Part shown: positions 1 to 64,000 of the stretch, one piece after another
Numbering within the stretch: position 1 is the first letter of the stretch
Layout: each line of letters starts with the position of its first letter
Origin: Lingula anatina
Lineage: Eukaryota > Animalia > Brachiopoda
Reading direction: 5' to 3'
Length of the DNA: 64,000 bases
Assembly (NCBI GenBank): GCA_051362555.1
Contig: CM120642.1
Location: forward strand, 18,166,001 to 18,230,000
Program-made: the position numbers and the translations under genes
The notes under the pieces: model-generated
The model's database searches: none
Told to the model about the DNA's origin: nothing
Seen by the model: only the letters and a program-made list of their open reading frames with translations

Positions 1-199
1 AATATTTACAGTTCATTGGCGAGTTAATATTCAAATTAATTAAAAATCAACGGTGACAATAGGACAGGAGGCACATCATGTTAAAAATATTATTAGTTGC
101 TGCTATGAAGAAAGGGCACAATGCATTTTACCTCCTCTTGTTCAGCCGCCAAGAGAATTGTAAAAAGTGGACAGTCTCAATGATATTTCTGTTTTTCAG

Positions 200-430
200 C
201 TATAAAAATTAACTGATATTTATTAGCCACTCCATTCCAATCCTAAGGGAAAGTGAAGGGGGGGGGGGAGGGGGGGAGCAGAGGCGGGGGGGGGGGGGGG
301 GGGGGGTCACCAAACAGCACACCTGAGGGGTGATAGGCTGCAATACCTACCACAGCCCTCATTTCCCCGATGAAGTCTGACTGCCAGCAGACGAACTATT
401 GGCTGGTAAATATCAGTTCAGTTATTTTTT
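200..430. repeat. Probable MITE with inverted arms around a poly-G tract
   Basis: aactgatatttattagcca (~211-229) is the imperfect inverse of tggctggtaaatatcagtt (~400-418); long G runs at 258-306 lie between them. Confidence 0.45.
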
Positions 431-1996
431 CTAAAGATATTGACAAATGAAACTTTATGGCCATTTCAAACACATAGCTTATGAAACTGTTCAACAATAA
501 CACCCCTGTTTTTTCAATTCGCCATTAGCTCTTACTTAAGGTGGTTGTAGTTGACGCGTTGACTTCTTAGACAAAAATAAGCGGAGAAGTATAATTGCTT
601 TAGAGGATAGCGTGTTCAAATTTCATATATGTTCGCTATGATGTTTATGTTTATTTTGGAAAGCTTGTTTTCTGAAACAGTCACATTATGTTTTTATATG
701 TCGTGACTTTGAATGTTGATCACGCCATCATGGTTTCAGTTTAAAAGATTACCAAGCAGTAAAAATAAGAGGCACATGCACGTCTGCTCGAACATCTGGG
801 TCTCTTCAGATGCAGCATCAAATATCAACTTCTTTCATTTCTTTATATTAAGAAGGAAAAACACACGAACACGTGTACCTTAAATATGATCTTTACTTAG
901 TCTAAGGTTTAATCGTATCAAATACAGACAGGTAATTTGTCTGCGAGCTGAATACCGACACTAAATTTGCGAGTTTGTTTTTCTGATATGGAATAATATT
1001 AGCTACAATAAATTGAAAACAAACAAACAAACAAAAAAAAACGATAAAAGATAAAGAAAGAAAGAAAGAAGCAACGCGTGCAATTCAGCTGTTTTGTTTT
1101 TAATGTAGATCTAAAATACCATGGAGTCACATTGTTTTATTTCATTCTGAACAGATGTACTGTAGAATGGTTCATCTCTGAATTGACATCAACAGTGGAT
1201 AACTGTATACAAAAACTACTATCTGGTGAAGATACATGGCGAGTTAGAATTTTATCATAAGAAATACAACTGTGGATTTGGGACTTGATAATATACTGCT
1301 TCTTATCATTATTCTTCGAGCATTTTAACGGTAATGTATGAAGACATAGATACAATATATGGCGTCGTCATACATGTACAACAGGGTAATTGCTAAACAG
1401 GGCAATTGTGTATTAAATAGCCATCTTGCGACAGTGTTAAAACATCTTAAAAGCAGCAGCATATGGATATAAATATCGCGATTTGGTCTAAAATGAAGCG
1501 GGGTTTAGAGGAGAGCGTTATCAGAAATAATGGCAAACTTACACGTGCAAAATGAAAACAAAAATAAATGACATTAGACAGTTTGAATAAAACAATATCC
1601 AGAAACAGTGGTCGTTTATCTGTATTTAAGTCTATTGTTTTTTAATCGGTGAAATATGTTGTTGTACAAGAAACTGTCAACGTTTGCTTCTTCACTTAGT
1701 TTTCCATTCTGTAAAGAAGAATTTCATTTGCACGAATTAATTGTGAGAGGTATTGAATTAAGTATGAAAGGAATTGAATTTCCCAGCATTACAGACTACA
1801 TTTGTCTAAGAATGTTTTGATCTACATCCATTGATTGATAAATTTTGATTCACACACTGCACCCGTGTTAAACATGCATTGCTTTAAGGAGCAGAGTATT
1901 CGAGAAAGAGAGAGTGAGAGAGAGAGAAGGGGGGATGAATCAGGTGAAACATAGCTTCTCTTTTGGTTGTAACTGTATATCTCTTTTAACTTCTAG

Positions 1997-4900
1997 CTGC
2001 TATTCCAAAGTGTGCAGGCTGCAGCGACCCGATTCTGGATCGATTTATTCTCAAGGTACTGGAGCGATCTTGGCACGCCAAATGTCTAAAATGTGCAGAC
2101 TGTAAAACGCAGCTGAACGACAAATGTTTCTCGAAAGGAGACAAAGTTTACTGCAAAGATGACTTTTTCAGGTAAGCACTAAGTATTGTATTTCTAAAGC
2201 GCAGGTGCTGTTTACAGACGAAAGTGTTGCGTGCTTCGCAGCAACAAGTGATATTAAGCAATCATGCTTCAGTGACATCGCAATCAAGAGGTCTACAATA
2301 TAGACAGTTCCCTTTATTATTTATTGTTTTCATGGAAGTTGTGAATTATTCGTGTAAAACATCAAAAACATGCGATGTTAGGGATGTACAAGTGTAATTA
2401 TTTAACCTGCAAAATACAGTAACGAAAAACAATTTAACACCCATTAATTAATAGCATTGGACGCAAAACAGTAATTCAACAAAGATTAGTTGTCACAGTG
2501 ACAGTGATGAATTATTATGAAATAGTGAAAATGCTCCACGTTATGGGCACATGCATAGAATTGCTAATATTCTGATAAACAGGACCACAGGATAAAAATG
2601 AATCGAGAATAAACGCGAAGTGGCGTTAACCATTTTACACTTCTGATATTCCCGGCGTCAAAAGCCAGTGTTTTTTCCTCGTTTTTTCACAATTTTATCT
2701 CTTACCATAAAATAAATCTCAAGAACATGAATATACTAGATAATCGACTGCAGTTATAGCTTTTGGAAAAATTTTCTCAATTAACACGCTTGGAATGTTT
2801 CATTTTGAAGAAAGGCTATATTGACATTTATACGTGTAGTATGAGTTAAAAAATACTACTGCCCTCTGACAAGAATTTATGGCAAATTCTACAAGTTACT
2901 GTGCAGTCAAAATCACCAAATTGAATAAGAACCGATATTTTGATTAAGCATTCCGTCTGGGCCCGCCATTTGGGTGCAGAAACACGCAGATAATAAGTCA
3001 TTCACATATTTGTACACATTTAAGTCTAGACAATTCATCTGGCACGTATTCCTTCAAGGAGATATTTTATTCATTTATGACGCGTATTCTCGACTTATTA
3101 CGGTTATAGAGATATTTGTATTTCCTAACAGAGAATACGTTAAAGAGGTCAAAACATACAGAAAGCACAATTTCTACAACTGTGTAACTATATCCAAAGG
3201 TACTGCAAACAATAAATTAAGTCACAGTAATGACGATGCCGTTTTTTGTTTTTTAATGTAAGGGCTGCTTACCAAGGTTCCCAATCTTGCAGACAGAAAC
3301 AGAATCAAAAATAAACCAGAAGTTAACAACATTTTGTCAACCTTTTTGTCATATTCACTTATTAAATTATACGAATAGTACTGATTTGATTTGGATATAT
3401 TTCTTTTATATCTATTTATAAAATTCTTCTGAGTGTGTAGCCCTGGTTTCATACAAAATATTGCTAAAACATGAAATTAATATAAATTTGGTCAAACAGA
3501 AATTATATTGCGATGTACTCTTGGCGTAAGAAATACACTATTGAATGAAAACTGCAAATTGTTTATCAAAATTGTTATTTTATCCTTTAGGAGATTCGGT
3601 ACAAAATGTGCAGCCTGCGACAAAGGAATCCCTCCAACCCAAGTCGTCCGCCGTGCTCAAGACTACGTCTATCATCTCGAGTGTTTCTCTTGTCTCATAT
3701 GTAACCAACAATTGAACACGGGAGACGAGTTCTATCTGTTGGACGATAGGAAATTAGTTTGCAAAGCGGATTACGAAACCGCAAAGTCCAGGGGTGAGTA
3801 TTTCATCTGATCTTGTCTAGTTGTCGACAGGTGAACTGCGTTCAGACCAGTAGTGTTTTAGCCCAGGAATCGGCCTAAATCGCGCCATTAGCAACCCACC
3901 TATACTCCGAGGTATTTCAGACCTGTGTACTGAAGCTGAGGTAAACATGGTGTGAACGTGGCACTGACTGTTTAACATGTCGAAATGCACGACTTCTCCC
4001 ACGGCGCAAAAAGCCACTGACGCGAGGTTACATGTTGCATAACTGTTTTTCTTCGTTGAAGTCTATAGATTAGGTAACTAACTCGAAAGGGTGTTTCTCA
4101 GAAAATAACTCTGGAATCCAGATTACTGGAGGAAAAGCTGAAAAGCAATTGTTATTAGTAAGTGGCTTATACTAGCAGTAAGTTCAAAAATGGTATGCAT
4201 ATACATGTATATAATGTTCACACATGCGTTTTAATAATATGGATCCTTACAATATAGTGCGTTACATTGTTATTCCCAAGCCCGATTTCTGAAGAATACA
4301 GTCAATTCAACATGAAAATACACTAGGGTTACATAAATATTTTAGCTAATGGATTTGTGTCTTTCTTTGTAATCTATCCTGTAATTCCAAAGGCAGAAAC
4401 GTAGCTGCTGCATCATTGTGGGATCGAATTTCAGGACGAATAATTAGACTAATACGCATATTATGTTACCGTTGATACAAATAACACATTTAGAAAGAAT
4501 CAGACAACCTTCATCCACGAATGATTGTACGCAGTTGATAATGTTTGCGTTCATTTTCACGATGCATCGGTGAAATAAAAGATGGCCCCTGAGTGGGTAT
4601 GCCAAAATGGCATTTGGGTTGTACATGTATCAAACAAAAGCGTTTCAGGTAACTGCTTCACGATACGTTCCTTTTTAAAGTACACACGGTGTTTCTGTCT
4701 ATGTTGCAGCAAAAGTTAACCTCGACTGCACGGTCAAATACACCTCAAACACTAAGATTATCAATGTGTCATTTGTCGAGTATTGAGTAAACGGAACATT
4801 TCATTCTGTGCCCTTTCAAAGGCATGCAAATTGCGTAAAAGCCACCTTTTTTGAGTGCACTTATTATTGCGTTTGGTATTCTTATGAAGTGGAAAGGAAA

Positions 4901-6842
4901 AAGAAGAAAAAACATACTTTTTATATCAAAAGTTGGCACAGTGAACTGCCGAGAATGTTATTCAATACATATTTGTATTTTGCATTCACTTTTGGTGGAC
5001 AATTTCCACTTCAGAAATATAGAAAAAATAAAAAATATATGTATAATATTCCCGGCAGAGCACATCTGAAATCTGGAAATACTGCCAAATGTTTCAGATA
5101 AAATATTAAGGAAAATGTATTTGTATAATCTTATTAAGAACAAATAAGTAAAAAAAAATATAAAAATCCTTGAGCAACAATGGTTTTCCATCTCTGTGCC
5201 TGGTCTCCAGAAGGCATCATATATGTACATGTACAACCGTTTTATTAAGTCATTATATAGAATAGTGCTCACAGTATTATCTATGACATACATTATCATG
5301 TATATTCAAAACACCGAAGTTCACATTAGATTTTGCTCTTTATTTTACAGAATTTGAAATCGATAGCAGTAATAAACGTCCACGAACCACTATAACAGCA
5401 AAACAGTTGGAAGCCTTAAAACGCGCCTACAATGAAAGTCCAAAGCCAGCACGGCACGTCAGAGAACAGCTCAGCGCAGAGACCGGACTGGACATGCGAG
5501 TTGTCCAAGTATGGTTCCAGAATAGGCGCGCTAAGGAAAAACGCCTGAAGAAAGATGCCGGCCGCCATCGGTGGAATCCGTATTTCAGGCAGATGAAACA
5601 AAGACACCACGCGGGAGAATCGGACGGTGCACTCAGCGCAGACGACACTCTATCTGACGGTGCCGTGGACATTTCTTATCAAAGTAAGTCTTCATATTAT
5701 TCTTTTTATTGTGTTCTTTTTTGCCAGTTTCATCCGTTTGTCTGTACGATATACTGTAAATGTAACCTTTTTCATTATTAAAAAGGAAATAAGTTTAATT
5801 AAACGGCTGTTATTATATTTTGATCTAATTTCTTTTCAAAATTGTTGCTAATTACACAAATGTAGCAAGCGTATTCAATATTGCATGATAGGTGGACCTC
5901 AATGAATTAATAACAGTGTGGGCTCCACTATGTCAATATACCTCAAAGCCACTGTACATTAACATTTAAATGTATTATAAATAGAACCACAGACATATAT
6001 GAAACGCCGCATTGATCATCTTAATCAAAAATAGAACTGTTACAAAGTCATTGATTATAGACCTGCAAACCAAAACCTGATGGTGTAGGGCCTTTAAACT
6101 GATATAGACACTATCTATTTAATTCACGTACCAAAATGCCTGTACATGCATTGAGATCTAAGTTGGTTTGAAATAGGAAATGAATAATAACTCATGCAGA
6201 TCGCGATTTGAATTAAATGCGAGTGATTAAGTTGATCTGCCAAGTTATTCAGGTCACAAGTAAACCTCCATGGGATATTCATGATTGGACTGTAAGAGTT
6301 CACTTATAGAAATTAAGCGATCAAAACATCTTATGCTTGTCACGGTATTCATGCATGTTGTGTTGGGGGAAATGAATCTGTACCAGTTTAAGTGCAGGAA
6401 TTTACAAAATAATAATACTAATAATACTAATAATAATAATGATAATAATAATAATAAAACAAGCAATGACAATATGTTTTTAATATTTTTTCCAGATGAC
6501 ATTGACTCAATGGACACTAATCCTAATCTAGGCCGTTCAGGCGACCTTTTCGGTATGGGGCAAGCTTTAGACCATGAACCCCCCATGGGTCAGGTCCCTG
6601 TGGTGCCACCTGGGACGCCACCTGGTGACACTTGGTTGCACTACGGCGGCCCTCCCGCTAACACTGCTTACATGGGCAGACACTCACCATCAGTAGGGCA
6701 GCAGATCATGCAAGAATCTTTGGGCTTGGTTGGGGCGCCTCCTGGCTTGGGCCGGGTGCTGCCACCAGACGTCAGTGACAGTGAGCAAAGTTTTGGTGAC
6801 TATCCACCACGTTCTACACCAAACCACGTTGAGGTGTACTGA
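1997..6842 (+). CDS. Lhx3: LIM-homeodomain transcription factor Lhx3/4 (Lim3), 5'-partial; exons 1997-2171, 3591-3793, 5351-5683, 6496-6842
   Basis: Exon 1997-2171 encodes LIM1 ([34 protein letters not shown]...[15 protein letters not shown]). 3591-3793 encodes LIM2 ([32 protein letters not shown]...[19 protein letters not shown]). 5351-5683 encodes the homeodomain ([67 protein letters not shown]), diagnostic of Lhx3/4. 6496-6842 is the Pro/Gly-rich C-terminus ending at TGA. All junctions are GT-AG and phase-compatible; start exon not found. Confidence 0.96.
6408..6457. repeat. (AAT)n microsatellite in the last Lhx3 intron
   Basis: Directly visible aataataatactaataatact... tract just upstream of the 6495 acceptor. 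Confidence 0.85.
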
Positions 6843-9800
6843 AAACTTGAACAGTCAAATGTACTTCAATATGAAAAAAAGCTATTTACAATGGGACTGG
6901 CTCCCTGTGTTCAGGAACAGCTGACCCCGGCTGTAGAGTTGAAAGCCGAACTGAAGGAGCATTGGTAAAAGGCACCAATGCAGTTAAAAGAGCAGATGTT
7001 CCCGAGGTTTCTGGCGTGAGAAAAGCTCACTTCATGACGCCTGTTGCTCCAAATGCTAGCTGCAAAACCGTCTTCTGAGACAGAAGTGAAGATAAAAATT
7101 GAAGGGAGCAAAGCCCTTGGTGTTTGTCACTTTTTGTATTATTTCGTATTTGTTGGCGCCAAGCAGAAGTGGAAAAAGTGCACAAACATAAATTGCGCAT
7201 ACGAAGGGCAGATAAAGCATCCCGATTAACGGCAATCACCTGGAAGCGCATATTGGTGCATATATGCTGCTGATATTGAAGGGATGCAAAGGCAAAGCGT
7301 CGGCGGAAAGTGTCAAGATGCATGCGTGAGTCACTGTATTTCTTTCTTACCACTGAACAATGACAACTTACTAAAACAACCATGACACGTCCCTGCCGGT
7401 ATGCCCTGTCCACGAGTAATGTAAAGTGAAGTTCAAAAACGTCTCAACAAGACGTGCCAGCGTTTATTTTTATGACATAAAGGGTGCGGTCGCGATCTCC
7501 TAACAGGGAACAGAAGTCACCTGACCATTGGGCAGTGTGACTGTGACATTGGACAGTGTGACTGTGACCCGCACACATCCGAGCCACAACCTAGCAGTGC
7601 CTAGTGTAAACTGCGAGCATTTTCTTGCATAAGTACTGTTTGTATCTTTTAAAAGAACTTGTAATGGTGTACATACTTATCTCAATATTTGCTAGATTCT
7701 CTTGGTTTACAGATTAACGTCAAGTTAAGGAAGATGTGGGGTGAAATATCTCTCTGTTACAGTTCAGAGCTGATGATTTCCCCTGCTATAGTTACCGCTC
7801 TCAGAAGCTAGCGTAATAAATGGTTGGATCTTACGAGTTCTATTACAAGTCACACCCAATTTTTTTATTAAGGAAAAGAAACGTCATGTATTTCTCTTCT
7901 TGTACAACATAAAGAACGGTAAGCATTCGATTTTTATCTGTACAAACCCGGGACAAAAACTTACATGATGTACAAATGTAATACGATAGGGCCTCATGTT
8001 TTGAATTATTGTTTTGATTTTTTTTCTTTTTTATCTCTCAAAATATTTGGCAACATTGACAAAGCGACCACATTGGTTCTTGCGGCAGTGCATGATGTAA
8101 TCAGAAAAGCGCACAGGAATTCTTTTGGGAACCAGATTTCTTATGAAATCCTGTAATGTGCATTGGGACTGTTGCTTATGGCTACGTGTGTTTCTGACAG
8201 TGTTAGTTTTTATGAAAGTTGAGAGAAGGATTTTATATCCAGTTGAGAGAAGGGTTCCATGTTGTCTGATATATATTCTTGACATTAAACCAAAATTTTA
8301 TTCAAAGAGTTGGGCTAGCGCTAAAGCATTTATTGTCTGGCCATACAATGTTATCTATTGCAAAAACAACTATTTACTTTCAAAAGAAACTTTGGTAAAT
8401 GGAATATAAAGCATAAAGGCTTATTGATACTGTAAAAAACAATTAAAATTTGCATCTGGCATTGTAGAAAATTCAGGTCTTGAAATTATTAGTATATTTT
8501 AAGAATTGGTAATGGAAGACATAAATGCCTTATGTCAAGTACCAAAAACAGATAAATGTATGTCATTTTATATTTACAAGGAAGCAAAATTTAGGTTATA
8601 GCTGCTTATTATATGCATATATATCTTTTTGACCTGTCGTCAGCGGGTTAAGATGGTCAATATAAATGTTATTTATTCAATTAGTTTTTCTCTGTGTATT
8701 TTGTTATGTTCTGTTGTTGTGCAATACTAAGAAAATTAAAAATTAAATTATTTATGAACAACTTCACGTTGTACTTATTGTCTTTATATTTGAGATTAAA
8801 GTAATTGAGAGACGTTCTTTTTTGCTTCAAAATCACGATTTTGTTAAATCAAATATATTATACCGTCTCTATTTTATTAAAACGATTTCTTTTTAATCAT
8901 ACAATCTGTTTTTTTAACGGCAAATGACGCCACAGAGTTTAAATACCTTTAATTTTACAAATGGCAATTATCCTTTTCTTGATTCCTGATACAAAATCTT
9001 AACTTCCACGTAAAAACCTCTACATATTTTCATAATATTAGTTTATGAAAAGGCAATTTATAATATGAATCCTTTTGGTTTTAAAGTAAAAAACTTTATT
9101 TTTCAAAAATTGCACGACTGCCTAAACTGGTCAATTTATTTTTACTTTAATACACCAGTGTTACCTTCCTGTTTTAAATGTGTATAGCAATACGCTGTAT
9201 TGTACCTGCGCCTTCCCTGGAAACTTGTGTTTCTAAATTTGGAGGAAACCTCTCAAAACATTTTGAAATTCGATTATCAACACGACTCAAGTACCGCAGG
9301 GGATCACACGAGGTGAGATAAGCAGTAATCGTGATGTTATATACTTGGGCAGCACGACATAACAAGACTTTCCTGCCTTTCGCCACCAGCAAACACAAGA
9401 CATGGCGTTATGGGAAAAGGAGACTCGTGAAAATTCCAAAGCGTTCGACAAGATTGTATCCTATGCTCCAGAATACATGTATGGCGCTATCCGCGATGCA
9501 CGATTCCAATACCTACGTAATAGCCATCCGCTCTCTTAATCAATACGTAATATTTTAACTACCATTGGTTTTGTCCTCAATACGACTTAAGTTTACGTCA
9601 GAATAGAGAGCTCTGTGGACAGTTACATTATATGTTGTGAAACAGAACCCAGAAACAAGGAGGCAGAGGATAGGTTTACATTAAGCTGTAAAAAATACAA
9701 GAGCCTCACGCAAATATCTTAATGCATCAATTTATCTGTAGATCACGACAGTTACCGGTGTCTATGGAATACAATATTAACCTTTTGTTAATTACGCGTG

Positions 9801-12800
9801 GTTCGCCGTCTTGCAAATGTTTTCTGTGAGGAGCTGCTTCAGATGTCAATGGGAGCCACCAGGAGGACATTTATCAAAATTACACGAACTAATGGACATC
9901 AATTTGCATGAAAATATATCTCCACTGCCAGCGCAGCCATAAAAAGAAACGTCAATGATTTATCAGGTTGCCGAAAGTACTGATAAAAAACAACGTTTTA
10001 CTACGACGGTTCCCTTGGGCGGTAAAATGAAATCAATGCTTGAATATATTTATAAGTGGCAAACGTTTTTCAAAGGCAAACAAACTGAAGTGGAATTTTC
10101 GCCTTAGAGGTGGGAAGTTTCCAATGGCCAATGCCTGTTTCAGTATAAGAAAAGTGTATCTTTAAATGTTTCTTACCTAAAACCGAAGTAATATACCATT
10201 ATCGTATAACTGCAGCAATAACCAAAAAAGGGTTTAGGCAATTAAGTTCTAAAAGAGTCTTTGGAATAGCAATAAACCACCCCGCCAAATTATACTCTTT
10301 TTACACAAAATTTATAAATATTTAATAATCTATACGAGCCCCGTTAAATTAACCAAAAAGAATAATTCTAAAAACATATTTGATTCATACAAACTCATCA
10401 CATTAAAGCTTTTGTGAGAGGATTGCGCACGAAGAACACGTAATCAGCAGGTTTTACGTAACTTTTATTCCCTTGAGTATGACTTGGGCTTGTGATTGAC
10501 AAGATATTATGTGTCAAGTGGGGTGCCATTATTCTACAAAGATAAAACAAGACTCGAGTCTATAGTCAAAGTATCTCGTAATTATCAAGACTGCAGTTGA
10601 CGCTAGAATGTGGTAAACCAGGTACCGTAATTTTTGGCCATGACTGTTGTTTTTTACATCAATACATAACTTTACGTGGTTTATAAAACACTCCAAAGTA
10701 ACACAATCTTAGTCGATTTGAACGATAAACTCATTCTGACCAAAGGACAAACATTGAAATTCAGCAACATGTAAAAGTGAGATTTATTACATTGTGCGGC
10801 TTGATGTGTCTCCGTCTATATTTTAATCTAAAACGGGGTCTTAAAGGTTATTAAATGAACCCAAAGAAATCTATCATTCATCTGACAACTAATGATGTCA
10901 AGTCTCTTATTCTGCCATAAACAGGTCATCGGTATACACAATCCTGGCTCCAATTTATTATGCTATTACCAGAACTATGGGCAGGGGGCCCGCGGTGATT
11001 ATTATTCAGCGTCAGGGCTATATGAGCGAAAAGCACGTTCTACCGAGGACATTTATAACGGGAGTAACACGCTGCAGACCCGCCTAAATCGATTGAAATT
11101 TGATCAAATGCAGAACAGCTGTGAATGGAAGTCAACCCTGATCAATTGGTACACACGCATTAGGCACTGGCGAATCTAAAAGTTTACTTAAGCGGGGAAG
11201 GGGGTACTAGAGATCATAGAGGAAGAATATTTCATGTAAAATATGTGTGAAACCAAAGGGGCCACGTGTCCTTGTATCCCATCCCATTTTAAACCACCTC
11301 TGGTTGCATATTAACGCGCGTGACGTACCTTGAGGTATATATACATAATTAACTGCCTTTACAGGGTAAAACACAAGCAGCTAGGAAGCGTCTGTTGGAA
11401 ATATATAATTTAACGTACATGTACTCGCACACAAGCCATAGAGAGTAATCACCAAGAGTTATATCAATCACGTTTTTGATTAGAAATAAGCATTAGTGGC
11501 TGAACATGGACGTTTTGGACAAGAATGGGACAAAAAGGATAAGTAGGGGTAGACATTTCCGTGCAAAATTCAACTGGAATAGTTATCTATAAGTTTTGAT
11601 AAGTGCATTTAAAGGTACTATAATATGCAGATGTGTCTATGTCACAATAAGACCGGTTATTCTCCTCGCGTGGTCTTATATATAAGTCCGTCACCTGTAA
11701 CTTTCAGTGCTGTCCGTCTTATAGAAGCGCCATGGCACATGTTCGGATGTCCAGATCTCTCAATATAAAAATATGAGATGCAGACTTACATAGCAGATCT
11801 TAATGCACCCTAGCTGTGCTTAATGGTAATAACAAGAAGGCAAACTTAAACTGTGTCCCAATTGCTCAAAGTTTAACAAATCCCTGTGCTTGCTAGAACA
11901 GATAAAAACAAACATAGGAGATGAAGTGCAAATTGACTTTTAGCAAAGTGACAAAGGTTAATATCATGATTCATGATTCTTTACATAAACAAAAAATAAT
12001 AAGGGATAATAAAAGCAATATCAGAGTGCAAAATGGGGCCATTACTGATATAAACGTTACATTGGATTTAATTTGATTGTGTTAACAAGCAGTTCTTTTT
12101 CCATGAATCCTCATGGCCTGTATTTTTCTGACACCTTGACAACATTAAGCAGTGATGCTTAAGTAAGTGTCTCATTTTAAGAAAAATTACTTATTCTATG
12201 TCTTTCTCTTAGCTACAGTACGAGTGGATACAAAACTACCATTTCTTTGCGCAAATACGTCGCCAGCCGATTCCGAACAGCACAGTAGAAAAATTAAATT
12301 ATATTTGTCTTGCTTATATCTTGGACACCAAAGAAACAGACAGACATTTAAATGATTGTATTTTTTTCAGTCTGTCTTTTTTTTTTTAAATAATTGACTT
12401 GTCCTTCGTCTTTCCAACAGCCAGTAGAAGGCCCAGCGCGCTGCCCGCCTCGGCACCATCGATCTCGTGACGCTTATTAAATTAAATACTCCCTAGAGGT
12501 TTCAACGTCGCAGAGAAATTCGAATTTCTCTTAGAACTTGTCATACTGACATTTCGTTGTGATCGATTAGCATCACCGCGGAGTCCCAGGGAAGCTAACG
12601 TAGGCTACAGGAGAACAGCGACACAAAGACTTAATTCTGGCCAAAAACTCAAAAGATTAAATATGCCGCTTTTTATGTGTTAAGTCATTGTGAATTTTGC
12701 CTTGATAGCATTAAAGACTCTCAAAAATGTAAAATACACAGGAAAGGTTGTGAAAACACGAGATCACAAAAACTAGGCTTATAATGGCTAAAGATAGCAA

Positions 12801-13858
12801 AGAATTTGGGTCGGACCTCGACAAAAAATAAAACATCTTGAAAATCTTGAAACACATTTGGACTGAACCTGTGGCAAATTGCCGCCGTTTGTTCCAGGAA
12901 AGTATCTAAAAAATGGTCAAAATTATTCTTTAGTGATCAATTTTCACCAATAATTCATATGACTTGTCCTAAGCCGCTGTATACATCAGTTGCCTTTCTT
13001 TTTCGACTTTATCTTCTTCACTTAACGCCTCATTGAGCTACTCAGATCAAGAAAAAAGGTTCACGCGATGGTACTGTAAAACATGAAACGATGACAGTGT
13101 GACAATGCTTTGGCTTGCAGCTTGGATAAACCGTTTATTCACGCTGCGTTTTGTTGCTATGGAAACTGTAGGTGCATGACAGGAAACGCTGTTGATGACC
13201 ACCAGTAGAACTTCAGCTATTTGCAAAAATGCATTTTAACCAAAACAGACGAACACTCAATTCATCACATTACGAATATACTGATATTTCTGAACAAATA
13301 TACCTAACGGTCACTCAATCGAGTAGCAATCATATTACCACCCAATAAAGACAAATCAAAAATATTCAAAATACCAAGGTAGCCCGTTTTTTTCTTCACG
13401 TGTTTATTTAAAAAGCTTTGCAATCGTATCACTTATATTGTTAGAACCTGACGAATAAACTTTATTTTTCAGTTATTTTCATTTGACACCAGAGGTTTAA
13501 TTCAAAATAATAACATACGACCCACACAACACCATACAAACTGAATGCACAATATTTCAGGCACGCTGCATTTGTGAGACATTAGTGAATACGTATTACT
13601 TTTAAAATATCAAAAAAATAAATATCAAAAAAATAATAATAATAATAAATAAATAAATAAATAAATAACTGACAGTGGTGCATTTTTTCATCTTTGCCAA
13701 CCTGAAACAGCTGCTACAGAGGTTCCCATATATGTTGTCATCTACGGTATTAATAAAGAGGCAAAAAATAGTTCATTGCAGTGGCGAAGACCAGAGGGCA
13801 TTGTCTGACGGCAACTAGCACATTGTCATAAGTCTCCCTGTAGTCGTGTGTGCACAGG

Positions 13859-14020
13859 TGTGACAGGAATAGTAGTCCTAGGAATGGAAGTCTGGGGTCC
13901 GATATGATTAGTGCAGGTTAGGGTTAGTAGGAGTATTGGGTTCAGTATATGGGACGAATGTCACCTGTACTGCAATGGGGAACACAATACGGTTGCAAGC
14001 GGACTGCTATTCCTGTCACA
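13859..14020. mobile_element. MITE-like element with 20-bp TIRs and an internal GGTTAGGGTTAG motif
   Basis: tgtgacaggaatagtagtcc (13859-13878) vs ggactgctattcctgtcaca (14001-14020), one mismatch. Confidence 0.65.
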
Positions 14021-14086
14021 ATGATCCAACCTTTTCACAACTGTACGACCTGAGCAACTACCACGTGACTGTGCCTGATGTCACCC

Positions 14087-14363
14087 GCACGAAAAAGCAG
14101 TAGATGCTCCAGCGCAGTAGACTACTGCAATCATACTGCAAATATGCCTCAAATCTGCTTCGCATTGGGAGCTAATTAGCATATTTGAAACATGCTTCTA
14201 TCATGCTGCTAATCTACTGCATTAATGCTCCTCCTCTGTACAACCCTATGTAATTTTTGAAGTAGAATTGCAGTAGGGTATACTGCATTTCTACTGCAAA
14301 TATGCTCCACACCACTACTGCGTTAATGCTTCTTTGCTACTTCGATCTACTGCATTTTCGTGC
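14087..14363. mobile_element. MITE-like element with TIRs and many internal (C)TACTGC/GCAGTAG motifs
   Basis: gcacgaaaaagcagtagat (14087-) vs atctactgcattttcgtgc (-14363); repeated tactgc units inside. Confidence 0.65.
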
Positions 14364-14619
14364 CTACATGTACCTGGCTTGGTTTATGGTCGCACAAAGG
14401 AGATACAAAGGCCGACTTTCTGTACAAAGGAGTTACATTAAATTAAATGAAAAAACTGATTACGCAAAGCACATTTAATTCATAAAGAGGTAATTTATAT
14501 CACCACCCTTTTTTAGAATGTGCTACTCAAAGTAATTTTTTGTCCATTTAAGGTTATCCAAAATCGAATTCTATCGATCTGGTTGGGTTGTTAACGAGGC
14601 CCCTAGTTTCTTTGAAAAT

Positions 14620-17600
14620 TTATTCAAATAACATGCTCGAGTGATGCAACATCTGGGCATATGCAGCACGCTCTGCACGTTCGGTGAGCTCTAGGCTGCT
14701 GTTGTAGAATCCAGAGACGTTGCTTAGCTCGCAGGTTGACGACGCTTTTAGGTAGCTCAACGAAAGGCAATTGTAGTCGCGTGTACAGTGCATGGAACAT
14801 TCAATAACGGATGGGACACCAGGCTTCGTTTTGTATATAAGCGAGGTGTCAATACCCATAGCGACATCTTGGTGAAGCTTGAAACGTACTTCTTGCACTG
14901 GAAGAGAAAGAGAAAGCTTCCTAAACGATAATAACAATAAGAATGATAATAAAAACAAAAGCTGATGCATGGTTTTATGCCATATCGAACTATTAGCTTT
15001 AAATTCATTGGGGTAATTATATATCATCCTGGGTTGAACCTGACAAACTAATCCTTTGAAAATCGATTCTGGCATTAAAAACTGGTTTCAAAGCCAAAGT
15101 GATCAAAATGAACAGAGCGGACACTGTAATTCGTGAGGATAAAGGAAATGTGGAAATGTACGTGACATTAATTGTTTTTTTTTTAGTAAAATGATTCAAA
15201 GCTGGCCGAGCACAGATATATTTTTGATATAACAGTTTTAACTTAATGCTTCCATAAACAACATGGGTCACATCTTTATAAACAATGTCAAATATGCAAT
15301 ATATCAAAAGCAAAAGAATACAGGGTACGACTTCAAAAGCCCAAGAAAGAACTTTGTACGTGGAATCCTCACTATAAAACTGACTCACCGGGCTCTCTGC
15401 ACAGTTCTACGGTCTGCAGGATCTGTTCTGCAGATAAAACCGTTCCGTACCATTGGACACACTTCATGGCACCAGAAAAGAACCTTGAATCGAAGTACGC
15501 CGTGGAGCTGTGTCTGGCTCCCATACGCACAGGTGTATCGGTGATAAGATTCAGCTGAGGGGTGTGCTGAAGCTGACCCACCTCGACTCCGTTCACCCAC
15601 AACCCAACAATCCCGGTCTGGAAATTGTAGGTAAAACCAGCATAGATCCAGGCAGTATTAGTTAGTACAGGAAGATGGTATTCTTGTGCATAAGTATACG
15701 GTTCCTTTATCATAGGACGAATAAAGAAAATGCCGTTTCCCAGCAACCATATGTGAGTTCCGTATTCATAATCGTTTTCGCTTCGGCGAAAGTGGAAAAG
15801 TGGCCCCTCATTCCTCATATCTTCCAGGCGCACGTAAGCCAGCCATGTGAAGGAACTGACCGCTAGTGTACCGTTGTTTGGGATTTCGATGAAGGAGGTA
15901 ACTGTGCCCGCAAATTTAGCCGAGCCTTCGCCCTTGCCGTAAATACCTAATTAAAGTAATAGGGATATCATAATAAAGTCGGCAGTATATAGATGAATAC
16001 GATTCTCACCGAGTTGTACATAAAACATAGAAAATCAAGCTGCGCGACTGATTAAAAAGCATTAGAAAGTTGCCTGTGAATAATAAACATTGCTAGCATT
16101 ATTTTAGGTTTTTAAAGAGATGATGTTAACGTGAAATTATTATTGGAATGGTAGTAAAGAATAATTAAGCCACTGCCCTTTTCCCAATCAAAGGGCAGAG
16201 GCGAAATAATGAGGTTTTCAAAGCGAAGAAGAGGTGACAATGTATGGTTCGGCTAAATTTTATCTTTGTACTCTTAAATAAGAGGCTTTTTCTTGTCATG
16301 TTCAGAATCTGAGTTAAGCATCCGAATTGGTTTGTCACAGGCTAAGTGAAATAACCATTGACGTCCATATTATTAATTCAATACTGACAGACAAGTTTAT
16401 GTGGTAAGAGTGATGATTTTGTCGTGGAGAGTGTGCGATAACTCATAACTGGACACATTGACCACTGTTTCTAATTAAAAGTGATGAATAATACATACAA
16501 TATTTATTTCTTCCATTTTCCTAAAAGCACGCTATGGTGTAGCAGTGTGTTGAGAATATAGAAAACGCCATTTTCGATTTCAGTGTTTTCACAACCACCG
16601 AACCAAAATTGAATGCAGAATACAGAACAGCGACAGTGACCTTTTCCAAATGGATGTGCACTGTTACAAACAGTTAAGAGGAAGTGGTACATTATATTAT
16701 CCATAGAATAAATGCACTTAAACGCCCTCTTACACGATCTTCTAAATTACATAATGGCGTCGTTTCCGCTTCCGGTGTCTTCTCAGTCGCTGGGAACTGT
16801 TGTGGATAGAGAGATGCGATGAAGCAAAAGCACATTTTTTAAAGTAATGATACATCATATACGAAAACAAACGAAAAGAATGAAGTGCGTTTTAAGCATC
16901 TGACTTAAGTTTTAAAAAATTCCCCACCTCGGAATGGAGATGGAATACGGTTGGTAGTGGTCATCTCGATGAATTCTAAATTACGAGAAAAGAAATATTG
17001 CTAGTGAAAATGGTTAATTTTCAAAGGAGTGGACAATGATATGTCGGTTTAAAGAATCGAGATTTGCAAAATTTTTTTCAGCAAAACACCCACAAGACAC
17101 CTTAATACATGTGAGGAAGCAAAAAGCTGTATTCATTTCAGAGCGTCACTGAAAAATAACACCATGGTGTGTTGCCTCTTCGCATATCTAAATATATCAC
17201 GTTTATAAATGCACTTGACAAGAAAAAAAGGTACGCTTTTAATAACCATTTATGAAAATTTGGGATATTTAGTCAGTTCACAGTTTCCAATTTTTATTAC
17301 TTAATCATATATTTTTTCCAACAAGATCTAAAAAAATGACTTTTGGAAGTAGTTTGAAACGATATCGGAGGACACCTTTTAGACTAGTGTCAGTGATGTA
17401 TAGATTTGACTTATGAGAATTTACTTCACTACAGGGGAAATATGGCCTACCTGCATTAAAATCGACTCCTTGCACAATGGCGTGGTTACCGTTCCCACTG
17501 ACGTCCAAGCCTCCGTATCGTTTGGTGAGTGGCCAAAAGCCAGCTGGACGCGGTAAAGCCACTGATTAATAACGAAAGTATTATGTCAGACAAAATTAAC

Positions 17601-18187
17601 ATATTTCTTATTTAAATCAATATATATATCAGAAAACTGGCTTCGATGATTGGGTAACTATGAATGGAAGGTTTTTGTCAAATGAGGGTACTTAGAGATG
17701 TGCCATGGTTCTGGCAAGAAGGGGCAACTTCACATACAGCCAACGTTCAGGACATATAATCTTGCCTCAGTTCCTTGTCTCAGTAATAAAACATGATCAG
17801 TAAACATATATGCAGTGTACATATTGAATTGATTATCCGAGTGGATGTACCGGTTAATGTAATGTTATGAATATAATACTTACTGACACTTATTAGTTTC
17901 TGGGAATTTTAGCAAAGCTTATACAAAGAAGTCAAGAAATACAAAATGGATTACAACTAAAATATATAGATTGCATTCTATTCAGTTTTTCTCATCGTTT
18001 TTTTTTTTTTTTTTTTTTTTTTTTGTAATCTTTGACTAAAAATTGCAAACTTCCATTGGAAACATAGATATATTGAATCACATTTCAGAGACATACTCGA
18101 ATTAAAACAAATTCCAAAACAAATATATAGAATATACTCACAACTTTCACGTCCCTCAGCAAACACCATAATAAGTATAAGTAGCAT
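14620..18187 (-). CDS. Secreted LamG/pentraxin-like + PAN/apple domain protein, copy 1 (~330 aa); exons 18187-18142, 17561-17451, 15946-15389, 14897-14620
   Basis: Signal-like exon MLLILIMVFAEGRES; exon 2 LPRPAGFWPLTKRYGGLDVSGNGNHAIVQGV (typical ConA/LamG_3 N-terminal motif); exon 3 FAGTVTSFIEIPNNG...SFTWLAYV...W.YAGFTYN..TG...LWVNG...RMGAR...F.GAM.CVQ.Y...LS.EQI; exon 4 SVIECSMHCTRDYNCLSLSY....TCELS (PAN-like). All introns are phase 1, GT-AG; total 993 nt. Confidence 0.88.
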
Positions 18188-18375
18188 CACAGTTATCTGT
18201 TATCTTTTAAACAGATCGGATATTGAGAAAGAAGAAAGCCGATTGACTCTTTTCAAAACTTATCGAGATCGCCGTATAAAGTTACTGAGTCCTGCACCTG
18301 AGGGTCCCCTAATCTTTGCTGTCGCTACAGCTCGGTTCTTTATATATATATGTAAATGTCATCAGCTAGGATTAT

Positions 18376-18665
18376 TGATCACAGGCACATGTATCTTCAA
18401 GCAAAATCCAGGGATTTATGTATGTTGCCTCCAACGTATCGAAAATTGTTGAACTGGGCGTGTAGAACCAACCAATGTACCCTTCCACCGAACCACCCTC
18501 ATGTTGCCCTTGACACATTATATAATGCTGTTTTTTCTCTCCTCGTTGTTGTATGGCATCCAGGGACCACCACGATTGACATTTAAACAACATTGCAACA
18601 ATAGGCAAATATACACCTAACACCTAACGGTGGCGTTATTCTTGAGGTCAAGACAGTTCGGTTAT

Positions 18666-18704
<39 letters not shown>

Positions 18705-19243
18705 GACAAATAGAAATAAAAAACAGCAGTTATTTTACCCTTTATATACGTATATACATATGTATGGCATCACTTAAGATTTCTGATCACAGACGCATGC
18801 ATCTTCAAGCAAAATTCGGGGAATTATGTATGTTACACTCTGATGAATCAAAAATGGGCGTTCAGAACCAATGCAGCCACTCACTGAACCAACCTTGACG
18901 TTACCCAACTGACACATAATATAGTGCTGTTGTCCTCCCCTCGCTGTTGTATGACATGGCATCTAGGGACCAGCACATCTGACCTTTACACAACATTGCA
19001 ACAATAGACAGATATACACCTAACGGAAGCGTATTCTTTGAGGTCAAGACAGTACGGTTTTATATATATATCGAAAATAGATGAACTGGGCGTTCAGAAC
19101 CAATGCACCCTCCCACTGAACCAAACTTGATGTTACCCAACTGACACATAATTGAGTGCTGACGTCCTCCCCTCGCTGTTGTATGGCATCTAAAAACACC
19201 ACATCTGAACATTACAAAACATTACAACAATAGACAGATATAC
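18376..19243. repeat. Triplicated ~280-bp element immediately upstream of copy 1
   Basis: Three diverged direct copies (~18376-18663, ~18785-19060, partial ~19068-19243) sharing ctgggcgt.cagaaccaatgca...tgacacat..t...gctg...cctcg.tgttgtatggcatc...aacattgcaacaatag.cagatatacacctaac; separated by (GT)n and (TA)n tracts. Confidence 0.85.
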
Positions 19244-20051
19244 TTGTCATACCATTTTGATCAAATTGTGAGAAATGCATATCTCCAAACTCCTTCATCT
19301 GGGCAAATTTGATAAATGTCGGTAATTCTTAATATCACACTTTTCAATACTAAGGTTAAATATATTCAGAATGTTAAATCTTGATTCATTTGGTTTTGTG
19401 ACTACTTGGAGAATCATTGTGATTGGTATTTAAAGACTGGATAATTTTTTAAACTGCAGGACACCATTATTGAGGTCTCATTTCGATCTTCGGTGCGAAT
19501 AAAATTAATGCAACCTCTCACTGTTATTTAACTGAAATATATATTTATTTTTTTCAATTCAGGATTTTGTGATAACATTTAATTCAGTGACAAACAAATG
19601 TATTGATCACAAAACTTGGTCTGCAATGAAAAATGGAATTTTTTGCCTTTTGACAAAAACAATGATATTATTGATATGACTTCTGATAGTAATTATGCAA
19701 ATATTAATAATAGTATTACAAATATTAATAATAATAATAAATACGAAACTTTCCGTTAAGATACTCAATATATATATACTTACAAATTCCTATAACTTGT
19801 TTTGAATGAACGTCTTAATTAACGTTTTATACGAGATAAATCGAAAAAAAATGTAACGTCAGCAAATTTACACAATAGAAAAATTGCTATGAGGACAGTG
19901 AACAGCAAAATCGATCATTTCAAACGATAAAAATCACATTTAGTTTCTATAATTGTTGGTAGTCATCTGTTAGATTCATACTCGTGTCATTAGCAGAGGA
20001 AATCTGAAGGGGGCAACACCTAATACCATGTTGTAAATTATGCCACGCAAG

Positions 20052-20110
<59 letters not shown>
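20052..20110. repeat. (GT)n(GA)n compound microsatellite
   Basis: Directly visible. Confidence 0.9.
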
Positions 20111-20112
<2 letters not shown>

Positions 20113-20874
20113 ATTTGGCCACGTTGAACGTCCACCACGTTCTGTTACTAATGTTTCCATATCTTAGCACGCCATTATTGTCATAATAACATATTGAGCA
20201 ATTGTCAAACACACGGTCGAGTCATTTGTTGGAAATATTGATCATATATATATTCTCAGTCATATTGAACTTAGTTTCGACAGCTTCATTTAAAATAACT
20301 AGCAGATTAAATAACAGGAAATGGAATGTCTGTGTAAAAAGCTCATACCCTCTCGATGGAGTTTACATTACAAAGGAAGACCATAAGATCCAATGTAATC
20401 AAAAGCTAACTAGGCGAATTGTTTGCAAGAAAAATATATTGAATGCATTGCCGTATTCGACGCCTCACGATATTATGATACTGTGTAAATCCCACAGTCA
20501 GCATTTCTTTTTCATTACGCTCTAATTATCGTAATAACGTATAGTTATGTTGTTGGAAAAACTGCTTTTTCTCTGAGCCCACTTCTTCACTCCTGTTCAC
20601 TTCCAGCTAAAAAATGACAACTCAGCTTCACGTCTTACACCACTATACGTCACTTCCGTCACAATCCTGTCTCCTCCGGTACCTTCTATTGCTAGGCCCC
20701 TTAGTAGTCAGAGTATGGATAAGCGGCACTGTTTTCAAGTGGGGTCGGATATTTTTGATCCGCAGACCAGTTACAGTTATTGTCTGCGGATCACCTGTTC
20801 TGAATGCGGCCTATGACAGATAAATATACCGAATTAAAAGTGTTTTAAAAGGCTTAACTAGACGATCCATCTTA

Positions 20875-21089
20875 GACCCCATTTCCAGAGATTAGATCGA
20901 TCTACTTTAGATCGACCTAACTCCCTGGGGGTTCACGCTAAATAGCTGTCGGCCGAGCGGACACCAAAGTTAATCACACTCTTACAGCTTGTAGTAGGCG
21001 GGACGGACATTTAAGCCGGATTATCTGACAGTAATCTAGTGAGACTCCCCGCGGGGATAGATCGATCTAAAAGCTCTGGGAATACAGCC
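20875..21089. mobile_element. PIF/Harbinger (Tourist-like) MITE with TTA target-site duplication in the 3' UTR of copy 2
   Basis: Filled site cgatccatcTTA-[gaccccatttccagag...ctctgggaatacagcc]-TTAaattcgtcgg; paralogous empty sites cgatccatcTTAaattcgtcgg at ~27647-27669 and ~31715-31736. Confidence 0.85.
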
Positions 21090-21107
21090 TTAAATTCGTC
21101 GGCGAGC

Positions 21108-22951
21108 TTAATGGTACAACATATTCGCAGGATGCAACAGTTCGGCGTACACCTCGCTGTCTGAACGTCGGATAAGCTCTAGGCTGCTGTTGTAGACGGT
21201 GGAGTACTTACTGAGCTCACAGGTTGCCGTAGTTTCCAAATAATTCACTGATAGGCAGCTGTAGTCTCGGCAACAGATGGCGGCACATTCTATCAGACAA
21301 TGGATTCCATGTTCTGATCTGTATGTAAGGGAAGCGTCAATTCCCACAGCGTAACGTTTGTATATCTTAAGCTGCGTGCCTTGCACTGAAAGCATAATAA
21401 GAACTTTTGCGACTAAAATAGTCTGAAAAGGCAGACATATATCTTTATTTTTTCGACAATATCGGAGGAAATAGAAAATCACTTACACTGAGGAGGCTAT
21501 CCTTTCACCACCATTTGTCTCTTTGTTTGTTTGTTTGTTTGTTTGCCACCTAGGCCAACTCCAAAATAGATGGTATATGGCATTTCCAGAATAGGTCAGA
21601 AAAGAGCTACATAATCCCTTGAAGATGAATAGCTCATGTTAGATCGATCTAGGTATGGAAACCCAGTCTTAGTATGTAGGAATTACAATTATCATTATTT
21701 CACTTACCAGGCTCACTGCATAGTTCTACGGTCTGCTGGATCTGTTCTGCAGATAAAACGGTTCCGTACCATTGGACACACTTCATGGCACCAGAGAAAT
21801 ATCTCGCATCTGTAGTTGAGTTGTGTCTGGCTCCCATACGCACAGGTGTATCGGTGATATGATTCAGCTGAGGGGTGTGCTGAAGCTGACCCATTTCGAC
21901 TCCATTCGCCCACAACCCAACCATACCGGTCTGGAAATTGTAGGTAAAACCAGCATATACCCAGGCAGTATTAGAAAGTACATGAAGAGAGTAGGACTGT
22001 CCTAGAGTATATGGCTCTCTCATCACAGGACGAAGCGTGAGTGATCCTCTCCCAAGAGTCCATATTTGAGTTCCGTAATTATAATTGCCTTGTCCAAGGC
22101 GAAAGTTGAAGAGTGGCCCCTGGTTCGACATGTCTTGTAGGTGCACGTAGGCCAGCCATGTGAAAGAACTGACATTCAGTGCTCCATTGTTTGGAATTTC
22201 GATGAAGGAAGAAACTGTGCCCGCAAATTTTGCCGCACCTTCGCCAATACCGTAAATACCTTGTTGTAAAACAATAGGAAGTTAAGGATTTTGACGTTTG
22301 TAGGTCAAATTGCACATAGTGGTACATTTAATAGCATGTTTAAAATTTGTGACCACACGAGGTTCAACTCTGCTGGAAACCTTTAATGAAACGAAACTTC
22401 TTGTACACCATTTGTATTATATCGTGGCGATAATACCTGTATCAAAGTCGACTCCTTGCACAATGGCATGGTTACCGTTCCCACTGACGTCCAAGCCTCC
22501 GTATCGTTTGGTTAGCGGCCAAAATCCAGCTGGCCGCGGCAGGACCACTGAAAGGTATAATTCCATTATCAAACATGAAGTTTCTCGTTACGTCTCTGTT
22601 GTCCATGTTTAGGGGAGATGCTCAACGGGATTCTTTTCGTGATGGGCGTTATATGATTCAAATCGGAATACATTATCACGCATGGATATTTTTGTGTCCA
22701 GACAAGGCAAAATATTATGTTATAACTTAAAGAATCCCAAAAATAACCTTAAGTTTTTCATTGCACTGAAAACACAAACCAATTTCAACGTTATTATTTC
22801 GAAGCAAAAATTCGCCATCTTTATCTAAATAAGGACTTTATTCTATCTAGAAAGTCACTAGACATTGATTATTGTGCAGATGGAAACTATACTTACTGGT
22901 TGCACTTTCTGCCACGATACCCGTAAAGACGATCACAAACACCAACAGCAT
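21108..22951 (-). CDS. Secreted LamG/pentraxin-like + PAN/apple protein, copy 2 (~331 aa); exons 22951-22897, 22547-22437, 22259-21708, 21385-21108
   Basis: Signal exon MLLVFVIVFTGIVAESAT; exon sizes 55/111/552/278 match the paralogs; phase-1 GT-AG introns; open frame throughout. Confidence 0.9.
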
Positions 22952-23717
22952 CCCGTGGTCTACCTTTTTCACTGTGTTAATAACCAGTTCACTATGTTGA
23001 AAATCAGTCTCATAAACTTATTTTTTCAGTGTACTGTTCTGAAAAGATTGTTTTTGGAAAAAAATCTTTGAAAAGGTCTCCGTTGCAGGCAATGTCGAAT
23101 TCCTTTAACTTTATAGTTCTCTGGGTATGTCCACTGCACCTCTCACTTACATATACCAACACGTTCCCACACTTATCACGTCTATGTCGTCATAACTTCT
23201 TTGGCGATTGCCTTAGATTGGTAAATGCAAGAGTCATAAATTAGAAGGATTGATCACAGAGGTGTGTACTTGACTTTATCAAATTTACTCTTCGGCGTTG
23301 TCGATTCAATTCAAAATAAAGTACAGGAAATGAGTTACCCGTGTATGTTCGGCGTTCCCTGCGGGTGGATATTACATTACAAAGCAAGTGGACGGAAACG
23401 TTCTGAACAAAGGTAAACCAGGCAAATAATTTGAAAGAAAATGTATTGAATTAATTGTCATATGCACGTTTTTTTTCTGTGGTTTCTGGCCATATGTGAC
23501 GTTCTATTAAGGTGGCATTGTGTTAATTCCACGTTCACCTTTTGCTCTTATAAACGTAATAACGTATAAAATGCAATTAAAATATTCCCAGTATATAAAG
23601 ACATCAATTGAATCATCCATTTCACATACGTTAGACGGGTTGTATACAAACAGCAAGTCCCGCCTGATTCCATTTAGCAAATGACCATATTGTTTCAAAG
23701 ACAAATATTGAGTATAA

Positions 23718-23932
23718 GGTCCCATTCTCACTCCATTGGTCTACGTGGATCGCTCAAAGTCTGCGGGGCTCTCGCTGAATATAATAAGTTGAACAGGTAA
23801 ACTGGCTTCCTCCTAGCGTTCATAGAATACTGAAGAAAACTGGTGACTATACGAGTACGTTAGAAACAAGAGGAGGTGTGTCATTCAGTTAAGCTGGGTG
23901 CAGTCATTGAGGCTCCCTGGAGAGTTGGATAT
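23718..23932. mobile_element. Degenerate MITE of the same family as 20875-21089, next to the copy-3 stop codon
   Basis: Begins taa-ggtcccattctc...ctacgtggatcg...ggggctctcgctgaat, resembling the left arms at 36234 and 20875; right arm is decayed. Confidence 0.5.
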
Positions 23933-23942
23933 GTCGGTAAGC

Positions 23943-26034
23943 TTAATCGCACAACTTATACGTAGGATGCAATAGTTCGGCGTACACCACGCGGTCTGAA
24001 CGTCGGGTAAGCTCTAGGCTGCTGTTGTAGACGGTGGAGTACTTACTGAGCTCACAGGTTGCCGTAGTCTCCAAATAATTCACTGATAGACAGCTGTAGT
24101 CTCGAGAACAGAGGGCGGCACATTCTATGAGAGAATGGATTCCATTTTCTGATCTGTATACAAGAGAAGCGTTAATACCCATAACGTAGCCTTGGTGAAC
24201 CTTAAGCTGTGCACTAAATACTGTAAGAGACAAAGGCACATTCAAAGTATCACGTTCAATTTATACAGTGCAAACTTATAATTCGAAAAATGAGCCAGTA
24301 AATAATTAATTTATCACATGTATGATTATAATTTTATTATCAGTATCCTACTAACCAGGCTCTCTGCATAGTTCTACGGTCTGCTGGATCTGTTCTGCAG
24401 ATAAAACGGTTCCGTACCATTGGACACACTTCATGGCACCAGAGAAATATCTCGTATCTGCAGTTGAGTTGTGTCTGGCTCCCATACGCACAGGTGTATC
24501 GGTGATGTGATTCAGCTGAGGGGTGTGCTGAAGCTGACCCACCTCGACTCCATGCACCCACAACCCAACCATACCGGTCTGGAAATTGTAGGTAAAACCA
24601 GCATAGACCCAGGCAGTATCGGTTAATACAGGAAGGGAGTAAGACTGTCCTAGGGTATAGGGTTCCTTTATCATTGGACGAAGGAAAAATGATCCACTTC
24701 CAACAGCCCATATGTGAGTCCCGTAATTATAATCGTTTTCACTACGGCGAAAGTTGAAGAGAGGTCCCGGATTCGACATGCTTTGTAGGCGCACATAAGC
24801 AAGCCACGTGAAGGAACTGACGTTCAATGCTCCATTGTTTGGGATTTCAATGAAGGAAGACACTGTACCTGCAAATTTGGCCGAACCTTGGCCAATGCCA
24901 TAAATATTTAGTTTGAAATAAGTTGTATAGGGGCCTATAACACGTGCCATAATGTATGTAGAGGTGTGTTACCGGTTAGCAGCATTCTACCTAAACAACT
25001 ATAAATTATATGTGAATGTTTATGAAAACATCCTTTAAAAATGCTTGAATATTTTACCTGAATCGAAATCGACCCCTTGAGCAATGCCATGGTTACCGTT
25101 CCCACTGACGTCCAGACCCTCATACCGCTTTGTGAGCGGCCACAAGCCAGCCGGACGCGGCAGGACCACTGAAACGTGTCAAATACCAGGTTCAATAGAT
25201 TAAACACCACATATTGATAAAATTTTAATGTTGATGATGCTTACTCAGTAAACACGCCACTTTCAGACTGCGAAGCTGAAATATGGTATAAATGCCATCT
25301 TAGATATCAAGAAGCAACGGGGCATCAACGTTGTCTTTAGAGAAGCCATTGCAAATCACGTGTGGTTATTGTATCGTATTGGTTCAACTTTTCCTACATT
25401 TTGCAAATAGAAGAACCTAGTATTTTAATATTAATTAAAACAAAACATGATATCTACAATTGATTAACTTGGTATCCACGTGATGCGTGGTTATATTAGA
25501 TGGAATCTTGCCTTAACGCGACTATTCAAAACCATGGTCTATGTCAACCGTTAGTAGTGCACATAGACACCGGCTAGGAAAATAATTATGCGGACTACAT
25601 GTTGTCAGAATATACGTTTTGAGACCACTGTTTCTCTGTAGCTAGGTCCGTTCTGAGGGCTGGTCAATTGCATTCCTTGCGTATTTTTGTTCAATAAATA
25701 GTTTATATTTTACCGGGCAACATTATTGGTTTTAGAAGTTTGAAACATACCTTTTTGGAACTGCATGAAAACAAGTTAAAACCCCAAAGCGTGTAGAATC
25801 CATACAATGAATTGACACTTTTGGTGGCCGGTGGGTGTTTTAACTAAAAATCGCTGACGGTAATTTTCAAATAATCCCCCAAATACGAACAAAAGGCGGA
25901 TTTTCATATCTTATTTGAAGAGGCCCAACTTCAGTAAAATCCATTCATGGATATACCAGTATTACTTAATTATACTCACCCTTTCCATCGGTTTCCCCAA
26001 CAACTGCAAATGCTATCGTCATCAGAAACAGCAT
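23943..26034 (-). CDS. LamG/pentraxin-like + PAN protein, copy 3; exons 26034-25980, 25168-25058, (24907)-24356, 24220-23943; canonical exon-3 acceptor mutated (possible pseudogene or shifted splice)
   Basis: Signal exon MLFLMTIAFAVVGETDGK; all exons open. Where the paralogs read AG|GTATTTA, this copy reads AA|ATATTTA (24909-24901). In-frame alternative AGs give exon starts at 24934 (+9 codons) or 24868 (-13 codons). Confidence 0.8.
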
Positions 26035-26131
26035 ATCGTGGTCCAGTCCTTTTCTATTCTCGCAAAGTTTCTTTGACATTATTCAATGTAAATCTAATTT
26101 GAAGTCCGCCAGCATAGAAACCCGTTGCACA

Positions 26132-26141
26132 ACTTTTATAA
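26132..26141 (-). promoter_or_regulatory. Candidate TATA box of copy 3
   Basis: Minus-strand TTTATAAAAG ~100 nt upstream of the ATG at 26034; TATA-like tracts also lie upstream of copies 1 (~18340) and 2 (~23110). Confidence 0.35.
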
Positions 26142-27673
26142 AGCAGGCTTTGTCAACGGACCGTTCAGATTCCGACCATTCTAACTTAGGTAGGGTTTTT
26201 AAGACATGTTAAATCCTCCAAAGCGTCTTTTAATTTGCGTCCGCACAACCGGTTACATGTGTCTGACTGATGTTAATACGTACGTAAAGTAATTATTACA
26301 TGTGCTCTTAGGACTGTCAAAAGAGTCCGTTGACTACATTACTGTCTATCCACATTAAAACCTCATGTGCATTCAAACCTTTGTCATCACAGTGATTAAC
26401 TTCAGGAGAGAGATGATATTTTAATTAAGCTTAAAAGCTTCGGTAACGATTTCGTTGCGATATCGACATGGACTTCATTAAGGCATTCAGTTCTATTACA
26501 AGCGGACAGAAACCCGTTGCACATTTTGTCGATAACTTGCTTATATTACCTGGTTTCATTCGTGTTTGCCAATTGACGGAAATGGGCTACTTATTCATTT
26601 CGGTGGTGTGTAATGATTGGTGCCGAAACGTGATATCAATACACCATTCAGTTTGCGATGAAGTACATGGACTTTGTTTTACTGGCAACACGTACGCTTT
26701 TAATCAGTTCAAACTAAAACAAAATGTATAGGGGTAAATTACATTGGTCTATTGCGGGAAAGTTGGTATACATGTACCCACTCGAATATTAAGAGACAAA
26801 AGGTGAGTTCAGCGAGTGTTACTCAATTAAACAGAGGAACAGATCAGGTGGCAAACGGGAGATTGCTATGTTAAGAACTACACATTTGCCTCTTTAAGCA
26901 AAGTAATTCATGGCGAATACTGATGAAACATTTCCGGTTACAATGTCTGGCCTCAGCCAAAAGTATGAACAAATATGTCCGGTTAAAGTCTGACATCGAT
27001 TTATGTGAGATAAGACAACAAATGCTTTATGGTTAAGTCAACAAATTCAACTCAATCCATGACCTATACATATATAACATCAAAACAGGATTTCAAAGGC
27101 AAATCAAGACAAGATAAGAACGCACATTGCGGTAGCAGAGACAACATAGACAATAAGAACATAATCATTACTTTAGGATGAACAAATCCGTGTCAAGTCT
27201 GTAATAATCTGTTACCCAATGTCTCATTTTCCGTTGACACAATATACAAGCCAAGAGTTACAGTAAAATTGCTTTGACAGTAACTCGATATATTCTAATG
27301 GTGCCAAAGTGTGGCTAAGTGTTGTAGGGCCAATTGAATCAGTCAATATAACTTGTAAAATGTCAGTTGGATAAATCACCCGATGTTAGCCTGGTATAAA
27401 ACTCAAGGTAGATCGATAAGTAAAAAATTACCTTCATATTAAAAAAGGCGTTTTTCTTTTCTATTACTTATAATACTTATAGTGCAATATAATAGCATTT
27501 TCTGAACAGCGCGTGAGATGGTAAAAAGCGAAAAGGGTAATTTTAGCCAAAAGTGTTGAATTTTATTGCACTAAATATTTAGATAAGTCTTGAACACAAC
27601 GGATACGAGAAAAAAGCTTTGACCAATTAAGGCCATTTCAACGTATCGATCCATCTTAAATTCGTCGGTGAGC

Positions 27674-30075
27674 TTAGTGGTACAATTTATTTCCAGGATG
27701 CAAGAGTTCGGCGTACACCTCGCGGTCTGAACGTCGGGTAAGCTCTAGGCTGCTGTTGTAGACGTTGGAGTACTTGCTGAGCTCACAGGTTGCCGTAGTC
27801 TCCAAAAAATTCACTGATAGACAGCTGCAGTCTCGGCAACAGAGGGCGGCACATTCTGTGAGGGAGTGGACGTCATGCTCGGACCTGTATGTAAGGGATG
27901 CGTCAATACCCATAACGTAGCCTTGGTGAACCTTAAGCTGTGCACCATAAACTGAAATGGGCATCAAGGGATTCTTTGTATTGGATTGAATTTATGCAGT
28001 GCAAACTTATCATATAATTTGGAAATACTATGGAACAAGTAAATAATTAGTATAAAGAAGATTCATGATTTGTTATATAATCATCATTATCATACTTACT
28101 AGGCTCTCTGCACAGTTCTACGGTCGTCTGGATCTGTTCTGCAGATAAAGCAGTTCCGTACCATTGGACACACTTCATGGCACCAGAGAAATATCTCGTA
28201 TCTGCTGCGGAGCTGTGTCTGGCCCCCATACGCACAGGTGTATCGGTGATAAGATTCAGCTGAGGGGTATTCTGAAGCTGACCCACCTCGACCCCGTTCA
28301 CCCACAACTTGACGATCCCAGTCTGGAAATCGTACGTAAAGCCAGCGTAGACCCAGGCAGTATTGGAAAGTACAGGGAGGTAGTAGGACTGTGCTTCACT
28401 ATAGGGTTCCTTTATCAAAGGACGAAGGTACAATGATCCACTCACAATAGCCCATATGTGAGTCCCGTATTCATAATTGTTCTCACTACGGCGAAAATTA
28501 AAGAGTGGTCCCTGATTCGACATGTCTTCCAGGTGCACGTAAGCTAGCCACGTAAAGGAAGTGACGTTCAATGCTCCATTGTTTGGGATTTCGATGTAAG
28601 AAGAAACTGTCCCCGCAAATTTAGCCGAGCCTTCGCCGATTCCATAAATACCTACGTGGATAGCATAAAGTGAAACTGATAAACCGTACAAAGCGTCTTT
28701 TTGTGAATTATGAATTGCGTTAAACTGTTCTGTTTGATATTTGCCTCGGTTCGTGTGGCAATTCTCTTTTGCCCCTCGTTAGAAAAATCTCCAGGAAAGT
28801 GTACATTACCAAAAAGCCACAAGTAGATTTCAGCCAAGATTTAATTGAATAAAGGAAATAGATGTGCCTACAAATTGAGCCCAGCCTTCCATGATATTAT
28901 AAATACTCAATTAAATGATAAGTTTTATAATCCTTTAATCTGATACCATATCGCTTTTCTTCAAGTCTGTGATTAATTTACCTGCATCAAAATCGACTCC
29001 TTGCACAATGGCATGGTTACCGTTCCCACTAACGTCCAAGCCTCCAAATCGTTTAGTGAGTGGCCAAAATCCAGCTGGGCGGGGAAGATCAGCTAAATAT
29101 GCAAATACCATATGTAGATAATTTTTTTTTCTCGATAAGTTGTTATGAATGGGACTATGAAAGTTTGTGGTACACTGGGTTGGAGGAGTCATAAAGGTTT
29201 TTTTTCCCTAAAGCACTTCTTAATGTTGACAGCCTTACTGTAGACGCTAGTAAAACATGCAAAGTTCGTAGCAGAGAAAAATAGGGGAATAATTATGAAA
29301 GTGGAATAGTTTCAACCGGCGAATATCGGCAATTGCCGGTGTGACATGAATGGTACGTGTAGTTATCTAGGAACAGTAGTCTGTACTCCATTATTTTGTA
29401 CAGGTGACATTCGCCCCATATATAGTTTTAACCCCAATGCTCCGATAAAGCCTAAACTGTATTTATCATATGGGATCCCGGACTTCCATTCCATGATTAA
29501 ACTTTGTGTAGGTGGGTGTGTGTGGGGGGGGGGGGGGGGGGGGGGGGGTGCAGGAAATTGAAGTACCTTTAAAGCTATACAAGTTCTTTTTTTTACTTTT
29601 CCTTGGGCCTGCCGCAATATTCTGTATTTGACACCAGTTTTTAAAAAGAATCGTAATATCATTGTAGAGCAAAAAGTAAACAAAATGCTGGAAATATAGA
29701 CATAATATAAACATTTACTATAACATATCCTGTCCAATTCAATTGAGAAAATGACAATTTATGGGTCCATTTCAAACTCTTTCTTTCAAAACCTTTTTTA
29801 GACCGGAAAGTGTAAATTTTATCAGTCTTCGTCTTCATAACGACAGCAGCCCAAAACCAATACTTAGTACTAATTATATTCGCTCAATTCAAAACCATCA
29901 GTTCAGATTTGGTTGGCAGCGGCTGGTGCGATGTTAATGTCTGCCATAAAATTACAGTACATTATCACAAATTAGAAAATGAACACACAAGGGGACTATA
30001 CTCACAGCTTGTATCGCCAAACGCAATTTCGGCAAGTACGAATACCATGGATGACCAGGGAAGTAATAAAAACAT
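27674..30075 (-). CDS. Secreted LamG/pentraxin-like + PAN protein, copy 4 (~336 aa); exons 30075-30006, 29092-28982, 28651-28100, 27951-27674
   Basis: Signal exon MFLLLPWSSMVFVLAEIAFGDTS ending at GTGAGT; exon sizes 70/111/552/278; phase-1 GT-AG introns; open frame. Confidence 0.9.
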
Positions 30076-31741
30076 CTCGTGCCCTTGGACGCGTGTAGTT
30101 GTTTTAGAAAAAAGCATGAAATATAAAATGTTAAGTTTTCTGACTTTCGGATTTGCTTGTCGTCAATACTGCATACCCCGACAGGCTGACAAAAAGACCG
30201 ACCAAAGTGTTGTAGGCTTGAAAAGATCGTTTTTATCCAAAGAAAAAGGAAAACAATGTCATCATTCAAAGTAACTATCAAATATTCATGCAATCTAAAT
30301 TTTCCTTCCGTCTGCTAGTACAAAGAATAAGGCAAATATATATTGTTTCCCGTCGTCACACGTGTCACTTAAAACTCTGGGACCAAGAAGTGCCGGATCC
30401 GGCAGTGAAGGCCGTACGGCCAGTATTATGACGGCCAGAGGTTTGTTTTGAAGGCAATCTGTGAAAAGCACACTGCATGTGAGGTTTAATTTTTTCTTTT
30501 GCAATCGACCTCAAATTTCGATGTTGTAAATGATCTGGCGCCCAGTACCTAGACCAAAGTAGGGGAAGCGCAAACGCAAAGGTTTCATTGAATGAGCGAA
30601 AAGTTCTGGCCTTCATTCAAGAACATACTAGTGTTCTTGCAGTATTTTTCAGGGTGGTCATATTTTGTTGGTGCCCATTACTTTTCGTGTTTATCTTCAA
30701 TCATTTAACATGTTCTTTACATAAATTCATGTATTTTTACTGAGCAAATGTTTAAATAAGTAACCATTTTGCATAACATTCAAGGCATGATTCCGAAATT
30801 GCGGAGGTTTAGATTTGAATGAATAAAAAAGTAAGGAAGAAAAAATGCGCCACTTTAAAGATCTTCAATAATTTCCTTCAAGAAACACAATAATTTCGTT
30901 CGGCCTTGTCCATTGCTTTAGATTCCAATATGTGTATTTACTAGATCTATTGCGTAGATGTTTTTCATCGACAGCTTTGTTCTCGTGTTCAAGTTGATGT
31001 GTCAAGTAAATCAATACATGAAGTTCCATAACAATGACTATAGTTCCATAATAATGGCACGTCGAGAGAATTCTCTCAATTATTAAACATCTCTTCTATA
31101 AGCAAATAAAAAACAAATATTTAAATAGCATTACAAAAAACATATTCCAATGTTTATTTTGAAGACAATCTGTGAACCAGATGTGCGATATGGATAAGCA
31201 CGTTGCATTTGACATTATAATTTTGCGTGTATTTATTCAAAAAAACGTTGTGTGCATTGAAACCCTCGTTAAAACGAAAACTTAACCCGGGAACGAAAGA
31301 AAGATATAATTTAGCTGAAAAACTTTACTTATGATTTGTTGCAATATCGACATGGAATTCTGTTAAGGTATTCGGTTCTTTAGCAAGTGGACAGAAACCC
31401 ACTGCACATGTCGATTACTTGGTTATATTACCCGGTCTCCATTCGTGTTGGTCAATTGACGGAAATGGGCTACTTATTCATTTCAGTGGTGTATAATGAT
31501 TCCTGGCGTTATGCGATATCAATACACCATTCAGTTTAAGATGAAGTACATGGACTTTGTCTTATATACAACACCTTCGATTTTAACCAGTTCAAACAAA
31601 GACAAAATGTAACTTACATTGGACTATTGCAGGAAGTTGGTAAACCTATTCCAATACAAGAGACATGTGAGTCCATCGTATTACTCGATTAAATACAGGA
31701 AAAGAGAGACGCATCGACCCATCTTAAATTCGTCGGTGAGC

Positions 31742-34700
31742 TTAATGGAAAAATTTCTTTCCAGGATACAATAATTCGGCGTACACCTCGCGGTCTGAAC
31801 GTCGGGTAAGCTCTAGGCTGCTGTTGTAGACGGTGGAGTATTTGCTGAGCTCACAGGTTGTCGTGGTCTCCACATAATTCACTGATAGACAACTGTGGTC
31901 TCGGGAACAAAGGGCGGCACATTCTATGAGAGAGAGGACGTCATGCTCGGACCTGTATGTAAGGGAAGCGTCAATACCCATAGTGTAACCTTGGTGAACC
32001 TTTAGCTGTGCACCATATACTGAAATGGACGTCAAGGGCTTCCTTGTATCACATTGAATGTATGCACTGTAAACCTTTATGTCACTGGGGAATACTATGG
32101 AACAAGTAAATAAATAGTATAAAGAAGATGCATGATTTGTTATATTATTATCATTATAGTGCAGCCTATGGGTCGTACACCATGCGCCATGTACTGAAAG
32201 ACACATCTTTTCGTCTAAAATAATATTTAGGGACATGTTCGAATCCCAATTCAAACGGCAGTATCGGAGCACATAAATTATATTTGTAAAGATGTATACA
32301 AAGATGTGAAATAATCATACCATTACCATACTCACCAGGCTCTCTGCATAGTTTTACGGTCTGCTGGATCTGTTCTGCAGATAAAACGGTTCCGTACCAT
32401 TGGACACACTTCATGGCACCAGAGAAATATCTTGAATCTGCCGTGGAAATGTGTCTGGCTCCCATACGCACAGGGGTATCGGTGATATGATTCAGCTGAG
32501 GGGTGTGCTGAAGCTGACCCACCTCGACTCCGTCCACCCACAACCCAACCATACCGGTCTGGAAATTGTAGGTAAAACCAGCATAGACCCAGGCAGTATC
32601 AGTTAGTACAGAAAGGGAGTAGAACTGTGCTAAAGTATAGGGTTCCTTTATCACAGGACGAAGAAAAAATGCTCCACTCCCAGTAGTCCATATATGGGTG
32701 CCATAATCGTAATCATCCGCTGTGCGGCGAAAGTTGAAGAGTGGTCCCTGATTCGACATGTCTTGTAGGTGCACGTAAGCCAGCCACGTGAAGGAACTGA
32801 CGTTTATTGCTCCATTGTTTGGGATTTCGATGAAGGAAGACACTGCACCTGCAAATTTGGCCGAGCCTTCGCCAATACCATAAATACCTAAATGAATGGC
32901 ATAAAGTGAAACTGATACATTATGTTAAGCGTGTTTTTTTGTGAGGTACATGTTTGAATTGGTTAAAATTGTTTTAGGCTACTGTTTTATATTTGCCTTG
33001 GTTAGTGTGGCATTTCTTTTTTTCTCCCCCTCCCCCCTCCGTGAACAAAATCCTGGTTCCACCAGAGTGTACATTACCAAAAAGCCAAAAGAAGATTTCA
33101 GCCAAGCTTTTACTCAATAAAGGAAGACACTGCGCCTACAAATTGAGCCCAGCCTTTTCTGATATTTTACATACTCAATTGAATGATAACTTTTTATGAT
33201 CCCTTAATATGATAACACATCGCTTTTCTTCAAGTCTGTGATTCACTTACCAGCATTGAAATCGATCCCTTGCACAAAGGCATGATTACCGTTCCCACTA
33301 ACGTCCAAGCCTCGAAATCGTTTGGTGAGGGGCCAAAAACCAGCTGGGCGGGGAAGAACCGCTAAAATATGTAAATATAAATGCATATTTATATAATATA
33401 GATGCAATTTCCTTCTCGATAAATTTTGTACCTAAAGTACTTGTTAATGCCAACAGGCTTGCTATAGGCACTAATAAAACATAGTCATAGCCCAACGAAT
33501 ATCGGCAATTGGTGTCGTGACAGAAATGGTAGCTAGCTAGGAACCGCGTAGTCTGTTCTCAGTCATTTTGTACAGGTGACATTCGTCCCATGTAAAGTAG
33601 TAACCCCAATACTCCCACAATCCCTAAATTGCACTTATGGAATATATGGAATCCCGAACTTGTATAGCAAGAAGTAAAAAAAAAACGCTGGAAATATAAA
33701 CAAAATACAGACTTGACATTTAATAAGGAACATTTTTTCCCAAATTTAAATTCATCATTTTTTTCCTATTTTGCTGACTGATAAATGAAAATGAGGATTA
33801 AAATAATATTTTAATAGCTTTTAATAATCTTTCTGGTGTCATTGCGACACCAGTTCATTAACTGGATTAGCCAGTGAAGCAAACAAAACTACATTGACTA
33901 TTTTAAGTCATACGACAATCATTGAAACGATATTTTCCAATTATCCTCTTTAAAAGAGGTACACACCCCACAAAAGATCCTCATGTCAGTGTCTAGTCAC
34001 AGCAATGGTCGCTGTTACGCCTGACCGCATCTAGCTGCTACCGCATTTTTAAAGCGGCAAGGTATTCCTTGGGACGGTTAGAGTTTAACCTGGAATAAAA
34101 TTCCAGGCAACGGTCAAAACTTGTCCAATTTGGTTCAGATTTGTTGCAGGACATGCAGGCCTTTGATTCGGCGAGTAATGACCTACCCACATATTGTGTA
34201 TGCGGTTCAAAAGTGGCGATTTTGATTACCAAGGGAGCTGCTCATTCCCTTGGTTCTGTAAGTTATCTGCTATTAAAAGTCCTTTGTGTGAACCGGCAAT
34301 CTCATTTTGCAACCTAAAATTGTTCCTAAGGTGCCCCCTATCAAATGAGAGTCAAGTGGTTCCCAGATTATTCCTTTGATGTGGTTCAGGTTTTCATCGA
34401 TGACTATACCATTGGTGTTTTGGCACCAATGTGGTATCCACTGCAAATACTGGTGCTGTCAATGTCCCTAGTCACTTTAGAAGCGACACACGCTTCATCG
34501 TAGGCCTCTTTAGGATGCCTGCTAACTCTTTTTGACCAGTTGAGCGGTACAGGTGAAATCTGACCTCGATAAAGAAAGCCACGCGGTTTCAGTGTTCTAC
34601 CAAGAAACGGCCATGGTCCCCAATTCATTAGAGAAACATACGACGATGTTTTGCTGTTTACAGTGGCTTCCTCAGAGGACGTCTGGTATCCTAACCTGCT

Positions 34701-35507
34701 AAAATCAGTTTGGTGTTCGCTAAGAGCCTCATTCTGAACGGACCGGGTGGTTTTTGTTAAGTTGCAGCAGCATATCCAGAAGGACAGTGAATCCTGTACC
34801 CCGGTGGTAAGATTTCGATACATTCGGCGCGGCCTCTGTGTTGGTGCATCAGTCTGGGCATATATCTAAATTGTATGGACCATTCCGTGTGACACAATTA
34901 TCTGTCTGGCAATGTCTGTATGTCTGCAAATGTCTGCAAAAGCCAAGCACTGGCCAGCCCATATTACACAATACAGCAGTGCAACAGACATGGTATTCAG
35001 TTAATTGGTAGCGACACACCTGACTTCACACTTCTCCAGTCAGATATCTTATATGAGATCTGATTTTTTTTTTAAAGAACGCATTTTTACCAAGTTATAC
35101 TTTTGTAACTGAGATACTCCATATTAACTGTCAAGTCTGTATAAACCATATTACTTAGATATATCCTGTCCTATTCAATTGAGAAAATTGCAATTTATAA
35201 ATCTGTTTCCAAACTCCTAATTTATGAAATTTTCTAGACCGCCAAGTGTGAATGTTAACAATCCCAAATTCCAATGCGAAAGCAGCTAAAAATCATTAAT
35301 CGGTATTAATTGTTTTCGCTCATTTCAAAACATCACACGTTCTGTTTTGGTTTTCAATGTTTGCCTCTGACATCAAATTACAGTGCGCGATTAAAAATAA
35401 GCAAATGAACACACATGGGGACTATACTCACAGATTGTATGGCTTAACACAATATCCGCAAGTGCCGTCGCCATGTACATGTAGGACCAGGAAAGTGATA
35501 AAAACAT
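31742..35507 (-). CDS. Secreted LamG/pentraxin-like + PAN protein, copy 5 (~338 aa); exons 35507-35432, 33361-33251, 32887-32336, 32019-31742
   Basis: First exon MFLSLSWSYMYMATALADIVLSHTI is homologous to that of copy 4; exon sizes 76/111/552/278; open frame; intron 1 carries a Tc1 insertion. Confidence 0.88.
33708..35139 (-). mobile_element. Decayed Tc1/mariner DNA transposon (1432 bp), TA target-site duplication, transposase pseudogene on the minus strand
   Basis: TIRs cagacttgacatttaataagga / rc cagacttgacagttaatatgga, flanked by TA (33706-7, 35140-1); empty site cataaTAtaaac in the copy-4 intron (~29701-29712). Frameshifted minus-strand remnants RRPLRKPL*TAKHRR, NRVAFFIEVRFHL, RVSRHPKEAYDEAC...GAKTPMV and FRLQNEIAGSH...LPW*SKSPLLNRIHNMW match the Tc1 motifs RRPxKKPLL, VLFSDESRF, QDNAPxH and WPSxSPDLNPIENxW. 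Confidence 0.9.
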
Positions 35508-35943
35508 CCCGTGCCCTTGACGCAGTTTTTGAAAATAGCATAAAATATAAAATGTCAAGTTTTCAGATTTCGGATTTGCTAGTTGCCAATATACCCAAGG
35601 CATTCTCGTGTGCCAGTTAGTGTATCAAGTAAATCAATACATGCAGTTCCATAACAATGACTGAAGTTCCATAATAATGGTACGTCGAGAGAATTCTTTC
35701 AATTATTTAACATCTCTTCTATAAGCAAAGAAAAAACGAACATTTTAGAAAACATTACACTGAATATAATATTTCAACGTAACTATTAATATAAAATGGT
35801 CTGGCTATTTATGTGTTTGTGCATTTGTTAATGAATACAGTAACATAAGGTTTAACTTGCCGTCGGACTGTCATATAGTCGGAAGTTATTTGCCCTGGCA
35901 TTTGCTAAAATGACTATCTCTTAATACCAGTCAAAAGTGTCTA

Positions 35944-36180
35944 CACACACTGGACAATAGAAGTGTCACCCCTACTGAACCAATACTTTGGGGGAAATAA
36001 ATGACTGTGGAATGATATGCTCCTGGTATCATTATATTAACATCAAATTTACAAAAAGACCATTTGTACAATTCCAAGGCACACCGGTTTTATACTCATT
36101 AGTCACATAATATCTTTACCAGGCATTATAACTGTGATTACTCTGATTCAGGGGGTGACACTTCTATGGTCCAGTGTGTG
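35944..36180. mobile_element. Tc1/mariner-type MITE with TA target-site duplication
   Basis: TA-cacacactggacaatagaagtgtcacccc ... ggggtgacacttctatggtccagtgtgtg-TA; ~29-bp TIR with one mismatch. Confidence 0.85.
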
Positions 36181-36233
36181 TATTTAGTTTCCTTAACAGG
36201 GGAGAGATTACACGAACTGACGTTGCGCCTCTT

Positions 36234-36473
36234 GGATCATTCCCAATGCAACTATTGTTCTACGTAGATCGATCCAACTCCACGGGGACTCTCTGAATGC
36301 AATCAGACACGTCTTCCCTTGTTTCCAGCGTCCTCGTATATTATCCAGCTATCTGTATTCTATTCAACGCCAGGAGGAGCCATATTAACCTGCTAATCTG
36401 ATTACATTCAGCGAAATTCCTCGCGGAGTTGAATGGATCTATGTAGAACGACAGTTTCACTGGGAATGGGTCC
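36234..36473. mobile_element. Hairpin MITE (Harbinger-like family also at 20875, 23718, 37808)
   Basis: ~75-bp imperfect inverted arms: cattcccaatgcaactattgttctacgtagatcgatccaactcc... vs ...ggagttgaatggatctatgtagaacgacagtttcactgggaatg. Confidence 0.8.
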
Positions 36474-37144
36474 TCTGATAGAGGATGGTATGAATATAAA
36501 ATCAAATTGTAACATTTATAGGTGATCGTTATAATTTTGATAAGTCACATGCACAAGTGCCTCTTAGTCTTCATGCAAAATAATGATAATTAAATGAATA
36601 AAGAAGTAGATATATAGATAAACAGGAAAAGCTTTCAGAAAGCGAAGACCCCCGCCGAGGCAGATTTTTTAAAATTATATATCCCTTAATTAACTCACTT
36701 CTCATTATCATTCTAATTAGTTATTAATCTTTTAACTACGTAATTATCTCAAATGACATGTAGAAAGGTGATGTGCTGTATACTAAAATGAGGTACCAAA
36801 TTTCAAAAACACTACTAGACTGCAAATTGCATTTTTATATACACCGGATCAATACACTTTCTGCCAGCCATTTGATAAGCAAGTTAAATAAAACTCGAGG
36901 AAATATCAATAAATGTTATTTACTCATCTGACATTGAGTCACTTAACCCCGCTTGCCCTTTCCTGTCGTGTGACGCATAGTTGACATTTAACAAAAGCTT
37001 CTACTGCAAATTGAATTTGGAAGATGGTTTTTTACAAAGAAATCAATTAACGGTTGGATCCTTTCTTCTGGTAGGATTCAATGTAATTGCGTTCGTGTAA
37101 TGCCAAACACCCCAGAATGCAAACTTATAGACGTGGGACACAGT

Positions 37145-37393
37145 TCAGGGGCGGATCCAGGATTATTTGAAAGGGGTTTTCGCGGATGCGAAACCGCCCC
37201 CCCCCTCCCACCTCGCAGGGTTCGGGGCCCGCTGAAGGGCCCTAAAATTTTAGGTATTTTTAGAGGGCGAACGGTGCCATTTGGTATGGTTTGAAACTGT
37301 GATTCAGTTAGTCAAAATTTCAAGAGGGAACCAGAAGTCGAGGGGGGGGGGGGGATCAGGACCCCCCTGACTCCCCATCTAAATCCGCCACTG
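37145..37393. mobile_element. CAGGGGCGGATCC-type MITE with G-rich interior (relatives at ~37655, ~40750-40980 inverted, ~47997, 48504-48722)
   Basis: Starts caggggcggatccagg, ends aaatccgccactg; internal segments are shared among the listed copies. Confidence 0.7.
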
Positions 37394-37807
37394 CAGTTAA
37401 AACTCTGGGACCGTTCATGCTGAGTTGGGTCGCACCACCCAGTGCTGCAGGGTTCCTGGTCTTTTACAAAAGAGAAAACAAATTAAGAATAATATCAAAT
37501 AGATTAAAGAAAATTACCTTCCTTGTATACAACACTGGAAATCAAATTTTCAAAAGAAGAAAGAGAAAGATTGTTTATTCAAGTTCTATTGTACATAATT
37601 TAAAAAGAAAATTCTACTGTGTTAAGAAGGGCAAAATGACCTAAGTATACAGTACAGGGGCGGATCCAGTATTGCTTGAAGGGGGTGGGGGGTGGGGTCC
37701 GGTTTTTAAGTTTGACAGGTCGCCGATGCGAAACCGACCCTCGCCAAACCCCCACACTCCCTTGGCGTGAGGTCTTTTAGCAGGCGAACGGTGGCCATTT
37801 AGAACTA

Positions 37808-38073
37808 TGACTGGGTTCCCATACCTAGATCGAACTAACAGGATCGATCCATCTCCAACGGGTTTCTCGCTAAATTGCTTTCAGCTTAAGCGGGCGGCTT
37901 AGATGTCTGGCACGCCTACTGAAGCTGCTAAACGATAATTGATTATTCCCTAGCAGCTTCAGAAGGCGTGACAGGCATATAGGCTGCTTAAGTTACATGT
38001 AATTGTAATTTAGCGAGAATCCCCTTGGGGATAGATCATCAACAGTTGGTACGATATGTCTGGGAATGGTCCC
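37808..38073. mobile_element. Long fold-back MITE nested inside a CAGGGGCGGATCC-type element
   Basis: Near-complete palindrome (ggcacgcctactgaagctgcta / tagcagcttcagaaggcgtgac; tctcgctaaatt / aatttagcgaga). It interrupts host sequence gaactatga|ttcag..agtcaaaatt that is contiguous in the 37145 copy. Confidence 0.75.
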
Positions 38074-38885
38074 TATGATTCAGCCAGTCAAAATTCTAAG
38101 TTCAAGAGAGGACCATTGGTGTGATTTTTTCCAGATATCGAAGGTGGCCAAATTTCAATGGACGCCAAATAGAAAAATATCCGAGATATGTAAGGACATA
38201 AGCGGGACTTAAAGACCTTTATAACTATGTCTTCACTTTGCGGTAGCTCAAAAAATAGTAGTTTCCAGACAGACCACATATCGCTATTATTGTGTTGTTA
38301 AGTGAATGACTTGCTCTTTCACTAATAGCTGGTAATAATTAATGAGGAATCCAATTATAAATAAAAGGATATGGAGTGATTGAGTGTAAGTTTAATTTCT
38401 CTGGGAGTCAACAAGTATGGGAACTGTTTTAGTGTAAGGAAAAGATAAAAAAAAAAAGGTCTAAGTCAGAGACAGTTTAATTTGACCGGTTAATTTCACA
38501 ATAGGATTGCAATTTTCTATCACGAGTATGAGAACATGAGAATGGAAGATTTCCGATAAGCATGCCATAGACAGTGGAAAAAATTATTGAAAGTGTGATT
38601 AATACAAAGAAATAGAGTAAAAATATTTGCCAATTTGTATGATAAGTGAGTTGGTGAATATATGTTTGAAGGCTCCACTAAAAAAAATATTACGCATACC
38701 TTGCCCATTCTCAAAGGCAAAATCTATGGTGGTTGAGTTCTACCTCAACCCCAAACACAGTCTCAGTCGCATGTAAACATAATCAAATCTCATTTGATGA
38801 TGACTTACAAATATGGGTATATTTGGTAATCACCAAAGTCACCAAAGCCAGCAAAAGTGTTCAAATTTCATAAATGAAAATGGTC

Positions 38886-38996
38886 AAACACAAGCCGAAA
38901 TAATTTCATAGACCTACATTTGTACCGTTAGCTTACGACCAACCTGAAAGTAGGCCTTCATCAACTAACGGTATGAAAGTATTTCGGCTTGTGTTT
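38886..38996. repeat. Short inverted repeat / MITE remnant
   Basis: aaacacaagccgaaataatttcata vs tatgaaagtatttcggcttgtgttt. Confidence 0.6.
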
Positions 38997-41657
38997 AATA
39001 ATTTGTAATGTTTGTAAGTGACATGAGTGAATAAGGAGCGAGGAGTGTTTTGTAGAGTAACTAGAGTTGATTGACATGCTCATATGGTATTTATACAACT
39101 GTGCGTAATGTAAACGGGGGGAGAAGGCCGCTAGAGATTGAATGAGGTAGAAATAGAAATGAAGAAAGCGGCGCGGGTAACAACCGGAAAGTAGTTTAAT
39201 AAATAATAAGAAAGACTATAACTGAGTTGTATTTGCTACCTCAGGTAACATCATTAGAAGATAAAGACAACAACTTCGTCACAATTTTTTATTTATGATC
39301 CAACTACCAAGCTAATGAACATTTCTGCTCATTGTTGAAATTTCCTTTTAAATTACATGCGTGGTATAGGAAAAATTTGCCCTAGAATATGCCGTTGTAT
39401 ATTGTACTATAATAGTACCCGCCCGATGCCAAATGAATCCAGAGAAAGGAAATACATTATAACCTTTACGGCAAAATGTTGCGATAAGGACGCTAAGTCG
39501 AGGTGATGATTTCATTTCTTTTAATCTTGATTCAGTATATGGTTGTTTCAAAAATTAATTCAAACTGTTTTCAACTTAAAACTTTCATTCCAGGTTCCAC
39601 TTTTTGTAGCAGTGTGTTAATTGTCATTTAAACAAAAGTTGATAATTAAAGGGTTTAGGATGGAAAAATTATCAGGAAGCAGGAAAGAATGGAGAAAAGG
39701 GCATTAATAAAGCCACCATTCACTCTCTTCGATTTTCTTCTTTCACCCATCCCTTCCTAATTTGCTAGGCCACTATCACCAGGTTCACAATCTAACATTG
39801 AGAAGACACTAGGACACAGGTTGAATTAAAAAATACTTATATATAGGAACTAAACCGAAGCCTTAAAATGTAATTAATGATCAATTTTTTTTTTACACAA
39901 TCAAGATGCAATATAAAAATAGCTTTATTATTATTTTTCAATATTTACAAAAAAAAAGTATACGACTAAAGGTTCCTTTTTCTTTTTTGGCTGAAAAACA
40001 TGAAAATATTTTTGCTGTGGAGATTTTTTAATCAACTAGTATTTTCTAAATCGAGCGACACATAAATACATAATTATTAAAACAGATGAAAGGAACAAAG
40101 AACTATGCGTTAGTAATCAATTTTAATATTTGAGATCTTAAAAGTAACTATGACAATAACACGAAAGCGCACCGAAAGTTGCGCGATGAATACCATTGGC
40201 CAGCAACGCCACACAAACTTTCACCCTAGTGTATAGTTCACGTGTTTTAGAAATGTTCCGTTATTATTCTGTAATAAGCCTTACGCATGAAATCCCTCTT
40301 TTTAAAAGCAATAGAATAAACTTTAATAATACATTATTATTGATTAACCATTTAGATCCTAACGATATTTTTACAAAGATATATATACAGGGTAAACTTA
40401 TAGACTTTTCAATGACACTATGAAGTTGCAATGAATATTACGTTGATACGAAGGCGTTGATATATTTACCTGTTCACATTATCTTTAGCTTGAATATTCT
40501 GAGGCAGTCATAGGAATATTAATATATTATACGTTTGCCAGCCTTTTCACATGGTCGTGTTTGTAACAAATTTCAAACCAGTGATCTGACCTCGCAAATC
40601 AGCCAGGTCACCTTTATCTTTCTTTATTTTTTCTGTTTGCCTATGATCATCTTTTTTATCCCTCCTTTTTCACGACAAAAAGATAAACTCCAAACAATCC
40701 GACTACCCTAATTTAACATACATTTTATTTTCTCATCAACGGATATCTCGGACCGGGTTTAGGGGGTGGGGGTGGGGGGGGCTGACCTCCCCTTCGATTT
40801 CTGACAAAAATCACACCAATGGTCTCCTCTTGAAATTAGAATTTGGACCAGCTGAATAATAGTTCTAAACCGTACCAAATGACACCATTCGCACTCTAAA
40901 ATACCAAAACTTTTCCTTTCACCTGGTCCGAACCTTATGCCGGGGGTGGGGGGGGGGGGGGGGGGCGTTTTGGGGGGGGGCTAGTAGACGTTTTATGTGC
41001 AAAAAATATTCATTTGTTTCAACTGTCTGGTATAAGTTAATCAAGATATTTCATATAACCTTCTGCTGCTTCCTTTCGTTTCGTAAAATCACAATAACGT
41101 GTTTTCTGTTGCTCAGAATAACAAGTCAGTTGATTACAACATATATTTCAGAGTACTGAGTAGGTGGCTGTACATGCTAAGTCCAGTGTACTTTCAATTG
41201 ACTCACTGCAATTCACTACAAACAAAACACCCATGCTCCCTCAGGCTGCCTCAAAAATGCAGTCACCCTACGTCCTATTACATTATCCTCATTTTGAATC
41301 AGTGCTCGAATACCACGCACTATAGGGGCCAGCGAGCAGTTCACAGCTACCTGTACCAGTTTAACGGACATCGTGCCTATCATAATTTTGGGGAGAAGGT
41401 ATGTTGCTCAGCAATTGTCCTCAAATTTGCCTGTACATTTCGCATCAACAGCTTAATACATATTATTCTTTTTATAAAATAAAATGATAAACAAACTAAT
41501 CAAAATAAAAATAGTAAATAAAATGTATATGATAATAAGATATTATAATTATTATAATCAATTTTTCGCATCACTGCCAAACGCCACCCCCTATGAACAT
41601 AATGACCTGTGGTGACGACAAGAACGCCACCATGTGACTATGTATGTCACTGAAGGT

Positions 41658-41665
41658 ATATAAGC
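41658..41665 (+). promoter_or_regulatory. Candidate TATA box for the repeat-array transcript
   Basis: TATATAAG followed ~27 nt later by an Inr-like TTCATTT (~41685), at the transition from AT-rich to GC-richer sequence. Confidence 0.5.
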
Positions 41666-41685
41666 GCGAGATTTTGAAATTGCGT

Positions 41686-44600
41686 TCATTTAACACAGAC
41701 AGATCTGGAGCAACAAGGAGGATGTACTGCGCCTCGTATCAAGCGAAAAGGACACAGGAGTCAACTCGCATTTCTCCGAATCTTTTCCTCATCCCAAGTC
41801 AACGCATCGCTCATCGACAAATGCTGTTTCTTGCACACGCAGTCGTCTGGACGGTGGATTCGACGTTTCTCTTAGCTGGCCAGCTTTAACCTTCGCTTCT
41901 CTCCACGAGGACTCGTCACTCAGGAATCTTCGCAGGATACACCATCGTCTCTCTGCTTTTGTGGGCTTCATTGTTTTAGCGTCATTGCATGTGTTTCCAT
42001 GCATTCCAGGTTATTTCTTATTGCAGGTCCAGGATGCAGAGTGCTGATATAGGTAAGAAAGCTAATTAATCCGTATTTATTTCTGTTAACAGAACTCGAT
42101 TATGGCGATTCCCGATAGAGCTCCCACTGACAACTGCAAGGAGAAGAGGGCCACGTCTACACTTCAGATACTTCGATCAATCCTTGGTGCCAGCGAGTCC
42201 TGTCATGGTCTGTCTACAAGGTGGCTGCATTGGGGGAAGAGTCAACGACATACGGTGTTTCACTGAGATGGAGAATCCTTAAAGGTATTGTGTCATTGGG
42301 AGGGGGGAAAGTATAGAAAACTCATTAATCCATTTTACTTTGTTTACAGAACTCAAGGTGGTTGCATTGGGGAGAACGTCCAGCGAGTCCTGCCATGGTC
42401 TGTCTACGAGGTGGCTGCATCAGGGGAAGCGGCCAGCGAGTCTTGCCATGGTCTGTCTACGAGGTGGCTGCATCGGGGTAAGAGTCCAAGGCATATGGTG
42501 TTTCACTGAGAAGGAGAATCCTTAAAGGTATTGTGTCATTGGGAGGGGGGGGGAGTATAGAAAACTCATTAATCCATTTTACTTTGTTTACAGAACTCGA
42601 GGTGGTTGCATTGGGGAGAACGTCCAGCGAGTCCTGCCATGGTCTGTTTACGAGGTGGCTGCATCGGGGGAAGCGTCCAGCGAGTCTTGCCATGGTCTGT
42701 CTACGAGGTGGCTGCATCGGGGGAAGCGTCCACGGATATGGTGTTTCACTGAGATGGAGAATCCTTAAAGGTATTGTGTCATTGGGAGGAGGGGAAAGTA
42801 TAGAAAACTCATTAATCCATTTTACTTTGTTTACAGAACTCGAGGTGGTTGCATTGGGGAGAACGTCCAGCGAGTCCTGCCATGGTCTGTCTACGAGGTG
42901 GCTGCATCGAGAGAAACATCCAGAGCATCCTGCCATGGTCTGTCTGCGAGGTGGCTTCCTCAGGGGAAGCGTCCAGCGAGTCCTGCCATTGTCCGTCTAT
43001 GAGGTGGCTGCAGCGGGGGAAGCGGCCAGGGAGTCTTGCCATGGTCTGTCTACGAGGTGGCTGCATCGGGGGAAGCGTCCATGGATATGGTGTTTCCCTG
43101 AGAGGGATAATCCTTAAAGGTATTGTGTCATTGGGAGGAGGGGAAAGTATAGAAAACTCATTAATCCATTTTACTTTGTTTACAGAACTCGAGGTGGTTG
43201 CATTGGGGAGAACGTCCAGCGAGTCCTGCCATGGTCTGTGTACGAGGTGGCTGCATCGGGGGAAGCGTCCAGCGAAGCCTGCCATGGTCTGCCTACGAGA
43301 TGGCTGCATCAGGGGAAGCGTCCAGCGAATCCTCCCATACAAGGCATATGGTGTTTCACCGGGAAGGAATATCCTTAAAGGTATTGTGCCATTGGGAGGG
43401 GGGAAAGTATTGAAATCTCGTTAATCCATTTTACTTTGTTTACAGAACTCAAGGTGGCTGCATAAGGGGAAGCGTTCAGCGAGTCCCGCCATGGTCTGTC
43501 TACGAGGTGGCTGCATCGGGGGAAGCGTCCACGGCATATGATGTTTCACTGAGATGGAGAATCATTAAAGGTATTGTGTCATTGGGAGGGGGGAAATTAT
43601 AGAAAACTCATTAATCCATTTTACTTTGTTTACAGAACTCAAGGTGGTTGCATTGGGGAGAACGTCCAGCGAGTCATACCATGGTCCGTCTACGAGGTGG
43701 CTGCATCGAGAGAAACATCCAGAGCATCCTGCCATGGTCTGTCTGCGAGGTGGCTTCCTCAGGGGAAGCGTCCAGCGAGTCCTGCCATTGTCCGTCTATG
43801 AGGTGGCTGCAGCGGGGGGTGCATCTAAGGCATATGGTGTTTCACTGAGATGGAAAATCCTTAAAGGTATTGTGTCATTGGGAGGGGGGGAAAGTATAGA
43901 AAACTCATTAATCCATTTTACTTTGTTTACAGAACTCAAGGTGGTTGCATTGGGGAGAACGTCCAGCGAGTCCTGCCATGGTCTAAGAGGTGGCTGCATC
44001 GAGAGGAAGCATCCTGTGAGTCCTTCCATGGTCTGTTTATGAAGTGGCTGCAGCGGGGGAAGCATCTAAGGCATATGGTGTTTCACTGAGATGGAGAATC
44101 CTTAAAGGTATTGTGTCATTGGGAGGGGGGAAAGTATAGAAAACTCATTAATCCATTTTACTTTGTTTACAGAACTCAAGGTGGTTGCATTGGGGAGAAC
44201 GTCCAGCGTGTCCTGCCATGGTCTGTCTACGAGGTGGCTGCATCAGGGGAGTCCAAGGAGGCCTGCCATGGTCCGTCTACGAGGTGCCTGCATCGTGGGA
44301 AGCATCCAGAGCGTTCTGCCATGGTCCGTCTACGAGGTGGCTGCATCAGGGGAAGTGTCCAGCGATTCCTGCCATGGTCCGTCTACGAGGTGGCTGCATC
44401 GGGGAAGCGGCCAGCGAGTCCTGCCATGGTCCGTGTATGTGGTGGCTGCATCGGGGGAAACATCCAATGAGTTTGGCCATGGTCCGTCTACGAAGTGGCT
44501 GCGTCGGGGGAAGTGTTCAGCGAGCCCTGCCATGGTCCGTCTACGAGGTGGCTGCATCGAGGGAAGCGTCGATTATGTCAATTCTCAGAGCTGACAACTT

Positions 44601-44760
44601 CAAGGTAACCTGTGTTATTGGGGGAGAGAATAAGACTATATTGATTTTCCGTTGTAGTCTGTGCCATAAAGCGATCACCTTACTGGCCATTTGAAACTTT
44701 TCTAAAATCTACTGGTCTGAATCGGGGTTCAGTGGTCCAAATACAAATTTCAATAAAACT
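41686..44760 (+). ncRNA. Candidate multi-exon repeat lncRNA (tandemly amplified exon+intron unit)
   Basis: Introns 42052-42092, 42285-42349, 42528-42593, 42771-42836, 43120-43185, 43381-43445, 43571-43635, 43867-43932, 44108-44172 and 44605-44657, all GT...YAG with pyrimidine tracts. Internal exon lengths 178/177/283/195/125/231/175/432 do not keep frame. AATAAA at 44752. Transcription is inferred, not shown. Confidence 0.5.
42190..44570. repeat. Higher-order tandem repeat: ~24 copies of a 53-bp monomer grouped into units by eight ~100-bp spacers, each containing an intron-like 65-66-mer
   Basis: Monomer ccagcgagtcctgccatggtctgtctacgaggtggctgcatcgggggaagcgt (period 53, e.g. 42381 to 42434); spacer ...atggtgtttcactgagatggagaatccttaaag-gtattgtgtcattgggaggggggaaagtatagaaaactcattaatccattttactttgtttacag-aactc. 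Confidence 0.97.
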
Positions 44761-45298
44761 GGTCTGGATTTTAACATAATATTGTTATTAAAAAGACCTT
44801 GACTTTTTTATTTATGTTGTAACAGTTAAAAAGTAAATTAATTCAAAAGCTCTTTTGAAAACTCGCATTAAAATCTAATGGACGTAGCACTTTATTCACA
44901 CATTCTCAAAGATCTACTTGTCCAAGCAATAATTAGTATGTTGCAGTCATTGATTACACAGAATGTTGAAATATTTAAAAAAAAAACAAAAGTTTGATAA
45001 TTCAATAAACAGTCTTAGTAGTAATTAAAGGTGTTGCCGTTTTAGACAACAAAACGAAAAGGAGAAGAGACCCTGGAAAACCCCAACGTGAACACGAGCA
45101 GCTTGTCAACAAGAAGTGCAGTGACCTGAAGACCTGCACTTGTTTGAAATTAAAGAGAGTTTGGAAAGTGTTGTGTAGTCATTGTAAGTGTAGACATTTG
45201 TTTTCTATTTACAACTTCATCAGGAAATTCCTGGTACATACATTTTACAGGTCAAAAGCTCTTTTAATTTGCCATAAACTAAGAAAAGCCCCACTCAT

Positions 45299-45332
<34 letters not shown>

Positions 45333-48300
45333 ATGTTGAAATGCTACCGACCAACATTCAAATCTTCAACAGACTCGATGTGACACCAGTGGCGTTGTGT
45401 CAATGGTCTAGAGTACTAGATTGGCCTCCATCTATCTAGGCTTCCTTTTATTCCTCTTATTCTTCAGTCACTTTCTTTTAGTAGTATCTTGGCACTCTCC
45501 CAATCCGTAGTGTGGTTTTCTCGTGTTGTGTTGTAGAAGTAGACCAGCTTTTCTGTGTAGATTGTTTTTTTTTTTGACTCGAATGTATTTTTTCCTTTCA
45601 TTTATCCTTTCCTATTTCTTCCTGTGTTCTTTACCTCTACTGCTCAACTTTCGTATCTCCAAAAATTTTTGCAACACCCCATTGGATTACATGGAGTCTG
45701 AAGAAGTTGAGAACCAAAGCCTTATGAAACAACAAAATGCTTATTAAAGGTGTTTAAATACCAGTTACATATGTTCTTTGTTGCAGTTACCACAAGATTT
45801 CCATTGTTTTTTTTTTTACTTTTGTCTAAACATGTTGCATTTCATTTGTAGGCTACGAAAGGGAGTTTTCTAGAAATAATACCCGAACGCAGATACACTG
45901 TACCATCAAACCTTAACCAAATGTTCAAGATGTAAAACACTTTACGGCGCCAGCAAAGAGCCCATGTAGCCACTTTCATTGATGGTCGGGCGTCCTAGCA
46001 GTCTTGGGTTTTTAAGGACGGAGATTGTTCTGCAAACAATTAGAGAATGTGGAATGGTAGTGAAGAGCGATATCCTGAATGCAAGAGGAATACTGGTACA
46101 ATCTAGTTATGTACCCAAGTCTTTTGGTTATTGAGAATTTTTGTGGTTCATGGGTCACAGATATGAATGGGATGAAATTGCATTTAGAAACTTTTTTCAC
46201 TTATGGCAGTGAGCCATTTTATTTCAATAGCTAAAGGGAAAACTGAGGTTCAGAATGATCATTCCATAAATGATAAATTGATTAAGATGAATTGTGGTTC
46301 TGTATGAAAATTTTAAGTCAGCCTCTACAGTTATTATAATAATTTTTAAAAAATTAAATCAAGATGTTTTATCCACATTCTAAATGCAGATAGCTTTTTA
46401 CTCACAAAAACAACATTTATGGTCGTCTTTGTTTTATTTCAATCTTGGTGATGTAGTCATTTTTCAAAATTGTGCTTTTGATGATGTGGATTTGTTCGTC
46501 AGTATAGCGTTTGAGAAGATCATAACCCGCACACTAACCATATCTCACAACTGTGTAAAATCTGACTTGGTGTAAATGCTTTTACACGAAGAGGTTTTAC
46601 ATTGATAGCCTGTGCAAAATCTGTAATGAAATATTTCACGTTTCAGAAAACATTTCATTATATTGTTTGCACAGTCTGCTCCTCGCGAGGGATGGCTGGG
46701 TGCACACAGTCAGCTTTCAAGATTGAGGATCGCACATTACTAATATTACTAATATTATGATTTTCTCGAGTGTTATAGTTGACAAACATATCTAATTCAT
46801 CACATATGCACTTTTTTCTCCGGATCAAAAAATTCATATTGAAATTTACATGGACGGCCATACAGTGTAATGTGAGATCTAAAATATTTCGAAGCAAGCT
46901 TGCTATATTCTTTACTTGCATCATAGTTGCAATGTTAAAGTTTAGTTAAGGTGCCCGAGTTATAATCATGTTATCTTTGTATGTATTTTATACAAAAAAA
47001 AGAACTTTAATCAAATTTTGATGGATGCTTTCACTTGTAAAAGGAGAGAGTCGATTTATGACTTCATCCCCTTAGATAAAATTAAAATTAGTCTCGGTTT
47101 AATTATGTTAAGACTGTAGTAAATGTCTCAATTGGCTTCAGTGTCTCTTTCTGTAGGAATTACTTTGGTAAATTCTTATGCTTCTTTACGTGTACAAGTA
47201 TATAATAGTGTATATAGAGGATAGTTTGTAATCACGATTGAAGTTTATTCAGTTGCACCATGCTGTCTAAAACTGGACAATATTCTTCCAATTGTAAGGC
47301 GCTGTGCCGATAAAGAAACTATCATGTTATAAAGACTGAAGTCTCCGGGCGTGGGCATTTTCCCGGCATTACCCCACGAAGGGTTTAGACGGGTTTTCCC
47401 CACGGCCCTCGAGCATCGGGCATCAGCTTCCGACCACAGGACAAGCATTATCAGACTGTTTGCATTCTGATGTTAGATGATAAAAACAGGAATGGAAAAT
47501 CTTAATTTTAAGTAATACTAAGTGTTTTTTGAAATTGAATGCTACTGTTAAGATTGTACATTATAGTTGAATAAAAATTATAATCTTTAATTTTTTTTAT
47601 TTGTTGATAAAACGAAAGACATGAACAGATGGCAAAATAATCACCAGACTTCAAAATTAATGCATATACACGCGGCTCGTTTAATTATCAGTCGAAATTC
47701 TCTTCTCTTCAATTGTCCCTTTTCTCACTAAAATTTAATTGCAAATTTTGCGATTTCTGTCACGCCCATTACTTCCATAAAACCAGGCAATGACCAGGTA
47801 ATGAATTGATTTTTGGTCTTGGAAACAAAGCTGCGGTGTCGCGTACCTTTTTTCTCCGAAAATAACTCGAGCCGATACCAAGACTTAACTGAGTCGGATA
47901 AGTCCCTAAAATAGATCTCTTTACATAAATAAATCCCGCTGTAGATGTAAGAACCCAACACCTCCTGATGTTAGTGAAAGGGGACATTATGTATAAGGGC
48001 GGATCCAGGATTTCCTAGAGGAGAGTTTGTTTCTATTGATTCCCCACCCAAAGAAAAACAAGCATTTTTTAAATTCAATGTGTTGACGAAACTATTCGAA
48101 TTGAGCATTTTTTAAATTAAAGGGATAATAGCTCTTCGTATGAGATCTATATTTCACAATAAAAACATTAATCATTAAAAATAACAAGAATTATTCTGAC
48201 ATATATTTCTAGTTATGAGACGTAAAACTCATATCTCTACTCTCTTTGATAATTTTTAACATTAAAAAGGCCATAACCGCGGCGTAAAACTGCCGAACCG

Positions 48301-48503
48301 ATGCAAATGCACATTACGATTTTATAAAGGTAAACAAGAAATTATAAACAAAATTTTAATGTTCACTGATTTACATCTCTCTCTCTCTCTCTCTCTCTCT
48401 CTGATCTTCTCATTAATTTCGGAATCCGTGTTTTTGCAAATTCAACTTTTATTTAATAAGACCAAGCGTGCATTTTTTTCGGTCACACAGGCCTACGTTA
48501 TTC

Positions 48504-48722
48504 AGGGCCAGATCCAGGATAATTTGAAAGGGGGGTTGGGGGTCGGGGGGGGGGGCGCGGATGCAAAACCGACCCCCACCCCACCCCCTTTGGCTTGGGA
48601 TTCGGGGCCCGCTGATGTCACATTTTACATTGAAAAGGGGACTTTTGGTGTGATTTTTTTTCGGAAATCGAAGGGGGAGGGTCATGACCCCCCTGACACA
48701 CCCCTAACCCCCCTCTCCACTG
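48504..48722. mobile_element. CAGGG(G)CGGATCC-type MITE
   Basis: cagggccagatccaggataatttgaagggg...ccccctctccactg; shares blocks with 37145-37393 and 37655. Confidence 0.65.
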
Positions 48723-49777
48723 TTATTGCTTTTTTTAAAAAACCTCAAACATGGATCTTTGTGGAAATGAAATAAGGTGTAATAATATTAGACTACGTTT
48801 TTTAATGTCAAATCTAGCTTTGTTCTATATGATTTGAAAGAGCAACACCTGCCCTTTTATATGGTATAAAAATATAGGGGGTTACTATTAAATTTGATAC
48901 TGAAAACAGACCTTGAAAATGACCTTTTTGGCCCTTTTAAGCAGGTTTTTCTATGCGTTATATGCTTGCTGCCGGTACATAACTAATAACTGCATTGATA
49001 TGACTGAGCCAGCTCAGAGAGAAATTCAGTTTTCGGGCAAGACTTTCAATAAAAACAATCCCCTTCAAGAACAAGAAATTCTGGATCTGTCCCTTGTAAA
49101 ACGATTACATTTTGGACATTTAAAAAAGAAAATGATTTGAAACCGTGAACTTGGCCTTCGGTTATCACGGACCCGAAGCGGGTTTGATAGACGCCGCAAC
49201 GCAAACCAACAGCACGCATGTGCCAAAGGAAGTAAACTTGTGCACATGGCAGTCAGCGGCTCGAATCGATCGGTACAACTTACGCTTTCCTTCGAGTTGT
49301 TGGAAATGTGGTAGATTCTAGTTTTCGGAGTTTCTTTTCACATTTCTTTCTCTAAGGGCTTGTTGGAAGGATCATTCTCAATTACAAGCGCGTTGTACGT
49401 ATTGTGAATGCATCAGATGATAAAAGTGTGAGGACGACTGAATCCAAGTACAGCCAGGTCAAGCAGTCAATTGCGAGTAGGAACATTTTGTTCTTTAGCC
49501 CTGGTAAATTCTTGGTTAATTAGGTATTGATATATTTAAATTTAAACAAGGAAAGCGGACAGAGGTGCATGCAGACCTCCACCAAGACAAAAAGCTGTCT
49601 AATAGTAAACAGTTAATTAATAAATAAATTGGTTTAAGGATATCCTCACCAAATCAGTCAGTATCACTTTTAAGTCGCCCATATCTGACCTATTGTGAAA
49701 ATTTCATCAAAATTAGTGGCATATGCTGATGACAAGTATAAGGTAAAATACCAGTCATGCTTACAGGCATTTATTGT

Positions 49778-49859
<82 letters not shown>

Positions 49860-49861
<2 letters not shown>

Positions 49862-50032
49862 GGGGTAGCGTTAGCAATTTTTTTTCACTTAGCCAGATCA
49901 CCACATTTTTGTCAATTTGTTATCAAAATGGTTATAATTTGGCTAAAACATGTCATATCAAGCCCTTTTTCTTTAACCAATTTAAGTCAGTTTTAGCATT
50001 TGGCTAAATTGGCGAGTGTTAGCGCTACCCCA

Positions 50033-50033
<1 letters not shown>
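49860..50033. mobile_element. 174-bp TIR element inserted in a (TA)n microsatellite upstream of the main TRMT1L coding exons
   Basis: ctggggtagcgttagca ... tgttagcgctaccccag, flanked by ~80 nt (49779-49859) and ~65 nt (50034-50098) of pure TA repeat. Confidence 0.85.
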
Positions 50034-50101
<68 letters not shown>

Positions 50102-50286
50102 TCAAACATCTAAGTGCATGTGTATAAAATATGAAAAATTAAAGTAATCTACTACACTAGTCTAGTCTAGTCACTAGTCTAGTGCATAGGAGGAGAAATT
50201 TCATTAATTTGTGGACTTACTGTTAAGGATAAAGCAAACTTTTTTGATAAATTTTTTCATCATTGTAGAGAGAACAGGGAGCAGTC

Positions 50287-53200
50287 ATGTCACAAATATT
50301 TGAAGAAAATGGGGTAAAAATTGCTGTGAATAAAAATCACACCACTCCAGAGAAGACTGACACTTTCTACAACCCACGCATGACCATATGCAGGTGATTT
50401 TTTGTTCATTTTGTCATTGCAAACATAATGATACATTTTTTTTTAGGAGCCAATAATAATTTTCTTTTAGCCAAGAAATATTCATTCAATCAAGTCTTTA
50501 GAACTTCAAACTTTTAAAACTTTAAACCTTTAAAATTACATCAATGAAAATAATTTTCCTCTATAAGTCAAACTTCACCTTTAAAAAATTGCATCAGTGG
50601 AGATATTTTTTTTTTATTTCACAGGGAAATTTCTTTGTCTGTTTTGAGTGCTTTCTGCTCAGAGTTAGAAGATAAGACACCAGAGTGCCTAGACGCATTT
50701 TCAGCTACTGGTAAGCTTTCAAGTCTTCACCAATATACATACGGACACATGCACGCACATGCGTACACACACTTAGACATGCTCATGTGTCAGGAGCAGA
50801 TCCAGAGATATTTTCTGACAGTATTCCAAATTATCTTTGTTGATCCATCCTCCATTTTTGATGGTCTTCCAACAGAAAAAAATTGATACCCGTCAATGTA
50901 AACAATATAAAATCTGACCGTCTTCCAGAACAATGGAAAACCGCCCCGGACCACTATACACAGAAGCACATGTACACATATGTGTACATATCACAGACTT
51001 GCAAATGTGTGACCTTTAACAAAATTTAAGTAACAAGACAAGTGGAAAAACCTGAGCTGAAATTTCCCTTGTTGGAAGATTTTCTATTTAGAAGTGGCAA
51101 ATTTGGTTGAGGCTACACATGTATACAATACATTTTGTGTGTGGTACTGGGTATATATTTTCCTTCTAGATAATTTTCTCAGTGTTCTTGTCTGTTAAAT
51201 TATTTAATTTTTTAATCAGGCCCGTGGCTTTGGGGGGGGGGGGGGGGGGGGGAGGGTGGAGGGGGGGTTGAAGGAACCACCTTTTTTGTCAGGAAAAAGT
51301 CCATTCTTGGTAAAATTTGATCTTAGTACACAAAGATTTCATTGAAAAAGGTCCGCTTTTTCAGAAAAAGAACCCCCCTTTTCAAATTGCTGGCTATGGG
51401 CCTGAAAAAAGTTCCTTAATTAGATAATGGCTTAAAATATGTAATTTTTCAATTATAACATTACATCTGATTCAGTGACAGCGCATTGATTTAGTGCACT
51501 TACCAACCATATTTTACACCTTTCTGATTTTTCAAAGGCATATCTGGACTACAGTGGAAGAAACACCTTGGACACAAGGTCAAGGTTACGATGAATGACG
51601 CCAATGCTGACGCAGTACAGAATATCAAAGACAATTGTGCCTTGAATGGAGTTGAATTTCACCAGAATTTAGAAATCAAACCAGGGAATGGCCAGAATGG
51701 AGGACCAGATGTTATTGATAGTGGTGAAAAGCAAGAAGACCTTAGTAAAGTGGAGGTTTTTCAAGCAGATGCCAATGTTTTGTTATACCTAAGGAGTTTT
51801 GATTTTGTGTGAGTAATTTAAAATGTTATTTGTTTTCTTCAAACACATCTCCCAACCAGTTTCATTGTCTGATATTGCTTTTCTCGTTATAATTGAGTTA
51901 ATGCAATTAAAATCTGTTGTGATAGGTCCCTGTGAATGATTCCTTTTATTATTACTATTAAAAACATTTCAGAAATCTGGATCCATATGGATGTGCAGTG
52001 CATTTTCTCGAGTCAGCTTTTCGCAACACTCGGAATGGAGGGATCATCGTCATAACCTCTACCGATGTGGCGTCACTGTATGGGAAGTGCAGCCATGTTG
52101 GACTGAGGAATTATGGGGCATATGTTGTGAAGACAGACTACATGAAGGAAATGGCTGCAAGGATGGTGTTGGGGGCTGCTGCAAGGTGAGATATACTGTA
52201 CCCGTAACCCTGATTTTCTCTTTCAGTGATACTGATTTGGATTTAAGTTGTTGTTCTGATTTTACCTTCAATCAAAAGATCTACATATATATATTATGTC
52301 TCAAAAATCTAGGAAACATTTAATACAAATGGTATCATGCTGATTTATCATCTGTTTTGAAACTGTTGTTGAGTTGTTGTCAAAGTTTGTAAATAGTATC
52401 TTGTCATTTTTAAATCATCTTATGTATGCAGTGTACTAGTAGATGCTACAGGAACTGAACTCTTTGAGGTGTTTTAGTTAGTGTAGTTAAAAGTTATATG
52501 TTATCCTTTTTCAAGGTGAGTTACAATATTTAACACATTGCTTTTTCCAACCACTTATACATATTGACTACAGATAATTTGGACAAAACGAAAATGACCA
52601 ATGGAAATCGTAATACTCAAAAGAATCAGGCCCAGCAATTTCTTATGTCTCTTTTATTTCCTCAGATGTGCCACAAGATGTAACAAGGGGTTTGAGGTCT
52701 TGGTCTCCATTGCCGTGGAACATTTTGTACTGGTGGCAGTAAGGATATGTCGTGGCCCGAAATACGCAGATGCAATAGTTCCCCTGGTCCAGCGAGTTCT
52801 TCACTGCCAGATATGTGAAGAGAGGGTCTTCTATCCCCCGGCTCACACACCTGTAGGTTAGTATGGTGTAGACTTTCTTCTGTATATTGTTAAATGATTA
52901 CAGATTTTGACATTTACCAATTGGCAGAGAAGCAGAGTCACTGAAGGTCAGTTATTTTTAATGAGATAACTTCCTGGTCAACAAACTCATTTATATTTTG
53001 GATATCCATGGTCACTATATGTCAGCAAAAATTTCTCGATGTGTCTGAACTATTTTCGATTGATTAAAAAATTTGTAATTATGTTACAAACTAGTTAAAG
53101 TGGGTTTGGTGTTTTGGTCACTTCAACACTCAACTGGGATAGGCGACTTTGGCATTGGTCAATTATCCCAGCCTCAACCTAGCCAAGAGGTGACCTCAAC

Positions 53201-55180
53201 AGAAGTCAATCATTGTACAGCATATTTGTAGGACTTAACATATCTAGTTGATTGAAAAGATGCAGCAAGGTGTGTATATGACATTTTCTCATGCTTTGCA
53301 GTGATTAAAATCACATGCATCTGGCCAATTCATGGCATGTCCTTTAGTTTAACCAGTAAGAACTGTACACCTTCATATATAATATTTATGTGTTTTTATT
53401 TTTGTAGAGGCCCCATACACCCTGCTTCCATGTGACTGTACACAGAAGTATCCTGGGAAGACAGCATTGGACCTAGGTCCCGTGTGGTGAGTGGATGGGT
53501 GTGATGAATGGGTGGATGGGTGGGTGGGTATGGTACTGAGGTGGGTGGGTGTGGTGAGTGGGAGGGTGGGTGGGTATGGTACTGAAGTGGGTGGGTGGCT
53601 GTGGTGAGTGGGTGGGTGTGGTAGTGAGGTGGGTTGGTGGGTATGGTAGTAATGTGGTAGGGTATGGGAGTGAGGTACGTGGGTGGTATGTGGGTGACCC
53701 CCGTGAACTTGAGGTACATATTTTTGTGATTATATTTAACCTGGATTATGTGTCACAAGCATGGTGGATGAGTTTTGTGAGAGAAAGGTAGTGATGTTTT
53801 GGGGTTGGGTCTTGAAGGGGAGGTTTGAGCTTTTAACATATGGTAAGTTCTTAAAAGAGAGACAATAAAACAAATAAAAATTTGCAAAATAACAATGTTC
53901 CAATTAGAATGAGAGGTTGTTGGAAATTGAAAGCAGACAAATTTCTTTCATACTTATTAATTAGGGTGCGGGGACATTTACTCACTCCTTAAATGTGAAA
54001 TGTTATGGATTTTAAAACTTTTTTATCTGTCAACTGTTAGATGTCAACCTCTTCATAATTGAAAATACACAGTTATTAGAAATAACAACATGAGATAATG
54101 TGGATTGTTGCTTTTTTTCCAGGATTGGTAAGATCTTCTCCTGCACGTTCATCAGTAAAATGCTCAAGTCTGCGAGGAATCTGAAGCTGAGTTCTAGACT
54201 ATGTTCTTTGTTAGAGACAGTGCATTGCGAGGCTTTGTGTCCAGAACAAGTGACACCAAGAACTTTAACTAACCACTCACATCTGGGGATTACAGATGAA
54301 ATGAGAGGAAAAGAAAGTGGCCTCAATAAAGGTGGAGAAAATGAGAGAGAAAAAACTTTACATAACCAGACCCAGGGATGTGTTAATATAAGTGAACTAG
54401 AGGATGCTCCAATTACCAGTAATTTAAAAAATGTGGAAACAACAGAGGCTGTAGCAAATGACAGTCAGGGAGAAACACCTTCATCCCTGAAGAGAAAATC
54501 TGAGGCTTTAGAGTCACCAGAGGGAGGCACGGTGGCCAAGAAGAGAAAACCTGAAACCTTGAGTGTTGAGGACCCAGTCCCTTTCTATTACAGTGTTCAC
54601 AGGCACAGGATAAAGGGAGTGGATTTGCCAAAGTAAGAATAACTGATAAATTGGGATCTTGGATTTTATCAAGTACTAGTATAATAATTATTTTTGAGAA
54701 GAAAAGTAGTAATATTTTAATGCCTGACTAACCAAGAGTATCTTCATGAATTTGACTTTGAAACGTGGATGAATATTTGAAAGGAGTTACTTGGATATGT
54801 AGAAATGGTCATAATTGCTTTGAGAATTTAATTTTTAAAAAATCTCTTCCAGTAGGTGGACAATTACACAGTTGAATTTTAGCTGGTTTAGACATAAAAA
54901 TGTAGTTTCTTTTTGAAATGATTAACATTTTATTGCCATCTTTGCTATTATTATAAGGTACAAACTTAAGGTAAGTTCAGCTCCAGTGTGTTTGAATGTG
55001 TAATAATACCATTATCTTTTTCTTTCTTTCAGAGCCCCCAAACTAGTCCACTTCCTCCAGTCAGAGGGATATTGTGCCAGTCGAACCCATTTCAATCCAA
55101 CTGCAGTGAAAACTTCTGCCAATCTTGCACAGTTGAAGGCAGTGTTATTAAAACATTGCAAGACAGTTGATACCACTTGA
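50287..55180 (+). CDS. TRMT1L: TRMT1-like tRNA (guanine-N2)-dimethyltransferase; exons 50287-50393, 50625-50710, 51538-51808, 51973-52185, 52666-52856, 53408-53486, 54123-54632, 55033-55180 (possible extra first exon 49246-49272)
   Basis: Trm1 motifs FYNPRMTICREISL, CLDAFSATGISGLQWKKHLG..VKVTMND (GLQWxKHLG typical of TRMT1L rather than TRMT1), FDFVNLDPYG, ITSTDVASLYGK, EHFVLVAVRICRGP, LGPVW.G.IF, PFYY, SRTHFNPTAVKTSA; all junctions GT-AG and in phase. Confidence 0.92.
51218..51404. mobile_element. MITE with poly-G interior in a TRMT1L intron
   Basis: caggcccgtggc ... gctatgggcctg terminal inverted repeats. Confidence 0.65.
53487..53697 (+). repeat. G/T-rich minisatellite (GGTGGGTG/GTATGGTA units) starting at a TRMT1L splice donor
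   Basis: Repeated gtgggtgggt, ggtatggtactga and gtggtgagtgg motifs; many GGG runs (G-quadruplex potential). Confidence 0.8.
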
Positions 55181-56855
55181 CCAAATTTTGTTTTGATGTC
55201 GAGCTATTAGCCAGTAGACAAAATCACAAATTATCAATTTTTCAAAAATGAACAAAATGCATTACAGACACTGAACTTAATTAAGGAAGTGACCTATATA
55301 AGAGAAGAGGGTTTTTCACATATTGGCACAGCAAACATATGGAATTTGACTTAGGTCGCATTCACAACAGATGATACTGGTTCGAGGATCAAATATTGCA
55401 GACCCTACCTGAAAACAAGACCTTCTAATCCCTTAGTCTCTATATCTTTGCCTTCCCTGCAGGGACCTAGCAATTAAACCATGAAGTGAAGTGGATATTT
55501 AATCCATGTGGAGGCGAAGAGACCATAAAAGGATTAGGCGATCTTGCTTTCATGTTGGGTCTGCCATGTTTGATCCGCAGATCAGTAGATCCGAGGATCA
55601 TCTGTTCTGAATGTAACCTTAGGTGCCCAGACTGGGTTTTTCTTTCAATATTAATACAAAAACTCTGAGCCAGTTTCAAATTTTGTATGTTGTGATTTTG
55701 CAATATTAATTTGATAATTTTTTCATCTGCTTTATTGAGCAAAGAATATATATTGTAATATACTAGCCACAGTCTCGAGATAAAATGTTTTACCCCTAAT
55801 TACAGTGCTTTGTGCAATTTGGAGAAGTTCTTATTAGTTTATTGTAAAATTATGCTATTTGACACACTTGTAATATTGTACGAGCTCAGTAATAGAACAT
55901 AAAATTTACTTTGAAATTAAGATCAAAATGATGTATCTGAGCCATATTTGAAAATGACAAAGTTTGTATTTTCATAAAAAATTAAATAATAAAACTTCAC
56001 TGGGTATCTTGTAATATTTTATTTTGTACATATATACAAAAAAATTGGCTTGCAATCTTTACAATTTTGCAATGCTTGGGTCCACATAGCTTTTTAACTG
56101 CACAGGCTTTACTTCTAGACTGCATTTTCTGGCACAAGGAAATTTCTTGACTTTTGAGACCCTATGTGTTCTAATAAACAATAAATCTTAGCAGTTGCCC
56201 ACTTTTATAAACCACAATCTCGTATCTTAATGGGCTTATTTTATCCATAACTTAAAGGTGGGATGGACATCTGATTTCAGCAACACTGCTACAGAACGTG
56301 ACAATGTAAACAAATAAAAGATACTGAAATTGTTTCATACATGCTACTAGTTACAGACATCATCAATATTAACACATCTTAGCTTGGAATGGACAAATAT
56401 CACTGAAATGTGTGATATGAAACTACAAATACTTGAATGGGTCAATACATTGCATCACTGAACTATTCAAGAATGGGAAAACATATTGGAATTGTGAAGA
56501 TGCAATGTGAAAACATGAAGCTCCATGGAAATGCATGCTTATTTTAACTGCACTAGCCAAATGCTTTACATGTAGAGCATTCTATATAAGTAGCAATAAT
56601 GACAAACACTTGGACACAAATGCCTGGGTCTTGGTAATCTCACCAAGGGGTGACCATCCAACGCCAGATTTATTGTCACCTGTAAGCATCAAAAACTCGA
56701 AGAAATGCATTTTTTTTTTACCAAATGGAAAAGTCTTGGTCATCAGATGACTAACTGTGAATTTTGACCAATACGCAAGCCCCCATTGTCCACAATCTAT
56801 TTGCAGCATGCTCTTGAAAGAATTTGAACATCATGTCTATACCTGAAGATCAGTT

Positions 56856-59800
56856 CTAGAATACCCAGTATCTAAGAATGAGCAGGATTATTATGACAAT
56901 AACGATAACTGCTCCTATCTTGGCATATGAGGACTTGAGGTTCAAGTAGTGGGCGTCTTTCTTGTACTTTTGTGACAGTGTGGAAAGATTGGCTGCTTTG
57001 GTGTCCAATGCTGAAATGAAATGAAATGAAATATTGTAATATAATGTAATATTGAGCAAATGTTTCTCTGAGAACAAAAGATATGCAGTTAGCCACCATG
57101 TTTGAGTGTCTTAGACTCTTACCAACCTGGCCACACTTGGTTTCAAAGGCCCCATTCAGAATAGGGGACTAACTAGTCCAAGGGTCAAATACGGCCGACC
57201 CACTTGAAAACTTCCCCATGGGATATCTATTCAGTGTCTATTAGCGGATTAGACGGCAAGATTTGTAGTGGGTCACCATATTTGACCCTCTGACTAGTTA
57301 GTCCCCTATTCTGAATGTGGCAATAGTAGCATTTATGTCATATACACAGATACATGCAAAATCCTCTTGTGCAAAACACTTGTGGCTTATATAAAATTGC
57401 ATGTCTCATAACATCCATTACATATATGACCTAGTAAAATACAATAAAAGAGCATATATAAATATGATACTTAGTGTTGAAGATGCAGAAAAAAACAATG
57501 TAAGATTCCATTATATTTCAAAGGACTGGATCTTTGCACCTTTTTCCTTGTCAATGCTTGCAAAAAGTTCCCCCTCTATAACTTAGCATTCACCAATAAG
57601 CACTTGCATATAATTCCACATGGAAATCCCCATCATAATCATTAAAATTGTTCATACACAAAGCATTAATTTACCTGATAATGCTTCCCCTCTCTGTAAT
57701 ACATCATCAATGTTTTGCACCATGATTCTTTGGACATCTTGTAGTTCTGTGTTGATATGTCCAAGGTTTCTTCTAGCTCTGGAGTCCATGTATGATTTTT
57801 TGGCCTTTTGAATATATGTATCTGAGAAAGACAGGAAACGATTCTATTATAAAATTATAAATGTTATATTCAAGAAATGAAAAAAGGTAGATGCTCACAA
57901 AAATATTGCCACATGTTACCTACATAACGTGAAATAAATTATCACTTTTTCATTTTTTTTCACAATTACTGTAAATTATGCCCTTCATTTTTTTTAAACA
58001 AAGGAATTTATTTCATCTTTCACTTGTCATAATATTCTACAAATAAATGCTCAAACAAAAATGCATTACTAATTAATTAAATGTATTCCAGTAGCAAAGA
58101 TATATCTATGCAGCGTTCTCTTTTATTAAAAAAAAAAATGACCAAGTCATTAACATCTTTCCCACTTTGAAAACTATAATATAAATGGCCATCCCAACAG
58201 TCCATTCATGAAATAAAACATTCTGTTCATTTTCATCTGAAAGTTGTATAACTCGACTAGACCTACCAAATTCAATAAAACTGTATGGCCTGGATACTGT
58301 CTGTATTTTTGTCCCATATTGCATATTAAATTCTGTTTGTAAATCTTCTAGGTATGTGTATGCTAGTCTTTTGGAAAATGATTGTTCACACAGGACAAGG
58401 TAACACACCCCTCTCTCAATCAGGTAGCTGAAAAAAAGAAAAGATCTTCACTGCAGTACATCCACCTAAAATTTAATGCAGAATTTGTTAAATATCTTTT
58501 TAAGTAATTTAAATGATTATTAGTAACAGTAAACTAGAGACTGGACATGGAAACAATAATTATTCACAGAATGTTCATATGTTATTGTAGATGTTTACCT
58601 GTGACAGTTTGTTAAGTATTGTGTCTATGTACATTAAGTTGCATGGACACAATGTTGTGTTAAACTGCTGGTAGGCAAACTCATACGCCACACCCATGCA
58701 CACACACATACGCACATGCATATGAACATACTCAAAACACACACACACACACACACACACAGACGCCTACTTACTGGAAAACATAAGCACCAGCCTCCAA
58801 GCTACATCTGACTGGGGATTGTTCGTTGAGTTTCTTAAACAACTGTTTGGCTTTATTTTGATACTCCATCAACCCTCGACCAGACTGAAAGAAAATTGGG
58901 AAAATCAAATCGAAAAATAACATTTACTAAAATGATTTTGCTGTGTTTCATTATAATTATGATAGTTCAAAGAATATGAAAAAGTTTATTTATTAATGTG
59001 ATTCTTATTGTTAATTTGGTTGAGGTGGGGAACTCTAACATTTAAGTTACTAGTACATCTGTTCTACTTGTGATTCTTCATTTTTTGGGTTAACTTCTAA
59101 TAATGTAGCCTTGGCTACCATCAACTGTTGAAATCAATGATTTCAGTAATGCATGCAAAATGAACATAATACTGTGAGGATGTTCCCATTCCAGATGATA
59201 TAATTTACTGTTACCAAATTAGCTGTTCCTATTTGACCATTGCAAAAAAAGGGCAAGGGGGGGGGGGGGAGGGCTTGCAATCTATCATTTCCCATGGATA
59301 AGGTTTAATCAGTGCCTTTTCTTATGGGTACTTTTTTCCCCCAAGTACTCATTTCCGCCTTATAATTTTCCAAACTGTCTGTTCCCATTGGCATCATATA
59401 CCATATGCACCCCCGTTATCATTTATGAGTCCTTACCAGTAATTTAGTTGCTAGTGGTATGTTTAAATAATATCTGTTATCACCATAACTTAAACATTCT
59501 GGTGTATAGAATTATCAGACTGGACTGTCAGCTTTTGCATGTTAATCTATCTAATCATAATGATTTGGTATCTTAATTGCAAGTTGGAAAGTCAAGAGTC
59601 AATTTGTGTGAGAAACTCTAATAAATTTTCAAAAATCGTTGACACTAAAACTCACCATTACTCTGCCTTTTTCCAAGTGATAAATGTACGTTCACATGAA
59701 CGCCGAGTTTATCACGCAAGCATGATCTTTCAACTTAGAGTTTACGATAATGTCAACCGAAGAAACTGGCCAACGTGGAACTTGAAGTTTGAACTCGTGA

Positions 59801-59890
59801 AATGTCCACACTTACCTGTTCGTCTTCTTGCATTGACGCCGCTAAGGGTAGCCCGTCCACTAGACGTGCGATTAGTGTCATCAACACCAT
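56856..59890 (-). CDS. SEC22B: Vesicle-trafficking longin R-SNARE SEC22b; exons 59890-59816, 58884-58775, 58427-58267, 57821-57675, 57010-56856
   Basis: [87 protein letters not shown]...[81 protein letters not shown], then a C-terminal TM ending RYWVF; 648 nt, GT-AG junctions. Confidence 0.97.
57148..57321. mobile_element. Fold-back MITE in the last SEC22B intron
   Basis: cattcagaataggggactaactagtc..agggtcaaata vs tatttgaccct..gactagttagtcccctattctgaatg. Confidence 0.8.
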
Positions 59891-60332
59891 TTTGTGTATG
59901 TGCTTATTTGATGCTACTTTTATCTGAAATTTGATTAAATCTGGTCTCTCACAGTGACACAGTTAATTCAATAACACTGACGTGGCCAAATGTACGCAAG
60001 ACAGGAACTATGACCTACTTCATACTTCCGGTATATTCGGCAAAGTTCGTAAGTAAGTTTTGATCAAAATTTTCTTGATTTATTGTTATTTAGTGCATCT
60101 ATTTTATAAGTGCAGGGGTATATTATAAATATGCCTTTTAATTATTATATATGCTTAGCTTAAAGTTGCTTAAATAAAACTAGGTCAATAAAAACGATTA
60201 CCGAAAACACGTAGCATCGACTTCGGCATTAAAATGGCCGACCTTACAGATGGTTCCGTGACAGGGGCATATTCGGCTCTTTTTCACAAAGAATAGGTGT
60301 TTGAGAATAAAAGGAGACATTGTTAACCCAAG
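59891..60332. promoter_or_regulatory. Bidirectional promoter between SEC22B and SEC16, with probable non-coding first exon of SEC16 ending at donor 60332|GTAGGT
   Basis: TGACGTGG (59978-59985), ETS-type ACTTCCGG (60024-60031), YY1-type AAAATGGCCG (60231-60240); divergent genes on either side. Confidence 0.6.
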
Positions 60333-61695
60333 GTAGGTAGAATAGCTCGATGTAACAGCCACACTTTAGGAAACCTAATGTGATTACATGAAAGTTAAGA
60401 CATAATTCTTATTGAAGCAAACAGCTGTGTATTGACTTCCTTCAGTTTTCTCACATAATGACATTGGCTTTTATAATTAATTTGATATCAAACTGAGAAC
60501 TGTCTTTAAATTGACTTTGTTGAATTTGAAAATTTATGCTGAATCGATACAGTTCAACCAGATACTAGTCTTTGGTTAGACTGGGTTTTCTTTTTACGTT
60601 ATGAACGTTAAATATGGAAGTAACTGTTTTACATGTCAGGTACATTACGATAAATATAGGTCTGCGTTCTGTGTGTGATCTCTTGCGTGATAAGCCTGGG
60701 GTTAAATACAGGTGCATTTAAGTATGTTATTACGATTCCAAAAAGACTGAGATATTCAAATACAGACTAAGTTAGAAAACCTTATGCAGTGATAGTCACT
60801 TAACTGATGTGTAACTTGTCGTACAGATGAGATGTTTATTTACAGCAATCTGAAAAAAGAGGAAAATTTAATTCGAAAATGGTCAAAACATTAATCAGGC
60901 CCACCAATTACTTATAAGTGATAACAAATATTTTATTACTAGGTACTATCAAGAACACTTTGCAGCCTGTGCAGATAGAAGAAAATACAATATTGAGTAA
61001 AGTGTAATAAGCCTACTTAGAGGTGAGTAAGTGGAAAGTTGAATTTTTACAGCATTTCACACATTTATCGGTTAAAAGTGATAGTGAAATTGTTGAATCT
61101 TTTGACTTTAAATAGTGTGCTTATTATTGCTAAGTCTTGTTTTTTACCTGTAGATTGAGTTGCTGACAAGTTTATAAAGCTGTTATTAATTGTAAATTGT
61201 TGTGTGTCAAAAAAGCTTTTATGATTAAGTTTTAAAAGTAGTCAAATATTTATATGAAAAAAAATTGTGTCTATGCAATAACAGTTTCAAATTATTTTGA
61301 CCAGATTTCATGACATGTACAGGACAGATTCTTTTTTTTTTTTTTTGACAGTGAATCATTAATTTACTTAATATTGAAGAAAACCCATCATAACCTCTTT
61401 TCTGTACAAAATTTATGTCTGATTGAAATGGAGAATGGTGTGGTTTGCAAGAAGCCATAAAGTAGGAGTGAAAGTTTTCAGCAAATTCAGGTTTCATTTC
61501 ATTTGTTCATTTGACACTGTTAAGGATACACCATCAATTCATTGTTGGTTGATTTAAAAACTTACAAGTTTAATTTATGTCAGGGCATTTTTATGTACAA
61601 ACATCACCTGCATCTACCTTGCCCTTTCAGAGATAACAGGGTAAGTTGAAAACTGTTTGACTTTGTGTTTTGTTTATGTTACAGGTTTGTCCAAG

Positions 61696-64000
61696 ATGAG
61701 TCAAACACAGCCGTGGCAGGTTCCTGGGTTTGACCCTGCTGCCAGTGGCAAGGTGCAGATGTTCAACCCAGCCCAGTTTGACAATATTCATCAACAGCCA
61801 CCATCACAACAACAACAACATCAACAGCAGCAACAACAGCAACATAATGAAAACAATCAACAACAACAATACCCAACCACAGATGGGTTTCAACTCAACC
61901 CCAATGCAGCCAGCTTTAACAGCACTGGTTTTTCCCCCATGGACCCTGCAAACATGGCAGCCCCATATATTATGAATGGGGGCTATGATAACAACTGGGG
62001 ACAGCAGAGCTGGGGAACGGACTCCTGGAACCAGTGGAGCCAGCCAGCGGGGCAGTATGGCTGGAATGGTGGGGATGGCAGTGGCTATGGGGGAACTCAG
62101 GGGGATTGGCAGAATCTCGAACCAGGGGACGAGTGGGCCACCCAGGGGAATGAGCAGTGGAATACCCAGGGGAATGAGGAATGGAATAGTAATACCCAGG
62201 GGAATGAATGGAATGCCCATGGGAATGATGAATGGAATACCCAAGGAAATGGTGGGTGGACACAGGATCAGTCTCAGCAGGATGGGGAACAACTGACCAA
62301 CCATGTCCAGTCTGGTCAGTTTTACTCCAGTGACCAAGGGCAACATGTAGATGGACATGTGCCACAGAACACTGGGCAGCATGTTTATCAGGAGGACACA
62401 GGGGAGCAGAAGGAACAACAGGAAGGTTACCATAGCAACACTGATTATGAACAGTTTCCAAGTTTAAATGTCGATGGTATTGATCAGGTGCCTGATCATG
62501 ACAATTTGCAACCTGTGAAAAATAAAGAGGAAATACCTGTTACGTCAGATGTTTCTGGTGGTGATCCAACTGTCAACAATCAGTACCTTGCACCAGGCGG
62601 ACAGACTGGTTTGGTGAGGAATTTATCAAACATAAGTGATTCTAGTCTCGTGACAGTGAACTTCTCCCGTCAGAATTCTGAGTATGAGAGGGATGATAGA
62701 GAAAAGCTAAGGGAGCAAGTGGCCACTTTATCCATTCAGGATACCCTAGGGGAGCACAGAGGTGATCCTGCTGGTGCACAGGTCTTTAACCCTCATGCTC
62801 ACTTCAGTAACCCCGATATGCAATCACACTCCCCCTTTGATGACCTGGTTCAAGGGCAAGGTCATCAGCAGGGTGAAGGTCAGGTCGGAGGTCAAATGGA
62901 AGTGAAGGTTGCACCAGGTCACAGTACGGAGAGCTCTTTTAACAAGCCACTTTTTGTTGTAGGGGGTTCTGCTGACACCTCGGCTCACAACAGTGCCGCA
63001 GGGTCCCCTGCTCCTCCGGACGTTCACCCGGAACAGCAACAGCAGAATGCTCAGGTACATTCCCACCCTCAGCACATCCAACAACAACCACCACCAGAGG
63101 GCAGTGGTGCACCAGTCCAAGACAGACTACCTTCAGACCACCAGCAGCATGGAAGACCTCCATCCTCTCAATCTGTTCATTCTAATGCCAGTGGGCAGAG
63201 TGGAGATAGACTGCTCCACAGTCATGGAGAGGCTGCCTCTATTTCTACCACCACTGGTCAGAATACAGAAACTGTGAACCCTGCCAAAGATAATGTACAC
63301 AGTCCTGGGGTAGACCTTAGTAGCCCACTGCCTCCTCCTCCTCCTATGGTGGGCAAAGGGGGAGAGAATCCTTACAGGAAAAGCCCTATGAATGCACCAG
63401 TACCACCAGTGGAGACAACACAGTCGCATCAACCCAGTGTTGGCAGTGGAGATGGCGGCACCTCCCCTGAGGTCCATATGGATATATTTGCCAGCACGAT
63501 TACACCAAGAAAGGAGAGCCCATTCCAACCCCCGCTGAGGGCGCCCAAGATCCTCCCGCACCCGGAGGCACTACAGCACACAGATACCGCTGCTGGTAAG
63601 CCAGAGGTTTCTGAACATTCCAAGTCTGGTCATCCTGTGTCTGTGACCCAGGCGGACCTCAGGAGCGCAGATGCCCCTCCCCCTGGGAGTCCCCAGCGTA
63701 GGTTATCAACACAGAGACTACGAGACCATCACAACATGTCTCCTGCAACAACTCTATGGGAAAATCCAGCTCCACTGTCTCTGGTTGCTAATAATATACT
63801 TTTGGCTCCAGCAGCCTCAACTATAAGTCCGATGACAGTGGATCGGACTCCAGTTAAACCAGCTGGGCCTGCAGGAGTGCAGCCAACTTTACCAGCTGAA
63901 AGTCATTTAGGGATAGTCCCTCATCAAAGTGATAATTACAGTGATACCTCCTCTCTGAAGTCTGAAGACGTCGAGGTCAGTAAGATTACAGCTGCCCCAG
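61696..64000 (+). CDS. SEC16A: Probable SEC16 (ER exit-site scaffold), large low-complexity N-terminal exon, 3'-partial
   Basis: Acceptor at 61684, ATG at 61696, frame open to the window end (>760 codons; absent from the ORF track because it has no stop). Poly-Q, W/G/N repeats, Pro/Ser-rich. The motif SPATTLWENP...NNILLAPAA (63739-63816) resembles the SPATTLW...NVLLAPAA segment I recall from vertebrate SEC16A. The conserved central domain lies outside the window. Confidence 0.7.
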   Translation, partial: MSQTQPWQVPGFDPAASGKVQMFNPAQFDNIHQQPPSQQQQHQQQQQQQHNENNQQQQYPTTDGFQLNPNAASFNSTGFSPMDPANMAAPYIMNGGYDNNWGQQSWGTDSWNQWSQPAGQYGWNGGDGSGYGGTQGDWQNLEPGDEWATQGNEQWNTQGNEEWNSNTQGNEWNAHGNDEWNTQGNGGWTQDQSQQDGEQLTNHVQSGQFYSSDQGQHVDGHVPQNTGQHVYQEDTGEQKEQQEGYHSNTDYEQFPSLNVDGIDQVPDHDNLQPVKNKEEIPVTSDVSGGDPTVNNQYLAPGGQTGLVRNLSNISDSSLVTVNFSRQNSEYERDDREKLREQVATLSIQDTLGEHRGDPAGAQVFNPHAHFSNPDMQSHSPFDDLVQGQGHQQGEGQVGGQMEVKVAPGHSTESSFNKPLFVVGGSADTSAHNSAAGSPAPPDVHPEQQQQNAQVHSHPQHIQQQPPPEGSGAPVQDRLPSDHQQHGRPPSSQSVHSNASGQSGDRLLHSHGEAASISTTTGQNTETVNPAKDNVHSPGVDLSSPLPPPPPMVGKGGENPYRKSPMNAPVPPVETTQSHQPSVGSGDGGTSPEVHMDIFASTITPRKESPFQPPLRAPKILPHPEALQHTDTAAGKPEVSEHSKSGHPVSVTQADLRSADAPPPGSPQRRLSTQRLRDHHNMSPATTLWENPAPLSLVANNILLAPAASTISPMTVDRTPVKPAGPAGVQPTLPAESHLGIVPHQSDNYSDTSSLKSEDVEVSKITAAP

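Follow-up and report, generated by a model that had tools for sequence, protein, structure and literature searches.

The locus described here raises the question of whether a stretch of repeated exons and introns in a brachiopod genome is a gene, and if so, what its product could be. It spans 3.7 kb of the window, i.e., of the 64,000 nucleotides of Lingula anatina DNA that were analyzed, and an earlier note, made from the sequence alone, had interpreted it as the source of a spliced, repeat-rich non-coding RNA. This reading is partly supported. With a probability of roughly 0.85, the locus is a transcribed and likely non-coding gene built from exon+intron repeats.

As a homeodomain exon of the window (5353-5682) shares 100% identity over 110 residues with Lhx3 from Lingula anatina, the host can be identified as this brachiopod. 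Upstream of the array, five PAN-LamG genes are arranged in tandem on the - strand (14.6-33.4 kb), and downstream of it, at about 50-58.5 kb, a TRMT1-like gene is followed by a SEC22-like gene, names which we take from the Pfam domains TRM (below its cut-off) and Longin. The fourth PAN-LamG copy is 96-98% identical to a RefSeq PAN-LamG protein, which is encoded on a 346-kb scaffold that also carries Lhx3, and the window is therefore likely to represent a haplotype or an assembly different from RefSeq. The repeated introns were correctly claimed to be shorter than those of the neighboring genes (65/66 nt), although the shortest neighboring intron found in a partial check is about 135 nt long and not about 150 nt. 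The locus is composed of the following features:

41657..41664, + strand: TATA box TATATAAG, identified from the sequence, 31 nt before the A of the Initiator-like motif
41686..41691, + strand: Initiator-like start TCATTT, identified from the sequence and from read depth
41688..42052, + strand: exon 1, unique sequence, holding a 55-codon ORF from 41722 that is not kept
42027..42092, + strand: 66-nt homologue of the repeated intron, older and diverged, scoring better than 1000 of 1000 shuffles
42093..42284, + strand: exon 2, the likely ancestral unit of block B (about 95 nt), a monomer and the exon-end block C (about 38 nt)
42186..44570, + strand: two-level array of 53-nt monomers inside exon+intron units (exons 3-10)
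42285..42349, + strand: repeated intron 1 of 8, 65 nt, GT..AG, with an internal G-run
42528..42593, + strand: repeated intron 2, 66 nt, GT..AG
42771..42836, + strand: repeated intron 3, 66 nt, GT..AG
43120..43185, + strand: repeated intron 4, 66 nt, GT..AG
43381..43445, + strand: repeated intron 5, 65 nt, GT..AG, in the unit that has diverged most
43571..43635, + strand: repeated intron 6, 65 nt, GT..AG
43867..43932, + strand: repeated intron 7, 66 nt, GT..AG
44108..44172, + strand: repeated intron 8, 65 nt, GT..AG
44605..45045, + strand: last intron, supported by reads, 441 nt, GT..AG
45046..45330, + strand: last exon, with a genomic run of 30 A at 45301-45330 (read mapping reached 45200)

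Much of the anatomy that had been proposed for this locus was recovered. The array contains 24 full monomers with a period of 53 nt (about 24 had been claimed) as well as a half monomer which opens each of the eight exons, and the likeness among monomers ranges from 71 to 100% with a mean of 86% (44 columns, 23 compared). The lengths given for the array exons (178, 177, 283, 195, 125, 231, 175 and 432 nt) are exact, and exons 4 and 7 share a block of 159 nt with 154/159 identities. No further monomer copies were found elsewhere in the 64 kb at up to 6 mismatches in 27, a metagenome scan with a 25-base monomer pattern yielded 0 matches, and no canonical G-quadruplex was found. Units of the B-monomer-C type, as present in exon 2, also recur in the RefSeq models XP_013382232 and XP_013398288. 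As block B is homologous to the end of exon 10 joined to the start of the last exon (0/1000 shuffles reached this similarity), the whole gene is a patchwork of a small number of blocks. In the 300 nt that end at 41686, the CpG o/e is 1.05, compared with 0.18 in a housekeeping exon; a high promoter CpG is in keeping with a gene that is regulated and not of the housekeeping type.

All eight segments that had been proposed as introns run from GT to AG with the expected ends. Two further, divergent introns of 41 and 53 nt were thought to flank the array. The first of these is a stretch of 40 nt (42053-42092), which forms the 3′ part of the old homologue listed above, and the second (44605-44657, 53 nt) is likewise an older homologue of the repeated intron, again scoring better than 1000 of 1000 shuffles. 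Both old homologues keep GT and AG, and one end of each is used in reads. The earlier note had pointed to splice signals that stay intact in all eight copies next to diverging monomers. In the repeated intron, 9 of 66 columns are variable, and in the exon flanks that were duplicated with it, 22 of 86 are (p=0.10, or p=0.43 if unit 5 is left out), and the four GT/AG columns would be invariant by chance with p 0.3-0.4. As four invariant columns are thus to be expected by chance, the argument from conservation in the eight copies fails, and as the intron columns vary like the exon flanks, the intact splice sites of these young copies carry no sign of selection. This comparison of column variability among the window copies provided no evidence for purifying selection on the monomer or on the splice sites. 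None of the eight copies varies in the final 21 columns of the intron (p 0.002-0.008), a stretch that was chosen post hoc.

Transcription was analyzed using four of nine raw-read RNA-seq runs with the same species label, from three studies (X1, X2, X4 and X7), of which about 6% (X1, X2 and X4) or 25% (X7) was read. Mapping to the array region (41300-45200, 90% likeness) retrieved 209 reads from X1, 269 from X2, 106 from X7 and 6 from X4. Nearly all of them were 90-95% alike to the window and mixed at many sites, with 5/590 reaching at least 99%. The control region (54000-58600, 85% likeness) revealed a similar picture: among the positions listed for a control coding exon of 353 nt, at least 21 differed in all or nearly all reads (at least 5.9%), and the sequenced animals therefore belong to a diverged lineage. 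This agrees with L. anatina being a cryptic species complex, as stated in the available text of PMC8146825. A family of paralogues was considered as source of the 90-95% reads and dropped, since the control genes show similar divergence, and RNA editing was rejected, as T>C changes exceed A>G and matched DNA is lacking. As the animals themselves are diverged, the reads can come from the orthologue of the window locus, or else from a second locus. The control region also contains a dispersed repeat (57146-57321) with reads on both strands and mixed loose ends, and the overall identity classes of the control were left out because they are dominated by this repeat.

In X1, X2 and X4 first mates map to the - strand, while X7 is unstranded. 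As the TRMT1-like (+) and SEC22-like (-) control genes, whose orientation is known, behave oppositely and thereby fix the strand rule of the libraries, these reads represent + strand RNA, and in X2 every covered bin was one-stranded. The depth in X1 and X2 is 0 in 41562-41692 and rises to 11-13 in 41693-41823, and in seven X2 reads a loose 5′ stretch with a median length of 36 nt precedes 41725, which places the start near 41689. Although no sharp start position emerged among the starts listed from reads, the TATA/Inr-like start that had been noticed in the sequence is confirmed as motifs at 41657 and 41686 and supported by read depth in relatives beginning there. The array RNA is sample-restricted, being present at a housekeeping-like level in two runs and almost absent from another: the ratio of exon-1 depth to control-exon depth was 0.94 in X1, 1.02 in X2, 0.13 in X7 and 0 in X4, values which are rough because of the different thresholds (90 for the array, 85 for the control). 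At least two of the studies on diverged animals contributed runs with reads on the monomer, on blocks B and C and on exon 1. In these relatives, a one-stranded long RNA extends from the TATA/Inr into the exon at 45046.

The joints within the reads allow a closer look at the processing of this RNA. At the 3′ end, 44604 is joined to 45046 in four X1 reads (with three different starts) and one X2 read. The previously proposed last intron of 53 nt, with its acceptor at 44657, finds no support in the diverged animals from which the reads come. Likewise, the AATAAA at 44752, formerly regarded as the 3′ end, is without cover, as not a single read from these animals falls on 44706-44967. The last exon, which the earlier note lacks, has a depth of 1-3 in X1 and X2 and of 13 in X7 (at 44968-45098), and 36 X7 reads extend upstream of 45052 with a sequence unlike exon 10. 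At the 5′ end, four X1 reads join 41957 to 42092. The skipped ends are not clean GT..AG, with the nearest GT at 41961, and most reads from the relatives leave exon 1 near 41957-41960. The acceptor 42092 is used in joints, and other joints return to 42092-42104. As position 42079 inside the first intron is still covered by 24 reads (10 from X1, 10 from X2 and 4 from X7), this intron is partly unspliced. Exon 2 has the deepest cover (29 in X1, 47 in X2).

Within the array, eight X2 reads end at 43866, the last base before the donor of intron 7, and continue into the start of a block-B exon (agreement 0.73). In addition, XP_013382232 and XP_013398288 join block C to block B at donor/acceptor positions four times, so that an intron can be inferred at the C-to-B joins of these models. 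To the eye, the intron after block C in the relatives looks like a diverged intron of the 42027 type, with loose ends. By analogy with such homologues, the eight intron copies of the window would be spliced as well. The reading as a spliced non-coding RNA is supported in part: in relatives the RNA comes from the + strand, the repeated donor takes part in a joint and no frame is kept (see below), but among 15 of 19 joints none skips exactly one of the 65/66-nt segments. These missing joints would be explained if the shortened exon start of the eight window copies is absent from the sequenced lineages, as it may be. Dips of depth over introns were rejected as evidence of splicing, as the depth of intron-holding bins was not significantly lower (p=0.29).

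The spliced model contains no long ORF, which fits the broken frame that had been described before, and no reading frame is kept in the reads. A 2-nt deletion at 41823 in exon 1 occurs in 9/16 reads from X1 and 8/16 from X2, 1-nt deletions in monomers are found in about half of the reads, and the monomer period, judged from two joints, is 52 in reads compared with 53 in the window. Among the substitutions listed, at most 3/10 (exon 1) and 4/8 (exon 2) are silent in any frame. A word-based protein search returned two relatives among 7998 scored candidates, both of them Lingula models, and a HMMER scan of 1.84 billion representatives returned one of these two models together with two further matches, which were dismissed as unrelated tandem-repeat translations. 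Neither search yielded a protein relative outside Lingula. The gene models belong to no Pfam family, and Pfam matches on array ORFs were discarded, as no stretch passes alone. A credible fold was not obtained either, with the predicted model having a pLDDT of 0.31 and the best Atlas score (0.84) being at chance level.

The two relatives are annotated in RefSeq as uncharacterized proteins of the genes LOC106153014 and LOC106164805. XP_013382232 is encoded on the same scaffold as Lhx3 and XP_013398288 on another one of 36 kb, and the two differ at 17/140 residues. Of the first 53 residues of XP_013382232, 52 match window exon 3, copy-specific variants among them; past residue 53 this model goes on with B-monomer-C units that are absent from the window. 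It also reads through its copy of repeated intron 2. The unit order thus differs among the window, the RefSeq models and the reads. Both models are likely ORFs that were called on a non-coding repeat RNA.

RNA structure and small-RNA products were also considered. Rfam yielded 0 matches at E<=10 over 41000-45500, and in eight folds the monomer, intron and blocks folded no better than shuffles (z -0.10 to +2.37), which led to the rejection of a hairpin, mirtron or pre-miRNA. The 65-nt repeated intron folds worse than its shuffles (z +1.95) and holds neither a hairpin nor a snoRNA according to fold and Rfam (0 matches). Retrozymes are tandem repeats that bear ribozymes; no hammerhead or other ribozyme was found per unit by Rfam or by folds. 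As stable folds and Rfam matches are both missing, miRNA, mirtron, snoRNA and ribozyme products are argued against, and the alternative of a small-RNA precursor raised in the earlier note is weakened as far as hairpin types are concerned.

What the RNA is made for can be approached by weighing several explanations. Our preferred, though tentative, reading, to which we give slightly less than even odds, is a spliced non-coding RNA that arose by exon+intron duplication and that probably serves RNA-binding proteins as a landing pad with many sites. A functionless origin is somewhat less probable: a minisatellite could have grown within a gene that is non-coding or dead but still has a working promoter, and it would be transcribed as a neutral by-product, the intron being copied along and spliced solely through the signals it brought, and the RNA remaining idle. 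The differing layouts of window, RefSeq models and reads, the like variation of intron and exon columns and the lack of RNA structure would all suit such an origin. It fits less well with expression at a housekeeping level from a well-spaced TATA/Inr, which was seen in two of three studies in animals diverged by at least 5.9%, with old intron copies that still have GT and AG, and with an exon 1 and a monomer that still map at 90% or more. That the reads come from many unrelated loci of a dispersed high-copy repeat or transposon fragment appears very improbable. They are indeed mixed and 90-95% alike, and the second RefSeq model lies on another scaffold of 36 kb, yet they are one-stranded and span exon 1 to the last exon, while a true dispersed repeat (57146-57321) has both strands and control genes are similarly diverged.

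Precursors of piRNAs are single-stranded, restricted, repeat-rich and fast-changing. The array RNA shares this profile, as it is made from one strand in some samples, rich in repeats and fast-changing, and it could in principle be spliced, polyadenylated and cut into guides as a precursor of piRNAs or other small RNAs. We regard this as unlikely; the lack of hairpins makes Dicer/Drosha routes improbable. Even less probable is that the locus hosts a small RNA within its introns, in the manner of C19MC-HG or of snoRNA host arrays: despite the shared repeated exon+intron architecture (available text of PMC2691840) and the 21 invariant columns (p 0.002-0.008, post hoc), the 65-nt intron is unstructured (z +1.95), lacks an Rfam match and, judged by eye, is less stable than the exons from one lineage to another. 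Finally, LOC106153014 and LOC106164805 could be protein-coding, with the repeat read in rotating frames and the window holding a broken allele. Two RefSeq gene models, stop-free frames of the consensus monomer, 19 GCCATGG sites in the array and an exon 2 whose 192 nt are a multiple of 3 might be taken to point in this direction. Frame-breaking indels in half of the reads, the absence of any favored frame, 17/140 differing residues between two models of which one reads through an intron, and the lack of a family, a fold and a relative outside Lingula make a protein highly unlikely.

For the preferred landing-pad RNA the following origin can be proposed. The ancestral unit would have been [B-monomer-C]+intron, from which block B may have dropped out in the window lineage when a microhomology of 3 bases (noticed by eye) gave rise to a deletion. 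The shortened unit would then have been multiplied by unequal crossing-over, with the monomer number shifting inside exons. The spliced RNA would carry two to three dozen copies of an unstructured, G-rich module of 52-53 bases, which might present many sites to RNA-binding proteins. Putative partners are proteins that bind G-runs or purine-rich motifs, of which hnRNP F/H and SR types are examples, and the RNA might stay in the nucleus. The number of modules would matter, and their order would not. A scaffold role suits the observed pattern, because promoter, exonic modules and splice positions persist while order and number drift, but such persistence with drift could equally come from a functionless transcribed minisatellite. 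Protein binding by modules in many copies is a model that has been reviewed with Xist, Rsx, Firre and NORAD as its examples (available text of PMC6316617). An improbable extension would be a sex- or germline-restricted RNA of chromatin or nuclear bodies in brachiopods, independent of Xist, Rsx and roX, whose module is a cassette of an exon plus a micro-intron. If so, each added unit would add protein-binding monomers and one splicing event, and unit number and order would be free to vary between animals.

To our knowledge, repeat-scaffold lncRNAs have been described almost only in mammals and flies. The locus provides an expressed repeat RNA from a lophophorate, of which at least three differently arranged versions are available for comparison, and introns are seen multiplying together with their exons. 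Comparing these versions offers a natural test of the idea that transcripts can become functional lncRNAs by the local expansion of repeats (PMC6316617, as far as its available text goes). Should order and number drift while the sequence of the module stays, the module would be the unit of selection. The locus also suggests that what RefSeq lists as two "uncharacterized proteins" are probably non-coding RNAs annotated in error.

A search of the literature found nothing on such a locus in Lingula, and LOC106153014, LOC106164805, XP_013382232 and XP_013398288 are named in no paper of the searched literature; supplements of Lingula genome papers may list its expression. Among spiralians, the octopus lncRNAs Zmast and Zfest are likewise strongly sample-dependent and kept between close species (bioRxiv 10.1101/2024.12.09.627507). 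They are Z-linked, sex-biased and 14-18 kb long, and the word "repeat" occurs once in the available text of that preprint. The Lingula locus can also be compared with transcripts made of tandem exon+intron units. The SNORD116 host and rat Bsr are snoRNA host arrays of this kind. C19MC-HG is a tissue-restricted, non-coding Pol II transcript with such units (available text of PMC2691840); there and in snoRNA hosts, the unit measures 400-700 nt and the intron carries a pre-miRNA or snoRNA, unlike the 65-nt intron of Lingula, which has no hairpin and no Rfam match.

With Xist and Rsx, the locus shares the local tandem expansion of a short module and possibly many protein-binding sites (PMC6316617, available text). 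Both are, by the same text, far longer, lie on the X and silence a chromosome in cis, and unlike in these RNAs the Lingula repeat is interleaved with amplified introns. The likeness to Xist, Rsx and roX is one of architecture only, and nothing observed ties the locus to dosage compensation. Firre, too, is a non-coding RNA with multiple exons, many of which contain copies of a single local repeat, and it diverges between lineages (PMC4820808, PMC6316617, available texts). Its repeat, the RRD of 156 bp, is found in 7/13 human and 11/23 mouse exons (PMC4820808) and comes with demonstrated nuclear retention and hnRNPU binding. Compared by architecture, the Lingula locus differs from Firre in that its 53-nt monomer is arranged in tandem within exons and that the amplified unit includes a near-identical 65-nt intron.

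Within the array of 53-nt monomers (42186-44570, + strand), the motif GCCATGG, which constitutes a strong start-codon context, occurs in 19 copies, with most monomers carrying one. The consensus monomer contains zero stops in all + frames, and no conserved ORF was found downstream of the GCCATGG sites of the array. Both the recurrence of the motif and the stop-free monomer frames are possibly due to chance.

At the two ends of the array transcript, the following features were noted:

41961-42026, candidate GT..AG intron of 66 nt
41961-42052, region comprising this candidate intron and, directly after it, a 26-nt micro-exon
45301-45330, genomic run of 30 A directly 3′ of the last exon, with CATG at either side

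The segment 41961-42026 might represent a further GT..AG intron of the array transcript, showing no homology to the repeated 65/66-nt intron of the array when alignment was compared with shuffles (227/1000 shuffles). RNA-seq reads, which originate from diverged animals, leave out both this segment and the micro-exon. As the genomic A run could have primed oligo-dT, polyadenylation of the array RNA is only putative.

Repeat elements and a gene cluster were found among the neighbours of the array:

49780-50098, two long (AT)n tracts around a 175-nt insert with short inverted ends, 5′ region of the TRMT1-like gene
55454-55560, second inverted-repeat element, 3′ part of the TRMT1-like gene
57146-57321, short dispersed repeat with inverted ends, within an intron of the SEC22-like gene
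14600-33400, - strand, five tandem LamG+PAN genes

The dispersed repeat, likely a MITE, is covered by hundreds of RNA-seq reads from both strands with mixed loose ends. The element at 55454-55560 exhibits read joints on the opposite strand in three runs. The LamG+PAN genes, which share a mutual likeness of ~70-85% and have RefSeq relatives on several further Lingula scaffolds, form a cluster adjoining Lhx3 that is a lineage-specific expansion.
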